A stretch of 64,000 nucleotides of DNA, taken from a virus. Below are positions 1 to 64,000 of this stretch, piece after piece. Under the pieces are notes generated by a model. It made no database searches, was not told the DNA's origin, and was given only the letters and a program-made list of their open reading frames with translations. Numbering within the stretch: position 1 is the first letter of the stretch; the number at the start of each line of letters is the position of its first letter. The position numbers and the translations under genes were made by a program. Location: IMG/VR virus record IMGVR_UViG_3300020392_000010, positions 21,192 to 85,191 of that record, one strand, 5' to 3'.

Positions 1-2
1 AA

Positions 3-320
3 AAGGGAATACTACAAGTCTCTGATAATACAGAGGAAGCAATATCTCAAATAAAAATGACTGTTCTTACAGAAAAAGGTAGTGTGCTAGGAGAACCTAA
101 TTTTGGGTTAGATGTTAATAAATATCTTTTTGACTTTGATACGGATCCATTTGGATTATCAAATGAAGCCAATGAACAAATAGAAAGATATGTTTCCTCT
201 TCTAAAATAAAAAATATTGACGTAACGCCTGCTAAATATACCGATGAAAAAGATAGAGACGTTTTTGTGTTAAAAATAAATATAGACGGAGATAATCCAT
301 TTGGAATATTCTACGGATAA
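3..320 (+). CDS. Baseplate wedge protein, gp25-like (5'-truncated by window edge)
   Basis: Frame is open from base 3 (KGILQVSDNTEEAISQIKMTVLTEKGSVLGEPNFG); the 'I..IL.T.KG....P.FG' pattern is typical of gp25/GPW family. Confidence 0.7.
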   Translation, partial: KGILQVSDNTEEAISQIKMTVLTEKGSVLGEPNFGLDVNKYLFDFDTDPFGLSNEANEQIERYVSSSKIKNIDVTPAKYTDEKDRDVFVLKINIDGDNPFGIFYG

Positions 321-338
321 ATTAATTAAGCGAAAATG

Positions 339-2078
339 TTATAATTGACCTTCTCCTTTAGTTTCACCACCATCCACTACTTCACCTCCTCCTTCAGGGG
401 CTGCTGCGTCTCCTCCTGGAGCGGCTGCTGCTGCTCCTGCTGCTCCTGCGTCTGGGGCTCCAGCTGCATCGGCTCCTCCTGGAGCGGCTGCTGCTTGTTG
501 CTCAGCTTCTTCTTTTTCCTCCTGTTCCTGTATGATGTAATTTTTATTAGTTGCAATTTCATCATCGGACATTTTGAGTTCTTTTCTAATTAGATACTCA
601 GTAGAGAAATATGGAGTGCCGTCGTCATTCATTACACCTTTCATAGCAGTAAAGCTAGCTAATCTCTTGTTAGCTACTTCTCTTTCTTTCATTTCTTCAA
701 ATAAATTATCATTGTTAAATACAACACCTATAGCATTCTTAAACTTATGATCTCCTTTTATTTGAGGTATATCTAATTCCATTTGTAACCACAGCGGTTT
801 AGTTATAAGTTCTTGTATAGTTGTTCTAATTCTATTTATGAATTTATTATATCTTATTTCTTCACGGGTTATACCTTCTGCATTAAGTGTAAATGCTCCC
901 ATTCCAGATTGACCTTCCCAACGTGAATATGGTATTTTAGAATCCATTTTTAATTTCTTTAAAAAGTGATTAAGTAACTCGGAACCAGATAAATTAGGAC
1001 CGGGATATTGTAAAGGTTCTATTTTTACCTGTTCATTTCTATCATTAACCGGAAGAATATAATTTTTATAGAATAAAATGTTAGGTTGTCCATTTACTTT
1101 TATTTCACCTGATTCATTATCAAAGTTAATATCCTCTTTAAGAATATTTAAAAACTCCCTGACATCTTCCTGTGCCTTTTGAATTGATTTAGAACCAACG
1201 GGTACCGTTGTAGTTAATCTAATAGGCGCATTCATAACGTGCCATATTACTTTACTTTGTTCTATTATTCTTAATAGGTTAAATGATCTAATTAATCGTT
1301 CTACAAAGCTAACTCTCTTTGTTCTAAAATGATTAGAATAAGATAGGTAAATTATTTGAGAATCAGTAAGCGTTCTGGTTTCTGTACTATTAGGAGTGTA
1401 TTGAGTCCATTGTAGAAATAATTTACCTGCATTATCTTTTGATAATTGAGGAACTACGCTAGTTGGATCTAATTCCTTATATCCTATTATCTCTCTAGGT
1501 TTTTGAGGATTATCATATATTATTTCAAAGGCTAAATGGCCTTCTACTAAATATTGATATACATATTGCCAGGCAGATATACCTTCTCCAAAGCCCCATG
1601 AATTGTATATTTTATGAAAGTTTTCATTATATTTTCTTATTACATTATCTTGATATTTTAATCTCTGTTCCTTTGAATTTCCTTTATACATCATTTTACC
1701 CACTGGGTCAGAAGGTTGACAAAACATGTTTTCGTCATCATATACAATTACATCATCGGTAATTGTTTCTAGTACAAATTCTATTTCCCCATTAGATGCA
1801 ATGTCTCTAAGTCTTTCTCTTTTTATAGCGTAATCTAATTGAAAGAACGCAACAGCCTTTGTTCTTAATTGAGAAGTAGTATCAGAGATTGCCATAGACA
1901 TTCTCATCATTTCGTTTTGACCATATTGTTCATTACTTCTAGCCATTAATTGACTTTCAATAAACCCTATAGCTTGTGAATTTTTGAGAAGCAGGTCTTC
2001 ATGCCTTACATTAAATCTACTTAATGCAGATAATCTACTACTTAATCTATTTACTGTATTTTCTAAAAATCCTGCCAT
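339..2078 (-). CDS. gp20: Portal vertex protein (T4 gp20-like) with Ala/Gly/Pro-rich C-terminal tail
   Basis: Motifs EIEFVLETITDDVIV, RSFNLLRIIEQSKVIWHVMNAP, KIPYSRW, EGITREEIRYNKFINRIR match T4-type portal; 579 aa. Confidence 0.9.
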   Translation of the reverse strand: MAGFLENTVNRLSSRLSALSRFNVRHEDLLLKNSQAIGFIESQLMARSNEQYGQNEMMRMSMAISDTTSQLRTKAVAFFQLDYAIKRERLRDIASNGEIEFVLETITDDVIVYDDENMFCQPSDPVGKMMYKGNSKEQRLKYQDNVIRKYNENFHKIYNSWGFGEGISAWQYVYQYLVEGHLAFEIIYDNPQKPREIIGYKELDPTSVVPQLSKDNAGKLFLQWTQYTPNSTETRTLTDSQIIYLSYSNHFRTKRVSFVERLIRSFNLLRIIEQSKVIWHVMNAPIRLTTTVPVGSKSIQKAQEDVREFLNILKEDINFDNESGEIKVNGQPNILFYKNYILPVNDRNEQVKIEPLQYPGPNLSGSELLNHFLKKLKMDSKIPYSRWEGQSGMGAFTLNAEGITREEIRYNKFINRIRTTIQELITKPLWLQMELDIPQIKGDHKFKNAIGVVFNNDNLFEEMKEREVANKRLASFTAMKGVMNDDGTPYFSTEYLIRKELKMSDDEIATNKNYIIQEQEEKEEAEQQAAAAPGGADAAGAPDAGAAGAAAAAPGGDAAAPEGGGEVVDGGETKGEGQL

Positions 2079-2101
2079 TATATGTAATTATATTTTATAA
2101 A

Positions 2102-2109
2102 TATTTATC
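2102..2109 (-). promoter_or_regulatory. Late-promoter-like GATAAATA upstream of portal
   Basis: Reverse complement of tatttatc; same motif precedes other structural genes; T4 late promoter is TATAAATA. Confidence 0.55.
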
Positions 2110-2111
2110 TA

Positions 2112-2789
2112 TTAAAAGAATTTAGATTCAAATCTTTCAAATATTCCCTGTAATCCTCCAATCTTTTGATTGAATGTAATACCATTTGAAGTTATTCCCA
2201 TATTATATAAACTAGGAAGAGTGTTCCAATCTAGTAATCTAACTTTCTTTATACTATTTATCTCATAGTTTTTAACTGCAAAGCTAACATTAGCATTAAC
2301 TACTTTGTTCATAAAAGATTCACTTACAGCTAAGAAAGGTTGTAAATATTGTTGATTTCTAAGCCTCTCTTTTAAAGGAGCTTCTATTGTTTTTAAATCT
2401 TCACTAACATAAGGCTCTATAAAATTGTTTTTAACATTCATTAATGCATAATAAGAATCTAGCACAAGCCTCCTATACTTTGGTTCCATTAGCTTTAAAT
2501 TAAGAATGGATTGATAGTTTTCATTGTTTAAACTTAAGGCGATGCCAATGGGCATTATATCATAATAAGGCTTTTTTGTTATATTTAGCTTTTCCCCTAT
2601 ATTTTCTTTATATTCTTGCTGATCAAAAGGTATTAACTCAGGGGATATTTGAAAACCAGGGTCTATACCTAATGAATACATGTGACCAGGTATAAGAGAA
2701 GGTGTCATGGCTATGCCATGATCTTCTACAATTTTAAAAGGATCTTCTATTTGGTATTTTAAGCTTATTTCTCTTAGTAACTTAGCCAT
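2112..2789 (-). CDS. gp2: DNA end protector protein (T4 gp2-like)
   Basis: IPGHMY...KPYYDIMP...LNLKLMEPKYR...AVKNY pattern resembles gp2 (PGxMY..PYYD.FP..LNLHYLPP..R); adjacent to gp4-like gene. Confidence 0.6.
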   Translation of the reverse strand: MAKLLREISLKYQIEDPFKIVEDHGIAMTPSLIPGHMYSLGIDPGFQISPELIPFDQQEYKENIGEKLNITKKPYYDIMPIGIALSLNNENYQSILNLKLMEPKYRRLVLDSYYALMNVKNNFIEPYVSEDLKTIEAPLKERLRNQQYLQPFLAVSESFMNKVVNANVSFAVKNYEINSIKKVRLLDWNTLPSLYNMGITSNGITFNQKIGGLQGIFERFESKFF

Positions 2790-2810
2790 ATATTTTATTG
2801 CTTAATATTA

Positions 2811-2836
2811 TTCTACAATATCTGTGTAAAAAGTTT
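2811..2836 (-). promoter_or_regulatory. AAAC-N16-GTAGAA bipartite promoter-like motif
   Basis: One of nine copies with identical 16-nt spacing, each just upstream of a gene start. Confidence 0.6.
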
Positions 2837-2841
2837 TGTTT

Positions 2842-3357
2842 CTATCTAAAGTTATTAAATAGAAAGTTTTCAGTTATTATTCCAAATTTTATTCCTTTGG
2901 AATCAGCGTAATCTTTTGCAGCCTCGAATTTAGCTCTATTTACTAGATATGCTTTAGTGTGACTGAGATATTGCTTCATTTGTTTTTCAGTCATTTTTTT
3001 AACAGGTTTAGGGGGCTGGGTATATTTTAAGGGTTTTATTTCTAAAATCCATTTTTTAAAGTTTCCACTCTTATCTTTTGTTACAATATATGCATCTACC
3101 CAGTATTTACAAGTTTTTTTACTAACTGGATTCCAATAGGCTATACCTACTGGTTCTGAGGAATATTTTAATATTTTTTCATTGTCATCGCAAAACTTTA
3201 AAAATTTATATTCCCAACTAGATCGGTATATTATTTGAGAAACGTCGCCTTCGTATTTTTCAGGATTTTTAGGAACAAAATATCCTTGCCTAATTTTTCC
3301 TCTTCTAGGTTTAAGAGTATCTTTTATACTTTTAGACTTATTATTTTTATTAGACAT
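2842..3357 (-). CDS. gp4: Head completion nuclease (T4 gp4-like, TnsA-type PD-(D/E)xK)
   Basis: QGYFVPKNPEKYEGD..IIYRSSWEYKFLKFCD..ILKYSSEP..YWVD..LEIKP..NRAKFEAA. Confidence 0.9.
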   Translation of the reverse strand: MSNKNNKSKSIKDTLKPRRGKIRQGYFVPKNPEKYEGDVSQIIYRSSWEYKFLKFCDDNEKILKYSSEPVGIAYWNPVSKKTCKYWVDAYIVTKDKSGNFKKWILEIKPLKYTQPPKPVKKMTEKQMKQYLSHTKAYLVNRAKFEAAKDYADSKGIKFGIITENFLFNNFR

Positions 3358-3782
3358 TAATCATCAGCATTATCTCCAATGAAGGCATCGGCCTTTTTAG
3401 GGTCTAATTTACCTTGTTCTACGAGCTTTACTACCAATGCTGACATTGCTAAATTTTCAGGAACACCGTCTTTATCCATCATTTCTATTTCGTTAGAGTC
3501 ATACGCATTTTTTAAGTCGTTGTATGCTTCTTCAGCTGCTCTTTCAACATCTTCTTCAGAACCAACTGCATCTACTAAATCTTCTATTATATCTTCAGCT
3601 AAATTTAGTTCACTAACTGTTTCTTCATCCTCGCTTGGACCTTCTCCCATAGTGTCTTCTATTGCTTTTCCTCTTTTTATTTCATAAGAAGATAATTCAT
3701 TGTTTTTATCAAGGTCCGCTTTTTCTGGGTTCTTTAGACCGTGATTTTTAAACTCAGCTAATGTTTTTATTAATTTTTCCAT
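3357..3782 (-). CDS. Hypothetical acidic protein, candidate internal head protein
   Basis: 141-aa ORF; N-terminus MEKLIKTLAEF resembles capsid-targeting motif; DLDKNNELSSYE resembles an EF-hand loop. Confidence 0.6.
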   Translation of the reverse strand: MEKLIKTLAEFKNHGLKNPEKADLDKNNELSSYEIKRGKAIEDTMGEGPSEDEETVSELNLAEDIIEDLVDAVGSEEDVERAAEEAYNDLKNAYDSNEIEMMDKDGVPENLAMSALVVKLVEQGKLDPKKADAFIGDNADD

Positions 3783-3813
3783 TTTAATAATTAGTATTAT
3801 TTTTTTTATTTAT

Positions 3814-4953
3814 TTACAAATACAGTATGTCAAACATTGAATTTGTAAAATAAGCATTTAAAGTGCTATTAAACTCTTTAATATTAAACATTGGACCATT
3901 TATTGAGCTTAAAAAAACATATAATGAATTTACATCATTTATTTTTTTAATGTCTATTAATTCATGAGGAAAATCTTTCTTTAAATCTTTTATTAATTTT
4001 GACCACATAAAAACCGTATATCCATCCTGTAAAAGTTTTATTGATTGATTTTTACCTGCTTTATCATTGTCAAACAATATTCTAAATTTAGTTTCTTCAG
4101 ATAACATTGAGATTGTTTCTTTAATTTTTCCAGTACCAGTTGAGGCTATTCCATTATATAGAAACATAGAATCAAACTGCCCTTCACAAATAGTTATAAT
4201 TTTTTTAAAATCTACATTAAGAATATTAAATATATTGTTTAATGAATCTATTTCATTTAACTGATCTTTGGACATAAATAACCTGGAAATATCCTTATCT
4301 ATTTCGGAATAATTCATCATTTTGTATTTAGGGCCTCTATAATTATCATCTATTGCCCTAACCGAATACCCTAATATCTTATTAGATACATCATCCTTGT
4401 TAAAGATGAATATTTTTTCTGATTTAGAATCTTCATAACAACATTCTAAAAAAGAATTACATATATCTAGTTTTCTAGCTTTTGCATAACCTTTACAATT
4501 AGAATTTTTTGATTTTTTTATTCTAGTTAAAGAAAACCTATGTGTAAAATAATCTATGTCTAATAATTTCTCTTTTAGATTGTCGTTTATTAAAAAATTA
4601 AGAAGAGATAATTTTTTTCTAGATTTTACATTAGCTTCTAGTTCTCCTTTAACAAACATATCAGGTGGCATTAGACTATATTCCTGACAATATTTAGCTA
4701 TAAATTTATCCAGGGTCATAAATATCATACAACCATCATTATAGCATTTATAAGTTTTACTTTCTAAGTATATGTTTCCTCTTTTTTTAGATTTCTTTTT
4801 TTCAGAATCACCGCATATAGGACATGCTAGGTTTATTTTTTTAGGATTTGAAAAATCTATTTCTTGTTTTATTGAGTCGTTTGGAAAACGGTTTGAAACT
4901 AAATCTTTTAAGAAATTAGGGAGAGTAGTATTAGTATCTAAATCGATTATCAT
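3814..4953 (-). CDS. gp61: DNA primase (T4 gp61-like)
   Basis: Zn finger CPICGDS...YKCYNDGC; TOPRIM motifs ICEGQFDSMF and ILFDNDKAG. Confidence 0.9.
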   Translation of the reverse strand: MIIDLDTNTTLPNFLKDLVSNRFPNDSIKQEIDFSNPKKINLACPICGDSEKKKSKKRGNIYLESKTYKCYNDGCMIFMTLDKFIAKYCQEYSLMPPDMFVKGELEANVKSRKKLSLLNFLINDNLKEKLLDIDYFTHRFSLTRIKKSKNSNCKGYAKARKLDICNSFLECCYEDSKSEKIFIFNKDDVSNKILGYSVRAIDDNYRGPKYKMMNYSEIDKDISRLFMSKDQLNEIDSLNNIFNILNVDFKKIITICEGQFDSMFLYNGIASTGTGKIKETISMLSEETKFRILFDNDKAGKNQSIKLLQDGYTVFMWSKLIKDLKKDFPHELIDIKKINDVNSLYVFLSSINGPMFNIKEFNSTLNAYFTNSMFDILYL

Positions 4954-4956
4954 CTA

Positions 4957-6402
4957 TTAAAATTTAAGTTCTACTTGAGGTTTTTCTTCTTGGGAATACT
5001 CTTCTAATTCTATTTTTAATCTTTTTGCTGTTCTTTTTCTAAATTGATGTAATTTAGAATTTGGAACAACCTTTGTATTTAACCCATACTTAGATATTAT
5101 ACTTAAATATTCTGTAAAGTCATCGTTTTTTATTTCAGCATTAGGGTTACCTATTATATTCCAAAATCTTTCAGGTATTTCTTCATACTCTAATGTCTTT
5201 TCATTTATTATATAAAGAGGATATTTGTCTTCATCGCTCAGTGGTTTCTTAGAACCTGTTTTAACCATTTCTATATTTCTCTTTAAATGAACATTAAATT
5301 CTGTTAAACCTAAAGCCACTAACTGTCTATTGATAGGTTCAACTATTAATGAAAAAAATTGCTTATCATAATCTAGAGGTAGAGCTACTTCAGTTGGATA
5401 GTTTCCAGGCGAATAAGCAAACACATCCCAGCCTTTGTCATTTTCTTTAGGGTAATAGTATTTTATTTTTTCTCCTTCTTTTACTTTTTCGTATTTTCCA
5501 ATTAAGTTATTAGTTACAAGTAAATGATTATAGTAAGCAGCAGCTCTTGCGTAAATAGGAATACCTTTTAGCAGTGTTAATTTATTTTCATTTTTTACAT
5601 ATTTGTCATACACTCTACAACTAAATGTTTGAGCAAGTTCATCAGTTGTTTTTAATTTCATTTCTTTTTTAATAGACTCAAAAATAGGAACTAAGTCTTC
5701 TTCTGGATTTATAGACCTTCCTTTTTCTAATATTATTTTTGTAAGATTAGACAAATGATTTCTTGCCCATATTGGATAAGAACCCTTTATCATTTCTAAA
5801 CCTTTGAATACTTCGTATTCTTTATTATTTTCTTTTAATAAAGATTGATTTGAGTTAGGCTCATATGAAACCCTAAGTGCATAATTTTTCTTTTTAAGCC
5901 ACATTGCTTTTGCGGATAAATTCTCTAATTCAAAATTTTGTTGATTAACAGTGTTAAAGTGTTTACCATACTTATCAAAAGCAGTATTGAAATATTCAGC
6001 TAATCTATATTCATCTATTTTAATACATAATTTTAAGTATTGATCCTCTGTTAATTCAGGCAATCCTTTTATGGAATTTATAGCTGAACCAAACTCTACA
6101 TATATAGAGTCAGTGTCAGTATAGATAGCTGCCTCTGATTCTATTTTTTCTATTTTATATTTATCTACACCTAATTTTTGATGAAGCTCTTTATCTAAAT
6201 GCCAGCGTTCTTTAAAGTAATAATTCACAGCTTTAATTGTAAATTTAATCAAGTCCTGCCCTTGTAAAGTTATACTTTGAGCTAAATCAACATTAAAGAA
6301 GTAAAACCATTTATTTCCAAATGCACCATATATAGAGTTAATAAGTAATTTAATTGCAAGTTGTTCTAAGTCTAATTTTTTGTATAAAGATTCCTTATTC
6401 AT
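4957..6402 (-). CDS. gp43: Family B DNA polymerase, C-terminal half (second fingers helix, palm motifs B and C, thumb)
   Basis: Begins at QLAIKLLINSIYGAFG (motif B); ITLQGQ, YTDTDSIY (motif C), KKKNYA, KGLE; lacks exonuclease and motif A. Confidence 0.92.
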   Translation of the reverse strand: MNKESLYKKLDLEQLAIKLLINSIYGAFGNKWFYFFNVDLAQSITLQGQDLIKFTIKAVNYYFKERWHLDKELHQKLGVDKYKIEKIESEAAIYTDTDSIYVEFGSAINSIKGLPELTEDQYLKLCIKIDEYRLAEYFNTAFDKYGKHFNTVNQQNFELENLSAKAMWLKKKNYALRVSYEPNSNQSLLKENNKEYEVFKGLEMIKGSYPIWARNHLSNLTKIILEKGRSINPEEDLVPIFESIKKEMKLKTTDELAQTFSCRVYDKYVKNENKLTLLKGIPIYARAAAYYNHLLVTNNLIGKYEKVKEGEKIKYYYPKENDKGWDVFAYSPGNYPTEVALPLDYDKQFFSLIVEPINRQLVALGLTEFNVHLKRNIEMVKTGSKKPLSDEDKYPLYIINEKTLEYEEIPERFWNIIGNPNAEIKNDDFTEYLSIISKYGLNTKVVPNSKLHQFRKRTAKRLKIELEEYSQEEKPQVELKF

Positions 6403-6420
6403 TATAAAATATTTATTATC

Positions 6421-6446
6421 TTTTATAAATAATCTAAAGAAGGTTT
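6421..6446 (-). promoter_or_regulatory. AAAC-N16-ATAAAA promoter-like motif upstream of polymerase C-half
   Basis: Same spacing as other copies; one mismatch (G to A) in the downstream element. Confidence 0.45.
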
Positions 6447-6451
6447 TAAAT

Positions 6452-7006
6452 ATGTTTTATAAAAAATTTCCATTTTTAAAATCTTTTCCATTTGATCACT
6501 ATGAAATATCTGGAGGAGAAGAAACGGGCAATAAAGAAGGAAAATTAAGTGAATTATTTGATGATGAATTATACAATTTTAAGTATTTTTCTAGAGATAA
6601 GGATATTACTATATCTTTTTATGATAGCGATATTGAATTTTTAAATAGAATATCTAGTGAAATTAAATCACTTGACTCTATTAGAAAAAGTATTGATAAA
6701 GGTTTAAATTCAGATGACATGTTAATAAAATTTTCATCAATAAGAAAAGCAAAAACTTTTTTAAAGAAAGTTAAATCCCCAGCAGAGGACGCCGGTACAT
6801 TTAAAACCGTACTAAATGGTTTACAAGAAATTAACGAAGTTAATTTATCTAAGGATATTATTAAAAAAATAGATAAATTAGACAAAAAATTAAAGGATGA
6901 AAAACTAAATGTTAACGAGTCAATAACAATAGATTCATATTTAGATTTTCAATTACATCACGCTAAGATAATGTTAGGCGTTGTTATAGCATCAAAAATA
7001 CACTAA
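6452..7006 (+). CDS. Hypothetical protein
   Basis: ORF track 6380..7006; ATG at 6452 follows TATAAATA (6424-6431) and avoids overlap with the polymerase gene. Confidence 0.6.
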   Translation: MFYKKFPFLKSFPFDHYEISGGEETGNKEGKLSELFDDELYNFKYFSRDKDITISFYDSDIEFLNRISSEIKSLDSIRKSIDKGLNSDDMLIKFSSIRKAKTFLKKVKSPAEDAGTFKTVLNGLQEINEVNLSKDIIKKIDKLDKKLKDEKLNVNESITIDSYLDFQLHHAKIMLGVVIASKIH

Positions 7007-7014
7007 ATATATAT

Positions 7015-7776
7015 ATGAGCAGAAAAAGCAGAAGAAATAAAAGGCTATCAGAAGCCGAAATTCAAGAGGTAGAAGAATTTGTATGGAGTAGAAATGTGGA
7101 AGAGGATAAATTTTTACAAACTATGTCTATAAATACTAAATGCAAAACTAACAATCAAAAGGTATTAGTTAATTCTATAAAACAAAATATGATAACTATA
7201 TGCAGCGGCCTCCCTGGATCTGGAAAAACTTTTTTATCTTGCTCAGAAGCACTTAAACTAATAAAATCAAGGCCTAAATATAAGAGAATAGTGCTAGTAA
7301 AATCCATTACACCTCTTAAAAATGAAGAAATAGGACATTTGCCAGGGGACTTAAAAGAAAAAATGGCACCTATAATGGAATCATTTACTGACAATATTAG
7401 AAAGCTAATTGGTAAAACTAGAATGGAAAAACTAATAGAATTAGGAGTAATAGAAATTGTACCTATTGCTTTTGCTAGGGGTAGAAGTATAGATAATTCT
7501 ATTATATTAATAGATGAAGCTCAAAACATATCATTAGATAATATTAGAACGCTAATGACAAGAATAGGTGATAACTCTAAAATGGTAATTATGGGTGATG
7601 TCAAACAAAAGGATATAAGAAATAAAAAAGACAGTTCCCTAGAAATAGTTTTAAATAAGTTTAAAGACGTAGAAGGTTTTGGATGCGTTGAACTAAGAGA
7701 CCCAGAAGACGTAGTTAGAAATCCTATTATTAAAGTAGTTGAGCAGATATTTGATAGTATGGAAGATAAAAAATAG
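7015..7776 (+). CDS. phoH: PhoH-family ATPase
   Basis: GLPGSGKT Walker A, IGHLPGDLKEK, FARGRSIDN, IDEAQN, MTRIG, GDVKQKD, VVRNP. Confidence 0.95.
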   Translation: MSRKSRRNKRLSEAEIQEVEEFVWSRNVEEDKFLQTMSINTKCKTNNQKVLVNSIKQNMITICSGLPGSGKTFLSCSEALKLIKSRPKYKRIVLVKSITPLKNEEIGHLPGDLKEKMAPIMESFTDNIRKLIGKTRMEKLIELGVIEIVPIAFARGRSIDNSIILIDEAQNISLDNIRTLMTRIGDNSKMVIMGDVKQKDIRNKKDSSLEIVLNKFKDVEGFGCVELRDPEDVVRNPIIKVVEQIFDSMEDKK

Positions 7777-7887
7777 CAGATAAATTACACAAAAATTAAA
7801 AAATTAGCACGGTAATTTTAAATAATTTTATTTTTAAAAAAAGCTGCATCGACTATAAAATAAATAAAATAAAAAATTTAAAAAACA

Positions 7888-9372
7888 ATGATATTTCCAA
7901 GAGACATTATAGCAAAATTAAAATGGAAACTGCTAGGTAAAGGCTTATTCAGTCAATGGCAAGATAGCCTAACCTACGGTCCTCCATACGGACCGCCCCC
8001 AATCTCAGGGCCTAACTGGGATAATCCTGATGATTATAGTTCTCTTCAAGCAAGAGGATTAGTTGGCGAATTAACTGATAATTCAGAAGGTATTCGAGTT
8101 TTAGAAGACCAAATACAAGATATTGATGATTTAATTAGCACTGCAAAAGATTACTTGGAAAATGCTCAGGAATATCCTGTTCAAGTATTCGAATTATTAG
8201 AATTTGCTTGGAATTTATGTGCAAATGATCCAGTGTATGAAAGCGACTTAAATATAGAAGGTTTTGGAAATGCAGCATTTAAAGCATACGTTAAAACAGG
8301 CGCTGCACCAAATGAAGTAATTCAAAACGGAGAAGAATTAGTATCAGCACTAAAATCACAAGAATTTAGATATTTTCCAGGCGCAACTTTAGATAACAGA
8401 AAAGCCGCAATTGAAAACGTTATCGAGGCTAGGCATGAGAAACTTATGATAGAATTTGAAAATTTAATTCAAAGATCTTGGATTAATGGAAAACTATTTA
8501 GAGAATTAGACCCTAGTAAGAAAATATATGAAATATGGAAAAACTTTGAAGCAACATGGTTAGTAAAAGTTTTTGAAGGATTTCTTTCCGAGAGTCAAAT
8601 TGCAAGCATTGTTACACCAAAGAAAAAAGGCGCATTAGAAGTCGTGGAAGAGTTTATTAAAGCAATTCCATTTAGATTGACCGAGGATGTTCAAAAAATG
8701 AATAAGGAAATCTTTGTGACTGGCATGCAAATTAAACCTGCTGAAAAAGGCGAAGAGAAAGAAGAAACAGAAATCTATGACAAGCTTAATATTCAAATGG
8801 CAGCAATAGCAGCTAAAATTCAAAAAGAGATTGAAGAATTAGGAAAAAGCGAAGCTCAGCAGAATATAAATGATAAACACGAAGCAGAGATGGCTAATGT
8901 AAATAAAAATATAGAAGAATCTTTAGAAGTTTTAAATAAAGATAATCCATATAAGCCAGATGATCTTGAAATACTTAAGAAAGAATACGCTGCGATTGTA
9001 GAAGCATCTCTTACTAATAAAGATTTACTTGAAATAAGAATAGAGGAAATAAAACAGGCTGTTGAGGAAGCAAATGATGCAAGAAAGGAAGTAAGAGACA
9101 AATTAGATTCAGATGTTAGAGAAATAATTGAAAATAATAGTACTCTACCTCCAGCAATCGATCTTTTAACAACAGAGGTTAACTTTGACGAAATTATTGG
9201 TAAAATTTTAGAAGCAGCTTCTAGAGGAGATCAATCAATAACTTTTGAAAATCTATCAATACAAGAAGCATACCTATGTATGATTAAGGGTTATGAAGTA
9301 AAAGCAATAGATGATATTACGTTTAAAATTAGCTGGACTAGAGCTAATGTCTTTGCGGAATCACAAAAATAA
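7888..9372 (+). CDS. Hypothetical acidic coiled-coil protein, possibly virion-associated
   Basis: 494-aa ORF with ATAAATA upstream and a strong terminator downstream; no family recognised. Confidence 0.7.
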   Translation: MIFPRDIIAKLKWKLLGKGLFSQWQDSLTYGPPYGPPPISGPNWDNPDDYSSLQARGLVGELTDNSEGIRVLEDQIQDIDDLISTAKDYLENAQEYPVQVFELLEFAWNLCANDPVYESDLNIEGFGNAAFKAYVKTGAAPNEVIQNGEELVSALKSQEFRYFPGATLDNRKAAIENVIEARHEKLMIEFENLIQRSWINGKLFRELDPSKKIYEIWKNFEATWLVKVFEGFLSESQIASIVTPKKKGALEVVEEFIKAIPFRLTEDVQKMNKEIFVTGMQIKPAEKGEEKEETEIYDKLNIQMAAIAAKIQKEIEELGKSEAQQNINDKHEAEMANVNKNIEESLEVLNKDNPYKPDDLEILKKEYAAIVEASLTNKDLLEIRIEEIKQAVEEANDARKEVRDKLDSDVREIIENNSTLPPAIDLLTTEVNFDEIIGKILEAASRGDQSITFENLSIQEAYLCMIKGYEVKAIDDITFKISWTRANVFAESQK

Positions 9373-9395
9373 TTTACAATAGTTTAATTATATTT

Positions 9396-9425
9396 AAAAA
9401 GGGAATCACAAGATTCCCTTTTTTT
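9396..9425 (+). terminator. Intrinsic terminator (possibly bidirectional)
   Basis: AAAAA-GGGAATC-acaa-GATTCCC-TTTTTTT. Confidence 0.85.
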
Positions 9426-9475
9426 GTATGTTATATTTTGATATATAAAAATATATTAAAAAAAGAAAAATAGAT

Positions 9476-9724
9476 ATGAAAAATTATATTAAAAATTTTA
9501 GCCAATATCAAAAGATCAACGAAGAAAAAGGTTGTAGTTATGGAAGCGATCCAAGTAACAGTGATTTTAAAATATACTCGTCTAGTGGATCATTAATGCG
9601 TACATCTAAAAATGGAAAATGCGGAGATGTAACTAGAGAAGATTGTGAAAAAGCATGTAAAGATGGTTCTATGAAGAAGCATAAAAACGGCTATCAATAC
9701 TGTGAAGGTTATCCAAAAAAATAA
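9476..9724 (+). CDS. Small Cys-rich protein with capsid-targeting-like N-terminus
   Basis: MKNYIKNFSQYQKINEE then 5 Cys. Confidence 0.7.
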   Translation: MKNYIKNFSQYQKINEEKGCSYGSDPSNSDFKIYSSSGSLMRTSKNGKCGDVTREDCEKACKDGSMKKHKNGYQYCEGYPKK

Positions 9725-9734
9725 AAGCACAACT

Positions 9735-9983
9735 ATGAAAAATTATATTAAAAATAGTGAACAGTTTATAAAATTAAACGAAAATAAAGACCAGCCTGTC
9801 TTTATTGATACTCAATGCGATGACATTCAATCATATTGCGATAGTATAAAACAGTGCTGTGCTAAAGCTAAAAGAATTAAAGGAGGTGATATGTTTCCTA
9901 AAGGCGGAGGTCAAACGTTAGAGACTCTATGCAAACAACTAAAAGAAGTTGAAGCTAAAATCAACTCAATGGTAGCGGGTTAA
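9735..9983 (+). CDS. Small Cys-rich protein with capsid-targeting-like N-terminus
   Basis: Probable start ATG 9735 (MKNYIKNSEQFIKLNEN); first 21 nt identical to the preceding gene's start. Confidence 0.7.
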   Translation: MKNYIKNSEQFIKLNENKDQPVFIDTQCDDIQSYCDSIKQCCAKAKRIKGGDMFPKGGGQTLETLCKQLKEVEAKINSMVAG

Positions 9984-11689
9984 AGATTAACTTCATGTTT
10001 TTTAATAGGAAACGATTGTTCAATGTAAATTTTTTCCCTAACCTCAGAATGACGAATTGAATATCCATCTAGTTTATCGACAAGGTCCCATATGGTGACC
10101 TTGTTTTTATTTGCAAGCTTTCTCATTCCTCGACCTATCGCTTGCCTAATTGTAATTTCAGCTTTAGTGGTTTCTGCAAAAACAATATGATGAACATTCT
10201 TAAGGTCAATACCGGTTGCAAAGGTTCCAAAACTAGCAACTATTATAACACCTTCGTTTTTTTCCATTGCATCTTTATATTCATCCCGTTGTTCACTCTC
10301 AACACCTCCATCTATGTAATAGGTGTCCCTGTTCCACTCCTGAAGTTTCTTACATATATTCTTACCATATTCGTTTTTAATATCTGAGAAGAGAATCAAA
10401 GTGTTCTTACCGAACTTTTGTATCATACCACTTATTAGGTTTAACCTCTCTTGACTTTCAAATATAATTCCTTTTTCAAGGGTTAGCATTTCTCTACCAT
10501 ACTCTTTGTTATCCTTGTACATTCGTTTAATTTCATCTGAACTCTTTCTCATTTTAATGTATTCTTGAGCTGCCGAGTTTGATTTATTATATGTTAAGTA
10601 TACCATACGAATAGATACATTAGGAGAGTACCCGTGATCTATTAAGTGCTTTGCTGAGAGAGTCATAACCAGCGGTCCGACTTTCTCCTGTATCTTATAA
10701 AAATCAGAATACTCTTCAGAAACCTTTGCGGTTCCCGATAGCCCTAATTTATATCTCCAGTTTTCACATGCTGAAATGATATTAGAGATAGATGAACCTC
10801 TAGATTTATGAGTTTCATCTACGTTAACTACACTATATGATTCAAACATTCTAAAAGATTTAGAATATTTAATTTTTTCTTTAAGATTAGTTACTTTATT
10901 AACTGCTTTTTCAAGTTCTTTTTCTTTAGGTTTTTTAAGCTTTTCCAATTTTAATTTCTTTTTAACAGCCGAGGTTAATTGAGAGTCAAGACTTTTTTCT
11001 TCAAAATTAATTAAACTCTGATATGTTGATATAACTAGATCTGCTTCTTTAAATTCCTCTTCTGAGAATTTATTTTTACCACCTATCATTAGGATATTCC
11101 AATTTACTAATCCGTTAGAATACATTTTAAATTTTTCTTCGGTTTGACCAACTAATGAAATATTAGGAACTATCATTAGGGCTTTATTATGCCTATTGAT
11201 AATCCCTTCATGTTTTAAATAAGAATTAAAGATATAAAAGATTAAGGTTTTACCTGCTGAAGTTGCAAGCTCTTGGGTACAATATTTATATTGAAGTGCT
11301 TTGTAACCTGCTTCAAATTGATAGTCTCTTGGATATATACTGTTACCATGTTCATCTATTACATTATCAAAAAGTTTATCTACAAATTCAGTGTAATTAT
11401 CTTTACTATATTCTAAATTTAAAGTTTCTTTTAACCCGGATATTTTAAAAGAGATCCCTGTTTTTTTAGAAAAAGAGTATATTTCTTTCCAAAGTCCTAT
11501 TGGTATTTCATTTTCTTTTGTTAAAAAATTATCCATACCGTCCCATATACCTCTATCTACAAGTACATTAAAATCTCCATCCTTTGATTTTTTAGTAAAA
11601 TGATCTCGTAGTCTACCTTTTTCAGTGTCGTTATCCCACTCAATTAGTTTTATAAGATTCTTAGTTTTGAATACTTTAAACTTAAGCAT
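9980..11689 (-). CDS. uvsW: SF2 DNA helicase UvsW
   Basis: PRDYQ, LATSAGKT, VDETH, GLSGT, SFGTFATGIDL, QAIGRGMR. Confidence 0.92.
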   Translation of the reverse strand: MLKFKVFKTKNLIKLIEWDNDTEKGRLRDHFTKKSKDGDFNVLVDRGIWDGMDNFLTKENEIPIGLWKEIYSFSKKTGISFKISGLKETLNLEYSKDNYTEFVDKLFDNVIDEHGNSIYPRDYQFEAGYKALQYKYCTQELATSAGKTLIFYIFNSYLKHEGIINRHNKALMIVPNISLVGQTEEKFKMYSNGLVNWNILMIGGKNKFSEEEFKEADLVISTYQSLINFEEKSLDSQLTSAVKKKLKLEKLKKPKEKELEKAVNKVTNLKEKIKYSKSFRMFESYSVVNVDETHKSRGSSISNIISACENWRYKLGLSGTAKVSEEYSDFYKIQEKVGPLVMTLSAKHLIDHGYSPNVSIRMVYLTYNKSNSAAQEYIKMRKSSDEIKRMYKDNKEYGREMLTLEKGIIFESQERLNLISGMIQKFGKNTLILFSDIKNEYGKNICKKLQEWNRDTYYIDGGVESEQRDEYKDAMEKNEGVIIVASFGTFATGIDLKNVHHIVFAETTKAEITIRQAIGRGMRKLANKNKVTIWDLVDKLDGYSIRHSEVREKIYIEQSFPIKKHEVNL

Positions 11690-11692
11690 ATA

Positions 11693-12130
11693 TTATCCTA
11701 ATAGCTTTTCTAAGTCTAACCTAGTTTTTAAACCAAATAAAACATTATCTACTGTTTTTATAGAACCATCCATAAAAGATATTTGATTTTCTATAATCTC
11801 TACTGTTTCTTGCATGTCAGTAGTCTTGCCGTCTACTATAACCTTTTTTTCATGACCCTGATATCTCATGTTTTGATTAGAAACACTTTCCCATTCTTTT
11901 CCTCTTTTTTGTCTATATGACTTTTTTAATTTAGAAAGAGTATCTATTAAAGTGTGATTATCTTCTAAAAGTCTTTGTCTTATGCTTAGGAAAAAAACCT
12001 GAACCTCTTTAAAATCTTTAATATTGCTTAACTTTTCAATATTTCTTCGAATTTCTAAAGAGTAATTATCACGCTCTTTTCTAAACTTATCAGAAATATT
12101 TTCTTTAGGGGATTTTGTAGTATTTTCCAT
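11693..12130 (-). CDS. uvsY: Recombination mediator UvsY-like
   Basis: 145-aa helical protein directly upstream of uvsW; C-terminal FMDGSIKTVDNVLFGLKTRLDLEK resembles UvsY. Confidence 0.6.
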   Translation of the reverse strand: MENTTKSPKENISDKFRKERDNYSLEIRRNIEKLSNIKDFKEVQVFFLSIRQRLLEDNHTLIDTLSKLKKSYRQKRGKEWESVSNQNMRYQGHEKKVIVDGKTTDMQETVEIIENQISFMDGSIKTVDNVLFGLKTRLDLEKLLG

Positions 12131-12141
12131 AAAAATATTAT

Positions 12142-12978
12142 TTAAACCGGTTTTTTATTTTCAATTTCTTTAATCATTTCAAAGTGAATTTTTGCAATTC
12201 TATCTCTACCTTCTTCGCTTAATAATAATCTAGACTCTTCTCTATTTGTCATAAAAAAGTTCTCCGAAAGAATAGATGGCATAACCACTTTACGTAATAC
12301 CCAGAAATTTGCTTCTTTATCTGCGTCACCATCTCTTGTATCCATTCTCATTTTATGATCTGGAAACTCTGCTTTTGCTTTTTCATGCAACACCTGTGCA
12401 ATTTTATCCGATTTAGTTTCTCCTACTGTTGTATATACTGACCAACCGTGTGCAGATTCTTTGTTAAATCCATTAGCATGTACTGAAACATAAATACATT
12501 TTTTACCATCACTTTGTTGTCTCTCTCTATATATATCATTTGCTTTATCAGTTCTCCATCTTAATGATAAATCTTTTTCTGTATCAACTAAATTAATGCA
12601 TTCAATGCCTTCTTTTTCACATAGGTTAATTATTCTTTTTACAACTGCTCTGTTGAATTCTCCCTCAAATAATTGTGTACCATCTTCCCAAACAGGGGAT
12701 CTTTTACCGGCTGTTTGATATACACCATCGATTATACCACCATGGCCATTATCTAATATCCATACGTATCCCTTATCGTTTTTGATACTTGTATTTCTAC
12801 TCTGTATTTTACTCCACGTTTTTGGTCCAACTATACCGTCTGTTTCTAAACCCTGTTGGGCTTGAAATCTCATAACAGCTAATTCTGTTGCTGGTCCAAA
12901 ATCTCCATCTATTGTAATATTTAATGACTCTTGAAGTTTTTTTACTTCTTCACCTTTACTTCCTTTTTTTAATAGCAT
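12142..12978 (-). CDS. Endolysin: peptidoglycan-binding domain + N-acetylmuramoyl-L-alanine amidase (Amidase_3)
   Basis: LKKGSKGEEVKKLQ...DGDFGPATE..V..FQ...DGIVGPKTW; ILDNGHGG, EGEFN, VSVHANG, ILSENFFM. Confidence 0.92.
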   Translation of the reverse strand: MLLKKGSKGEEVKKLQESLNITIDGDFGPATELAVMRFQAQQGLETDGIVGPKTWSKIQSRNTSIKNDKGYVWILDNGHGGIIDGVYQTAGKRSPVWEDGTQLFEGEFNRAVVKRIINLCEKEGIECINLVDTEKDLSLRWRTDKANDIYRERQQSDGKKCIYVSVHANGFNKESAHGWSVYTTVGETKSDKIAQVLHEKAKAEFPDHKMRMDTRDGDADKEANFWVLRKVVMPSILSENFFMTNREESRLLLSEEGRDRIAKIHFEMIKEIENKKPV

Positions 12979-12981
12979 TTT

Positions 12982-13287
12982 TTAATGGTTATTTTTGTAA
13001 TCTACGAGAGCGGTTATTACGTCTGTGAACTGGGCACTATTTAAATTTACTTTTAAATTTGAATGCTCTTTATTAATAAAATTTTCCGCTTCTCTTCTAA
13101 GCTTTTCGTATGAAGTTTTTTCTTTAACAGGGTGTTTGTAAACCGAATCTTTAGTTTGCCTAAGTTCATTTATTGTTCTTTTTTTAACAGTCCTTGATTT
13201 GTAATCGGGCATCTTGTGAAAAAGCTTAGATTCGCCTGAAAAATCCATACCTGAAAAGCCTGGTTTTAATTTATTTTCTTCACTCAT
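12982..13287 (-). CDS. Hypothetical protein
   Basis: 101-aa ORF downstream of an AAAC-N16-GTATAA motif. Confidence 0.6.
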   Translation of the reverse strand: MSEENKLKPGFSGMDFSGESKLFHKMPDYKSRTVKKRTINELRQTKDSVYKHPVKEKTSYEKLRREAENFINKEHSNLKVNLNSAQFTDVITALVDYKNNH

Positions 13288-13308
13288 GTTTATAAAATTG
13301 TTTTAATA

Positions 13309-13334
13309 TTATACTGTTTTAGGAAAAAAAGTTT
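13309..13334 (-). promoter_or_regulatory. AAAC-N16-GTATAA promoter-like motif
   Basis: Exact 16-nt spacer; upstream of the 13287 start. Confidence 0.6.
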
Positions 13335-13789
13335 ATAAATTTATAGTAAGTTGATCCTACTTTAAAGTGATCTTCTGGAAAAACTTCATCTTGAGAAAGA
13401 GTTGAAACTATTTCATTCCCTATTATATTAGATTCGTCTTTGGTTTTAACATGTATATTAGGTTTATCTTTTCTACCTATTAAGTAATTTATTAAATCAT
13501 ACTTTTCAAAATCCTCTTTTTCTATTTTTAAACATTTATTAATGAATAGTGATGGGCATTTTCTAGTTCCTTTTCCAAAACCATTATAATACGATTGTTT
13601 TACGCAATTATCCTTACAGGTATTTAAAAAATTAAGATAGCCTTCCCTATCCTTGAAATTTATTATTGTAAAATTTCCAAGAGACTGTATACAATCTCTT
13701 ATAGAATTCCAGTTAGCATTAGAACTTGATTGTATGTCTTTCATTTCAAGATCATCAAACTCTTCAAAAACTTTTATGTACTTTTGCAT
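13319..13789 (-). CDS. Hypothetical protein with capsid-targeting-like N-terminus
   Basis: MQKYIKVFEEFDDLE; ATAAATA upstream on minus strand. Confidence 0.65.
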   Translation of the reverse strand: MQKYIKVFEEFDDLEMKDIQSSSNANWNSIRDCIQSLGNFTIINFKDREGYLNFLNTCKDNCVKQSYYNGFGKGTRKCPSLFINKCLKIEKEDFEKYDLINYLIGRKDKPNIHVKTKDESNIIGNEIVSTLSQDEVFPEDHFKVGSTYYKFINFFS

Positions 13790-13802
13790 GCTGTATTATA
13801 TA

Positions 13803-13828
13803 AAACTTTTTTTTATTTATTTGTAAAA
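13803..13828 (+). promoter_or_regulatory. AAAC-N16-GTAAAA promoter-like motif
   Basis: Exact 16-nt spacer; upstream of the dNMP kinase gene. Confidence 0.55.
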
Positions 13829-13866
13829 CATATAGTATAATGGTACAGTTATAAAATAAAGCAATA

Positions 13867-14466
13867 ATGATAGTAATTATAGAAGGATCACAAGGGTCCG
13901 GCAAAACTCATATGATAAATTATTTAAAGTCAAACGAGTGGGGCGATAACGTATTATTTTACAAATATGAACACGTATCTCATATGAAAAACATGGGATT
14001 TGAAGACATGGAACCAAAGGACTCTTTTCACTATTTTACGCTATCTAATACACTTACTATTCTAGAGTTACATAAAACCGTTTTAAAAGATAAAATAATA
14101 GTATTTGATAGAGGAATATTTTCAGCATATGTGTGGTCTATTTTAAGAAATAGAATGGATAGAAGTAGGCTTAATAAAGAATTATCTAAACTATTAGATA
14201 GCTCTTTATATGAAAATTGTCATGTAATTAGAATAATATCTGAAAGTAAAGAAATAAGAGCGCACAGTGATATATTCGATACTTTTACAAATAATATAAA
14301 AGAAAATTTTTTATTTGACAAAGTATTCGAAGATAATATGGAAAATTTAGAATGTGATAAGCGAAATAATTCATATAATGAGATGATTAACTATAGGGAC
14401 TTTTTAAGCGAAGCTGTTATGATGAACATATTTAGTAAAAAAATTAATATAAATAAACTAAAATAG
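13867..14466 (+). CDS. Deoxynucleoside monophosphate (thymidylate-type) kinase
   Basis: IIIEGSQGSGKT P-loop; IIVFDRGIFSAYVW (DR motif). Confidence 0.75.
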   Translation: MIVIIEGSQGSGKTHMINYLKSNEWGDNVLFYKYEHVSHMKNMGFEDMEPKDSFHYFTLSNTLTILELHKTVLKDKIIVFDRGIFSAYVWSILRNRMDRSRLNKELSKLLDSSLYENCHVIRIISESKEIRAHSDIFDTFTNNIKENFLFDKVFEDNMENLECDKRNNSYNEMINYRDFLSEAVMMNIFSKKININKLK

Positions 14467-14476
14467 TGTTTATTCA

Positions 14477-15022
14477 ATGAAAAATTTAGTAACCAAATAT
14501 AGCGATTTTATATTTGAAAAAAAGAAATCTTCTTTAAAAGGTATTTCTTCTGAAAATATTATTAAAAAAATAGAGGCAGTAATGGATGTATTGCCTAACG
14601 ATGTACAATTTGGAGTACCCTCTGATAATTTAGGCCAATCTACTTCCTATAAGTCTCCAGGTGACGCTATTCAAAGAATAAAAGATATCACTCATTACTA
14701 TAATAAGAGAAAAGAAGATGTTAAATTCTACTGCTGGTCTATTACTTTTAAAGGAGACTTTAATGCTTCACAAGAACTTGAAGATAAAATGGAAGAAGCA
14801 GATGGATTATTTCATGAAGATAAGGCTAAGTATGGAAAAATAGACATGATAAAGGTTAGAGATTATGTTCAAACAAATCCAGAGGACGCAGATGAATTTA
14901 AAAGTTTTTCAATATCATTAGATAGCGCCTCTTCTAGAAAATTTGGTATGAAACTATCATCTGGAACTTCTAATGATAAAACAAAAGAGAAAGAATCAGA
15001 AGAATCTGAAGATGAATTTTAA
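14477..15022 (+). CDS. Hypothetical protein with capsid-targeting-like N-terminus
   Basis: MKNLVTKYSDFIFEK; TATAAATA at 14448-14455. Confidence 0.65.
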   Translation: MKNLVTKYSDFIFEKKKSSLKGISSENIIKKIEAVMDVLPNDVQFGVPSDNLGQSTSYKSPGDAIQRIKDITHYYNKRKEDVKFYCWSITFKGDFNASQELEDKMEEADGLFHEDKAKYGKIDMIKVRDYVQTNPEDADEFKSFSISLDSASSRKFGMKLSSGTSNDKTKEKESEESEDEF

Positions 15023-15047
15023 AATATAAATTACTTAAAAAACAAGT

Positions 15048-16961
15048 ATGGCAGGAATAAGACACTTAAAAGAAGTCCATGATAAAATGGGAGAAGACTT
15101 CTTAAATAAATTATTTAATGAGTACCTTATAGTTAATGAAAAAGTAAATGGAAGTTTTCTAGGATTTAAAAAAGACAGAGAAAATGACGAATTTAAATTC
15201 TTTAATAAGAGAAACGAAATAGGTTACATAGATAGGGTCTTATCAAAATTTTATAACGATCCTATTAACCATATTAAAAATTTAGAAAAAGACAAGATTC
15301 AAAAAATTCCATCGAATATGTATTTTGGTTTAGAATACATATCTAATACCTCATCAAATGTAGAAGATTATGGAAGATTACCGAAAAATGGATTATTACT
15401 TAATTTTATACACGAATTAGACGAAGAAGGTGGGGTAATAAAAACAATACAAGATAAACATATACTAGATGAATGGGCTAATTTTTTAGAAATAGATGGA
15501 CCAACTATAGTTTTTGAAGGAAAATTAAACGATGATCAAAAAGTTGAAATCATGGATTTTATATACAGCCCTGCTGAAGAACTATTAGAAAAATTTAAAA
15601 CGAGATCTTTTATAAAATACGTTATATCTATTTTAAATAAAGATTTTAAAGAAAGTTTTTTAGAAAATAGCATAGTTAGAGATATAAACGGATTAGTGTT
15701 TAGATTTTACGAAGGGGATAGAGAAAATCCTAGTTCAAAATCTTTTCTTGCTAAATTAATAGACCCTATATTTCAAAATAAAATGAGTACCCAAGAGGTA
15801 AAAAGAGAAGAAAATAAATCTCAAGATTATACATGGTTAATTGTAATAGATTTAATGAATTTTATAGAAATGTATGACCTAAAAACAATCAATAGTTGGA
15901 AAATAGTAGGAGATTCATTTCAAGAAAGATATGTTAAATTTGTAAATAGAGTATTTAGAGAATTTATAGATAAGTATAAAGACAAATACGAAGGAATACA
16001 ATTAAATAAACCTGAGTTTCTAGATAGTGATGAATTTGATCTAAATATGGACATGATAAATGATCCATATATTATAGATTTAATAAAAGAAAGCGATACA
16101 AATAAAGAAATTTATAAAATCCTATTAAACTTTTTTAGAAAAAAAAGAAAAAAAGTAAATTCTAACCTATTTGATAGTAATCTATTAAAGCAACTAAATA
16201 TACAGGTTGATAAGATAAAAAAGATTTTGTTGAAAGAAAAGGTTTTTGAAGGGTTTTTTCCAACGTTTAACGAGTATGTAGGCGAATCAGGAGAGTTTGA
16301 ACCAATGACAATTCAAGGTTTTTCAAAAGAAAAAAGATCAATAGCTAAGCCTAAAAAAGTAAATCTGCTAATAGGCGATTTTCAACCTATACACTTAGGG
16401 CATATAAAAGCTGCCGAAAAATTAAAATCTAAAAACAATTTTCCAGTAGTATTAATAGCAGTTGTTAAAAATGAAAAAAATAAGAATAATCCATTTTCAG
16501 AAGCATCTATTAAAAAAATGCTAAATGACGTTGAACAAGAATATGGAAGCTTTATTGAAAAGGCAATTATATTAAAAACAGGTGGAATAGAAGAAATTAT
16601 AGGTTCTTTAAAACCATCTTATGTACCTATATTATGGGGCACTAATAAAAATAGACTAAATAGATACGCTATTCAATTAGGGTATTTAAAAAAGAGAGAC
16701 GTTTCACTTGACTTAAATAAGGATTTTAAGCTAGTTGAAATACCTAAATTTCAATCTTCATCTGAAATAAGAAATATTATAAAAGATGAAAAGTACAAGG
16801 AGTTTAAAAGACTTGTACCAGATTCAGTAGTTTCTAATTTTTATAATTTAAAAAAAGAAATAGATCAATTAAATGAATCTAAAAAAGAAACTATTTCTGA
16901 GATAAATAATAAAGAATCTAATATCTCAGAAAATGAAAAAGAAATCAAAGAAGAACAGTAG
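15048..16961 (+). CDS. Fusion of an RNA-ligase-like nucleotidyltransferase domain and a HIGH-motif cytidylyl/adenylyltransferase domain
   Basis: N-term VNEKVNGS (ligase motif I), FGLEY, NGLVFR, AKLIDP; C-term IGDFQPIHLGH, NPFS, SSSEIR. Confidence 0.7.
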   Translation: MAGIRHLKEVHDKMGEDFLNKLFNEYLIVNEKVNGSFLGFKKDRENDEFKFFNKRNEIGYIDRVLSKFYNDPINHIKNLEKDKIQKIPSNMYFGLEYISNTSSNVEDYGRLPKNGLLLNFIHELDEEGGVIKTIQDKHILDEWANFLEIDGPTIVFEGKLNDDQKVEIMDFIYSPAEELLEKFKTRSFIKYVISILNKDFKESFLENSIVRDINGLVFRFYEGDRENPSSKSFLAKLIDPIFQNKMSTQEVKREENKSQDYTWLIVIDLMNFIEMYDLKTINSWKIVGDSFQERYVKFVNRVFREFIDKYKDKYEGIQLNKPEFLDSDEFDLNMDMINDPYIIDLIKESDTNKEIYKILLNFFRKKRKKVNSNLFDSNLLKQLNIQVDKIKKILLKEKVFEGFFPTFNEYVGESGEFEPMTIQGFSKEKRSIAKPKKVNLLIGDFQPIHLGHIKAAEKLKSKNNFPVVLIAVVKNEKNKNNPFSEASIKKMLNDVEQEYGSFIEKAIILKTGGIEEIIGSLKPSYVPILWGTNKNRLNRYAIQLGYLKKRDVSLDLNKDFKLVEIPKFQSSSEIRNIIKDEKYKEFKRLVPDSVVSNFYNLKKEIDQLNESKKETISEINNKESNISENEKEIKEEQ

Positions 16962-17382
16962 TCAAAGAAACTATAAAAAGTATTTTGACAATAGAATGGG
17001 CAAAGGCGCGCCTGAAAAGCTAAAAAATGCAGTCCTTCAGCATCCAGACGATACTGATGATTCTATATATGGCTATATGCAAAAGAATAAATCTAGAAAC
17101 ATGTGGGTTATGAACTTTGATCAATACAAAAAAGCAGGAGGTGTATCAGAATCATTAAATGAAGATGAATGGACAGATGATATACTTGATAATCTTGGAA
17201 AAGAAAGCAATGAAGATTGGTGGACTGAAAAAAATTCAGAAGAACTAAATATGCACTCATTAGAAAGAGATTTAATGAAATTAGTAAATAAATATTCAGG
17301 TAAAATAGGAATAGATTCATATGGATCTATTGATGCAATATACAAGATCTTAGATGGAATGTTTGAAAGAGTAGAAAAATAA
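16933..17382 (+). CDS. Hypothetical protein
   Basis: 149-aa ORF; internal VMNFDQY...SLNE motif. Confidence 0.6.
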   Translation: MKKKSKKNSSQRNYKKYFDNRMGKGAPEKLKNAVLQHPDDTDDSIYGYMQKNKSRNMWVMNFDQYKKAGGVSESLNEDEWTDDILDNLGKESNEDWWTEKNSEELNMHSLERDLMKLVNKYSGKIGIDSYGSIDAIYKILDGMFERVEK

Positions 17383-17431
17383 TTATTTAATACTTTTCTA
17401 ATATAAATAATAAAAAGCTATTTTATTATAA

Positions 17432-19126
17432 ATGAATTTCCTGAATAAAATAAAGGGTTTTAACTTTTCAAATAAACTTTTAGAGGAAACCAAAGAAACC
17501 ATAGATAAAGACATAGAATCTATAGGTAAAAGATTAGAGGACGAAGTAGGAGGAAACGAAGATGAAATTATTATAGATTCTATACTAGACGACATTTCAT
17601 ACGAAATATTAAATAGAAAAGATGAAGAAAAAGTAGATGATGTAATTAAAATTTTTTCAGACTCTAAAAAAATAGACTATTTTTCTAAGTATAAAGAAAA
17701 TAAATCTAAAAAGATTAATAGTATAAGTAAGTCTTTAAATAAAATATCTAAAAATTTATACAGCGATAAAGATAAAGAGAGGGAAAAATCAAACAGTGAA
17801 TTTATAACAGCAGTTACTAATCTAAACCTTGAAATAGATAGGGCTAATAAATTAACTGAAATATACAAAATAAATTCAGATAAAGAATTAGACGAAAATT
17901 CAAACGCTGAAAAAACAAAAAAATTAGCTGAAAAAAATTCTTTCATTGAAAAGGCTATTTCTGCCTATAAAAAATTAGCTAAAAAAGTAATAAGCCATCT
18001 TAATAAAAGAGTAGATAAGAATATTGAGGAAGATAATGAAATGATTATTGATGACATAGAAAACACATTTGATGAAAGTGGAATATCAGTAATTAACATA
18101 AATATCAATGGAAAAGAATTAAACGTACAAGACGAAATAGAAAAAGTAAAGAAAAAAGAAGAAATTAAAAAACCCCAAGAAACAAGAAGTCAAAGGTCTT
18201 TTATAAAAGAAACTATATCTAAATTAAAAAATTCATATATACCAGAGGAAAGAGATGGTATTATAATTAAACCAGGCGGATTTTTTAGTAATGTTCTTAA
18301 TATAAAGTCTTCATATAACGATGTTCTTTTAAATATAATACAGCGCCGAGCCATTGATTTAGGCGAAGACATGTCTTATTTGGAAAAAGAAAGCACCGAT
18401 GTTAAACATCAAATAGCATACTTAGAATCTACTAAATATTTTTTAGATTATATGATAGATACATACATAACAATTAAAAAAGATAAAGACAAATTAAAAA
18501 GATTAGTCAATACCATATATCTAGATAAAGCTGCCTATATAAGAAATAAAAATTTAGCTAGAAAAATAAATATGTCAGATTTTGCTGGATTAAAAATAAA
18601 AAGAGAAGTAAAAATACCTCTTTATAAAACAGTTAACATTCCTATTTCTAATAAAGATATAGTTGCTAATTCTAAATTTAGCAAATTTAAAGAAGCTATG
18701 AAAGGTTTATCTGGTATAATGGGATGGCAAAAAAGTTACGTCGATCAAGGTAGGGCAAGCGCAAATAAGCAACAAAATAAAGCTATTCTTCAAGGAATTA
18801 CTAATATTTCTAAATCTATAGCAGGGGCATTAGGTGGAGATAAGGCTAAGAATAGAGTAGACCTAGCATCTAGAAGAGTAGGAAATACTCTTAATTTAGA
18901 ATTGAAAGAAGATATGATAGCACCTATAGATTCTGGAGGATCTCCAGGTACATCTTTCGATACACCTCAGTCACTCGCAGGTGGAATGGATATGTTTTCT
19001 AAACTAGGACCGGGTAAGCCTCTAAAAAGAAAGAAAAGAAAAAAGAAGAAGAAAAAGAAATCTAAAAAGACTACAAATGCTATTATATCATTTGACACAT
19101 TTATAAATAAAAATAAATCCTTTTAA
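17432..19126 (+). CDS. Hypothetical Lys-rich protein with poly-Lys C-terminal tract, candidate internal head protein
   Basis: 564 aa; TATAAATA at 17402; ends KRKKRKKKKKKKSKKTTNAIISFDTFINK. Confidence 0.7.
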   Translation: MNFLNKIKGFNFSNKLLEETKETIDKDIESIGKRLEDEVGGNEDEIIIDSILDDISYEILNRKDEEKVDDVIKIFSDSKKIDYFSKYKENKSKKINSISKSLNKISKNLYSDKDKEREKSNSEFITAVTNLNLEIDRANKLTEIYKINSDKELDENSNAEKTKKLAEKNSFIEKAISAYKKLAKKVISHLNKRVDKNIEEDNEMIIDDIENTFDESGISVINININGKELNVQDEIEKVKKKEEIKKPQETRSQRSFIKETISKLKNSYIPEERDGIIIKPGGFFSNVLNIKSSYNDVLLNIIQRRAIDLGEDMSYLEKESTDVKHQIAYLESTKYFLDYMIDTYITIKKDKDKLKRLVNTIYLDKAAYIRNKNLARKINMSDFAGLKIKREVKIPLYKTVNIPISNKDIVANSKFSKFKEAMKGLSGIMGWQKSYVDQGRASANKQQNKAILQGITNISKSIAGALGGDKAKNRVDLASRRVGNTLNLELKEDMIAPIDSGGSPGTSFDTPQSLAGGMDMFSKLGPGKPLKRKKRKKKKKKKSKKTTNAIISFDTFINKNKSF

Positions 19127-19128
19127 AT

Positions 19129-19380
19129 ATGCAATACGTTAAAGATATTTTTACAGAAGACAAAAATGATGGAAAATATTCATCTAAAAAGACATTAGGT
19201 ATAATTTCAGGTGTTTTAGTATGTTTAGCATTTTTAGGAGATGGTTTTCATTGGTTTACAGTAAACGAAGGATTATTTAATTCAATGTTAATATTTTCTG
19301 GAACCATGCTAGGCGTATCTACTGCGACTAAAATATTTAAAAAAAGTGAGCCTGTAAAAAGCGAAGAAAGTAATGGTTAA
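19129..19380 (+). CDS. Small two-TM membrane protein, putative holin
   Basis: 83 aa, two hydrophobic segments after KYSSKK, charged C-terminus; TATAAATA at 19102. Confidence 0.5.
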   Translation: MQYVKDIFTEDKNDGKYSSKKTLGIISGVLVCLAFLGDGFHWFTVNEGLFNSMLIFSGTMLGVSTATKIFKKSEPVKSEESNG

Positions 19381-19798
19381 AAATTACAACAAATATCTAA
19401 AAGAAAATTGCGGCTGTATTGGAAATGAAGCTAGTGTAGAAATAGCTCCTATAGAATTATTTAGTAAAATAGCTAATTCTCTACCAACTAAACAGGATAC
19501 ATGTCCTAGTTGTTCTAAATTTCCAGAAGATTGCGGCTGTAAAGGAAATTGTGGGAATTGCGGCGATGAAAATGGAAATTGTGATTGTAGTATTAATCAG
19601 GACATATCAATAGGTGATATGGTTAGAAATGTAAACCAAAGCTGTCCTCAGTTTAAATCAGTAGGTAGAGTTGTAGATATGCCTAATAACAATTCCGTAA
19701 CATTTACTGTTGTAAGACCAGGCGGAGATTCTTCAATAGGCCAGTTGTTAAACGCTACTAGGGATCAAATTACAGTAGACGAGAAATATCGTATATAA
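19373..19798 (+). CDS. Cys-rich hypothetical protein with capsid-targeting-like N-terminus
   Basis: MVKNYNKYLKEN; CPSCSKFPEDCGCKGNCGNCGDENGNCDC. Confidence 0.7.
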   Translation: MVKNYNKYLKENCGCIGNEASVEIAPIELFSKIANSLPTKQDTCPSCSKFPEDCGCKGNCGNCGDENGNCDCSINQDISIGDMVRNVNQSCPQFKSVGRVVDMPNNNSVTFTVVRPGGDSSIGQLLNATRDQITVDEKYRI

Positions 19799-19860
19799 AA
19801 TTTAAAACTTCATTTTTATTTTCTTGTTAGATATATAATAAAAAAGATTATTTTCTAAAA

Positions 19861-21900
19861 ATGGGAGAAGGTAGGTTTCCAGGTTTGAACATAGGCAAAG
19901 GCAATGGTCTAGAAAATTTAAATATAAAGAACATTTTAGGGGGAAAAGCAACTGATCCATTTAGAACAGGAGGTAACGGTGCAGCCGGCGATGCTTTACT
20001 TGAAATGCAAGAAGTAGATTTACAAAAAGATGAAACTGCACGTATTCCAAATACACAGGAGGAAACAGTAAAAGCGGCTCCCTCTAGGTTTAACCCATTT
20101 AACGTATTTAGATTTAGAAAATTTGGTTTAGCACAGGGTGCATATGATTTAAAAAAGCATTCAGATACTCACCTTTATGGAGCAAGTGAAGGTTTAACGG
20201 CTCCTAAAGACCAAAACGTATTTAGTCAAGCTTTTAATTACATTAGTAATGTTCCTATTTCAAAAGAAGATGATCTTAAAGACTTTAATGTTGGAGAATA
20301 CCAAAAAACACAGAGAAACCCAACCGCTGCTCAAATAATAGAAAATTTTAGAGACGATAGTAATTTTAAAGTATTAGGACCTACTCCATTTGCATACAAT
20401 GATTTTATATTTTGTACACACTATGGTAAAATACCAAATAATAGATTAATTGCGCTTAGAAGATATCCGGGACCGGTTGAAGATAGCCTAAGACAATTCA
20501 ATGCCGCAGCTGAAGAGGTTGTTAACGTTCCACTTGCACAGGCCCTTACCTATTATGGAACTGGAACAGGTAACGATATAAATAACGTATTACCAATTAG
20601 CTGGGACGTTCCATGGGAGAAGAAAACCGCAGAGGTTAATGAGATTGACGGAAATGAAATACTTGTAGACGATGTAATAGCAGCAGCAGGTATTGAAAAA
20701 GGAGATAAACAGGCTTTAATTAGAGCCGCGATAGCTTCTCAAAAGGGGAACCAAGGTGCTCTTGAAGTAGCTGGATATGATAAAGAATTACAAGACTATA
20801 TTAGAAAAGCATATGGTCCGGATGGCCCGTACTGGAACAGGGTACTAGGACCTGTGAATGTTGTAAATTCAACTAGAATGAGAAAAAGAGGAATGGGAAC
20901 AACTATGTTTGATGCTCCTATTAAGCTTAAATTCAGTTATACTTTAAGATCATTTAATTTTGTTAACCCAAGGGTTGCATTTTTAGATTTAATGACAAAT
21001 ATATTGAGTCTTACATATAACACTGCTCCTTTTTGGGGAGGAGGATATCGATACTTTAAGAATCCAGGGGTGACTATTTCAAGTGCAGGTAGTGCATTAA
21101 TAGAACAGGGTAAAATAGTAGAAGGTGTAATATTAACCCTTAATGAATGGATGAAAAGCGCATCTGGAGCAACTGCTCAATTATTAAATCAAGTATCTGA
21201 CGCTCTTGAAAAAACAACTGGTGGAAAGCCACCAACAAGAAAAGAAACCCCATTAAAATATAGAAAAGCAGATGGTAAAACTTTAACTCAAACGGGTATG
21301 GATTTAACAAACGCAGTAATGGCAGGTAGGGCTGAATCTCTTATGCAAGCCCCTCTTTCATATAGGTCTCTGCTAGAAGGCCGGCCTGTTGGAGAATGGC
21401 ATATGACAGTAGGTAACCCAATGGACCCAATGGCAGCTATGGGTAACCTAATATGCACAGCCTGTGATATGAAATTTAGTAACGAACTAGGGGCAGATGA
21501 TTTTCCTAAATCAGTTGACTTTACAGTTACCCTTACTCATGGAAGACCTAGAGCCAAGCAAGATATAGAGAGTATATTTAACCTAGGTGGAGGACCTTTA
21601 TCATTCAGCAAAGTTGTTGCTCCAAGTTCTACTAAAAATACATTCGGAGGAGAGCCTAGTAATCTAACCAATATGGAAGGAGCAGAGGGTAATGTTAAAG
21701 TAGGCGTAATTAGGGGAAGCGGAGGCGCTAACACAGGCGTTAGTGAATATAATTTACAAGAAAAAGAAGCAGAGTATAAAGCCGATCCTCTTAAAGGTGA
21801 TGACAGTAACCCATATGCCGGAAGAGTAGGTAATCACTATGGTTCTATTTTTGGAAATTCCTCTCTTTTAAAGGATTACATAAAAATGTCAGCTACATAA
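19861..21900 (+). CDS. Putative baseplate/tail-tube-junction structural protein
   Basis: First gene of a run ending in gp53- and gp5-like genes; Gly-rich; no definitive family motif. Confidence 0.45.
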   Translation: MGEGRFPGLNIGKGNGLENLNIKNILGGKATDPFRTGGNGAAGDALLEMQEVDLQKDETARIPNTQEETVKAAPSRFNPFNVFRFRKFGLAQGAYDLKKHSDTHLYGASEGLTAPKDQNVFSQAFNYISNVPISKEDDLKDFNVGEYQKTQRNPTAAQIIENFRDDSNFKVLGPTPFAYNDFIFCTHYGKIPNNRLIALRRYPGPVEDSLRQFNAAAEEVVNVPLAQALTYYGTGTGNDINNVLPISWDVPWEKKTAEVNEIDGNEILVDDVIAAAGIEKGDKQALIRAAIASQKGNQGALEVAGYDKELQDYIRKAYGPDGPYWNRVLGPVNVVNSTRMRKRGMGTTMFDAPIKLKFSYTLRSFNFVNPRVAFLDLMTNILSLTYNTAPFWGGGYRYFKNPGVTISSAGSALIEQGKIVEGVILTLNEWMKSASGATAQLLNQVSDALEKTTGGKPPTRKETPLKYRKADGKTLTQTGMDLTNAVMAGRAESLMQAPLSYRSLLEGRPVGEWHMTVGNPMDPMAAMGNLICTACDMKFSNELGADDFPKSVDFTVTLTHGRPRAKQDIESIFNLGGGPLSFSKVVAPSSTKNTFGGEPSNLTNMEGAEGNVKVGVIRGSGGANTGVSEYNLQEKEAEYKADPLKGDDSNPYAGRVGNHYGSIFGNSSLLKDYIKMSAT

Positions 21901-22499
21901 TGATTACTTTAAAAACATTATTAAATAAGTACAGTGTTACTAAAGAAAACGGAGATGTTTTACCAGACATAACCAGGGGTTCTATAAACATTGATCGTAA
22001 AGATGAATTAAGATCATCTAGTAGGGTTATAGTCGATGAAGACACTGTTATGAGACCTGATCTTATTGCTGTTGCTCTATACAACGACCAAAGCATGCTA
22101 GACTTATTGTTAAAGTACAATGCAGTTTCAAACCCATTTTCATTATATGTAGGTCAAATTCTATATGCGCCAAATGCAGATGACCTGGCTAAAATAGTAG
22201 AAACTCCTTCGGTAATAAAAGACATAGGGGACGTACAAGTAGACGAAACTGAATCAATATTTGTTGATCCAAAAACAGATAAAGATAAAAATAGACTTGA
22301 CCTTCTTAAAAAACAAAATAAAGGAGGCGAAGTGTTACCAAGTAACGTAAATAAAAAAGGAGATAAGAACATTAAAATTAAAAATGGAAAACTTGTATTT
22401 GGAGAAGACGTTACTTCTGTAAATAGAGAAGACTGTCCAGAACCAATATCTAGAGCCAATCTTAAAAAAGCATTAATAAAAAATAACCTTTTTGGATAA
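21900..22499 (+). CDS. Baseplate wedge protein, gp53/LysM-like
   Basis: MRPDLIAVALYND...LLKYNAVSNPFSLYVGQILYAP. Confidence 0.7.
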   Translation: MITLKTLLNKYSVTKENGDVLPDITRGSINIDRKDELRSSSRVIVDEDTVMRPDLIAVALYNDQSMLDLLLKYNAVSNPFSLYVGQILYAPNADDLAKIVETPSVIKDIGDVQVDETESIFVDPKTDKDKNRLDLLKKQNKGGEVLPSNVNKKGDKNIKIKNGKLVFGEDVTSVNREDCPEPISRANLKKALIKNNLFG

Positions 22500-23941
22500 T
22501 GGCGTTTAAGCATGTATTAAAAGCTTCACTTAGTCCAAATATTCCTCTAAAAGAAATGGCCGTGTGGAACAATACAGGAAAAGGAGGAGGCCCTCAAGAA
22601 AAACATTATCAAGCGGCTCCTAGTTCTAGTAATAACAAAGAAACCATGGGTAATAATTCCCCAATGATTCAAATAAATGATTTTGATTTTGATATAAAAG
22701 ACATAGAAACAGTTGTAATTGATGAAACTGGCTTTTTACCTAGGATAAAGGTAATATATGAAGATTCAAAAGGGTGGTTTTCACCAGTTCAGTTTCCTAA
22801 TAAAAATCCAATATTAAGCCTATATGTTAAATCTACTCATGAAAAGATGAAACCTATTAGAAATGATTACATTATAACTAGCATTAAAGGGGGAACCACT
22901 AAAATAATAATAGGTGAATTGTTTATACCTGAATTATATACTAACGTATCTAAAAGCTACCCCGGAATGACATCTAAAGATTGCCTTTATAAAGTATGTG
23001 AAGAACTTGGATTAGGATTTCAGGCAAATGAAACAACTCCAAGCGATTCTATGAATTGGATAAATCCAAACTGTAATTCTAAAGACTTTATAAATCATGT
23101 TGCTAAATACTCTTATCAGAATGACGATAGTTTTTTTCATGTATTTATAGACAAGTATTACCATTTAAATTATGTTGAAACTAATATACAACTTGAACAA
23201 GATGGTGAATTTGATAATACTATATTTACAGGATCTCAGGATTATAATATATCAAAGGATATACAAGTAGAAGCAACTAAGCAAATGGAAGCTCTTCCAC
23301 AGGGGTTAATAGAAAGCCCTAAGCCATTACAGGGCGCAAACATAATAAAAGAAAAGCACTTAATAACAGAGAATGGAGAGATACTAGTAAATGAAGGATT
23401 TAAAAAAAGAGTATATTATTATGATACATATCTTGAAGAAGAAGACCCTATGGATAAACTGGTTGATTTTTATGTAAAACCTATTAAAACTAAATTAGAA
23501 TCAAAAAGAAAAACAGATCTTTCACCAACAAATGAAAGTTTAAAAAACACAGAATCTAGATATTGGGTAAATATACAATATTCAAATGTTCATCAAAATT
23601 TCGTAGCGGCTGAAGCTATTAATTCACATAATCATTCAGAATTAAATAAGATTAAAATGGTGGCTACTACAAAAGGTATTAATTTTAATACAACTAGAGG
23701 AATGAGAGTCCCTGTTGGAATCTATGAAACTGATATTGATAACGCATACTATAAAACATGGGAAGAAAAATCAGATGATAATAAAGAAGATGTAGCATTT
23801 CAAGAAAAGTTTGCATTTAATGAGTTTCTTTCGGGTATATATTATTCTACCGGAAATAAACATATATATGAAAAAGGTGGCGTTTTTAAAACAGAATTAC
23901 TGCTATCTAAACGTGATTGGATTAAAAATCCAAAGAAATAA
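22499..23941 (+). CDS. Putative baseplate hub protein (gp27-like position)
   Basis: 480 aa between gp53-like and gp5-like genes; C-terminal LSGIYY...H...TELLLSKR typical of hub proteins. Confidence 0.5.
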   Translation: MAFKHVLKASLSPNIPLKEMAVWNNTGKGGGPQEKHYQAAPSSSNNKETMGNNSPMIQINDFDFDIKDIETVVIDETGFLPRIKVIYEDSKGWFSPVQFPNKNPILSLYVKSTHEKMKPIRNDYIITSIKGGTTKIIIGELFIPELYTNVSKSYPGMTSKDCLYKVCEELGLGFQANETTPSDSMNWINPNCNSKDFINHVAKYSYQNDDSFFHVFIDKYYHLNYVETNIQLEQDGEFDNTIFTGSQDYNISKDIQVEATKQMEALPQGLIESPKPLQGANIIKEKHLITENGEILVNEGFKKRVYYYDTYLEEEDPMDKLVDFYVKPIKTKLESKRKTDLSPTNESLKNTESRYWVNIQYSNVHQNFVAAEAINSHNHSELNKIKMVATTKGINFNTTRGMRVPVGIYETDIDNAYYKTWEEKSDDNKEDVAFQEKFAFNEFLSGIYYSTGNKHIYEKGGVFKTELLLSKRDWIKNPKK

Positions 23942-23951
23942 ATATTAATAT

Positions 23952-25076
23952 ATGCCAGTAAATTTTTTAAATACGGAAAGACACTTAAGTAACTTTAGAA
24001 AAGGAATAGTAAGAGATCAATTTGACGAACCTACTTATTTAACTTTCTCTCTAGATTTTACGTTCGATGATATGTATAGGGGTGATGACTTTTTAGCAAT
24101 AAGCCCTCTATTTAATGTCAAAGAAGGTAAAAGTCAAAGTGCTATAAATTATCTTATTCAAAGAGGTCATACCGACAAAGCAAATCAACTATCTGTTTTT
24201 AATAAGTTACTAAAATATTTAAGAGACGATACCCCTTGGTATTTTCAAAAAGTAAGAGGGTTAGATGCTATTTGGAAAAAAGCAACTAACATGGATGAGC
24301 CTATGAAAGGGGGTGAAATAACAGTAGAAACATTAGAAGCGGTTGATTTAAGAATGGCGGAACTCGCAGACCTTTATAGAAATTCAATATATGATAAACA
24401 ATACATGAGAGAACGAGTTCCAGATAATCTAAGATGGTTTTCAATGGACATATATGTTGCGGAATTTAGAAACTTAAGAAATACATTACCTTCTTTAATT
24501 AATTTAGGAACTGGCATTAACATAGGAGGACCGAATTTAGCAGGACTTGCTGGAGCAGGTAACGCTATAGGAAATGTTTTAGATAATTTTGGATATTTAA
24601 AATTTAAATGTAGACAGTGTGAATTTGATTTTAGCGATTCATTCCCAGGTAAAGGAACTATGGAAATATCAGGAGGAGATATGGAAACAAGCCAATTTAC
24701 AATAAAGATAGGGTGGATGGAAGAAGAAAATCATTATTCATCAGGTAGCGTAACATATGATGACGCAACCAGTGCCAGAATGAGAGGAAGTAATACATGG
24801 GATAGCGCCAGTCTAGGTAATAATTTAGATTCAGCAACTAGTTTCTTAACAGGGTTACCGATCGTTGGAAATAAAATAAGTACAGTTGGTGCAAAAGCTT
24901 CTGAAGGAATATCATCTGTTCTAAATACGCCTAATAAATTAATAAATCAAGGGGTTCAAGAATTAACACAGCTTGTTGATCAGGGCAATTTTGGATTAAG
25001 CAATAGTGTTGGTTATGATTATCAAGAAGGAAGAGTAGCGCCTAGAAATACTGCGGTTCCAAAAAAACCTCTTTAA
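23952..25076 (+). CDS. Putative tail-tube-related baseplate protein
   Basis: Context; PWYFQKVRGLD...ITVETLEAVDLRM resembles tube-fold proteins. Confidence 0.4.
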   Translation: MPVNFLNTERHLSNFRKGIVRDQFDEPTYLTFSLDFTFDDMYRGDDFLAISPLFNVKEGKSQSAINYLIQRGHTDKANQLSVFNKLLKYLRDDTPWYFQKVRGLDAIWKKATNMDEPMKGGEITVETLEAVDLRMAELADLYRNSIYDKQYMRERVPDNLRWFSMDIYVAEFRNLRNTLPSLINLGTGINIGGPNLAGLAGAGNAIGNVLDNFGYLKFKCRQCEFDFSDSFPGKGTMEISGGDMETSQFTIKIGWMEEENHYSSGSVTYDDATSARMRGSNTWDSASLGNNLDSATSFLTGLPIVGNKISTVGAKASEGISSVLNTPNKLINQGVQELTQLVDQGNFGLSNSVGYDYQEGRVAPRNTAVPKKPL

Positions 25077-25096
25077 AATAAATTGTAGAATAATAC

Positions 25097-25867
25097 ATGG
25101 AGAAAGAATTAATTAATAAACAATTCTTAGGAACAGTTGAAGATTCTAGAGACCCTGATTTAGAAGGAAAATGCAAGGTTAGAGTATTTGGTATACATGG
25201 AGAAAAAATACCTATAGAAGATTTACCTTGGGCTTATCCAAAACAAAAATCATTATATTTTGGTAAAGATGGAAAAGCAGGCGCCATATCTATACCCAAG
25301 GACGGAGCAGTTGTAGCCGTTAGATTTGATAATGGAAACATATATTCCCCTGAATATTATGCAGTACAGGAATTAGCAGATGACATAAAAGAAGAATTAC
25401 AAAAAGAAGGTGAATATCATGGATCTCATTTTTTATTATTTGATGGAGATGAAGAATTAAAAGTATGGTTTACTAAGGAAAAAGGAATAACCATGCAACT
25501 AAAAGGATCTAGAATAAATATAGGTCAGGATAAAAAGATTGAAATAGAGCACGATCAAACACAATCAATTATTACATTAAAAGGATCAGAAATAGAAGTA
25601 ATAGCAGATAGTAAAATAAGCCTATCTTCAAATACTAAGATAGAACTTAACTCAAACGATATACATGTAAATGGAAAAAACGTTGTGTTAGGACCAAATA
25701 AATCACTTGCACAACCTGCAGTTTTAGGTACTTCACTTGTAACTGCTCTTTCTACAATGGCCGCTGTTATAGACACTAAATGGCCTCCAACCCCAGGGGC
25801 AACCACTGCTTCTATAACTCAAATACAACAAACTTTTTTATCTAAAACAACTAAGGTGACTCCTTAA
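25097..25867 (+). CDS. Baseplate central spike (gp5/gpV-like OB fold + beta-helix, no lysozyme)
   Basis: FLGTVEDSRDPDLEGKCKVRVFGIH...DLPWAYP...IPKDGAVVAVRF. Confidence 0.8.
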   Translation: MEKELINKQFLGTVEDSRDPDLEGKCKVRVFGIHGEKIPIEDLPWAYPKQKSLYFGKDGKAGAISIPKDGAVVAVRFDNGNIYSPEYYAVQELADDIKEELQKEGEYHGSHFLLFDGDEELKVWFTKEKGITMQLKGSRINIGQDKKIEIEHDQTQSIITLKGSEIEVIADSKISLSSNTKIELNSNDIHVNGKNVVLGPNKSLAQPAVLGTSLVTALSTMAAVIDTKWPPTPGATTASITQIQQTFLSKTTKVTP

Positions 25868-26472
25868 CGATAAAGATTACTAATATGTTCATATGGAAAA
25901 TACTTATTTATTCTAGAATTAGGAGTAACAGAGACTACGTTAAATCCTCGCGTCTGTAAAACTCTAAAATTATTTAGTATTCTAGAAAATCTAGAATCGT
26001 ACCACTTTTTATCAGCGTCATTACCTATGCCTTCTATCCTATTTTTTTTCCAAAAGTGACTAGGTGTTTTCCACGCTAAACTAACACCTGAAATATAAAA
26101 AGTAGTATCCTTTTTACTAAATGTATTTCTTTCTAAAATATCGATAGCCGTTGTTACGCAATCAGGGAATTTTTTTTTATTTGGTCTAGGGTATAGCTCA
26201 ATATAGTCAGGCATAGCTATTCTATTCCTAACACATTGTTTTTCAAGCCAATCGCTTGATACTATTTTAGTGTGTTTTTTAAGTTGCTCTAATTCCCTTG
26301 GGCAATTATCTAATTCTTGAAATATTTTAGGATCATTAAAAAACAAATAATTAGGTATAAGCTTCATCCAGGCCCTATTGGTTCCTACTGTTATTACATT
26401 TTGTGAAATTCTGGTAAAGTCTATTCTATCAATAGAAGGACCATTGCCAATAAGTAATACTTTATTTTTCAT
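25864..26472 (-). CDS. Sialyltransferase-like protein (Maf/DUF115/GT42-type motif)
   Basis: VLLIGNGPSI...TVGTNR...PNYLFFND...YISGVS. Confidence 0.55.
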   Translation of the reverse strand: MKNKVLLIGNGPSIDRIDFTRISQNVITVGTNRAWMKLIPNYLFFNDPKIFQELDNCPRELEQLKKHTKIVSSDWLEKQCVRNRIAMPDYIELYPRPNKKKFPDCVTTAIDILERNTFSKKDTTFYISGVSLAWKTPSHFWKKNRIEGIGNDADKKWYDSRFSRILNNFRVLQTRGFNVVSVTPNSRINKYFPYEHISNLYR

Positions 26473-26764
26473 TTAACCAGTCGTAAGAATTCATATTTTT
26501 ATCATCTATGAATAGATCATAGGCGGGTTTTCCCATTTTTAATTCATGGAATTTTAAACCCCATTTATTTAATTGATACATGGTAATGTTTCTATGGTCA
26601 ATACCACTAACAGTGCCCCTTGCTGTCCACATTATTATAGTATTGCCCTTATCATATAACGTATTAACTTTATCTATAGCTTCAGGTATAGGGTACGCTG
26701 TATCATATCTCATAGGCTCAGCTAGCCTGCATATAGTATCGTCTATGTCTATGTAAATTACCAT
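26462..26764 (-). CDS. Capless HAD-family phosphatase (capsule-biosynthesis type)
   Basis: IYIDIDDTI motif I, WTARG motif II, KP..DLFIDDK motifs III/IV. Confidence 0.85.
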   Translation of the reverse strand: MVIYIDIDDTICRLAEPMRYDTAYPIPEAIDKVNTLYDKGNTIIMWTARGTVSGIDHRNITMYQLNKWGLKFHELKMGKPAYDLFIDDKNMNSYDWLNEK

Positions 26765-26800
26765 CTTTTTGTTTTATCTATCTTGTATATAAATACTAAA

Positions 26801-27610
26801 TTAAAAATCATAATTATTTTTTTCAAAACATTTTACATAAAATGGAAAGCTAATATACATTACATGTTTAATTTCATTTTCAGTAGCTATCCTAGATATG
26901 TATTCAAAATCTTCAAACTTATTTTGTGAATTAGTATCGCACCATTCCCATTTAGGGTATCCTCTTTTATGTATAATATTTGCGGTTGAAGCAGATACGA
27001 CATCTTTACTTGAACCCTTTATTACGTCTTTTAAAGAAATCCACATATCAGGTAATCCGTTTATTTTAAATGGCTCTCCTCTCTTTTGTTTTATTATTGA
27101 TCCTTCAGGTTTTTCTCCGTTAGAAATATTATCATATTTTTTATAATTATATACTAAGCTGTTATTTATAATATAGCGTATATCTAATGAACTTTCTTTT
27201 TTAGGAAAATCTGATATTTTTTTTATCATATTACATAACTTGAAAATAGAATTTTTTAAAATATAATCATCTGAATCTAGATACATTATCCAATCTCCCT
27301 TTGCATTTTCTACCCCTTTTTGCTTTGGTAATCCTCGTTTATAATTGCCATTTGAATTCATAAGTGTTTCATCAGATTTAGGTATTTTAATTAATCTAAT
27401 ATCTTTGTAGTGTTTAAAATACGTATTGTATATTTGTTCAGTTATGGTGCATCCATCGGAGACTATTATGAGTTCCCAATTTTCTATGGTTTGCAATATT
27501 ACAGAGTACACTGCTCTTATGAATTTTGATTTTGGGTTTTTTCTAGATTCAGGGTAATCCCCTAAATAAGATTGCATTATAATACTTACGTTAATTTCAT
27601 TTTTTATCAT
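26801..27610 (-). CDS. GT2-family glycosyltransferase
   Basis: VSIIM...SVILQTIENWELIIVSDG...AKGDWIMYLDSDD...ED. Confidence 0.88.
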   Translation of the reverse strand: MIKNEINVSIIMQSYLGDYPESRKNPKSKFIRAVYSVILQTIENWELIIVSDGCTITEQIYNTYFKHYKDIRLIKIPKSDETLMNSNGNYKRGLPKQKGVENAKGDWIMYLDSDDYILKNSIFKLCNMIKKISDFPKKESSLDIRYIINNSLVYNYKKYDNISNGEKPEGSIIKQKRGEPFKINGLPDMWISLKDVIKGSSKDVVSASTANIIHKRGYPKWEWCDTNSQNKFEDFEYISRIATENEIKHVMYISFPFYVKCFEKNNYDF

Positions 27611-28301
27611 AAGGGGTATACTTAAAATTTTTGCAAATCATTTCTGATACATGGTCTGTGCTTTTTAAACTAGCGTGTTCTTTTTTTATACTGTTGTTTA
27701 TAATTACATTTAAAGTTTTTCCACGTAAATGAGATACTGTAAAATTATCAGTTATATCTCTTACTAATTTATTATCAAAGTATATTTTAATTTCGTTTTC
27801 TTTCCATTCTAAACTATATTTGTGAAAATCTTTGCTAGGGCATTTCCAACCTAGCCAGTGGTTTTCAGCACCTATACTATAATTATGTGGCTCTTTTCCT
27901 AGATGCACATTTGTTTGTACTTTAAAAAAATTTCCCCATAATGCGTCTATATTCCAATTAAAATAGCTTGATTTTTTATTTGAATACCCTTCAAATACGT
28001 CTATTTCAGGTGGCCAACTTTCCCATGCCCACATCCAAAAAGCCGGCCATAAATAAGGTCCTTTTGGTAATTTAATATCTATGTCAAATCTACCATATCC
28101 AAATTTTTCAGTACAGTGAATTAGCCCTACCCCATATGGTGAAGTAACACCGTCTATTTCCTTTGGGTTGTAATGAGTTTTTAATATTAGATCCTCTCCT
28201 TGTATTTCAACAGCCGATTTATCATACCAACATTCTGGTTTTCCAGGGTGCATAAGACCCCATCTCTCTCCAACTTTCCATGTGTATCCTTGCCATTTCA
28301 T
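27597..28301 (-). CDS. GH16 glycoside hydrolase
   Basis: FGYGRF...LWPAFWMW...WPPEIDVFEG (ExDxxE), FHKYSLEW. Confidence 0.9.
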   Translation of the reverse strand: MKWQGYTWKVGERWGLMHPGKPECWYDKSAVEIQGEDLILKTHYNPKEIDGVTSPYGVGLIHCTEKFGYGRFDIDIKLPKGPYLWPAFWMWAWESWPPEIDVFEGYSNKKSSYFNWNIDALWGNFFKVQTNVHLGKEPHNYSIGAENHWLGWKCPSKDFHKYSLEWKENEIKIYFDNKLVRDITDNFTVSHLRGKTLNVIINNSIKKEHASLKSTDHVSEMICKNFKYTPYDKK

Positions 28302-28381
28302 AAAATTAATATTTATTATTATATATTAATGCCTATTTTATCAACTGTGTGTTAAATGTAAATATCAACATGCAGCTGCCT

Positions 28382-28389
28382 TATAAATA
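28382..28389 (+). promoter_or_regulatory. Late-promoter-like TATAAATA heading the methyltransferase operon
   Basis: Exact T4 late consensus ending 5 nt before the 28395 ATG. Confidence 0.5.
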
Positions 28390-28394
28390 AATAT

Positions 28395-28967
28395 ATGAAA
28401 AACAAAGAACTACTTAAGGATTTAAAAGAATATGATAGATTTGGAAAAGATAAAGAAATATCTAAGGAAATATCTAAGGAAATAGGCGTTAGCGAATCAG
28501 TATTTACATATGGTTCTACTCCATATGAAACAGCTTTAGCATTAATAAAATCAGTTAATAAAAAACCTAGTAGATTTGTAGTTGTTGGAACAAGTATAGG
28601 TTGGATGAATTTTTACTGGAATGAAATATATCCAAATATACCCTCTCTAGGTATAGACATACACTATGGTAGAATTGAATTTGGAAATTCTTTAATTAAA
28701 AAACATAAACTATCTAATATAGAATTAAAAGTAGATGATTTATATAAATTTTCATTTAAAGATACTGATTTAATATGGTTAAGCAACTGCTGTTTTGATA
28801 CAAATGAAAATGCGAAAATAGTAAATGATATAATTGCAAAAAACCCTAATGTTTCTATAATTTCATATAAACCGTTTGATTCTAGCGTAAGGAGTAAAGT
28901 TACTAGACACAGTTTAGCCGTTAGCTGGATGCCACTTCAACCCTTTTGGGTGTATGATACGAAATAA
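28395..28967 (+). CDS. DOT1-like class I SAM-dependent methyltransferase
   Basis: TYGST, FVVVGTSIG, GIDI, LIWLSNCCF, IISYKPF, AVSW run colinearly with DOT1 motifs YGET, FVDLGSGVG, GVE, VIFVNNFAF, IVSSKPF, SVSW. Confidence 0.7.
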   Translation: MKNKELLKDLKEYDRFGKDKEISKEISKEIGVSESVFTYGSTPYETALALIKSVNKKPSRFVVVGTSIGWMNFYWNEIYPNIPSLGIDIHYGRIEFGNSLIKKHKLSNIELKVDDLYKFSFKDTDLIWLSNCCFDTNENAKIVNDIIAKNPNVSIISYKPFDSSVRSKVTRHSLAVSWMPLQPFWVYDTK

Positions 28968-28976
28968 ATTTATAAA

Positions 28977-29945
28977 ATGAAAAAATTTGATATAGCATAT
29001 GTTTCTTCAAATATTTCATTTCTATTAGACTGTTATATTAATTCTTACAAAGGTTTAAATCTTTGTATAATAGATATGAAAGATGATTTAGGTGGGGCAT
29101 GGCAAATATCAGATGCTAGAGTACATTTACAATGGGTAAGTAATGAACATAAAAAATATATTTCTGTCATTAATGAGGACTTAAAAAAAGTTGATAGTAA
29201 ATTTCAAATAAAAGGGCCGCTTAAAAATGTTAAAACAATAGAGGATAAAAAATATACAGATTATTCACTTTATCACATTAATTTGGGTTCTAATTTGTTT
29301 ATAGAAGAGCTTGTTGAAAAAATTAAACGTAAAAACAATGTTGAAATAATTAAAGATAATATTAAAGAAGTTACGTTAGAGAATAATGTTTTTAATATTT
29401 TTGGTAAAGAAACTTACTTATCTAACAAATTATATTTGACTAATAATTTAAAATTAGATAAAATAGCTTTAAATAAAAAGGAATATAAATTGTATTCACA
29501 GGATAAAAAATATAATCACCTTTTTATTGAGGTTAAATCTAAAGATATTAAACCGTTAGACATTTTAATATGTGAAGGAAATGGCTTTAAATGGGATGGT
29601 AGAGAAATGTTTAATGCTGAAAAACAAAAAATTCATAGAAATTTGAATAATTCTTTGTTCTTTATGATAAACGTAAGTGAGTTATATAAAGATTTAAAAA
29701 ATACTCAACTTTTTTCATGTCGAATAAAAAATAAAAACTTTATAGAAGATTTTAAAAATTATTTACTTTATAACAATATAACAGAAAAAGATGTGGAAAT
29801 AAAAATATTAGAAGATGATGAGTATACCCAACATAGGCTCATAAATGCATACGCAATACCAAAAACCAAAAATTTAGAAATATTTACACAGATGAATTAT
29901 TTTAAATATTTAGTAAAATTAAATCAATTGAGAAATGAATATTAA
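28977..29945 (+). CDS. Degenerate FAD/NAD-binding oxidoreductase-like protein
   Basis: FDIAYVSSNIS...LCIIDMKDDLGGAW follows the D.xIIGxGxxG...IIE....LGG.W layout but lacks the glycines. Confidence 0.45.
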   Translation: MKKFDIAYVSSNISFLLDCYINSYKGLNLCIIDMKDDLGGAWQISDARVHLQWVSNEHKKYISVINEDLKKVDSKFQIKGPLKNVKTIEDKKYTDYSLYHINLGSNLFIEELVEKIKRKNNVEIIKDNIKEVTLENNVFNIFGKETYLSNKLYLTNNLKLDKIALNKKEYKLYSQDKKYNHLFIEVKSKDIKPLDILICEGNGFKWDGREMFNAEKQKIHRNLNNSLFFMINVSELYKDLKNTQLFSCRIKNKNFIEDFKNYLLYNNITEKDVEIKILEDDEYTQHRLINAYAIPKTKNLEIFTQMNYFKYLVKLNQLRNEY

Positions 29946-30567
29946 AAAAGGATACAGTATACCTAAATGTTTAGAACTAAGACAATCGCCATTGCACGGA
30001 CTCGGCTGCTTTGCAATAGAATTTATTCCAGCTGGTAGTAATTTAGGTATTTGTCACTATTATGACTATAGTGAAAGACCAGTTAAACATTTAAGAAACC
30101 CCATGGTTGGTTTTTTTAATTACTCAGTCAATAAAAACGCATGGCTACCTATAGTGAAAAAAGAATTTATAAATGGAAACGGTTGGGTTACTGAACTGGT
30201 AACAACCAAAGATATAGAAAAAGGTGAAGAAATTTTATTAAGGTATAGTTGGTATGACCCTACAAAACCTGATACTAAAAAAAATAAACACTACATTCCC
30301 TTACCGGATTGTGTTTCTATTGAAAAAAGAAATGGGGTGTATACCCTCTATGCAACTAAGGATATTATGAAAGATTTTGATTTTGGGTATTCTCATAGTT
30401 ATTATGATAAATCAGATTTATATGAGCCTAATCCAATAGGAGGATATTTGCTGGAATCTACTATACCTAATTGTGATATGTTTAAAAAAGATAAAGAGCT
30501 ATATTTAAAATCAAAAAGAAATATAAAAAAAGGAGAATCAATAAGCGTAAATTATGAAGTATTATAA
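29935..30567 (+). CDS. Tandem SET-domain protein (lysine methyltransferase-like)
   Basis: Domain 1: SPLHGLGCFA..IPAG..GFFNYS..N..KDIEKGEEILLRY; domain 2: LYATKDI..GGYLLES..PNC..RNIKKGESISVNY. Confidence 0.8.
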   Translation: MNIKKGYSIPKCLELRQSPLHGLGCFAIEFIPAGSNLGICHYYDYSERPVKHLRNPMVGFFNYSVNKNAWLPIVKKEFINGNGWVTELVTTKDIEKGEEILLRYSWYDPTKPDTKKNKHYIPLPDCVSIEKRNGVYTLYATKDIMKDFDFGYSHSYYDKSDLYEPNPIGGYLLESTIPNCDMFKKDKELYLKSKRNIKKGESISVNYEVL

Positions 30568-31312
30568 TTATTTACCGCCTAGCTTAACTCAGTGGTCCCC
30601 TGAATTTGATTGCTCGTACATTTACCCTAAGTATAAAACATATATTGAAAATAATTATATGTTAACTCTAAGGCATAAAAATAAAATAGAATGTGAAACC
30701 ATGAAAAAACTTTATAACAAATATGAAGTTAAAAAGTTTTTTGAAAAGCACGGTTTAAATATACCTACACTATATTGTTATTCTACTAAAGATTCTGATA
30801 TTTCACATGCGTTAAGAGAAAAATATGTTGCTAAACCTGCTCACATGTCAGAGAATGATGGAGTTTTTATTAACGATAAAGACTTTGAAAAAGTAGATAA
30901 AAAACTTAGAGAATGTTTAAAGTCTTCACCAAGATCAACTGAACCGGAAATGATGAAACAAGCTGAAAAAGGCATGTTAGTTGAAGAGTATATTGAACAT
31001 GATTATGAATTTAAGGTATTTGTACTATATGGGTGCCCAATAGTTGGTGATTTAAGAAACGGATCAAAAGAATGGCATAGAGTAGATATGATAGATAAAA
31101 ACAATAATTATTTTAATTGGAATAAGGAATACGAAATATGTAAACATATTGCAAAAGAACTAAAAATAGATTTTTTTAGAATAGATTTTTTTTACAATAA
31201 AAAAGAGGACAAATTTTATGCAGGGGAAATGGCATTTAGACCTTCTACGCTACTTGGTAAAGAAATAGAAAAATTTATACTCTCTAAGTGGAAAAAAATG
31301 GCTAAATACTAA
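30554..31312 (+). CDS. ATP-grasp amide ligase (TupA-like)
   Basis: NKYEVK, YVAKPAHMS, LVEEYI, EFKVFV, FRIDFF, YAGEMAFRP. Confidence 0.8.
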   Translation: MKYYNYLPPSLTQWSPEFDCSYIYPKYKTYIENNYMLTLRHKNKIECETMKKLYNKYEVKKFFEKHGLNIPTLYCYSTKDSDISHALREKYVAKPAHMSENDGVFINDKDFEKVDKKLRECLKSSPRSTEPEMMKQAEKGMLVEEYIEHDYEFKVFVLYGCPIVGDLRNGSKEWHRVDMIDKNNNYFNWNKEYEICKHIAKELKIDFFRIDFFYNKKEDKFYAGEMAFRPSTLLGKEIEKFILSKWKKMAKY

Positions 31313-31749
31313 GAAATTATAAGCTTTCCACAAACTATACCAAGTGCTCCAAATACTATTAGCAAAATCAAACCTAACCATGATCCTTTAGTGGCTCTTT
31401 TAGAATTCATTGCAAATGCAAAATAATAAGAAGCCGCTACAAAAAACAAAATAATGTTTGAAAACAAATCATTTTTAGAAGGATTAGTGTATATAACTAA
31501 TATAGATGCAAGAAACGCTTGAGCAAATGGAAATAACGCTGCGAGAACTATTGTGTATGGTTTTTCATAGTTTACCTTAAGCCACCTAGTAAAAATCCTG
31601 GTCCTTACCTGAAGGCCTTTTATCAGCGTTCTTCTCTTAATATTATACGATATATATGAAGCTCTAAGGTTTAAATAAAGCACAAGAGTATACGTAAATA
31701 TTCCAAGAGTAGGAAGTGCAAAAATACATAGAAACATTAAAATATCCAT
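31309..31749 (-). CDS. Membrane protein (about 4 TM)
   Basis: Several hydrophobic segments in a 146-aa ORF. Confidence 0.55.
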   Translation of the reverse strand: MDILMFLCIFALPTLGIFTYTLVLYLNLRASYISYNIKRRTLIKGLQVRTRIFTRWLKVNYEKPYTIVLAALFPFAQAFLASILVIYTNPSKNDLFSNIILFFVAASYYFAFAMNSKRATKGSWLGLILLIVFGALGIVCGKLIIS

Positions 31750-31860
31750 CGCTGAAATACGTTTATTCTTATATAATAATGGGCTCTCACATAATATGTG
31801 ATTACGTAATATTTTATTGTTAAATATTAAAAATAATTGTAAAATTGCACACTTAATCAG

Positions 31861-32493
31861 CTATATGCCTAATATATTTGATATGTACTCATCGGCTTGT
31901 ACTTTACCCGATAATATATGATTTTTTATAATCTCATTTTGAAGAAATTGCTTATGAAATTTTAGTCTTCCTTTGTTTAATTCTCCTGGGTCAGATGTCT
32001 CTGGAATATAATTCTTGATGTGATGGTTATTGAAATCTGTCTCTGAATACATAGACATTCCAGTTATGTAAAATGATTCAGGGTTCATGTTAATTATTTC
32101 ATCTATGATATAAGTTCCCATTAAAGGAGCTGCCTTAATACGCTTTTTATATTTAAAAAATTCCTTATGTATTAGTCTTATTTTAAGATTAGGGTTTCTA
32201 TATCTCATATATAATTTTCTATAGTCATATTTTAAAGATAAATATTTTAAACCATTTATTCTATAGTCTTTAATAGACATATCCCCATGTATGGCAAAAT
32301 GCTGATTTACATACAAAGAATCACAACGCTTACCGTAATCTTTTTGTAATTCTTTAATTACAGGAAATGCACCGTTTGTTCTAATTACAATATCGTGAGA
32401 ATCTATAAACAGTCCTTTCTTTTTACCAATTAAAGTAACCGCGGGACCTACAAATATTACTCGCTTACCTTTAATAAAGTTACTATAATCCAC
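31861..32493 (-). CDS. GT29-like sialyltransferase
   Basis: Sialylmotif-L-like VIFVGPAVTL....GLFIDSHDIVIRTNGA....DYGKRC; motif-S-like PLMG...YITG; C-terminal H...E. Confidence 0.75.
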   Translation of the reverse strand: MDYSNFIKGKRVIFVGPAVTLIGKKKGLFIDSHDIVIRTNGAFPVIKELQKDYGKRCDSLYVNQHFAIHGDMSIKDYRINGLKYLSLKYDYRKLYMRYRNPNLKIRLIHKEFFKYKKRIKAAPLMGTYIIDEIINMNPESFYITGMSMYSETDFNNHHIKNYIPETSDPGELNKGRLKFHKQFLQNEIIKNHILSGKVQADEYISNILGI

Positions 32494-32497
32494 TTGT

Positions 32498-33355
32498 TTA
32501 TTTTCTAAGAGATTTCATTTTTTCAAGTTCTGATCCTATTACTTTTCTTGGACCATACCCTGACATAGCTTTTTCTATGTCTCTAATACCTTTTACTAGT
32601 TTTATAAGTCCGCCCGGTTCAACTGAAGCCATTTGATCAGAACCCCATAATGTTCTGTCTAATGTAATATGCCTTTCTATCCAAGTAGCACCTATTGGAA
32701 TAGTAGCCATTGTAGTGACTAATCCAAATTCATGCCCTGAATATCCAACTTCTGATTCTGTATTTTTAATAAGCCATTTTATATAGCCTAAATTAAGTTC
32801 ATTTATAGGCGAAGGATATGTTGAATTGGTGTGCATTATTACTTCTGGTTTACAGGTTTTAATGCACTTTTGAACCTCTTCTTCTGTACTCATTCCGGTG
32901 CTTATTATCAAAAAATCAGACTTGTCTTTTGCATACGAACATAGGTCAATGTTTGTTATTAAAGCAGATGGAATCTTCATAATAAAACTACCATGGTTAG
33001 AATAATTATTGTCTGTAATAAAGTCAACGGATAACTTATCCCAAACTGAAACAAACCAACCTATTTCTTTTTCTTGACAATACCTGTCTATTTCGTCAAA
33101 CTCTTTCTTACCAAATTCTATATCATGCTTATACTGAATATATGTAATTTCTTCTTCTCTCCATGGAACACGCTTAGGTTTATTTTTTTGATCATCAGGT
33201 ACGCATATATCGGGTGTTCTTTTTTGAAATTTTACCCAATTACAACCTGCTACACACGCTGCGTCTATTAGTTTTTTTGCGTTATCTAAAAACTTAGATT
33301 TATCGTTTCCATATGCATAATTTATGCCTATTTCAGCTATTATTTTTACAGCCAT
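32498..33355 (-). CDS. neuB: Nonulosonic (sialic) acid synthase, NeuB family, lacking C-terminal SAF domain
   Basis: IIAEIGIN, VKFQKR, KIPSA, IISTGMS, HTNSTYP, GYSGHE, IERHITLDR, GSDQ. Confidence 0.93.
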   Translation of the reverse strand: MAVKIIAEIGINYAYGNDKSKFLDNAKKLIDAACVAGCNWVKFQKRTPDICVPDDQKNKPKRVPWREEEITYIQYKHDIEFGKKEFDEIDRYCQEKEIGWFVSVWDKLSVDFITDNNYSNHGSFIMKIPSALITNIDLCSYAKDKSDFLIISTGMSTEEEVQKCIKTCKPEVIMHTNSTYPSPINELNLGYIKWLIKNTESEVGYSGHEFGLVTTMATIPIGATWIERHITLDRTLWGSDQMASVEPGGLIKLVKGIRDIEKAMSGYGPRKVIGSELEKMKSLRK

Positions 33356-33356
33356 G

Positions 33357-33992
33357 CTATTTTTTATTTTTTTTAAACTCGTTTAAATCATCTAACGTAT
33401 CTACATCTATCACTTTTTTATTTATGGGTAAAAAATAAGTATTGTTATTATATAAGTTATTATTTAAATTATTTATTACATTTGACTTAAACAAACATAT
33501 ATAATGACTTAATTCAAAGCATTCAGGGTAATCTTGTCTTCTATATAAATCATGATGAAAAAGTTGAGAACCTTTGTTATTTTTTTCCTCTTTTAGCATC
33601 AAAAAAGGACTAATATCTAGTGGGTGCTTACATAATAAAGAGTCTAGATTAAGCGAGTCAAAACAAACCATAGCTGTTTGAACATCTTTCCATTTCCTAA
33701 GCGGATAGGTTAAATATAACATTAAAATCGTTTCATCTAGTATATTTAAAGTATCTATAGTATATTTCATTATATCTTTAGAAGAAGCTTTATCAGAAGA
33801 CACCTCTGGTGTTCTATTTAAAACATTAAACTTATATTTAATGGCCTGTTTTTTTATATGTTCGTCATCTGTAGTTACATATGTTAAGTGCTTCATTGCT
33901 TCTGGTATAATATTAGCAGTATATTCAAATAGTTTTCTATTTTTTAAAGGAACGCCTTTTGAACCTTTTCTAGCTGGTATAATTATTTTCAT
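33357..33992 (-). CDS. neuA: Acylneuraminate cytidylyltransferase (CMP-nonulosonate synthetase)
   Basis: IIPARKGSKGVPLKN, LTYPLR, RRQD, DVDTLDD. Confidence 0.92.
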   Translation of the reverse strand: MKIIIPARKGSKGVPLKNRKLFEYTANIIPEAMKHLTYVTTDDEHIKKQAIKYKFNVLNRTPEVSSDKASSKDIMKYTIDTLNILDETILMLYLTYPLRKWKDVQTAMVCFDSLNLDSLLCKHPLDISPFLMLKEEKNNKGSQLFHHDLYRRQDYPECFELSHYICLFKSNVINNLNNNLYNNNTYFLPINKKVIDVDTLDDLNEFKKNKK

Positions 33993-34597
33993 AAAGATTT
34001 AAATTTTTCTATTGATATTTTAGGTAATGAATCTATTTTACTATCTTGACTTAAATTATAAAAGTCTACGTTTCTTTTATTTAATTGTAACTTTAATACT
34101 CTATAGCCTTCGTTAACTTGTTTCAATTTATTCATTTGCGATAAAGGATGATCACCATCTTTTATATAAAAGTGATGAGGTGTAAAATCAACGCCTATTA
34201 ACCCTATTTTTGAAAAACCCATTTTATAAGCTATGCATACGGCTACATAAGGTGAATTTAAACAGTAATCAACTTTATTATCTGAATCTAGATTGGAAAG
34301 CCTACGATTTCCTAGCTCAAAAATTATTGTTTTTTTATTATTCCAGCCTTTTACGCATGTAAATAAAGCTTTAGTAGAAGATTCAGTTATTAAATTTCTT
34401 CTATTTTGATTAAATCTAATTGGGTGATCTGTTACTACTAAATAAGTAGGGGTAAATAGTGCTGGTACATCATTAACACCTATTGTTATAAAGTTTTTAT
34501 AGTTACTTTTTATTTTATTTAAAGACACGCCGCAACCGCATACTATAACAGACTCTCCTTTATGAATATTTTTAAAGTTTGATAAAGTATTTGTCAT
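33989..34597 (-). CDS. Sialyltransferase-like protein (Maf/DUF115-type motif)
   Basis: FKNIHKGESVIVCGCGVSL...TIGVN...AYKMGFSKIGLIGVDF; probable start ATG 34597. Confidence 0.65.
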   Translation of the reverse strand: MTNTLSNFKNIHKGESVIVCGCGVSLNKIKSNYKNFITIGVNDVPALFTPTYLVVTDHPIRFNQNRRNLITESSTKALFTCVKGWNNKKTIIFELGNRRLSNLDSDNKVDYCLNSPYVAVCIAYKMGFSKIGLIGVDFTPHHFYIKDGDHPLSQMNKLKQVNEGYRVLKLQLNKRNVDFYNLSQDSKIDSLPKISIEKFKSL

Positions 34598-34652
34598 TTT
34601 CGATATATAAATTAAACTACATTGTTTTATACAAAAAAACCTAATCAATGTT

Positions 34653-35597
34653 TTGAATAAAAATTATTATAAAATATTAGAAGTAGAAGAAAACGCTACT
34701 CAAAAAGATATAAAGGCATCATATAGAAAATTAGCTAAAAAATATCACCCCGATACAAATAAAGAAAATAAATCATATGAAGAAAAATTTAAACAAGTAG
34801 CTGAGGCATATGATACACTAGGAGATTCTGAAAAAAGAAAAAACTACGATGAATCTAGAAGAAATCCATATCAAAGAAATAATTTTGGAGGATTTAAACA
34901 ATCCGGATTTGGATTTGAAGGAGGGTTTGGATTTGACGAATTTGTAAAAAGCGCATTTAATAGAAATAGCGCAAGAAATAATAATACCAGTAGATTAAAT
35001 ATAAAAGTTAAAACACAGGCTGATCTACAGGATTTAATTAATGAATCTGAAATAAAAGTTTTATTTGAGAGAAAACTTTTTGATAAATCAAAAGAAAATA
35101 AAGAAATAAAGTTTAAAATAGATTTAAGAAAAAGAAAATATGATATTAGAAAAATATCAAATGATTATGTTATAGTCATAAAACTATCGGGTTTAGGGGA
35201 CGAACTAAAAGGAATACGAAATAACGCATGGGGAGGATCAGAAGAATTTCATGCAATAGGTGATCTAATAGTTGAAATAAAAATAATATCTAAAGTTGAT
35301 TTTAAAATAGAAGACGGAAACATACATGAAAACATAAACATAAACCTATATGATGTGCTGTTTAATAAAGACAGGGACTACATAGTAAATTCTGCCCTTG
35401 GTAAAAAATATAGATTAGATATATGTAATCCAAAAAATTTAAGCTCTTTAAAATTTACTGTTAAATCTAATGGAGTAGTAGGTAATAATAATAAATTAGG
35501 AGACTATGTTGCTAACTTAATAGTTAACTCTCCAGATTTAAGTAAAATGAATAATCAAGACTTAAAAAATTTAAAGGATATTTTATCTAAAGTATAA
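34653..35597 (+). CDS. dnaJ: DnaJ-family co-chaperone without Zn finger
   Basis: [38 protein letters not shown]; G/F-rich linker. Confidence 0.88.
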
Positions 35598-35669
35598 CTT
35601 TATACGTGTATAGTATTTTTTTATTTTTTATACTGTTTTTCTTTATAAATAATAAAAAATAGATTTTGC

Positions 35670-37673
35670 GTGAATAATTCAAGCTTAAAACCAAGTAATT
35701 TCATAGACGTTTCTGATAAAAAAGAAAATGATTTAGTATTGATCGTTGAAAACGTAGGTGAAAAACTTAATGTAAAAACCAATGAAACTAACAACACTAT
35801 TTTAGAAGGTGTATGCGCAGTTTTTGGACAAAAGAATAACAATCAAAGAGTTTACGAAAAAGATGAATACTTGCCTCATCTAGAATACTTAAAGGAAAAA
35901 ATTAAGACAAGGCAACTTGTTGGAGATTTAGATCATCCGCCTTCTTTTGAAGTTACTCTTAAAAGCGCTTCTCATATAATTGAAGGCTTAGACCATGATG
36001 GAGGAGATAAAGTAAACATTAAACTTAGAATTTTAGAAAACACGCCAAATGGAAAAATTGCAAAAGCATTAATAGATGGAGGAGTTAATATATCTATTTC
36101 ATCGAGAGCAGCAGGTCAAGTTTTAAACGAAGGTAAAGTTAAACTTCATAGAATATTTACATACGATTTAGTTGCTGAACCGGGGTTTACAGAAGCTGTT
36201 TTAAAGAAAACAGTTAACGAATCCTTAAAAGAAAATTTCGAAATGATAACTGAAAATTATAGTTTATTAAAAGAAAATTCTTTTATAAATAAAGAAAAGT
36301 TAGAAGATATCTCTGAAAATTTAAATTTTTCAAATAATTATAAATTTTACAAGATAAATAACAAAAATAATAAAGAGCTGACTAATAGTTTAAGCAATCA
36401 AAATAATAAGAGCAAAATGAACGAGTATGTTAATAAAAATGATATGAATCATTATACTGAGATAGTTAAAGAGAAATTTGAATCATTACAAGCTGAAATG
36501 GACAAAATTAAGTCTGTTAATGAAGCTGATTCAAAAGAGGTGAAAACAACAGATGTTTCACCAACTTCAGGTATTGGAAAATACGTTAATTATTTAGCTG
36601 AAAAAGTAGAAAACTTAACTAAGTACACTGACTACTTGTCTGGTAAATTAAACCAATCTGTTAAGTACACTGAACATGTAGCCGAAACTACTAACAATAG
36701 TATAGAATATCAAAACTACATTGGTGAAAAACTTAATCAGAGTTTAAATTATCAAAACTATTTAGGTGAAAACTTAAATAAAAGCATTAATTACCAAGAT
36801 TATTTAAAAGAGAACTTAAATAAAAGTATTAATTATCAAACATACCTTGCTGAAGAATTAGATAAAGGCATTCAATATACTGAATATGTAGCAGAAGGTG
36901 CTAATAAAGGAATTGAATTTGCTGAATATATTGCTGAAAATGCTCAAATGAATAGAGAATACGTTGAATACGTAGCAGAAAAATCTTCAAAAGGAATTAG
37001 TTATGCTGAATATATTGCTGAATCATTAAACTCAGGTAAATTTACTCCTAATTCTAACTTATTAAGCAATGTTAGCGGATTAAATGAAAACAAGCAAATT
37101 GAAATGATTACTGAAGGAATAGATGCTGTAATAAACACAGTCAAAAGTGAATCAGCTAGTGCCGTACTAGAAAATAAATATCCTTTCTTAAAAGTATTAT
37201 CTGAAAAGAAAAAAGAAGCATTTTATGATCTAGATACTAATACTAAACAAGCTGTTGTAGAAGCAGTTAGAGCTTCAGTATGGTTTAATGAAGCAGATGT
37301 AACTGGTATTATTAGTGCAGTCGTAGAAAACGCTAATAAGTCTATTCCAAACCATCTTAGATATATGCCAGATGAGTATAAAGCATCTTGGGAGAAGATG
37401 AATGAAGCTGAAAAAAATCAAATTCATACTAAAACTCAACTTTATACTTTAAATACTCCTTATCAAGTTAAATCTTTCTGGGATGAAATAGATTTCAGAG
37501 GAATTAATGAAAGAATTGAAAGAGAAAAAGAAAATAGAAAATTACAACAAATCAACGAGAGCCAAAGTACAGAAGGTGCAATCCCGGTAGACAGGGTAGT
37601 TGATATGACGAGAGGTTACTCTCAGACTTACATAGACTCTCTTATGAGAGGTGCGGAAAATCGCAACAAATAA
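35670..37673 (+). CDS. gp21: Prohead protease (gp21-like) fused to scaffold/core domain
   Basis: ILEGV..KNNNQRVY, GDLDHP, ASH, TPNGKI, ISSRAAG, YDLVAEPGF; then about 420 aa helical repeat region; directly upstream of major capsid gene. Confidence 0.88.
   Translation: MNNSSLKPSNFIDVSDKKENDLVLIVENVGEKLNVKTNETNNTILEGVCAVFGQKNNNQRVYEKDEYLPHLEYLKEKIKTRQLVGDLDHPPSFEVTLKSASHIIEGLDHDGGDKVNIKLRILENTPNGKIAKALIDGGVNISISSRAAGQVLNEGKVKLHRIFTYDLVAEPGFTEAVLKKTVNESLKENFEMITENYSLLKENSFINKEKLEDISENLNFSNNYKFYKINNKNNKELTNSLSNQNNKSKMNEYVNKNDMNHYTEIVKEKFESLQAEMDKIKSVNEADSKEVKTTDVSPTSGIGKYVNYLAEKVENLTKYTDYLSGKLNQSVKYTEHVAETTNNSIEYQNYIGEKLNQSLNYQNYLGENLNKSINYQDYLKENLNKSINYQTYLAEELDKGIQYTEYVAEGANKGIEFAEYIAENAQMNREYVEYVAEKSSKGISYAEYIAESLNSGKFTPNSNLLSNVSGLNENKQIEMITEGIDAVINTVKSESASAVLENKYPFLKVLSEKKKEAFYDLDTNTKQAVVEAVRASVWFNEADVTGIISAVVENANKSIPNHLRYMPDEYKASWEKMNEAEKNQIHTKTQLYTLNTPYQVKSFWDEIDFRGINERIEREKENRKLQQINESQSTEGAIPVDRVVDMTRGYSQTYIDSLMRGAENRNK
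36573..37028 (+). repeat. About 11 degenerate 14-aa (42-nt) repeats, consensus N(K/Q)S(I/L)xY(Q/A/T)xY(L/I/V)xE
   Basis: NNSIEYQNYIGEKL/NQSLNYQNYLGENL/NKSINYQDYLKENL/NKSINYQTYLAEEL/DKGIQYTEYVAEGA/NKGIEFAEYIAENA... Confidence 0.9.
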
Positions 37674-37690
37674 AAAAAATCAAATAGAAA

Positions 37691-39394
37691 ATGTCACGTA
37701 CAAAAGTTTTTAAACGTACTTCAGATTCTAGAATCCTTAATACTTGGAAGCCATTATTGGAAAGCCATGGTGTTAGTGCTGAAAGCGGGAAACAAGAGTG
37801 GTTAGCAGAATATGCTCACAACCATGCTATTTTTGATAATAGCGCTCCTGTATTTGAGCAAACTGCACCTGGGTTGTTTTTTCAACAACCAGGTTCTGTA
37901 TTAGGTAGAGGCGCTGCTGTAGCACCTACTGCCAGTCAGACGCCTTTTTCAGATGCTGGTGTTAAAGGTTCTTATGCCGATTCTGGTTCTGGAGATAAGT
38001 TTCCATCGTTACTTCCAGTTGCTATTCAAGTAGCTGCAAAAACGATTGGGTTTGATCTTGTTCCTGTTGTGCCTATGGATTCTCCTGTTGGGTTCTTACC
38101 TTACTTAGATTATTTATATGCAGGCGGTCGAACAGATTCAGAATTTGAACCATATATGGTTAAAATTGAAGGAGCAACAGTAGATGCTCTTGAAACTGCA
38201 GGTTTCGCCGGAGTTAATGACGGAACAAACGCCAATCAGGCAATCACAATCGCTGGTGCTCAAGGTTCTTACGAATTAGTAGGATTCTCAAGAGTAGATG
38301 GTTTATTAATAATGAAAGTTCTTAATGACGGTCTTAACCCAGCTGCAAGTGTTGATGCTGACCTTTCAGGTAATAATATTACTGCGATTGGTTCAACGAA
38401 CGGTACTTTCCAAATAGCTGGAGCGGTATCATTGGTTTCTGCTTTAGAAAACCATATCTCTGGATTTACATCTCAGTCAACTGAGGTTCAAGATCCTGAT
38501 TTTGTTGGTCCTTACTTACCTGAAACAGGTGGTGTTCCTGGATCAATGACAAGAGAACAAAGTGAATTGTCTAAATACAGACAAATGGGTCTTAGAATGT
38601 TCACTAAATTTGTTGAAGCTAAATCTGATCAAGTGTCTATCTCAGCATCTGTTGAGCAGATCCAAGATCTTAACAGAGTTTGGAACTTCGACGTTATCTC
38701 TATGTTAGAGAACGTTGCAGTTAACGAACTTGCACAGTCTATCAACAAAAGATTGGTTGACAGAATCTTCACATTAGCTGATGATCACAATGTTGAAGTA
38801 AACATGGTAGAGGGCGCTGGAATCACTACACTAGACTTAAATGCTGGTACCGGTGGTTTTGAGAACACTTCTACTCTTCAAAGAAGATTAGTCACTAAGA
38901 TTCTTGAATTAGCAAACTTAATTTACCATAGAGGTAGATTTGGTGCTGGTACATTCATGATTACCAACGGTAGAGTTGCATCTGCATTAGCTGATGTTGC
39001 TGGTTACTCAATTGCACAGGCTCCATCTGATATGGGCGGTGTTGCTGGTAACCTATACCCAGCTGGTAAAGTTTATGGTGTTCAAGTATATGTTGATCCT
39101 AACTTAAGCTTTGGAGATTCTAGAATCTGCATTGGTCGTAAAGGATCTGATGAAGAACCAGGTGTTAAATTCTTACCATATATTATGGCTGAGTCTTTAC
39201 AAACTATCTCAGAAGGTACTTTCTCACCAAAAATTGGAATGAAATCACGTTATGCGATTACTGAAGCAGGATGGCATCCAGAAACTCAATATGTAAATAT
39301 GGAAGTTACTGGAGACTTAGCTGTTCTTACAGGCGGAGCTGCCCCAAGTGGACCAGCTACACCATCACCAGTTGCACCAATAGTTGCACCATAA
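37691..39394 (+). CDS. gp23: Major capsid protein (T4 gp23-like)
   Basis: WKPLLE, LVPVVPMDSPVG, EQIQDL, ELAQSINK, GRFGAGTFMI, VYVDP, PYIM, FSPKIGMKSRY; followed by a terminator. Confidence 0.92.
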   Translation: MSRTKVFKRTSDSRILNTWKPLLESHGVSAESGKQEWLAEYAHNHAIFDNSAPVFEQTAPGLFFQQPGSVLGRGAAVAPTASQTPFSDAGVKGSYADSGSGDKFPSLLPVAIQVAAKTIGFDLVPVVPMDSPVGFLPYLDYLYAGGRTDSEFEPYMVKIEGATVDALETAGFAGVNDGTNANQAITIAGAQGSYELVGFSRVDGLLIMKVLNDGLNPAASVDADLSGNNITAIGSTNGTFQIAGAVSLVSALENHISGFTSQSTEVQDPDFVGPYLPETGGVPGSMTREQSELSKYRQMGLRMFTKFVEAKSDQVSISASVEQIQDLNRVWNFDVISMLENVAVNELAQSINKRLVDRIFTLADDHNVEVNMVEGAGITTLDLNAGTGGFENTSTLQRRLVTKILELANLIYHRGRFGAGTFMITNGRVASALADVAGYSIAQAPSDMGGVAGNLYPAGKVYGVQVYVDPNLSFGDSRICIGRKGSDEEPGVKFLPYIMAESLQTISEGTFSPKIGMKSRYAITEAGWHPETQYVNMEVTGDLAVLTGGAAPSGPATPSPVAPIVAP

Positions 39395-39434
39395 TAGCAT
39401 TTCAGTTTAATTTTAACAGAGAAGTTATAATATT

Positions 39435-39463
39435 AAAGGGAATCTTAACGATTCCCTTTTTTT
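39435..39463 (+). terminator. Intrinsic terminator between convergent genes
   Basis: AAA-GGGAATC-ttaac-GATTCCC-TTTTTTT; same stem as 9396-9425. Confidence 0.85.
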
Positions 39464-39467
39464 ATGT

Positions 39468-39722
39468 TTAATAATTTGGATTTAAAGTAACTGAATATTT
39501 AGCGGCTATAGATCTTAATTTCTTTTTAGATATTCCTTCTAAGAAGCCCTCATTAATAATCATTCCTTCACCTGAGGGATCATTCGATATGTCTTCTTCA
39601 TTACCACTAAATACTTGAAAAAAGTAACCTGGAGTGAACCCAGGGACTTCGTCATATCCATAACATACTTCTACCGGCTCTCCATTTTTAGGATTTATAC
39701 CTATTGTGTTTATTCTACTCAT
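39468..39722 (-). CDS. Hypothetical protein
   Basis: 84-aa ORF (VCYGYD...GYFFQVF). Confidence 0.6.
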   Translation of the reverse strand: MSRINTIGINPKNGEPVEVCYGYDEVPGFTPGYFFQVFSGNEEDISNDPSGEGMIINEGFLEGISKKKLRSIAAKYSVTLNPNY

Positions 39723-40258
39723 TTTATATCTTTTCTAATTACATTTAAGTACTCGTGAGCAACAGATAATACAGTATTTAGTGTAAAAAGAGGTTGATTT
39801 GCTTCAGCGTAAGTACGATCAGCCTCCTCTTTATTAAGATAATACTCTTTTTTAAACTTTTCAATAGTACACCCTGTTACGTTTATAAATGCTTGATCTA
39901 ACCTACCTCTTCTTAAAAACAGATAATGTTGCCAATTTCCTGTTTCTATATAGGCCTCTATAGCGTCTTTAGCTCGTAATAACGATAAGTCTTCTTTTTC
40001 TTTAAATAATTTTACAGCTTGTAATTTTTGACCTTTTCTAACAAGAAGTTCTACAGAAGGTATCCAACTAGGCTTATACCAACTATCTAACATTTTTTTA
40101 ATCTCCTTATCAGTTTTATCTGAAAATTCCCCAAGTGATATATCTTCCTTAGACTTTTTAATAGGATTTGCATCTAATATAGATTTCTTTTTATTAGGAA
40201 ATTTCCTATTATTGTAACTAAATTCTCCTCTATTAGGTTTATTCCTTAATTTTTTCAT
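39719..40258 (-). CDS. Hypothetical protein with ribosomal L7/L12 C-terminal-like motif
   Basis: GQKLQAVKLFKEKEDLSLLRAKDAIE resembles KI.xIK.VR...GLGL.EAK..VE. Confidence 0.55.
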   Translation of the reverse strand: MKKLRNKPNRGEFSYNNRKFPNKKKSILDANPIKKSKEDISLGEFSDKTDKEIKKMLDSWYKPSWIPSVELLVRKGQKLQAVKLFKEKEDLSLLRAKDAIEAYIETGNWQHYLFLRRGRLDQAFINVTGCTIEKFKKEYYLNKEEADRTYAEANQPLFTLNTVLSVAHEYLNVIRKDIK

Positions 40259-40415
40259 TTTGTTTATTAAGTTTTCTATATTGCATGATCACATCTTTTT
40301 TATAACTTAAATGTTTATTCACATAAACATGTAGTTCTTTACCCGCATCTGCGTAATTTGGGTTATCAAGCACTATTTTGACTATTTCTGAAATAGTATT
40401 CTTTTCTTCTTTCAT
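40239..40415 (-). CDS. Small hypothetical protein (58 aa, not in ORF track)
   Basis: MKEEKNTISEIVKIVLDNPNYADAGKELH...; fills the gap between co-oriented genes. Confidence 0.55.
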   Translation of the reverse strand: MKEEKNTISEIVKIVLDNPNYADAGKELHVYVNKHLSYKKDVIMQYRKLNKQNEKIKE

Positions 40416-40421
40416 ATTGTA

Positions 40422-41612
40422 TTATAAGTTTAATTTTAAAGTTTTATTCACCTTAGATTCTATAGTAGGCCTAAGTTCCATACTGTGTGATTTTTTTACA
40501 TAATCAAATAAGGCTAGTTCTTTTGATTTTGCTTCTATTTCTATATCAAAAAGATTGCCAATTTGAGGAATAGCGTCATATAAGTAATCTGCATGAGACC
40601 TTTCCATAACAGAACTATCTTCATTTAGTCTTTTACTGCTACTAAAGTGAGCAAGTGGACGCACACTAGCTGGCCAGGTTGAAGCAGCTAGTTTGGCAGC
40701 TTTTTCTTGAGATAAACCACCTGTGCAAAACAAGTGATGAAAGAAATCGAATGTAATAGGAATATTAATATGTTTGTATAAACCTTCGTATAGATCAATT
40801 ACGCTATATTGACTAGCTTTATCGTCATTTTCTACAACAAGACGCGCTTTAGTAGATTCAGAAAGTTTACTAAAGTTTTTTACAAACCTAGATAATGTTT
40901 CTTTTTTATTACCATAGGCACCTCCTACATGAATATTTAAACTATAGTTGTGATTTTTAGGTAAGCCCATTAAATCTAGTATAGTAGAATGCTTGTCTAA
41001 TTCGTTTATAGAGTTGTAAACTATTTTTTCGTTTGGACTAGGAAGTACACAAAATTGACCTGGATGAAAGCCTACTCTTAGATTGTTTTCCAGTATGTAC
41101 TTTCCTATTTCTGCAAGTTTGCTTTTTATTTGATTGTAATTTGGTAATTGATTGAAATCATATTCGCTCATCCATGGAAAAAGACTACTAGACATTCTGA
41201 ATATTCTTATATTGTTTTTAGCATTCCATTTAAGAATAACTAAAAGATCTTCTACATTTTGTATAGCTAGGTTACCTGCTTTTTTACATAGCCATTCCAT
41301 GTAACCTTTTTTTGAAACATCATAATCTGATATTTGAACTGTTTTATCTACTAATGTTCTTTTAGTTATAGATTTAAAGGTTCTAAAGCTAGTGTTAAGG
41401 GAACTAGCAGACTTTCCTTTTTCATCATATACTAGAGTTGAATCATACCATTTTTCTATTATGCTTTCGTCTGTTATATGTACTTGATTACAATTTTTAT
41501 GTAACCATTTATTAACGCTATATTCAACAACAGGACTTTGCATTCCCCTGTTAGTTGATATATTATGTTCTTTCAATGTAAGGTTTATACAACAGTATCC
41601 TAAGTTATTCAT
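40422..41612 (-). CDS. uvsE: UV DNA damage endonuclease (UvsE/UVDE) with N-terminal insertion
   Basis: LGYCCIN, IFRMSSSLFPW, HPGQFCVL, NIHVGG, LVVENDDK, FDFFHH, HADY, IEAKSKE. Confidence 0.92.
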   Translation of the reverse strand: MNNLGYCCINLTLKEHNISTNRGMQSPVVEYSVNKWLHKNCNQVHITDESIIEKWYDSTLVYDEKGKSASSLNTSFRTFKSITKRTLVDKTVQISDYDVSKKGYMEWLCKKAGNLAIQNVEDLLVILKWNAKNNIRIFRMSSSLFPWMSEYDFNQLPNYNQIKSKLAEIGKYILENNLRVGFHPGQFCVLPSPNEKIVYNSINELDKHSTILDLMGLPKNHNYSLNIHVGGAYGNKKETLSRFVKNFSKLSESTKARLVVENDDKASQYSVIDLYEGLYKHINIPITFDFFHHLFCTGGLSQEKAAKLAASTWPASVRPLAHFSSSKRLNEDSSVMERSHADYLYDAIPQIGNLFDIEIEAKSKELALFDYVKKSHSMELRPTIESKVNKTLKLNL

Positions 41613-41640
41613 ATTTATATTATACTAATAATTTATGATA

Positions 41641-41666
41641 TTATACACTAAATTAAAAAATAGTTT
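41641..41666 (-). promoter_or_regulatory. AAAC-N16-GTATAA promoter-like motif
   Basis: Exact spacing; upstream of uvsE. Confidence 0.6.
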
Positions 41667-41695
41667 AAATAAATAAACAAGAGAAGCGTATTTGT

Positions 41696-42490
41696 ATGAA
41701 AAATTTTATAGAAACATTTAAGATATTTGAATCAAAAAATCGGGTAAACGGATTAGAAGAGTTTATTAACACGTTAAAGGAAAATTTTAAAGAATATCAC
41801 AGTGTAATAGATGATTTAAAATCATACATATTAAAATCTGGATGCGAAGCTATTGGGTTTGACACCCTATATGGTGCTTCTGGAATATCAAAAACCGATA
41901 AATGTGTAATTGCAGATAAAGTACTTAAAGAACCTATTGAAAAAGCACTTTACGTAATACTTCACGAAGTATCTCATCAGTATCAATATTCTAAGTATGG
42001 AAAAAACGTAATGTGGGATTCATATAATTCTAATATAGATATAGAAAAAGCGGTCGACCTGCTAATGAATATTGAATTAGTAGCAGATAGATTAGCTATT
42101 ATCAAAACTAAACATTTATTAGATTCAAATGGCGTAAAAAACTACAAAGAAGTAACGGCAGTCTATCCTAAAATGTCTAGGCAATATTTTAAAAGTCATT
42201 TAGAATCCTTAAGAAAAAGCGTAAATGATAAAAAAATAGAAGACGTAGATGGTGTAAACAATATGATGCACAATAAACTTAAAGAAAAACCAAAACCTAT
42301 TGTATTTAAAAATCATAATAGACCAAAGCCTAAGCAATTTAAAAATCAAATAGAAATAGATAGAATATTAGATAAATTATCCGATACAGGCTGGTCTAGT
42401 TTAACTGACTCTGAAAAATCTACATTAAGATCTGCTAGTAATAAACCAAGTAGTAAGCCGCCTAGTAGCAATCAGTTAAACCTATTTTAA
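41696..42490 (+). CDS. HExxH zincin-like protein with capsid-targeting-like N-terminus and C-terminal QLNLF
   Basis: MKNFIETFKIFES; VILHEVSHQYQ...IELVAD; IDRILDKLSDTGWSSLTDSEK (DUF6576-like). Confidence 0.65.
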   Translation: MKNFIETFKIFESKNRVNGLEEFINTLKENFKEYHSVIDDLKSYILKSGCEAIGFDTLYGASGISKTDKCVIADKVLKEPIEKALYVILHEVSHQYQYSKYGKNVMWDSYNSNIDIEKAVDLLMNIELVADRLAIIKTKHLLDSNGVKNYKEVTAVYPKMSRQYFKSHLESLRKSVNDKKIEDVDGVNNMMHNKLKEKPKPIVFKNHNRPKPKQFKNQIEIDRILDKLSDTGWSSLTDSEKSTLRSASNKPSSKPPSSNQLNLF

Positions 42491-42505
42491 ATAAATAAAA
42501 ATAAA

Positions 42506-42733
42506 ATGAAAGAATTTTTAAATATAGGTCAATTAATATTGTGCCTAACATTCTGTATATTATGGCCATCCTGGTTAAAAGACGGGTATCTAGAAAACGG
42601 TTACTTAATAATCGCAACGTTTATAGCTGCATATGGAGGATTTATAGCTGGTTTATACTGGTATATTAAAAATAAATTTAAATGGAAAAGTTGGAAAGAA
42701 ATTTGGAATAAAATTACTTCCAAAAAACATTAA
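42506..42733 (+). CDS. Small two-TM membrane protein
   Basis: Two hydrophobic segments and a basic C-terminus. Confidence 0.55.
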   Translation: MKEFLNIGQLILCLTFCILWPSWLKDGYLENGYLIIATFIAAYGGFIAGLYWYIKNKFKWKSWKEIWNKITSKKH

Positions 42734-43064
42734 CTGATATAAGCAATACTGCTAAAATGAGAGATACAATTACTTTTAAAGTAATAGTTTCATTAAAAAA
42801 GTAGTTTACCATTATTGCATAAACTAACATTCCTATTCCAAATCCTATAAATCGGGTAGGCCATAATAATCCCCCTACTCCTTCAACGGTGTATTTAGTT
42901 CCCCATATAAATAAAAATGATATAGGTATACCGCATATTGCTAATAGCCATTCATTTTTACTAAACCAATTCCACTTAAACTGACCATTTAATTGTATGA
43001 AAACAGCAATATGCCCAATCATAAAGAAAAATAAACCATATATAAATGAATTAATATTACTCAT
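42714..43064 (-). CDS. Four-TM membrane protein (SMR/DMT-like size)
   Basis: 116 aa, four hydrophobic helices, FFNETITLK loop before the last helix. Confidence 0.6.
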   Translation of the reverse strand: MSNINSFIYGLFFFMIGHIAVFIQLNGQFKWNWFSKNEWLLAICGIPISFLFIWGTKYTVEGVGGLLWPTRFIGFGIGMLVYAIMVNYFFNETITLKVIVSLILAVLLISVNVFWK

Positions 43065-43065
43065 A

Positions 43066-43260
43066 TTACATTAAGTCGCTTTCATCCTGTAAAAATTCTT
43101 CAAACCTTTTTATTATAAGTGCATTAAAATCACTATTGAATTTTTCCATATAAAGTTCATCAACTTCTTTAGAAAGTTCATCAAGTAAATCTTGGCATTC
43201 ATACAATTTTTTAAGTATATTTTGAGCTTTAGTTAAATTTTCATTTGCAGGGCTTATCAT
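43066..43260 (-). CDS. Hypothetical protein
   Basis: 64-aa ORF in a tightly packed run. Confidence 0.55.
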   Translation of the reverse strand: MISPANENLTKAQNILKKLYECQDLLDELSKEVDELYMEKFNSDFNALIIKRFEEFLQDESDLM

Positions 43261-43262
43261 AT

Positions 43263-43655
43263 CTATCTTAATTTTATTTCAAACCTTTCTTCCATATTAC
43301 ATAACACTTCTTCTGGTACATCATGTGTATCTACTCCATTATGCCTATTTTCAACTATTAGAGAATATACGATGTAATTATTATCTTTTGCTATTTTATA
43401 ATAAGGATCCATTTCCCACTTTTGAGTAAAGGTATTTGAAACAACTATTTTAGATTCACCCGCAATCATAAAAGACAATACTGATTCTTGACACCATTGA
43501 TGAGCATCTTTTAACTTATTTGGGTTAAAAATATACTCTCCAGTAATAGAGTCTACAAAATACATATCAGATTCTAAATGCGTTCCTCCAATAGACTTTG
43601 CTAATGTCGTTTTTCCTGCTCCAGGGACTCCTCTAAGTAAAAATAGTTCTTTCAT
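43263..43655 (-). CDS. P-loop kinase (AAA_33 / polynucleotide-kinase-like)
   Basis: LLRGVPGAGKTT, AHQWC, IVVSNTF, HDVPEE. Confidence 0.8.
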   Translation of the reverse strand: MKELFLLRGVPGAGKTTLAKSIGGTHLESDMYFVDSITGEYIFNPNKLKDAHQWCQESVLSFMIAGESKIVVSNTFTQKWEMDPYYKIAKDNNYIVYSLIVENRHNGVDTHDVPEEVLCNMEERFEIKLR

Positions 43656-43662
43656 AAGTATA

Positions 43663-43688
43663 TTATACTAAATATATTTAACAAGTTT
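43663..43688 (-). promoter_or_regulatory. AAAC-N16-GTATAA promoter-like motif
   Basis: Exact spacing; ends 7 nt before the 43655 start. Confidence 0.6.
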
Positions 43689-43836
43689 AAACCCACTGTT
43701 TGCAATATAGATTAATTAATATAGTTTTAGCCATTTTAAACTCATCAACTTTATATAATTTTAAATTGTACGCAATGGCCACTGATTTCAAATGAGGTAA
43801 AGCTTCTGATATTGTCATTTTTCCAAAATCTTTCAT
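43687..43836 (-). CDS. Small hypothetical protein (49 aa, not in ORF track)
   Basis: MKDFGKMTISEALPHLKSVAIAYNLKL... Confidence 0.5.
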   Translation of the reverse strand: MKDFGKMTISEALPHLKSVAIAYNLKLYKVDEFKMAKTILINLYCKQWV

Positions 43837-43840
43837 ATTA

Positions 43841-45190
43841 TTATTTGTTTTTAATTATTACTTTTTTAAGATCGTTTAAATCTTTTTTATACATATCAAT
43901 AGGTAAAGTTAATTTAACTACATTTAATTCATTTTCTTTTTCTTTCTTTTGAGAAAGAAGTTCTGTATATTTTTCTTTAGTAAGAGTATGTATAGGCATA
44001 GATAATAGGTAACTATATGAATCATCTACTTTGTCAAAAGTATGTTTTTCAAGCCATATTACAATTTGTTTTTTTGGAACATTATTTATTTTAAGTTTTT
44101 CATTTATTATGGCTTTAATAAAAGCTGCTTTATTTGAAAGAATTATCACTTGCTCACCAAGTGTTTTTATTAGATAATCTTTTCTTTTATCGTAATATGT
44201 TAATCTAAAATTTACAAAGTATTTAATAATATCCTTTACATTATCGAAAATCTTAAGTTTACCATTTTCGTCTAACATAGTTAGATTTTCAGACTGTTTT
44301 TCTTCCATTTTTAAAAACCTACTTAATCTTTTAGATTTTATAAGTTTATCTAGGTCTGCCCTTTTAAATTTTAAAGTGTAATCTATGTTAGATTTTGAAT
44401 TATCGTCATATGTGGCTATTTCTCTAGAATCCTCTTTACTTATCAAATATTTGTCATATTTTTCATAAGTAACCGAGGGAGGAAGCTCTGATATATGAAC
44501 GGTTGATGTATTTTTTACATCATATATTCCTTTTAATATCCATGTTGAAGGATTAGTTTCATCTCTAGTGCAGCTTCCATTAAATCCTCTATACCACGGT
44601 TTAGGTTCATCATATCTTTTTTTAGATAATTCTTTTATACAAGAATCTATAAGGTCTATGGGGTTTCTGTTTAATATATTTGTTGCAAAACCAACTGCAA
44701 TTCCAGATCCACCATTTAATAACACAGTAGGTATTATAGGTAAGAAAAAACTTGGTTCTATTTCTATACCTTCTTCATACCGAGGCTCTAATAATTCAAA
44801 ATCTTTATATAAAAGCCTAAAGTTTTCATTTAGTTTTGTTGAAATATATCTAGGAGCACCTGCCTCAGGGGACCTTAATGATCCAAACTGACCTATTTCA
44901 TCAAGAAGAGGCATTGAATTTTTAAAACCTTGCGCCATTCCTATTATGGCAGATGAAAGGGAGGCATCACCATGATGATAATTAGCATCAGAAGCAACCT
45001 TTCCACCTAATTGAAATATTTTTAATGGTTTGTTATTAGATCCCTTCCATACTTTAGAAGCTATATGTATAACCTTACGCTGTGTGGGTTTAAATCCATC
45101 TATAACTGAAGGTATAGCCCTATGTTCTATTACATACTTTGCATAATTTCCATAATCTTGATCTAAATATTCTGTTACTGTTTTTTCCAT
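43841..45190 (-). CDS. gp52: Type II topoisomerase breakage-reunion subunit (T4 gp52-like)
   Basis: RAIPSVIDGFKPTQRK, YHHGDAS, GQFGS, APRY (catalytic Tyr), GIAVGFAT. Confidence 0.95.
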   Translation of the reverse strand: MEKTVTEYLDQDYGNYAKYVIEHRAIPSVIDGFKPTQRKVIHIASKVWKGSNNKPLKIFQLGGKVASDANYHHGDASLSSAIIGMAQGFKNSMPLLDEIGQFGSLRSPEAGAPRYISTKLNENFRLLYKDFELLEPRYEEGIEIEPSFFLPIIPTVLLNGGSGIAVGFATNILNRNPIDLIDSCIKELSKKRYDEPKPWYRGFNGSCTRDETNPSTWILKGIYDVKNTSTVHISELPPSVTYEKYDKYLISKEDSREIATYDDNSKSNIDYTLKFKRADLDKLIKSKRLSRFLKMEEKQSENLTMLDENGKLKIFDNVKDIIKYFVNFRLTYYDKRKDYLIKTLGEQVIILSNKAAFIKAIINEKLKINNVPKKQIVIWLEKHTFDKVDDSYSYLLSMPIHTLTKEKYTELLSQKKEKENELNVVKLTLPIDMYKKDLNDLKKVIIKNK

Positions 45191-45357
45191 TATTGTTGTT
45201 TTTCCTTCAATGCTTGTTTAAACATTTCTGATAATTTTTTATCGTCAGGGATAGTGTCTTTTAAAACTGCTCCTGCATGCATATATCCTTGCTTGTAAGA
45301 CCATATTAGTAATTCTACTATTTCTTTAAAGTCTTGTGATTTTTCTACTTTATTCAT
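45190..45357 (-). CDS. Small hypothetical protein (55 aa, not in ORF track) between topoisomerase subunits
   Basis: MNKVEKSQDFKEIVELLIWSYKQGY...; TAATG overlap with the gp52 start. Confidence 0.55.
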   Translation of the reverse strand: MNKVEKSQDFKEIVELLIWSYKQGYMHAGAVLKDTIPDDKKLSEMFKQALKEKQQ

Positions 45358-45358
45358 A

Positions 45359-47230
45359 TTAATTTATATTTAAAATTTTAATTTTTCTAGGGCTTGAGTC
45401 TTTTCCAAACCAAATATTTAAACTCTCTCTATAGTTTTTATCGTTTACTATTTTAATAACCCTTGGATTTTTTATTATTTCTTCATATTCTGCGTCTTCT
45501 AATGAGGCTAGACCCTTTTTATACTCTATATTCCATTTACTTATAAATTTTTCATTAGAGGACCATTTTTTATATTCTTCGTCAGAATAAAATTCTAAAA
45601 CCTTATTTGCTTTCTTAGCTACTACAATAGGTGTCATTACTTTATGAATAACGCCTTTTTCAAACAATTCAGGCCAATATTTGTTAAAGAAGTTTATTAA
45701 AAGAGAAGCAATTGAGTCTCCATCCGGGTCTGCATCAGTATATATGTATATTTTACCATATCTAAGAGCAGTTGGCTCCTCACCTAGTTTTAAACCCAAT
45801 GCCGCCATTAAATCTTTAACCTCATCATTTTGTATCACCTTTGAGTTAGGTAATTCACTTACATTTAAGAATTTTCCTTTAAGTGGAAAAGCTCCTATTG
45901 TTTGAGAGTCTCTAAATTTTCTAACAGCACTTAATGCCGATAATCCTTCATATATACCTAGTATACAGTTATTTCTATTGCCTTTTTTCTTTGCATCTAT
46001 TAGTTTTAAAACTTTAGAACTACTTAGATTTTTATTTAACTTTCTTAATTCAGCTCGTTCCTCTGCCAGTTTCTTTCGCTCTACCCAGTCTAACACGGAT
46101 TGTATTATTTCTGATTTAAATACCTGTTTTGCTATTTTTTCACTTACATTGTGTGAGGTTTTAAAATATTTCTTTTCAGTTATTAATTTTTCTTTGGTTT
46201 GAGATGAAAAAGCTGGGTTAATAATAGTACTATCTATAAATACATATAAATGATTTCTAATATCATTGGGTTTAACTGCTACTTTGTATTTTTTATGAAT
46301 CATTTCACGTAAATACGATATTAATTGATCAGATATGTAATCTACGTGATTACCGCCGTCCTTTGTGTGAACTGAATTAACAAAACTAACATTATTAAAT
46401 CCATCTTTAGATTTTGCAAAACCTATTTTCCAATTTTCAGATTCTTCGTAAAAATACTCTGAATCTTGAACATATAGGCGTATATAATCTTCAAATTTCT
46501 TAAATTTTAAATCATTTGTAAACTTATTTCCATCCTTTAGAGTAGTTACTTTTATTTTTAGTTTTTGATTGCACGCAGCAGCGTCTAAACATCTCTTATA
46601 TAGTATTCTATGAGTGTTTTCGTCTATAGATCCCATATTAAACCTAGAAAGTTCTGGAAAATATAAAATTTCAGTAAATCCCCTAGCCGCTTTTGTTATT
46701 TTAGGTTTACTTTTACTATTCATGTTGTTTTTAAACACTTGATGGAATTTATTAGTACCATCACACGTGGTTATAACAAATTTAGTGCTAAATATATTAG
46801 TCAAAGTAGATCCTACTCCGTTTGTACCAGCTACGTTCCTATCTTTAGTGTCATCAAAGTTGCTACCTGCCTTTAAATTTGAAAATATCATTTCAGGTAT
46901 CCATTCTTTATGTTCGGGATGCTTTTTAACAGGTATTCCTCCATTATCCCATACTGAAATACTGTTATTATTTAAATCAAATGTTACACGTATTTCGTTT
47001 AGTTTATTATTTCTCCTATGTTCGTCTATTGAATTAGATAGGATTTCATCAAATAATTTTATAAAGCCAGGGTTGTATACAACTTCTTTAAGTTCAACGT
47101 TTAATCCATCAAAAAGATACTGATCGCCGCTATGCGCTTTAGTAGAGCCAACATACATGTAAGGCCTATGTAAAACATGCTCTATATCGGTTAATTTTTG
47201 ATATTTAGTTGCTAATTCTTTCTTTTTCAT
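45359..47230 (-). CDS. gp39: Type II topoisomerase ATPase/TOPRIM subunit (intact gp39+gp60)
   Basis: EHVLHRPYMYVGS, EILSNSID, DNGGIP, GTNGVGS, EGLSA, PLKGK, TDADPDG, YKKGL; probable ATG 47230. Confidence 0.95.
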   Translation of the reverse strand: MKKKELATKYQKLTDIEHVLHRPYMYVGSTKAHSGDQYLFDGLNVELKEVVYNPGFIKLFDEILSNSIDEHRRNNKLNEIRVTFDLNNNSISVWDNGGIPVKKHPEHKEWIPEMIFSNLKAGSNFDDTKDRNVAGTNGVGSTLTNIFSTKFVITTCDGTNKFHQVFKNNMNSKSKPKITKAARGFTEILYFPELSRFNMGSIDENTHRILYKRCLDAAACNQKLKIKVTTLKDGNKFTNDLKFKKFEDYIRLYVQDSEYFYEESENWKIGFAKSKDGFNNVSFVNSVHTKDGGNHVDYISDQLISYLREMIHKKYKVAVKPNDIRNHLYVFIDSTIINPAFSSQTKEKLITEKKYFKTSHNVSEKIAKQVFKSEIIQSVLDWVERKKLAEERAELRKLNKNLSSSKVLKLIDAKKKGNRNNCILGIYEGLSALSAVRKFRDSQTIGAFPLKGKFLNVSELPNSKVIQNDEVKDLMAALGLKLGEEPTALRYGKIYIYTDADPDGDSIASLLINFFNKYWPELFEKGVIHKVMTPIVVAKKANKVLEFYSDEEYKKWSSNEKFISKWNIEYKKGLASLEDAEYEEIIKNPRVIKIVNDKNYRESLNIWFGKDSSPRKIKILNIN

Positions 47231-47368
47231 ATTTTTTTTTACTAATAAAACATGATTAGTTTTTAAGATATGTATATAATATACCAAATAAATAACATAT
47301 ATAAGTATCCCTATTGATAAAAAGACGGTTACTTATAAGGATAAATAACTAAAATAATACACACACAA

Positions 47369-47602
47369 ATGAAGAAGAATGTTGTAATGAACCACGCTCA
47401 ATTCATGGCTGCTGCCAATGCAGCTGCTGCAAAATACACTGTTAAAGCTAATACTGCTCAGAAAGATGAAAGCGGTACTAAAGTAAAACAAGATTTATCT
47501 AAAGTTGAGGGACAGGGTACTGCTTCTATCCAAAGATTTACTAAGTCATTTTTAGCAAAAGCTAAAAGTAAAAAAGTAGTAGGCGGAGGAAAGAAAAAAT
47601 AA
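47369..47602 (+). CDS. Small Ala/Lys-rich basic protein
   Basis: 77 aa ending AKAKSKKVVGGGKKK; GATAAATA at 47340. Confidence 0.65.
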   Translation: MKKNVVMNHAQFMAAANAAAAKYTVKANTAQKDESGTKVKQDLSKVEGQGTASIQRFTKSFLAKAKSKKVVGGGKKK

Positions 47603-47613
47603 TTCATAAAAAC

Positions 47614-47874
47614 ATGAATACTAACAAAGCTTTAAGTTTTGAGAAATTTTCTGTCCTTGAAAAAAAGGGAGCTCTTAAAAAATTAGTTGGAAAAGATCCA
47701 GATGAGGAATTAACAACTAATGATGCTAAAAAACTAGGAAAGAAAATAGCTAAAATGGACGGTAAAAATAAAAGAAAATACGTAGGTATTATTAATTTTC
47801 TAGGCGCTTCGTGTGATATTTACAATGAGCTTTGGAAAAATTACACTAAAACTAGAGATAGTTTAGCAGACTAA
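47614..47874 (+). CDS. Small basic protein with capsid-targeting-like N-terminus
   Basis: MNTNKALSFEKFSVLEKK. Confidence 0.65.
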   Translation: MNTNKALSFEKFSVLEKKGALKKLVGKDPDEELTTNDAKKLGKKIAKMDGKNKRKYVGIINFLGASCDIYNELWKNYTKTRDSLAD

Positions 47875-47892
47875 TATAAAATATCATTACCT

Positions 47893-48711
47893 ATGAAAAT
47901 TTACGAGTACGAAAATGTAAGTGCTAAAGACGGAGGCGTAATCTTTCAAGTAGTATTAAGTCACGATATATCTTGGAAGATAGTAGACGGAACAACTAAG
48001 TTTGAACAATATCTCGTAAATACAAATATTCACGAAATGGATGTGTTTCCTGATTTAAATTTTAAAAAAGCAAGTGCCACTTCTACATACTACATACTAA
48101 GTGAAGCAGTTTTACTTAAGCAAAAATTAGATTTATTAACAGAATTTGTAAAAAAGCAACTAGTTAAAGACTATGAATTAGAAATAAATTCTAACTCTTC
48201 TGGTAATAATAGAAATATAACAGACAATATAGTAAAAGAAGCAACAGAAAAATACTTTAAGAATACATCTTTTAACGTAAAAATAAATACTAAAAGAATA
48301 GTTTTTAGAGGAGTGGCATCATCTTTAGATCAAGGAAGTCCTAAAATAGTTTTAAAAGCGTCTACTCATATGGTAGACACTTTAGAAAATCAAACAATAA
48401 ATAACTGGAAAAATGTAAACTTAAACGTTTCAGGAAATGGGGCTAACCTAAATATAAATAGTGAAACGCCAATTAACATAGCCAATTTACAAGAGTATGA
48501 TAGAGTAGATAATAAAATGGAAAACTCTCTAGTTGAATTAATACTTCCTTCTTTAATATTAAAATTTACAGGTGATCCAGTAGAAACTCAAAAAATATGG
48601 TCTGGCGATGAGGACGCTTCTCAAGAGCTTCTTACATCTCAATTAGATAAACTAACATCCGGAGGAAGAATGGACAAGGATACTATTGAAATGAAAAAAA
48701 ACCTTGAGTAA
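47893..48711 (+). CDS. Hypothetical protein
   Basis: 272-aa ORF in a late-type run. Confidence 0.65.
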   Translation: MKIYEYENVSAKDGGVIFQVVLSHDISWKIVDGTTKFEQYLVNTNIHEMDVFPDLNFKKASATSTYYILSEAVLLKQKLDLLTEFVKKQLVKDYELEINSNSSGNNRNITDNIVKEATEKYFKNTSFNVKINTKRIVFRGVASSLDQGSPKIVLKASTHMVDTLENQTINNWKNVNLNVSGNGANLNINSETPINIANLQEYDRVDNKMENSLVELILPSLILKFTGDPVETQKIWSGDEDASQELLTSQLDKLTSGGRMDKDTIEMKKNLE

Positions 48712-48746
48712 AAAAAGATAAATAAAATAAAATAATTTACACAATT

Positions 48747-49319
48747 ATGGCAGGCTTACCACATTTTGATAATTCTACAGCAGCTACTAATTATTACGAA
48801 CCAATATTTTTAAATCAGTTCGAAGTAATCATTAACTTACCAAGTACTATTCAAGGTACTAATGATGGATTACTCGTTGAACACGTTACTAAAATAGAAG
48901 GTCTTCCTGAATTAACAGGTGTTGGTACTGTAGAGCAATTTTACAAATTTGCTAGACGTACATTCGCTTCTGGAAAACCAGCAAAAACAGATGCTCAATT
49001 AACAATTAATTTTGAAGTTAACTTAAACGAGGAAAACGATATGTATGTATATAACATGATGAGAGCATGGGGAGATTTAACATTTGATCCACTTAACGGT
49101 AGACAAGGTCTTAAAAAAGACTATATTGGATCAATTAAAGTAGTTATCTTTAATAAAGCTCAAGAAATATTTAGAGAATTTAATTTTAGCCCAGCTTATT
49201 TATATGATCCACTATCAGTAATGAATTTAGAATATAAATCAGAAGGACTTTATCAATTAGCCGCTAAATTTCAATGTGACTCATTTAGAGAAACTAGAAT
49301 AGGAGCAATTGAAGTATAA
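48747..49319 (+). CDS. gp19: Tail tube protein (T4 gp19-like)
   Basis: EPIFLNQFEV, LTINFEVN, MRAWGDL..DPLNG..GLKKDY, LEY; GATAAATA at 48717. Confidence 0.8.
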   Translation: MAGLPHFDNSTAATNYYEPIFLNQFEVIINLPSTIQGTNDGLLVEHVTKIEGLPELTGVGTVEQFYKFARRTFASGKPAKTDAQLTINFEVNLNEENDMYVYNMMRAWGDLTFDPLNGRQGLKKDYIGSIKVVIFNKAQEIFREFNFSPAYLYDPLSVMNLEYKSEGLYQLAAKFQCDSFRETRIGAIEV

Positions 49320-49337
49320 TAAAAACTAAAAACTAAA

Positions 49338-50267
49338 ATGGATATATTTGACGTACATAGAAGAGATGTTTATAATTTTGATCAATATATGGATCTAAAA
49401 AAACCTAGCTTTGGAGGAAACGATTCTTTAATTTACGATAGAGACGATAAAGGTAAAAAAACATCGGAATCCGATAAATTAAAGGAATATAGACGAGTAG
49501 TTAAAAGAGATCCACTTTTTAAAAATCCACATTACAATTCTACTTATAAGGCAATGAGCCATGATTTAGTGTATAAACAAGAAGGAGAAAAGCCAGTAAC
49601 TTATAGAGACCCGTATTTAACCGGTATAGCCACTGTTGAAGTAGGAGAATATGAGCATGAAGAGTCTAATGAATCAGTTTTACCTAACTTTACTAAATTT
49701 ATAAATGAATCTAAAGGATTAGAAGGTTCTACTAAAGCAACAGTTGAAATAGATAGTAAAATTGAGAAAGTAATAAAAGAAGAAAGTGCTAAGCTTGAAA
49801 AATTACAAAAGTCAAGAGAAGAAGCAATAGCAGAAGGAAAGTGCAATAGCTTTGAAGAATTTGATTCTATTTCAGAAGACTGGTTTGATGATGCATACCC
49901 AGAACCGGATGTAGAAACAGAGGAAGAAACAACAACTAGTCCAGATATAGATACTGAAGAAGGTCCTGAAAACCCTCCAAGAAGAAGAATAAATCCTAAT
50001 CCTAAAAATATGGCATCTCTAGATTCTGCAGTTAAGGATTTAATGGATTATATGGGAATATCTAGAGAAGAAGCTGAAAATATATTGGCCATAGACGTAA
50101 TAAACGATATAGAAAATTCTGAAGAAATGGAAGGCGAAGATAACAAAATGGATGATTTAGAAGAAATTATAGCTAAATATGGAGAAGGTCCCGATTGTTA
50201 TAGTGAAGGCCCTGATTGTTACAGCGAAGGTCCGGATTGTTATAGTGAAGGACCCGGATGCGAGTAA
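49338..50267 (+). CDS. Acidic hypothetical protein with C-terminal EGPDCYS repeats
   Basis: 309 aa; internal NFTKFINES and SFEEF motifs. Confidence 0.7.
   Translation: MDIFDVHRRDVYNFDQYMDLKKPSFGGNDSLIYDRDDKGKKTSESDKLKEYRRVVKRDPLFKNPHYNSTYKAMSHDLVYKQEGEKPVTYRDPYLTGIATVEVGEYEHEESNESVLPNFTKFINESKGLEGSTKATVEIDSKIEKVIKEESAKLEKLQKSREEAIAEGKCNSFEEFDSISEDWFDDAYPEPDVETEEETTTSPDIDTEEGPENPPRRRINPNPKNMASLDSAVKDLMDYMGISREEAENILAIDVINDIENSEEMEGEDNKMDDLEEIIAKYGEGPDCYSEGPDCYSEGPDCYSEGPGCE
50184..50267 (+). repeat. 21-nt tandem repeat encoding (EGPDCYS)x3 + EGPGCE
   Basis: gaaggtcccgattgttatagt/gaaggccctgattgttacagc/gaaggtccggattgttatagt/gaaggacccggatgcgag. Confidence 0.95.
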
Positions 50268-50268
50268 T

Positions 50269-50679
50269 TTAATCCAAGAAATGTAATAGCGAATTGTTAA
50301 ACAATTCTTTATCGAAATCTTCCTTAGGATCTATTATATGATATTTAAAATTTACATTTAAATATTCTTTTTCTAAAAATTCAACAGTATTTTGTATGCC
50401 GCTAAAGGTAATCGTAGAATTTAAAAAGATTATTCTATTATATTTTTGATTTTTTATGTTTACAGCTTTATCTAAAAGTTTTTTTATTTCATAATTTAAT
50501 AGAAAAGATTGAACGGGGTTGGGTACTAAAAATTTAGTATTAAACTTATCTTTTATTATTTTATTTACATTTAAAAGATAATCTTCTTTTTGTTTTTTAT
50601 TAAACTTTTTTATGAAAAACTTAAACTCTTTTATAAAAATAATATTTAAACATCTTTTTTCTTCCATTTTATAAATCAC
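50269..50679 (-). CDS. Hypothetical protein
   Basis: 136-aa ORF. Confidence 0.55.
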   Translation of the reverse strand: MIYKMEEKRCLNIIFIKEFKFFIKKFNKKQKEDYLLNVNKIIKDKFNTKFLVPNPVQSFLLNYEIKKLLDKAVNIKNQKYNRIIFLNSTITFSGIQNTVEFLEKEYLNVNFKYHIIDPKEDFDKELFNNSLLHFLD

Positions 50680-51091
50680 TTATTTTTAAGACTTCTATCC
50701 CAGCTGATTTTAATACCTTTATTCCATCTAAGTCTCTATAATCTTCAATGTATATTACTTTTTTAATTCCTGATTGTATTATTAACTTACAACAATCTCT
50801 ACAAGGAGATAATGTAACATATAATGTAGAACCACTAATGTCTTGAGTAGACCTTGCGGTTTTTAAAATTGCATTAGCTTCTGCATGCAAAACATACCAA
50901 TGAGTATTTCCATTAATGTCTTCGCAATCATTTGGAAAACCGGTTGGTGTTCCATTAAATCCATCTGAAATAATAGTATTTCCTTTGACCACTAATGCTC
51001 CTACTTTTTTACGCTTACTCTTAGATAACGTAGACCATACTAGCGCCATTTTTAAGTATGTTATATGATATTGTTTTTCTTTATTTGTCAT
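50669..51091 (-). CDS. dCMP deaminase
   Basis: KVGAL, GFNGTP, HAEANA, TLSPCRDC. Confidence 0.93.
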   Translation of the reverse strand: MTNKEKQYHITYLKMALVWSTLSKSKRKKVGALVVKGNTIISDGFNGTPTGFPNDCEDINGNTHWYVLHAEANAILKTARSTQDISGSTLYVTLSPCRDCCKLIIQSGIKKVIYIEDYRDLDGIKVLKSAGIEVLKISDL

Positions 51092-51284
51092 TGTTTTTCA
51101 TACTTGCTGTAACCAGTATAACTATTTGTAATAAAATAGCGTACATTCCTAAAAAATTTTTAAACGTTAGTTCTCTATTATCAAAAGTAATGTAATATGT
51201 TAAATACCCTAGTAAACATACAATGAGATAAAAAAGTAACATTCCAAAAATATTTTTTAAGATATTTGAAAATTTATCTTTCAT
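51081..51284 (-). CDS. Small two-TM membrane protein
   Basis: 67 aa, hydrophobic. Confidence 0.5.
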   Translation of the reverse strand: MKDKFSNILKNIFGMLLFYLIVCLLGYLTYYITFDNRELTFKNFLGMYAILLQIVILVTASMKNNDK

Positions 51285-52189
51285 ATTAAATGTTTGAATA
51301 AGTTATAGTATATAAAAGATAACATATCGTTATCTTTAAATTCGTTTACCCTATTCATTATTTTATAAGAATCTTTTAAACCGGTTTCTATGTCATACTC
51401 AATATTTTGTAATTCAACAGACGGTTTTGAATCTACGCTAATTAGTTGATTTTTTAAAACTGGCATTTCATAAGGGGTAAATTCATTTTTTAACATTTCA
51501 TTTAATCTATCATATTCAGTACTATACACGTGCATTGAATCAACTACATGAGAATAAGTTCCTAATTCTAAATTTGGATACACTTCTTTCAAATGCATTA
51601 ACATTTGTTGTTGTAAAACTGTAAAAAAAGCTACGTCTGTAGGTAACCCTAGTATTACATCATTGCTTCTCATTTTTACAGACATTCTAAGTTTATTATT
51701 TCTTATTAAAAAATTTGCATACATAGTACATACAAAGTCTTTATTATCAAAAGACTGATGTTTAGGTAAATTAAAGTGCATAACAGCTTGTCTAGTGTCT
51801 TTATCTTTTATTAAAGATTGTAGGGCCCATTCGTATTCTGTTAAATTATAATCATTTTTATTGTTAAACAATAAGTTTCCATATGAAGAATTAACTGTTC
51901 CATCGGGATTAGCTATTTTTTCCCAAAATTTAGCGTATTTACTAATAAATTTAACATCATTTCTCCCTAAGAAATACCACATAAACTCGGCTGCTATGTA
52001 TTTACTTTGAGAAGACCTTATTTTATTTTTATATAAGCTAGAAATTGGGTTTTTTATTTCTAAACATACATCTACTATTTCTTTAGTAGAATTTGACCGA
52101 GGGTTACTTTCTTGACCTGCTTTTCCCATTAAATCAGTTAACATGTCCTTATATACCTCTGCAAAAGTGTCTTTTGAATAAACTTTCAT
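51281..52189 (-). CDS. Thymidylate-synthase-family enzyme, dCMP hydroxymethylase (gp42)-like
   Basis: AEFMWY, VNSSYG, DTRQA, KDFVCT (catalytic Cys), MRSNDVILGLPTD, SMHVY. Confidence 0.8.
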   Translation of the reverse strand: MKVYSKDTFAEVYKDMLTDLMGKAGQESNPRSNSTKEIVDVCLEIKNPISSLYKNKIRSSQSKYIAAEFMWYFLGRNDVKFISKYAKFWEKIANPDGTVNSSYGNLLFNNKNDYNLTEYEWALQSLIKDKDTRQAVMHFNLPKHQSFDNKDFVCTMYANFLIRNNKLRMSVKMRSNDVILGLPTDVAFFTVLQQQMLMHLKEVYPNLELGTYSHVVDSMHVYSTEYDRLNEMLKNEFTPYEMPVLKNQLISVDSKPSVELQNIEYDIETGLKDSYKIMNRVNEFKDNDMLSFIYYNLFKHLI

Positions 52190-52195
52190 AAAATA

Positions 52196-52221
52196 TTATA
52201 CAATAAATGATTAATAGGTTT
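52196..52221 (-). promoter_or_regulatory. AAAC-N16-GTATAA promoter-like motif
   Basis: Exact spacing; ends 6 nt before the 52189 start. Confidence 0.6.
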
Positions 52222-52224
52222 TAA

Positions 52225-53901
52225 TTAACACTCTGTAGCTGAAGTAATAGTCATTTCTGAAAAAAAGTTAGCCTTTTCTATGCTTATTTTTTTATGAAAA
52301 AGCTCTTCAGGTAAAGGATCGTGTGAAATTACAAAAACAGTAAGCCCATGCTCTTTAGAAAAGTCTTTTAGTATTTCGATTGTCTTGTATATGCTATCTT
52401 TATCTAAAGAACTAAAAATTTCATCTAAAAATAGAACATTTATTTGATGATTCTTCATTTTTATTAATTCTAACATAGCCAATAGCACTATTAAGTTCAT
52501 TTTCTTCTGTTCTCCAGTAGAAAGGCTATCTGGGGCTATTTGTTCACCTAAATGTGAAATAATAGGGTTAAATTGACTATCGAATTCAAAACTAAACTTA
52601 AAATCTAACTTTTTGCTTATAGTTAGTATTTTTGAATTTAAAATAGGCATTACTTTGTCCATCAACCGCTGTTTTACGCCCGATTCTGATAAAAAATCTA
52701 GCATATCAGTAAATATTTCGTGCTTCTTAGTGGTTTTTTCTAATTTTTCTGTAGAACTAGCTATTTTACCCTGTATATTAGATATAATATTGTTTAAAGC
52801 AGTTGTTTGTTTGCTATTGTCTTTTATTTTTAAGGATTCTATTGCTTCTTGAAGATTTATTATATCTAATTCTATCTTAGAAACCTCTTTTCTATTAGAA
52901 TCATAACTATCTACTATTTTTTGCTTACTAGACTCTAAATTTTCTATGTTTTTTTGTAAAATAGGTGTTTTTTTAGTAAAAGTACGCTGTTTTTCAATAA
53001 TAGCTTCTTTTATTTTACTATGTTTATCATCTGTTAAGTCGCTTAAGCAATGTGGACATTTATTAAGTTCGTATATTTCTAATTTTTTTGATATTTCAGA
53101 CAGAGCTGCTTTGTTTTTACTTAAAGTAGAGCTAGCATTGCTTAATTTAGAGTTTATTTCTGCTACTTCCTGTTTTAATTCTATTGAAATTTTATTGTAT
53201 TTACTAAGATCAATGTTTTTAGAGTCTACTTGTTTTGATTTAGAAGATATTTCAGTAGTTTTTTCTTCAGTTATGCTATTTTTTAATAATTCTAATTGTT
53301 CTTTAGATTTATTTAAAGTTTCATTACTGCTTTCTATGTCAGATTCAAGAAAAAGTATGTTTGACTTATTATCTTTAGAGTCTTCCTTTACTTGATTAGA
53401 CATATCTGATAAAATATCTGTTCCAAATATTCTATCTATTATTTTTCTTTTATCAGTAGGTGTTAATTTTATAAAAGATTTAAAATCTTCAAATGAAAGG
53501 CTTATTGTATTTGAAAAAACAGAAAATGGAAAATCTATTAATTCATCTTCTACAAAAGAATCTACTTTACGTTTGTCGGGTAAATTATGAGCAGAATCGT
53601 CTATTGTTAAGTTAGTATAATTTGGGTCTATTCCTCTTTCTAAGCGTATAGAACTCCCAGATGAAGATAAAAAGTCAACACAAGTATAAGCATTTTTATT
53701 AATCCTATTAGGTATATCCTTTGTTTTTCTAACCGCTGATTTTCCATACAAAGAAATAGTAAGTGCTTCTTTTATAGAAGACTTTCCGCTTCCATTTTTA
53801 CCCTCAACAAGTATTAATTCTGGGGTATCTGAAAAAGTAAATTCTTGTAATTTATTTCCATATGAACATATATTTCTCCAAGCTATCTTTAATAATTTCA
53901 T
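52225..53901 (-). CDS. gp46: Recombination nuclease ATPase subunit (gp46/SbcC/Rad50-like)
   Basis: GKNGSGKS, CPHC hook, LSTGEQ signature, LFLDEIF, ISH. Confidence 0.93.
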   Translation of the reverse strand: MKLLKIAWRNICSYGNKLQEFTFSDTPELILVEGKNGSGKSSIKEALTISLYGKSAVRKTKDIPNRINKNAYTCVDFLSSSGSSIRLERGIDPNYTNLTIDDSAHNLPDKRKVDSFVEDELIDFPFSVFSNTISLSFEDFKSFIKLTPTDKRKIIDRIFGTDILSDMSNQVKEDSKDNKSNILFLESDIESSNETLNKSKEQLELLKNSITEEKTTEISSKSKQVDSKNIDLSKYNKISIELKQEVAEINSKLSNASSTLSKNKAALSEISKKLEIYELNKCPHCLSDLTDDKHSKIKEAIIEKQRTFTKKTPILQKNIENLESSKQKIVDSYDSNRKEVSKIELDIINLQEAIESLKIKDNSKQTTALNNIISNIQGKIASSTEKLEKTTKKHEIFTDMLDFLSESGVKQRLMDKVMPILNSKILTISKKLDFKFSFEFDSQFNPIISHLGEQIAPDSLSTGEQKKMNLIVLLAMLELIKMKNHQINVLFLDEIFSSLDKDSIYKTIEILKDFSKEHGLTVFVISHDPLPEELFHKKISIEKANFFSEMTITSATEC

Positions 53902-53904
53902 ATT

Positions 53905-54273
53905 TTATTTTCTTTTACCTCCATGATATTCTACTGCGTGTCCTTCGTTTATCATCATTTGATTTGCGCTTAATGTCCATGAAGAATCTTCAAATAATAT
54001 TTCGCCTAAGCATCTTCCAAATTTTCCTACCCCATGTGATTTTAAAATAAATATAGAATTATGACTTTTTAAAAGATTTTGTAAATACTTAGTTGCTGCT
54101 TTTCCTTTTTTTTTCTCTTCCTTATCTCTTGTTCTTGATTCAGGGGCATTTATTCCCATCATTCTTATTCTGACCTTTTTCCAAGTATCAAAACCTAGAT
54201 CAACTAATGCGTCTACAGTATCTCCATCTACTACTCTATCTAATTTAGCCCTATAATTATAAAGATTACTCAT
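53905..54273 (-). CDS. Thermonuclease (SNase-like)
   Basis: RVVDGDT, RIRMMGINAPE, GKFGRCL, NQMMINEGHA. Confidence 0.88.
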   Translation of the reverse strand: MSNLYNYRAKLDRVVDGDTVDALVDLGFDTWKKVRIRMMGINAPESRTRDKEEKKKGKAATKYLQNLLKSHNSIFILKSHGVGKFGRCLGEILFEDSSWTLSANQMMINEGHAVEYHGGKRK

Positions 54274-55396
54274 AGCTTTTTTCTTTGTTTTTTACTTTAT
54301 CGTTTAATTTTTTAAAATACATTTTCATAGTATTATTATAAGACTCAGGGTATTCTCTTTCAGATAAACAAGTTAGAAATATGTCATATATGTCGTAATC
54401 TTTAATTTCATCTATTGTTTTATCTTCTATTTCAGAGCTTTCTTTTATTTCAGGATTATATGTAAAAAATTCTATTTTTTTATAATTAAAAGATTCTATA
54501 ATTTCCATAAACCGAGTAACGGGGAAAACAGATGCTTTATCTATTTTCATCATAACATCTACATAATTGTTACTAAACATTTTTTTGATTTCATCTAATT
54601 TCATTTCTAACAAATCAAAAGAGTCTACTTTTATAAATTTAGGAGAAAACTTATTTTCTTCAAAAGTTTCTATTATTTTACCATTTTCTACTAAGTCTAT
54701 TATATGATACCCTTTAGGATTGCCCCTATCTCCCCTATCTAGTTCAAAAGGTGTTCCAGTGTATAATACGTTTTCGTTTTCCTGGTGAATATGGATATGC
54801 CCTGAAAAAACCCTAGAAAAATTACTTAATAACTTAGTGTCTAATCCATTATGTAATTTTACCCATTTATTTAATTTGAAATTTTTTATATCAGCATGAC
54901 ATATTATATAATCGGCCTTTCCTATGTAAGATGTTACTTCTTTAGTTATTTTAGCCTCATCTTCAATCCAAGGTAACATTAAAAAATTATGTATAGAGTT
55001 AAGGCTTAATATTTCCGGTTTTTCAAAAACGTGAACATTAGGAAATATTTTTTCAATACCTTTTAATGAATGTATACTATTATTATCTTTGTAATAAACA
55101 TCGTGATTTCCTAATATTATATAAATTCCTCTTTTAAATTTTTTAGAAAGACAGTTTAATATTTCTAAAGAATCATTCCAAATTCTATTATTAGTATGTT
55201 CCCTATTATGAAACCAGTCTCCTTCTTGAATTAAAATATCAGTATTTTCGTTAAAACCATGCTTATCAATTTCATTTAAAAAATGATCTATTAAAAAGGA
55301 TTTTTGAGAATTAGCCCATTCTATAGAATTATTTCTTATGCCTAAGTGTAAATCTCCTAATAAAAATATTTTATTTACTTTTTCTAAAGATACCAT
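54266..55396 (-). CDS. gp47: Recombination nuclease subunit (gp47/SbcD/Mre11-like)
   Basis: GDLHLG, GDWFH, GNHD, SGHIH, YTGTP. Confidence 0.92.
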   Translation of the reverse strand: MVSLEKVNKIFLLGDLHLGIRNNSIEWANSQKSFLIDHFLNEIDKHGFNENTDILIQEGDWFHNREHTNNRIWNDSLEILNCLSKKFKRGIYIILGNHDVYYKDNNSIHSLKGIEKIFPNVHVFEKPEILSLNSIHNFLMLPWIEDEAKITKEVTSYIGKADYIICHADIKNFKLNKWVKLHNGLDTKLLSNFSRVFSGHIHIHQENENVLYTGTPFELDRGDRGNPKGYHIIDLVENGKIIETFEENKFSPKFIKVDSFDLLEMKLDEIKKMFSNNYVDVMMKIDKASVFPVTRFMEIIESFNYKKIEFFTYNPEIKESSEIEDKTIDEIKDYDIYDIFLTCLSEREYPESYNNTMKMYFKKLNDKVKNKEKSYE

Positions 55397-55930
55397 TTAA
55401 AACATTTTATTATTCTTATTCATTTTCCAATCTAGGAATTTATATTTTTTATTAAGCTCAGACAACAGGGTTTCTTTATGAGAATATTCTAAAAAATCAA
55501 ATATTTTTTTATAATCCATTGCTGTAATATTAGATATGGCTTCTAATATGTATATTGGATTAGAAAAAGTTTCAAACTCTTTTTTATTATCTAATAATGA
55601 ATTAACTTTTTCAAAAATAAAATTTATTTCATCTTTATTAAACTTATTTCTAGTGCCTTCTTTTTCTGTTATCATTTGAGATAATTCATGATCTAAATTT
55701 ATTATCTTAAATATATGATCTAAAAAAATTTTATATTCTACATTGTTTTCATAATCATATAAATCATTTAAATAGCTTTTAGAATAACTAGACTCAACTT
55801 GTATGTTTCTATTATATTCATACTCATCTGGATCCTTTAACCCGTCACCCTGGTTATATCTATTATTAAAGATTTTATCTTCTCTTTTATCTATTTGTTT
55901 TGATTTTTCTGATTTTGATGCATCTTTCAT
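55397..55930 (-). CDS. Hypothetical protein
   Basis: 177-aa ORF in the replication operon. Confidence 0.6.
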   Translation of the reverse strand: MKDASKSEKSKQIDKREDKIFNNRYNQGDGLKDPDEYEYNRNIQVESSYSKSYLNDLYDYENNVEYKIFLDHIFKIINLDHELSQMITEKEGTRNKFNKDEINFIFEKVNSLLDNKKEFETFSNPIYILEAISNITAMDYKKIFDFLEYSHKETLLSELNKKYKFLDWKMNKNNKMF

Positions 55931-55948
55931 TTTTTAAATTAATATTTT

Positions 55949-57451
55949 TTATATCTGATTCAAGAGGTCGCTATAGTCGTCTTTTTGAACGTCAATTGTT
56001 TGATTGTTACTATTTAATCCAAAATTTTCACTAGGACTTATGTTTTTATAAGAATCTCTAAGCTCTGATTCCATATTTCCTGCCTCATCGTCGTCGCTAT
56101 AATATTCACTATTTTCTCCTACTGATTCGTCTAACCTCATGTAATCTTTTTTCATATCATAAAATTTATAGCTTTCTTCATATCCGTTGTCTCTATTTGC
56201 TATAAGTTTTATTTTCATTCTTTGCTCTAAAGGACCTCTCATTAACCCATACAAAGCATCTACTGTGTGAATTAAGCCAAATGATTCTGCTACTGAATCC
56301 ATTCCTAAGTCAAAATCATCTATTGCATCTCTCTTGATTTGAGTAGCAGTTATTATGCACCATTTATTTCTCATGGCAACACCTCTTAGTTCTTCAGATA
56401 TTACTTTTATTTTTTCATATAGTCCGCCCTGTTCGGTTATAGGTCTCATTAAGTTTATGTAATCAACAACTATTACAGAAAACTTTTTATTCATTTCTTT
56501 TTCTTGTCTAATAAAATAATTTTCTATATCAATAGCAGTTGCTCCGCCAGTTGCAAATTCTTTTATTAGTAATTCGCCATATTTTTTCCCAGAAGCTTCT
56601 AATTCTTTTAATTTATCTTGAACCATTGACATAGCGGTTTCATTTGTAAACCCGTCATATTTAATAGTTTCAATACCTAGAATATTTGAACCTAGTCTTT
56701 TCATATATTTACCTTCAGATAACTCAACCGTAACAACACCTGTGTTATTTCCTGCTAAAAACGAACGGGTCGCTATATTTCCAAGGACTATTGATTTTCC
56801 TACTTTAGGCCTACCTTGAAAAACTATTAAAGACTTAGCATTCCATCCTCCGCCTTGGGTTTTATCAAAAAATTTAAAACCAGACGGGCATCCTTCTTTA
56901 GAGATTTGAATATGGTGCATGGGATTTAAAAAATTAAGCCCCGATTTACCATTTTCAAAATTAATAGATAATTTGTCATTCATTTTATTTCTAACACCTT
57001 CAATAACTTGTTCTATATTATCAGGATTTACGTTTGTTGTTTTTAAAGTAGTTAACATATCTATTAATAGTATGTTAAATCCTCTTAATAAAACAAAAGC
57101 TTTTACGTATTTGTATAAAAAGCTATAATTATGTTCTGATAAGTTGTAGTTATAAATTTCATCTAAAACAAGTTGATCTATGTCTTCATTTTTAACTCCT
57201 AAAAATAAGCTTAGCTCTTTTTTACTAGGTATTTTACCATGGTCTCTATAATATAGAGTTGCGTATTTCCAAGTAATTTGCAAATCTTCATTAGAAAAAT
57301 ATTTAGATTTGATTTTAGACATTAAATCTTTTTTATCTAAATATTCCTCGGTGTTAGAAGGTTTTAATAAATCTTCATCTGCTGTTGGGTTTAAAACAAA
57401 ATTCCAAACCATTTTTTCTAAAAGTTCAATATTTTCTATAAAGTCTATCAT
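55949..57451 (-). CDS. gp41: Replicative DnaB-type helicase (T4 gp41-like)
   Basis: GRPKVGKS, TVELSE, VVDYINLM, SEELRG, TATQ, AESFGL. Confidence 0.92.
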   Translation of the reverse strand: MIDFIENIELLEKMVWNFVLNPTADEDLLKPSNTEEYLDKKDLMSKIKSKYFSNEDLQITWKYATLYYRDHGKIPSKKELSLFLGVKNEDIDQLVLDEIYNYNLSEHNYSFLYKYVKAFVLLRGFNILLIDMLTTLKTTNVNPDNIEQVIEGVRNKMNDKLSINFENGKSGLNFLNPMHHIQISKEGCPSGFKFFDKTQGGGWNAKSLIVFQGRPKVGKSIVLGNIATRSFLAGNNTGVVTVELSEGKYMKRLGSNILGIETIKYDGFTNETAMSMVQDKLKELEASGKKYGELLIKEFATGGATAIDIENYFIRQEKEMNKKFSVIVVDYINLMRPITEQGGLYEKIKVISEELRGVAMRNKWCIITATQIKRDAIDDFDLGMDSVAESFGLIHTVDALYGLMRGPLEQRMKIKLIANRDNGYEESYKFYDMKKDYMRLDESVGENSEYYSDDDEAGNMESELRDSYKNISPSENFGLNSNNQTIDVQKDDYSDLLNQI

Positions 57452-57798
57452 GCTTTGTATTTTTCAGTTATATTGTAAAATTTAGAAATACCTTTTTCAG
57501 ATATATGAAAAGTTTTAGATTTAACATCTATATTTTTTTCTTCTATTAACTCTTTAATCATTGATATTATACTATCTTTTTCCTCTTCGGATTCGAATCT
57601 TTCTCCAAAAATATACTTTAGTGTTTTAGAAGAAAATTTTAAATTTTTATAATTTATTTTTTTATCCTTTCCTTCTATGTTATTAGTTATTATATAGTTT
57701 ATTATTTCAAATAAAATAGAATCTTTACTTATTAAGTTATTATTCAAGTGCATATTTAAATAATACTTTAATTGTAAATCATTTTTTAACTTAATCAT
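57448..57798 (-). CDS. Hypothetical protein between uvsX and helicase
   Basis: 116-aa ORF with overlapping start/stop junctions. Confidence 0.6.
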   Translation of the reverse strand: MIKLKNDLQLKYYLNMHLNNNLISKDSILFEIINYIITNNIEGKDKKINYKNLKFSSKTLKYIFGERFESEEEKDSIISMIKELIEEKNIDVKSKTFHISEKGISKFYNITEKYKA

Positions 57799-58999
57799 CG
57801 CTTGCTTCTATTTCAAATGAATCTTCTAATTCTTCTAATTCATCCTTTAATACTTCTGAAATAGAACTATATTTAAATTTTGGTTTTATTACATTTTCAT
57901 CGAGTTCATCTATTACTTTGTCAGTAAATACTTTTTCTGTAAATATTTCTCTCCATGGTATTTTTTCACCTGTCCATTTGTTTATGTAATTCCTAGCAGA
58001 TTTTTTAGGTTGAAAATATACTTTTTTATTGTTTTCTTCGAATGGTCTACATTGTGATTGGTCTGATTCTGAAAGTTTACTAAATTCTTTTTCTGATATA
58101 ACACTTCCTCTACCTACTCCACATGCATCCCAGCTAATGTAGTCTTGTAATCCAACATATGGATTCATTCCTTTATGAAAACCTATATGGAATTCTATTC
58201 TCTCAGGTTTAGCTAAACGATTCTTATCAGTATTACACCTAACTATAACACCCGTTTTCTTTTTTTCGTCTTCTTCGTCATCTTTAAGGTGCCCTTTTGC
58301 TAGCATCATTACAACAGAAGCCGCATATAAAGGGCCTCCTCCACCTGACATAGTTTTACCAGCATATTGATCCTGGCCAGCATAATTATGAGCAGTAAAG
58401 ATTAAAGGTATTTTTAAATTAGATAAGTCTAGGGTAAAAGATTTGAAGAGAGCCCTTAATTCTTTTGCTCGAAGACCCATGTCTTGGGCGTTACTGCCCT
58501 TGTTTATATCATTTACTTCCTTATCAGTTAATAAGTGAGTTAATGAATCTACTATAACCATTATTTTTAAACCGGGGTTGGATTCTGCTGTTTTAATAAT
58601 GTCATTGATAAAAAACTTTACCTCTGATATTTTAGCCATTCTTTTATAGTTAAGAAGATCCATGTTTATTCCAAAGTTTTCAAAGTCTTTAGAGTCTAAA
58701 GCCCCTTCTGAATCTATATAAAACGCCACATAGCCCTGTTTTTGAGCATTGTGAACAGCATTCATTGCTAAAAACGTTTTACCGGTTCCAGAATCTCCAG
58801 AAACACCTAGGCTTCTGGCGTTTGGATAACCTCCTCTTAAACTCCCTGACATTTGAGCGTTTAACAAATAATTACCTGTATGTATAAATTCATCTATATC
58901 TGAAAAACCTCTTAACTTTACTCTGCCTTTTGTTTCTTTTGCTAATTTATCGTTAAATTTACTAAATGCTGCTAGGGTTTCTGCTGTACTTTTGCTCAT
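57791..58999 (-). CDS. uvsX: RecA-like recombinase UvsX
   Basis: GDSGTGKT, IDSEGA, IVDSL, DMGLRAK, MSGGGGPLYAAS, KNR. Confidence 0.93.
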   Translation of the reverse strand: MSKSTAETLAAFSKFNDKLAKETKGRVKLRGFSDIDEFIHTGNYLLNAQMSGSLRGGYPNARSLGVSGDSGTGKTFLAMNAVHNAQKQGYVAFYIDSEGALDSKDFENFGINMDLLNYKRMAKISEVKFFINDIIKTAESNPGLKIMVIVDSLTHLLTDKEVNDINKGSNAQDMGLRAKELRALFKSFTLDLSNLKIPLIFTAHNYAGQDQYAGKTMSGGGGPLYAASVVMMLAKGHLKDDEEDEKKKTGVIVRCNTDKNRLAKPERIEFHIGFHKGMNPYVGLQDYISWDACGVGRGSVISEKEFSKLSESDQSQCRPFEENNKKVYFQPKKSARNYINKWTGEKIPWREIFTEKVFTDKVIDELDENVIKPKFKYSSISEVLKDELEELEDSFEIEASDD

Positions 59000-59017
59000 G
59001 TTAAATTGTTTTTATTT

Positions 59018-59043
59018 TTGTACTAAAAAAAGCGCTACGGTTT
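59018..59043 (-). promoter_or_regulatory. AAAC-N16-GTACAA promoter-like motif
   Basis: Exact spacing; upstream of uvsX. Confidence 0.6.
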
Positions 59044-59074
59044 TAGGTTTTTAAATATTAAACCTAGATAAAAA

Positions 59075-59644
59075 TTAAGAAAGATATGATAATAATAACA
59101 TACAACTAGAAAGAACTAATGAGTCATTGCATTCTCCTTTTATTACTCTTGAAAATTTCATTTTTTTCAACGAATAGTACTTGCCATTAATTTCACCCTT
59201 AGGTATATCTAGCTCAAATCCTTTAGGGGATTTTATATAATCATTTACACAAAATGCGTATGCATTATATACTTTTTTAAAAGGAATATTATGATTAACT
59301 TTTCCTAAATAATAACAAGAATCTACATTAGGATTTTTAATATCTAAATCTTTATGAATACATCTTAAAAAAGTGTCGTATTCATTATCGTCTATTTTAA
59401 AATTAACATCTTCTATTAAGCACGAAGAACATTCTTTTCCATTATTATAATCAGCTTGACTTAGCAAATAAATATTATTAATTTTCATACTATCTGTTAA
59501 GTCAAATAATAATATAGATATAGCCTCTTTAGAGTCAATTCCTCTTAAAAAACCTTCATTGTCTTTGCCTATCCAATTTATTTCTAAATTATCGTCATTT
59601 GAATAAAGTAATTGTTTAACCTGTGTGTCTTGCTTATTATTCAT
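59075..59644 (-). CDS. Hypothetical protein, possibly a degenerate Nudix fold
   Basis: EYDTFLRCIHKDLDI...YYLGKV sits where a Nudix box would be but lacks REUXEE. Confidence 0.5.
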   Translation of the reverse strand: MNNKQDTQVKQLLYSNDDNLEINWIGKDNEGFLRGIDSKEAISILLFDLTDSMKINNIYLLSQADYNNGKECSSCLIEDVNFKIDDNEYDTFLRCIHKDLDIKNPNVDSCYYLGKVNHNIPFKKVYNAYAFCVNDYIKSPKGFELDIPKGEINGKYYSLKKMKFSRVIKGECNDSLVLSSCMLLLSYLS

Positions 59645-60404
59645 TGTTTTCTTTTATTTCAGTTACAGTTATTGTTGTAGATGAGGATTTTTCTTTTATA
59701 CTTGCTCTTTTTTTAGGAGTAGGAACAAGCGTTTTCTTCAACGACTCTTTAACTATATTGTTATTTATCTTTGAATAAACATACTGAGATAAATCTAATA
59801 AGAATGTTTCTTTATTATCTGCATTTTCATACATCATTTTAAGAAGTTTTTTATTAGGTAACTTTAAATTAACTGAAATATTTAGGTTTGTTTCATCTGC
59901 ATTAAACATGCTAAACATATTAGTTGCGTGAACAGTGGATTCTTTCGCATTCAAGTTTTTACCTTCTTTTACCATTTGGCTCGAGGGAGGAGTTGGTTTT
60001 TGAGAAGGGGGTGTTTGAAATTGTTTTAAATCGTCTGGCATTTTTATAGGGCCATTTCCTATACCACTGGGTTTAGGAGAAGCAGCAGAATTAGGTATAG
60101 AAGGGCCATTTATAGATGAGACTTCTCCCATGGTTAATGGTTCCATTCCATCAGTTAACATCATAAGATTACGAGTTACTAATTCAGAGTCTATTGTTGA
60201 ACCATCATTAAAGACTACTTGAAATCCTCTTCCTTTAGGCATAATATCTCTACATTTTACTACTTTTCCAAGTAAACCTTTTTTATTAGTTTTTATCCAT
60301 TGAAATTTTTGATTAGTAAAGTTTTCCTTTAAGCTTATTAATCTTTCAGTATCCATTTTATTATTGTTTTTTTTTCTAAATATTTTTTTAAAAAAGCCTA
60401 GCAT
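59637..60404 (-). CDS. Hypothetical protein with Pro-rich linker
   Basis: 255-aa ORF. Confidence 0.6.
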   Translation of the reverse strand: MLGFFKKIFRKKNNNKMDTERLISLKENFTNQKFQWIKTNKKGLLGKVVKCRDIMPKGRGFQVVFNDGSTIDSELVTRNLMMLTDGMEPLTMGEVSSINGPSIPNSAASPKPSGIGNGPIKMPDDLKQFQTPPSQKPTPPSSQMVKEGKNLNAKESTVHATNMFSMFNADETNLNISVNLKLPNKKLLKMMYENADNKETFLLDLSQYVYSKINNNIVKESLKKTLVPTPKKRASIKEKSSSTTITVTEIKENNE

Positions 60405-60504
60405 TTTTCTAAATATTGGTATTTTGGTAAAATATTATCATAAGAGCAGCTAACGCATTTTTCATTAAAAAGAGGTTTCATAATAATTGTATAATTATAT
60501 TTTA

Positions 60505-61920
60505 TCATAATCTTTTCATTTTTTTCTTTGTTTCTACTCGTTTATTATATAATCTATTAAGTATTACTCTAGTAACCGAGTCTTTTTCACCTGAAAATAA
60601 AGTATTATTTTTAGTAGCTATTTCAGTTCCTGTTCTCTTAATATTTCCTTTTCCTATAAATGAGTCAGGCGATATGTTAAATTGCATTTGAACATTAGGG
60701 TACATTGAAGCAAAGTCATAGCAGGCCACGTAATCATAATGACCTGGAATAGGGGGCATTACAAAAGCCCCGGTATATGTTCCAGATTTATTTGCGTTTT
60801 CAGGTTTACCGTCTTTAGCCATTCTTAAGCCATTTGATAAAAATTCTCTACAAATAAGAGTTTCCGTTATGTGAACAGGGTTAAATACTTTATTAATTTC
60901 AACCCTTGCTACTTTAGATAGGCTTAAGGCAACATCTAATAATTCATGTTTATCATCTAACATTTTAACAATTAAAACGTCTATTATATTATACATTGTA
61001 AATTCAGCTACGTGCTTTTGAGCTTCTCGCATAGATTTATGGTTACTTTTTAATTTAGTAACGCCTAATGATAAATTAGCAAAGTAATCAAGTTTATAGT
61101 TTTCTATTACTTTATATGGTTTCATTTGCATAACCATGTCCATATAATCTAGTACGGCCGTGTGTATAGGTATTTTATTATGCTTAGAAACTATACGTTC
61201 ACTTGGAAGTTTTAAAAAAGCGTCTACTCCTATATTTTTACATCTATTCATTAAATACACCCAATCAAAATTTATAACATTCCAACCGGTTATAACAGGC
61301 AATTTAGGTAATATTTTATGAAAAAAGCATTCCATTAATTCTTTTTCTGTATTAAAGTGTATATAATTAATATTAAATTTTTGATCTAAAATTAACCTAT
61401 CACTTTCTTTTAAATTTTTTACGTTTTTGAAATATTTGTGAACATCTTTATTGATAATTTCTTCTTCTGATTTAGATAGAGACTTACCTGTTTCAGGGTT
61501 TTTCATAGTGCTTAATATATAACAATCATTATTGCTATTACAGAATGTTATTAAATTGACTGGCATAGCAGCTTTATCTGCTTCTGGAAAGTCGTCACTT
61601 ATTAATTCTATTTCAATATCTAAGTATGCTTTACTTGGAGTAAAATCAGATTCATACATTAAATCTAAATCTTCTTTAGAAAATTTACTTTGAACTAATT
61701 CAAATATTCTTTCTTTAGTTAACCATTTGCCTGAACTAGGGGTTCTTTTAATACATCTTCCATCCCAGTTCTTATCAACGGTTGGACTTTTAGAAATAGT
61801 CCAATTAAAAAGTTCTGATTTATGTAATTTCTTTTTTATATACGATAACTTGCCGTTTTCATTAATATAAGAAATTAATAAAGATTGTATTTTTTCATTA
61901 TATTCACTTCCTACTATCAT
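60505..61920 (-). CDS. gp43: Family B DNA polymerase, N-terminal half (3'-5' exonuclease, motif A, first fingers helix)
   Basis: YLDIE (ExoI), GWNVINFDW (ExoII), YKLD, YNIIDV (ExoIII), YTGAFV, YDFASMYPN (motif A), NISP; ends RLYNKRVETKKKMKRL-TGA-TAA. Confidence 0.92.
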   Translation of the reverse strand: MIVGSEYNEKIQSLLISYINENGKLSYIKKKLHKSELFNWTISKSPTVDKNWDGRCIKRTPSSGKWLTKERIFELVQSKFSKEDLDLMYESDFTPSKAYLDIEIELISDDFPEADKAAMPVNLITFCNSNNDCYILSTMKNPETGKSLSKSEEEIINKDVHKYFKNVKNLKESDRLILDQKFNINYIHFNTEKELMECFFHKILPKLPVITGWNVINFDWVYLMNRCKNIGVDAFLKLPSERIVSKHNKIPIHTAVLDYMDMVMQMKPYKVIENYKLDYFANLSLGVTKLKSNHKSMREAQKHVAEFTMYNIIDVLIVKMLDDKHELLDVALSLSKVARVEINKVFNPVHITETLICREFLSNGLRMAKDGKPENANKSGTYTGAFVMPPIPGHYDYVACYDFASMYPNVQMQFNISPDSFIGKGNIKRTGTEIATKNNTLFSGEKDSVTRVILNRLYNKRVETKKKMKRL

Positions 61921-61929
61921 ATATTTTTT

Positions 61930-62277
61930 TTAAGGTTTCCATTTTTTAGGTAATTTCCATATTTGCCTAAATACATCTTTTTCATAATTAAACATTTCAT
62001 CCCATGTTTGAGGAAAAAGCTTTAAATATATCCATGTTATAGGGATTATACACCAGCCAATTAAAAAAGGCAAATAATATAAATCATTATCTTTGTAAAC
62101 CAGCACGGCAGACCATATAAAAGCAAAAAGCATAATGTATGAGATTGGGTGTTGATTAAATTTTGAAGTAGATTTATCATGCATTATAGGTCTATATAAA
62201 TTTATAATAGCTCTTCGTATTGTTTTAATCCATTTAGGATATATTTTTTTTAAATTATCTCTGGTAGATTCTTTCAT
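61930..62277 (-). CDS. Two-TM membrane protein
   Basis: 115 aa with two hydrophobic segments. Confidence 0.55.
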   Translation of the reverse strand: MKESTRDNLKKIYPKWIKTIRRAIINLYRPIMHDKSTSKFNQHPISYIMLFAFIWSAVLVYKDNDLYYLPFLIGWCIIPITWIYLKLFPQTWDEMFNYEKDVFRQIWKLPKKWKP

Positions 62278-62292
62278 TTTTATTGTATTTTT

Positions 62293-62547
62293 TTACATGT
62301 TAGGCTGCATTTCAGTGTTTACATGTCCACATGCTGCGCATGCTATAACTGGCATAGGAGCTATACTATCTCTTTCTGAACCAGTTAGAAATTTAGATAT
62401 TTTTTTAATTTGCATGGCTTCTATAAATGTTTTACCCTCACATTTATCACATACTAACCATTCCGCGTCTTTTAGTTGAGCGTTAGTTAATGGGTTATTG
62501 GTAGGTCCTCCTTGCGGCGGTGTGTCATCTTTTCCTAAAATTTTCAT
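62293..62547 (-). CDS. Small Zn-ribbon protein
   Basis: CDKC...CAAC. Confidence 0.7.
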   Translation of the reverse strand: MKILGKDDTPPQGGPTNNPLTNAQLKDAEWLVCDKCEGKTFIEAMQIKKISKFLTGSERDSIAPMPVIACAACGHVNTEMQPNM

Positions 62548-62560
62548 ATCTTTATATTTT

Positions 62561-63025
62561 TTAGTATCCCCGGTCTTGCCTAGCTATATTTTCTTTTTGC
62601 TTGGCCATATACAGATTTATTATATCTTCGCTAGTCATTCCTATTGCTATAGCAAAATTCATATAAAAATGCAAGCCATCTATCCATTCGTAATATAACT
62701 CTAATCTATCTTCTTCGGATAAATCTTTAATTGTCATTTTACTTGATTTAGAATGATCTTTTTTCCAATATTTCCAAGCAGAAGACCCTATACCGTCATT
62801 TATGCCGCCTAAAGCGTCAAACATTTCATTAAGTTCATCACTCATTGCATGCTTGTTTACCATCCAAGATTCGGCTATTTCTTTTAAGGATAAATTTTCA
62901 TAATTTAACCCTAGTCTTTTTTGAAGCTCTTTTTGTTTATTGTAAATCATGCCAAACGTATCTTTTACATTTGTGTAATGATCTTTTACTTCTAAGTCTG
63001 AACATTGATTATCTGAGTTTGCCAT
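62561..63025 (-). CDS. gp56: dCTP/dUTP pyrophosphatase (T4 gp56-like, all-alpha)
   Basis: ELNEMFDALGG, WKYWKK, EWIDGLHF, KQKENIARQDRGY; start 63025 lies just downstream of the promoter motif. Confidence 0.85.
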   Translation of the reverse strand: MANSDNQCSDLEVKDHYTNVKDTFGMIYNKQKELQKRLGLNYENLSLKEIAESWMVNKHAMSDELNEMFDALGGINDGIGSSAWKYWKKDHSKSSKMTIKDLSEEDRLELYYEWIDGLHFYMNFAIAIGMTSEDIINLYMAKQKENIARQDRGY

Positions 63026-63054
63026 GCTATTTATTTTTTTTAAAGTATATAATC

Positions 63055-63080
63055 TTTTACTAAATATTTGCAAAAGGTTT
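63055..63080 (-). promoter_or_regulatory. AAAC-N16-GTAAAA promoter-like motif
   Basis: Exact spacing; upstream of the gp56-like gene. Confidence 0.6.
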
Positions 63081-63147
63081 ATTTTTTTGCATTTTTAATT
63101 TTATAGGTTGATATATTGGATAAATAATTAAAAATATAGTATCAGAA

Positions 63148-64000
63148 ATGGCCGAAAAAGTATTAAACTTAAACAACTTTAAATCATCTGGTGTGTATAC
63201 AGTTGAGATAGACCAGAGTCAGGGTCTAGCTTTGCCTCTTACAACAGGAAGGTTAATAATAGGATCAAGCAGAAGAGGTCCTTTTAATACAGTGGTATTA
63301 ATAAACGATGTACGTACATTAAACGCTGTATATGGAGATAGAGATACTCAATTAGAAAAACAAGGAAGTTATTTTCATAGAACAATAGAAGTAGCCCTTA
63401 GAGAAGGACCTGTCTTTGCAATGAATGTATTACCTTTAGATACTGACACAGATGTTGTCGCTAATCAAGATAAAGCTTACTTTACAACATATAACACTGA
63501 ATCTTCTTCAAATAATGAAGATTCTGCCCCTTATCAATATCCTCTAGTTGAATTCTTTAATAGAAGAAAATTATGGTTTGCAGACGATGATAGCTTAAAT
63601 AAATCAAAAAATATTGCATTGGGAGATGATTATATCATGAATCCTAGTTCTTTTGGTAATGCTTCAATAGCATCTAATAAAATATTAAGTTTTGCAAACA
63701 CAGGTAACTCTAACATGACAATATGGGTTAGAAAAGCTAGCGTTACAGGTTTTGATGTAACCGCTAAAGAATGGTATGCAAGCTTTGGAGAATCTGTTGA
63801 TTTTCCAAATTTTGTTAGCCCTGACGATTTTATATCAGACTACTTTGTAGAAGTAATGATTGTAGAAGGAGACTGGTCTAATAATATTAGATTAGCAAAA
63901 GATGCGTTATTTGGACAATATTTTGACGAAAGCGGATTGATAGATAGTGAAATACCTAACTTTTTAGCTTTACAAGAAGTAAAAGCAATAGCTAGAGTAA
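63148..64000 (+). CDS. gp18: Tail sheath protein (gp18-like), 3'-truncated; absent from ORF track
   Basis: MAEKVLNLNNFKSSGVYTVEIDQS...IIGSSRRGPFNTVVLI...YG matches the sheath N-terminus (SPGVY..E.D.S...G...KGP); GATAAATA at 63119. Confidence 0.85.
   Translation, partial: MAEKVLNLNNFKSSGVYTVEIDQSQGLALPLTTGRLIIGSSRRGPFNTVVLINDVRTLNAVYGDRDTQLEKQGSYFHRTIEVALREGPVFAMNVLPLDTDTDVVANQDKAYFTTYNTESSSNNEDSAPYQYPLVEFFNRRKLWFADDDSLNKSKNIALGDDYIMNPSSFGNASIASNKILSFANTGNSNMTIWVRKASVTGFDVTAKEWYASFGESVDFPNFVSPDDFISDYFVEVMIVEGDWSNNIRLAKDALFGQYFDESGLIDSEIPNFLALQEVKAIARV

What the first reader, a model, noticed from the sequence alone, without database searches (positions are those of the whole stretch)
28382..31312. 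Late operon with DOT1-like and tandem-SET methyltransferases, a degenerate FAD-oxidoreductase and an ATP-grasp ligase: candidate phage protein-modification system
Seen: four tightly coupled + strand genes behind a TATAAATA, inserted among minus-strand glycan genes. ORF 28395 has six motifs colinear with DOT1 (YGST, VGTSIG, GID, LSNCCF, IISYKPF, VSW). ORF 29935 has two SET repeats: the first keeps GxG, NYS (for NHS) and GEE...Y; the second is degenerate. ORF 30554 is an ATP-grasp ligase. Known: DOT1 and SET are the two unrelated folds of histone lysine methyltransferases; ATP-grasp enzymes can add amino acids to proteins or glycans; LSD1-type demethylases are FAD oxidases. Inference: a late-expressed toolkit that methylates and acylates lysines of virion or DNA-packing proteins. 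Candidate substrates in the window are the 77-aa basic protein (47369) and the poly-Lys tail at about 19025-19070. Alternative: tailoring of the neighbouring glycan, since TupA-like ligases are often polysaccharide-linked. I do not know of this four-gene combination being described in a phage.
Basis: partly seen in the sequence, partly recalled or inferred. Interest (0 to 1): 0.85.

Follow-up and report, generated by a model that had tools for sequence, protein, structure and literature searches.

The report
Phage methyltransferase, SET, ATP-grasp cassette
An uncultured marine T4-like phage carries a conserved, mobile four-gene cassette (two lysine-methyltransferase-like enzymes, an amide-forming ligase and an orphan protein) that probably decorates a protein or glycan made late in infection, but its target is still unknown.

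Summary
The four overlapping + strand genes and the TATAAATA are real. ORF 29935 is a true tandem SET protein. ORF 30554 is a divergent ATP-grasp of the TupA/sugar-transfer type. ORF 28395 is a class I methyltransferase that misses Pfam's DOT1 cut-off. Its best solved relatives are the protein-lysine methyltransferases PKMT1/2, and it is distantly related to clear DOT1 genes that sit beside it in relatives. ORF 28977 is an orphan; its FAD-oxidoreductase reading rests on a motif and an embedding search only.

New here:
- The cassette recurs in 17 contigs in different phage backgrounds.
- Its constant core is the methyltransferase plus an ATP-grasp. These two are fused into one 476-aa protein in 12 metagenome loci.
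- SET, the orphan and a DOT1 paralogue are optional.
- The cassette is independent of the surrounding sialic-acid-type island: 0 of 45 relatives sharing the baseplate gene carry it, and 0 of 5 other cassette-bearing records have NeuB.

Best reading (0.4): late-made enzymes that N-methylate lysines and add amide-linked groups on virion or virion-associated proteins. Glycan-amine tailoring (0.25) is a serious rival.

I found no description in the literature searched. This scan had already noted the same cassette on other DNA (e1-5763025).

The parts
28382..28389 (+). TATAAATA, a candidate T4-type late promoter element 5 nt upstream of the first ATG
   Evidence: Sequence read. Positional enrichment of the motif before ORF starts: 6/20 against 7.7% for same-composition 8-mers. 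AATAAATA sits at the same offset in the close relatives L011/L017. Not shown to be functional; no RNA run holds the stretch.
28395..28967 (+). MT: class I SAM-dependent methyltransferase, related to DOT1 and PKMT; core gene of the cassette
   Evidence: Pfam: Methyltransf_31 7.1e-5, DOT1 0.017, both below cut-off. Family tally: 8/8 match Methyltransf_31 and Methyltransf_25, 6/8 match DOT1, best 1.9e-4. PDB profile search: 5doo (PKMT2) 6.5e-10, 5dnk (PKMT1) 7.4e-6, Dot1 chains 0.65-0.67. hhalign to the DOT1 paralogues MT2: 70.6%, E 3.9e-5. Fused to the ATP-grasp in P0115-P0117: hhalign 99.8%, E 6e-29.
28977..29945 (+). U: orphan 322-aa protein with a Rossmann-like N-terminus that lacks GxGxxG (SSNISF instead) but keeps D33 and LGGAW; optional member
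   Evidence: No Pfam, PHROG, NCBIfam or PADLOC family. 18 close homologues only. 7 representatives at E<=1e-3 among 1.84 billion proteins. No meaningful PDB match. Atlas feature neighbours are Amino_oxidase/NAD_binding_8 clusters, score 0.96 but only about 154 shared features. Absent from L011/L012/L017 and L018-L020.
29935..30567 (+). SET: tandem SET-domain protein. The first unit (about aa 1-110) has GxG, N-Y-S and the conserved Tyr. The second (about aa 117-210) lacks GxG and N-H/Y-S but keeps the Tyr.
   Evidence: Pfam SET 4.3e-12, 46.8 bits against a cut-off of 22.4, two stretches. phrog_28741 1.2e-20. PBCV-1 vSET 1n3j E 3.7e-4 with the motifs aligned. The two halves are homologous: hhalign 93.7%, E 1.9e-7. 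Aligned with single-unit phage SETs.
30554..31312 (+). AG: small ATP-grasp amidoligase of the TupA / sugar-transfer-associated type; core gene of the cassette
   Evidence: Pfam ATPgrasp_ST 3.4e-4, below cut-off. Family tally: 12/20 match ATPgrasp_ST (best 4.2e-7), 11/20 match ATPgrasp_TupA (best 7e-9). 90 homologues, all from metagenomes. PurK-type match over the E-x-A-x-R-P region. Invariant K94, E144, E145, D211, E225.
27597..28301 (-). GH16 glycoside hydrolase, a recurrent neighbour of the cassette (divergent here)
   Evidence: Pfam Glyco_hydro_16 4.1e-18. Nearest solved relatives are laminarinases / endo-beta-1,3-glucanases, E 3.9e-9 and weaker. Next to the cassette in 7 of 17 contigs (window, L009/L013, L010/L014, L011, L012, L017, L025). 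Absent from the 45 cassette-less relatives.

Best explanation
This is a self-contained, horizontally mobile phage cassette.

Shown:
- The obligatory core is a class I N-methyltransferase (MT) working with an ATP-grasp amidoligase (AG). The two are adjacent in most contigs, are replaced by non-orthologous ATP-grasp-like genes in some, and are fused into one polypeptide in others.
- In this phage the core has been joined by a tandem SET protein and by an orphan protein with a decayed dinucleotide-binding motif. The SET protein has one unit that looks catalytically intact and one degenerate unit.
- The cassette sits between the baseplate hub gene and the DnaJ / protease / major-head genes, behind a T4-type late motif.

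Inferred:
- The enzymes are made late.
- They act on one macromolecular substrate. MT and SET N-methylate lysine epsilon-amines with SAM. AG uses ATP to make an acyl-phosphate on a carboxylate and joins it to an amine, either adding an amino compound or amidating Asp, Glu or a C-terminus.
- The most likely substrate is one or more virion or virion-associated proteins of the phage.
- The second SET unit probably serves as a built-in partner subunit. This rests on my recall that PBCV-1 vSET works as a dimer.
- U is an accessory substrate-binding or regulatory protein.
For: Cassette conservation: 17 distinct contigs (window, 15 IMG/VR contigs, 1 single-cell genome contig) hold MT or AG.
- MT lies beside an ATP-grasp in 15 of 17: the AG family in 12, and other ATP-grasp-like ORFs in L003, L004 and L005.
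- SET is present in 11 of 17, U in 5 of 17, and a DOT1-type second methyltransferase in at least 6 of 17.

Fusion:
- Three 476-aa proteins carry MT at the N-terminus and AG at the C-terminus.
- 12 of 16 metagenome loci span both domains.

Three different methyltransferase lineages recruited to the cassette all have protein-lysine methyltransferases as their nearest characterised relatives:
- MT: PKMT2/PKMT1.
- MT2: LpDot1 9ne1 at 1.3e-19, the protein-lysine methyltransferase chains 5fa8/5jwj, and DOT1L; NCBIfam prot_lys_mtase_Arch 5.4e-13.
- SET: PBCV-1 vSET.

Late or structural neighbourhoods in separate lineages:
- Baseplate hub and head genes in the window.
- Tail sheath in L016.
- A single SET just upstream of gp25 and the baseplate wedge gene in cyanophage P-RSM6.
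- Late-type motif before the first gene in the window, L011/L017 and L016/L004.

Independence from the glycan island: 0 of 45 baseplate-sharing relatives carry MT, U or AG, although 28 carry island genes. NeuB is found in 0 of 5 other cassette-bearing records.

Background from the literature:
- Methylated lysines occur on marine phage proteins, including in free virions, in phages that encode no methyltransferase (PMC13288928, abstract and passages).
- One TupA-like ATP-grasp, CfmP, is linked to a protein modification of fimbriae (PMC13419641, passages).
Against: - No substrate is identified and nothing here shows activity.
- AG falls in the TupA/ATPgrasp_ST clade. Its only biochemically shown member in the papers I read, Cj1438C, amidates glucuronic acid in a capsule. 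Pfam describes ATPgrasp_ST as sugar-transfer associated.
- In the window lineage the cassette lies inside a glycan island, and a GH16 glycanase accompanies it in 7 of 17 contigs.
- In two relatives a single SET gene is translationally coupled to NeuB inside the glycan operon.
- MT fails the DOT1 cut-off. Its similarity to PKMT lies mainly in the SAM-binding core.
- The first SET unit has Tyr for the His of the NHS motif in most homologues.
- No gene other than the cassette members is shared by all lineages, so no candidate target stands out.
- The 77-aa basic protein proposed as substrate was found in 0 of 5 other records.
- The contigs counted are not independent. Several are near-identical pairs, and all records are 15-80% complete.
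- Late expression is inferred from a motif only (one search lists no RNA holder).
Confidence: 0.4

Rival explanations
1. Glycan tailoring. AG amidates the carboxylate of a uronic or ulosonic acid residue in a phage-directed or host surface glycan with an amino compound such as lysine, ethanolamine or serinol. MT and SET then N-methylate the free amine of that substituent. GH16 acts on the same polymer.
For: - AG family matches: ATPgrasp_TupA in 11/20 (best 7e-9) and ATPgrasp_ST in 12/20 (best 4.2e-7).
- The TupA-like domain Cj1438C forms an amide on the C6 carboxylate of GlcA in a capsule (PMC11800379, passages). TupA-like enzymes are predicted to add amino acids to surface polymers (PMC13419641, passages).
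- In the window the cassette lies among GT2, GT29-like, NeuB, a 211-aa ORF that I read as a CMP-sugar synthetase (no family match obtained; PHROGs gave none), and HAD genes.
- GH16 adjoins the cassette in 7 of 17 contigs.
- A single SET gene overlaps NeuB by 4 nt in the same operon in L044 and L045.
- Lysozyme or amidase genes adjoin other versions.
Against: - The cassette and the NulO island occur independently: 0 of 45 island-region relatives have MT, U or AG, and 0 of 5 other cassette records have NeuB (records 44-80% complete).
- No glycosyltransferase lies beside the cassette in L016, L018-L020 or the fused loci.
- To my recollection no SET-domain, DOT1 or PKMT-type enzyme is known to methylate anything but protein residues.
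- Weak J-domain links (L004 fusion, L016 neighbour) point to proteins.
Confidence: 0.25
2. Host take-over. The enzymes modify host proteins (for example DnaK or its clients, EF-Tu, nucleoid or envelope proteins) to redirect the cell, in the way T4 ADP-ribosyltransferases or Legionella and chlorovirus methyltransferases act on host targets.
For: - Nearest characterised relatives act on another organism's or compartment's proteins: LpDot1 methylates host SFPQ (bioRxiv 10.64898/2026.01.11.698932, abstract), and vSET is the best SET match.
- A J-domain-like segment is fused to the DOT1 paralogue in L004 and adjacent to it in L016 (Pfam DnaJ E 0.0033 and 0.0023, below cut-off). A DnaJ-zinc-finger-like ORF lies near the fusion in L032.
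- A full DnaJ gene lies 3.3 kb downstream in the window.
- Virocell-specific methylation of DnaK and EF-Tu has been reported in a marine phage-host system (PMC13288928, passages).
Against: - The position and the motif suggest late rather than early expression.
- By my inspection of the translations, none of the four proteins has the N-terminal aromatic-x-x-aromatic...E tag that earlier notes (e1-6120717, e1-6120730) propose for packaged cargo. This was checked by eye only.
- The J-domain hits are all below Pfam's cut-off.
- DnaJ is part of the conserved backbone next to the protease in relatives without the cassette, so its nearness in the window is uninformative.
Confidence: 0.15
3. Small-molecule or peptide biosynthesis. 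AG ligates an amino acid or amine to a free carboxylate and the methyltransferases make an N-methylated metabolite or a modified peptide.
For: - ATP-grasp plus methyltransferase pairs build metabolites in other systems (recalled).
- AG gives weak NCBIfam matches to ATP-grasp peptide maturases: GRASP_w_spasm 1.1e-5 and MvdC 6.4e-4, far below their cut-offs.
- All four proteins deal with amines or carboxylates by family.
Against: - No precursor-peptide gene or other biosynthetic gene is conserved next to the cassette.
- SET, DOT1 and PKMT relatives are protein-directed.
- The cassette sits in structural rather than metabolic regions.
Confidence: 0.08
4. The four genes are unrelated passengers of a hypervariable island with no joint function.
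For: - The region between the baseplate hub gene and DnaJ is hypervariable in relatives: 9 of 45 have no island, 28 have island genes and 8 have other or no detected content.
- SET occurs alone in P-RSM6 and Kolga.
- U is optional.
Against: - MT and AG are fused in 12 loci.
- The same gene order recurs in unrelated phage backgrounds with overlapping reading frames.
Confidence: 0.04

Closest known systems
DOT1 family protein-lysine methyltransferases (LpDot1 of Legionella, PDB 9NE1; the protein-lysine methyltransferase chains 5fa8/5jwj, which I recall as archaeal aKMT4; DOT1L)
   Same: Class I fold. YG[ST/E] element before motif I and the SN..F / ..SYKPF / VSW elements in the same order. True family members (MT2) sit next to MT in relatives: Pfam DOT1 1.3e-11 and 1.2e-12; 9ne1 at 1.3e-19. 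The 9NE1 = LpDot1 identity was checked in the preprint.
   Different: The window's MT does not reach the family threshold (15.1 against 23 bits; own-genome DOT1 search E 0.0079). It matches solved Dot1 chains only at E 0.65-0.67. The window has no MT2. The substrates of the known enzymes (histone H3, SFPQ, and by my recollection archaeal chromatin proteins) do not exist in a phage-bacterium system.
Protein lysine methyltransferases 1 and 2 (PDB 5dnk, 5doo; recalled as Rickettsia PKMT1/PKMT2, which methylate outer membrane protein B)
   Same: Best solved relatives of the MT profile (E 7.4e-6 and 6.5e-10 over profile positions 60-171). They multiply methylate lysines of a surface protein (recalled).
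   Different: The PKMTs are 535-554 residues with large extra domains; MT is 190 aa. The match covers mainly the SAM-binding core.
PBCV-1 vSET (PDB 1n3j), a minimal viral SET-domain H3K27 methyltransferase
   Same: A SET unit of about 100-120 residues without flanking domains. GxG, N-H/Y-S and the C-terminal Tyr align. Viral origin.
   Different: Here two units are fused in one chain and the second has lost GxG and N-H-S. The host has no histones. vSET's dimeric working form is recalled, not tested here.
TupA-like / sugar-transfer-associated ATP-grasp amidoligases (Cj1438 C-terminal domain of Campylobacter jejuni; CfmP of Klebsiella)
   Same: Family-level Pfam matches. Conserved ATP-grasp residues. 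An amide-forming chemistry is expected.
   Different: The window protein is below both Pfam cut-offs. It stands alone or is fused to a methyltransferase rather than to a glycosyltransferase. It occurs mostly without polysaccharide genes.
FAD amine oxidases of the LSD1 / polyamine oxidase kind
   Same: For U only: a beta-alpha-beta N-terminus ending in an acidic residue, followed by LGGAW. Atlas feature neighbours carry Amino_oxidase and NAD_binding_8.
   Different: GxGxxG is replaced by SSN[IL][SA]F in the close homologues, and by SSN-type variants such as SSNPIF in the remote ones. There is no Pfam, PDB or remote HMMER link. U is about 320 aa, whereas I recall amine oxidases as being about 450 aa or longer. 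FAD binding is doubtful.

Membership tests
DOT1 (Pfam PF08123), for ORF 28395 | Score at or above the curated gathering cut-off (23 bits) | tested here: not met
   15.1 bits, E 0.017, only residues 109-166 matched. The own-genome search gave 11.3 bits. Among 8 family members, 6 match at E<=0.1, best 1.9e-4.
DOT1 (Pfam PF08123), for ORF 28395 | Profile-level kinship to undoubted DOT1-family proteins | tested here: inconclusive
   hhalign of A1 against the MT2 alignment: probability 70.6%, E 3.9e-5, 121 columns, with YG[ST] aligned to YGE. PDB Dot1 chains at E 0.65-0.67. Atlas nearest clusters carry DOT1 on 38-100% of members.
DOT1 (Pfam PF08123), for ORF 28395 | Methylation of a protein lysine | not testable with these tools
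   Needs an enzyme assay.
SET domain (Pfam PF00856), for ORF 29935 | Score above the gathering cut-off | tested here: met
   46.8 bits against 22.4, E 4.3e-12, two stretches. Both stretches were also found in the genome search.
SET domain (Pfam PF00856), for ORF 29935 | SAM-binding GxG and N-H-S motifs and the conserved C-terminal Tyr (the roles of these motifs are recalled) | tested here: inconclusive
   First unit: HGLGCF, FFNYS (His replaced by Tyr; NHN in L003) and GEEILLRY, aligned to vSET's GGYGVF, FNHS and GEEITISY. Second unit: no GxG, LES in place of NHS, Tyr kept.
SET domain (Pfam PF00856), for ORF 29935 | SET fold with its knot-like C-terminus | not testable with these tools
TupA-like / ATPgrasp_ST ATP-grasp (PF14305, PF14397), for ORF 30554 | Score above the gathering cut-off | tested here: not met
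   The window protein scores 20.3 bits against 31.4 for ATPgrasp_ST. Across the family, 12/20 and 11/20 members match at E<=0.01. Precomputed PF14305 or PF14397 is recorded on 4 of 90 homologues and on 1 of 3 fusions.
TupA-like / ATPgrasp_ST ATP-grasp (PF14305, PF14397), for ORF 30554 | Conserved ATP-grasp nucleotide- and metal-binding residues | tested here: met
   K94, E144, E145, K154, D211 and E225 are invariant in 20 sequences. The E-x-A-F-R-P segment aligns to PurK's E-I-A-P-R. The assignment of roles to these residues is recalled.
TupA-like / ATPgrasp_ST ATP-grasp (PF14305, PF14397), for ORF 30554 | Placement in a cell-surface polysaccharide gene cluster | tested here: inconclusive
   True in the window and in L011/L012/L017. 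Not so in L016, L018-L020, L021/L022 or the fused loci. NeuB in 0 of 5 other records.
FAD amine oxidase (PF01593 / NAD_binding_8), for ORF 28977 | Family match by profile | tested here: not met
   No Pfam hit except DUF4508 at E 0.0067 with no qualifying stretch. No PDB relative. Only 7 representatives, all family fragments or low-complexity, in 1.84 billion proteins.
FAD amine oxidase (PF01593 / NAD_binding_8), for ORF 28977 | GxGxxG dinucleotide-binding motif | tested here: not met
   S10 S11 N12 I13 and F15 are invariant in 19 sequences. The same SSN variant occurs in the remote homologues P0111 and P0113.
FAD amine oxidase (PF01593 / NAD_binding_8), for ORF 28977 | Two-domain FAD/substrate fold | not testable with these tools
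The Atlas holds no model of this protein.

The most novel reading that the evidence does not exclude
A phage-encoded 'writer' system for its own particle. MT and the SET pseudo-dimer (plus a DOT1 paralogue in relatives) methylate surface lysines of virion proteins, and the fused or adjacent ATP-grasp caps carboxylates or adds amino compounds. Together they change the charge, reactivity and protease sensitivity of the particle in seawater. This would be the first dedicated, virus-encoded protein-lysine methylation and ligation machinery described for a bacteriophage. It would also supply the missing enzymes for the recently reported methylation of marine phage virions. A bolder variant, not excluded: the methyltransferases act on a lysine that AG has attached to a glycan, which would be the first non-protein substrate for a SET enzyme.
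Probability: 0.3. Interest if true: 0.8.

Novelty: new variant of a known kind. Interest (0 to 1): 0.6.

Why it matters
Protein methylation of phage particles was reported only in 2026, in phages that have no methyltransferase of their own (PMC13288928, passages). No phage-encoded protein-lysine methylation system is described in the papers I could search.

Here up to three lineages of lysine-methyltransferase-like enzymes travel with an amide ligase through marine and freshwater phages, sometimes as one fused protein. That gives a concrete, cloneable enzyme set with which to test three questions: whether phages chemically edit their virions, their host's proteins or surface glycans; what a minimal tandem SET does in a cell without histones; and what TupA-type ATP-grasps ligate.

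None of MT, U or AG has a relative in 50,697 deposited phage genomes. The system is therefore invisible to work on cultured phages.

Tried and rejected
I used profile searches against PDB sequences and the ESM Atlas instead.
Gene context came from the search for related loci and my own ORF calls.
- DNA-level search of the 4-kb region against phage genomes gave only a 106-bp match.
- A scan of viral contigs with the fusion protein P0117 found nothing. The metagenome scan found it.
- A scan of species genomes with the MT profile gave one contig, from a Prochlorococcus single-cell genome, that looks like phage DNA. There is no evidence of a cellular version.
- A search for a shared partner or substrate gene found none across all lineages. 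Two small families recur in subsets. One is a 73-aa ORF with an LDLHG motif that I recall as Smr-like. The other is an acidic 77-112-aa ORF. Neither has a relative in the window, and Pfam gave nothing for the acidic one. A UVR-motif search of the own genome was empty.
The 77-aa protein was found in 0 of 5 other cassette-bearing records. That search had no positive control and the records are incomplete. The poly-Lys tail was not tested further.
- Expression: no RNA holder is listed for the stretch.
- Sigma-70-like promoters and terminators are not above the shuffle level.
- PADLOC gave only weak generic methyltransferase matches to mad2, so this is not a known defence system.
- Literature: searches for SET domain + ATP-grasp + phage, ATP-grasp + methyltransferase + Dot1 + operon, DOT1/bacteriophage/SET/lysine methyltransferase, SET domain + cyanophage and ATP-grasp + cyanophage + methyltransferase found no description of this cassette. 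The jumbo-phage survey PMC7824862 contains no mention of SET domain or Dot1 (term search). The founding paper on TupA-like ATP-grasps (PMC3268129) is not held, and supplements were closed, so a mention there cannot be excluded.

Full report
SETTING. The window is bases 21192-85191 of an 85-kb IMG/VR virus record estimated to be 33% complete. Its G+C is 25-37%. The region of interest lies between a baseplate hub gene (25097-25867; phrog_430 1.2e-16) and a DnaJ-like gene (34653-35597; Pfam DnaJ 2.6e-25). These are followed by the head maturation protease (35670-37673) and the major head protein (37691-39394). Between them lies a mostly minus-strand glycan island:
- a GT29-like gene;
- NeuB (TIGR03569 8.7e-51);
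- a 211-aa ORF that I read as a CMP-sugar synthetase, for which no family match was obtained (PHROGs gave none);
- two further sialyltransferase-like ORFs, one with phrog_4603 2.7e-5;
- a HAD phosphatase, a GT2 gene and GH16.

Four + strand ORFs lie at 28395, 28977, 29935 and 30554 (190, 322, 210 and 252 aa). A 9-nt gap separates the first two, and the next two junctions overlap by 11 and 14 nt. TATAAATA ends 5 nt before the first ATG. The motif is no commoner in the window than in shuffles (20 against 25.6). However, 6 of its 20 copies lie within 35 nt upstream of an ORF start on the same strand, against 125 of 1632 for same-composition 8-mers. A related AATAAATA sits at the same offset in close relatives, and TATAAATA abuts the first gene of the cassette in L016/L004. 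That TATAAATA is the T4 late promoter is established knowledge that I recall. Its use here is inferred, and no RNA run holds the stretch.

WHAT EACH GENE IS.

MT (28395) is a class I SAM methyltransferase.
- Pfam gives Methyltransf_31 at 7.1e-5 and DOT1 at only 0.017, 15.1 bits against a cut-off of 23, over residues 109-166.
- Of 8 homologues, all match the generic families and 6 match DOT1, best 1.9e-4.
- A profile of the family finds the protein lysine methyltransferases 5doo and 5dnk far ahead of everything else (6.5e-10 and 7.4e-6; the next hit is 0.0044). Dot1 chains come only at 0.65-0.67.
- The Atlas places it among small viral and bacterial clusters in which 38-100% of members carry DOT1.
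- In relatives a second methyltransferase, MT2, sits just upstream and is an unmistakable DOT1-family protein: Pfam 1.3e-11 and 1.2e-12; LpDot1 9ne1 at 1.3e-19; the protein-lysine methyltransferase chains 5fa8/5jwj at 1.4e-13 and 3.6e-12; DOT1L about 1e-6; NCBIfam prot_lys_mtase_Arch 5.4e-13.
- MT against MT2 gives hhalign probability 70.6%, E 3.9e-5, with YG[ST] aligned to YGE.
'DOT1/PKMT-like' is the honest label. The window's own record has no MT2.

U (28977) is an orphan.
- It has no family in four libraries and 18 close homologues.
- Only 7 representatives reach E<=1e-3 among 1.84 billion proteins, and there is no real PDB match.
- Its N-terminus reads like a beta-alpha-beta dinucleotide-binding unit that ends in D33 and LGGAW. 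The GxGxxG position is SSNISF, invariant in 19 sequences, with SSN-type variants such as SSNPIF in the remote homologues.
- The Atlas lists Amino_oxidase/NAD_binding_8 clusters at 0.96, but with only about 154 shared features, which the tool itself marks as a lead.

SET (29935) passes Pfam (46.8 bits, two stretches).
- Its halves are homologous to each other (hhalign 93.7%, E 1.9e-7).
- The first unit aligns end to end with PBCV-1 vSET, including GxG, N-H-S (here N-Y-S) and the final Tyr.
- The second unit lacks GxG and has LES for NHS.

AG (30554) is an ATP-grasp.
- The window protein is sub-threshold (ATPgrasp_ST 3.4e-4).
- Of 20 family members, 12 match ATPgrasp_ST and 11 match ATPgrasp_TupA, best 4.2e-7 and 7e-9.
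- The nucleotide- and metal-binding positions are invariant.
- Its C-terminal motif aligns with PurK.

THE CASSETTE IS CONSERVED AND MOBILE. Searches with MT and AG found 15 IMG/VR contigs and one contig of a Prochlorococcus single-cell genome. With the window that makes 17 contigs. Several are near-identical pairs and all are fragments. The arrangements seen are:
- MT-U-SET-AG in the window.
- MT-U-SET-AG-GH16 in L009/L013 and L010/L014. L025 has the same order, with U split and a membrane ORF inserted.
- GH16(-) | MT-SET-AG in L011, L012 and L017. Their AG is 88% identical to the window's, and they have no U.
- [acidic ORF]-MT2-MT-SET-AG in L006/L020, L007/L018 and L008/L019.
- [J-like ORF]-MT2-MT-AG in L016. 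L015 has MT-AG; its upstream genes were not examined.
- [J-like-DOT1 fusion]-MT-[a different ATP-grasp-like ORF] in L004 and L005.
- MT-U-SET-[another ATP-grasp-like ORF] in L003.
- AG without MT in L021 and L022.

MT therefore lies beside some ATP-grasp in 15 of 17 contigs. SET is present in 11, U in 5 and GH16 in 7.

The strongest link is a natural fusion. Three 476-aa proteins carry MT at the N-terminus (hhalign 99.8%, E 6e-29) and AG at the C-terminus (E 1.5e-72 to 6.2e-78). 12 of 16 metagenome loci span both domains. These loci are phage-like, with GH108 lysozyme, PurA-like, NAD synthase, and SpoVR and DUF444 genes nearby. MT plus an ATP-grasp is thus the functional core. SET, U and MT2 are add-ons. 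SET can also live alone: single-unit SET genes exist in cyanophages P-RSM6 and P-SSM7 and in pelagiphage Kolga, and P-RSM6 and Kolga have no MT or AG.

RELATION TO THE GLYCAN ISLAND. I fetched 45 contigs that share the baseplate hub gene at 43-84% identity.
- 9 run straight from the hub to DnaJ and the protease.
- 28 carry island genes (ST1, HAD, NeuB and others).
- 8 show other content or stop short.
- None has MT, U, AG or GH16.

Conversely, none of 5 other cassette-bearing records (44-80% complete) has NeuB, and 1 of 5 has GH16. The cassette, with GH16, is therefore an insertion into the island in the window's lineage, not part of the nonulosonic-acid pathway.

One result pulls the other way. 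In L044 and L045 a single-unit SET gene with canonical motifs lies on the minus strand inside the glycan operon, overlapping NeuB by 4 nt.

MECHANISM.

Shown:
- gene order;
- conservation;
- the MT-AG fusion;
- family assignments at the levels stated above.

Established chemistry of the families:
- SAM-dependent N-methylation for the DOT1, PKMT and SET relatives;
- ATP-dependent acyl-phosphate formation and amide ligation for ATP-grasp enzymes.

Inferred:
- a single macromolecular target bearing amines and carboxylates;
- synthesis late in infection.

I favour proteins of the virion or proteins associated with it (0.4), for four reasons:
- Three separate lineages whose nearest characterised relatives are all protein-lysine methyltransferases were recruited to the same cassette.
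- The cassette sits in structural or late regions in several backgrounds.
- It is independent of glycan genes.
- Methyl-lysine on marine phage virions has just been reported, without a phage enzyme to explain it.

The glycan-amine rival (0.25) rests on AG's clade, whose shown member Cj1438C amidates glucuronic acid, on GH16, and on the NeuB-coupled SET genes.

Host-protein modification (0.15) rests on the behaviour of LpDot1 and vSET and on weak J-domain links.

NOVELTY. None of MT, U or AG has a relative in 50,697 deposited phage records. Five literature searches and one in-paper term search found no description. The founding ATP-grasp survey and all supplements were out of reach. After my own analysis I found that this scan had already noted the same cassette on other genomes. 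One follow-up (e1-5763025) reached the same main points, namely the fused forms, LpDot1 as closest known and an unknown target. This report agrees with it independently and adds:
- the four-gene variant with U;
- the PKMT link;
- displacement by non-orthologous ATP-grasp genes;
- the 45-relative test of independence from the island;
- the NeuB-coupled single SET genes.

The parts are members or relatives of known families and the combination is undescribed, so I class it as a new variant of a known kind.

Noticed in passing
window 25864-34648; loci L043-L087: The stretch between the baseplate hub gene and the DnaJ / protease / major-head genes is a hypervariable slot. Of 45 relatives, 9 have nothing there, 28 carry a nonulosonic-acid-type island (sialyltransferase-like, HAD, NeuB, CMP-synthetase-like genes) and 8 have other or undetected content.
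   Followed up: partly
L044 4341-4640 (-) and L045 12305-12619 (-): Single-unit SET genes (99 and 104 aa, canonical GxG and NHS/NYS) lie inside the glycan operon. Each overlaps the NeuB gene by 4 nt.
   Followed up: partly
L004 4831-5994; L016 4969-6162: A J-domain-like segment (HPD present; Pfam DnaJ E about 0.003, below cut-off) is fused to a clear DOT1-family methyltransferase in L004. In L016 the two are separate, adjacent genes.
   Followed up: partly
window 27597-28301 (-): The GH16 protein has no obvious signal peptide and contains the sequence EIDVFE, which fits the GH16 catalytic motif as I recall it. Its nearest solved relatives are laminarinases.
   Followed up: partly
L025 1253-2207: In the contig filed under a Prochlorococcus single-cell genome, the U gene is split into two frames near residue 260. 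This could be a frameshift, a sequencing error or decay.
   Followed up: no
L027 6213-7499, L028 8164-9441, L030 11865-13169: In L027 a full-length adenylosuccinate-synthetase-like gene (Pfam 1.3e-167) lies just downstream of the MT-AG fusion; ORFs of similar length sit at the same position in L028 and L030 but were not scanned. Whether the L027 gene is PurA or a PurZ-type enzyme was not examined.
   Followed up: no
L003 5708-5932, L013 7562-7783, L025 386-607: A conserved 73-74-aa ORF with an LDLHG motif (Smr-like by recollection) lies directly upstream of MT in three loci. It is absent from the window.
   Followed up: no
L021 2382-6309, L022 2409-5507: In a different phage type, AG follows His/Met-rich small proteins, a 140-aa class I methyltransferase and several paralogous 180-265-aa proteins. 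The AG reading frame there looks shortened at its N-terminus: the ORFs are 161-185 aa, but the tblastn match spans query residues 12-246.
   Followed up: no
window 47369-47602 and 19020-19070: A 77-aa basic protein ending in GGGKKK, and a KRKKRKKKKKKKSKK run near the C-terminus of the 564-aa ORF 17432-19126.
   Followed up: partly
L042 9905-11281: A stand-alone MT homologue is followed by a 2H phosphoesterase ('Swiss Army Knife' domain, 2.3e-18) instead of an ATP-grasp.
   Followed up: no
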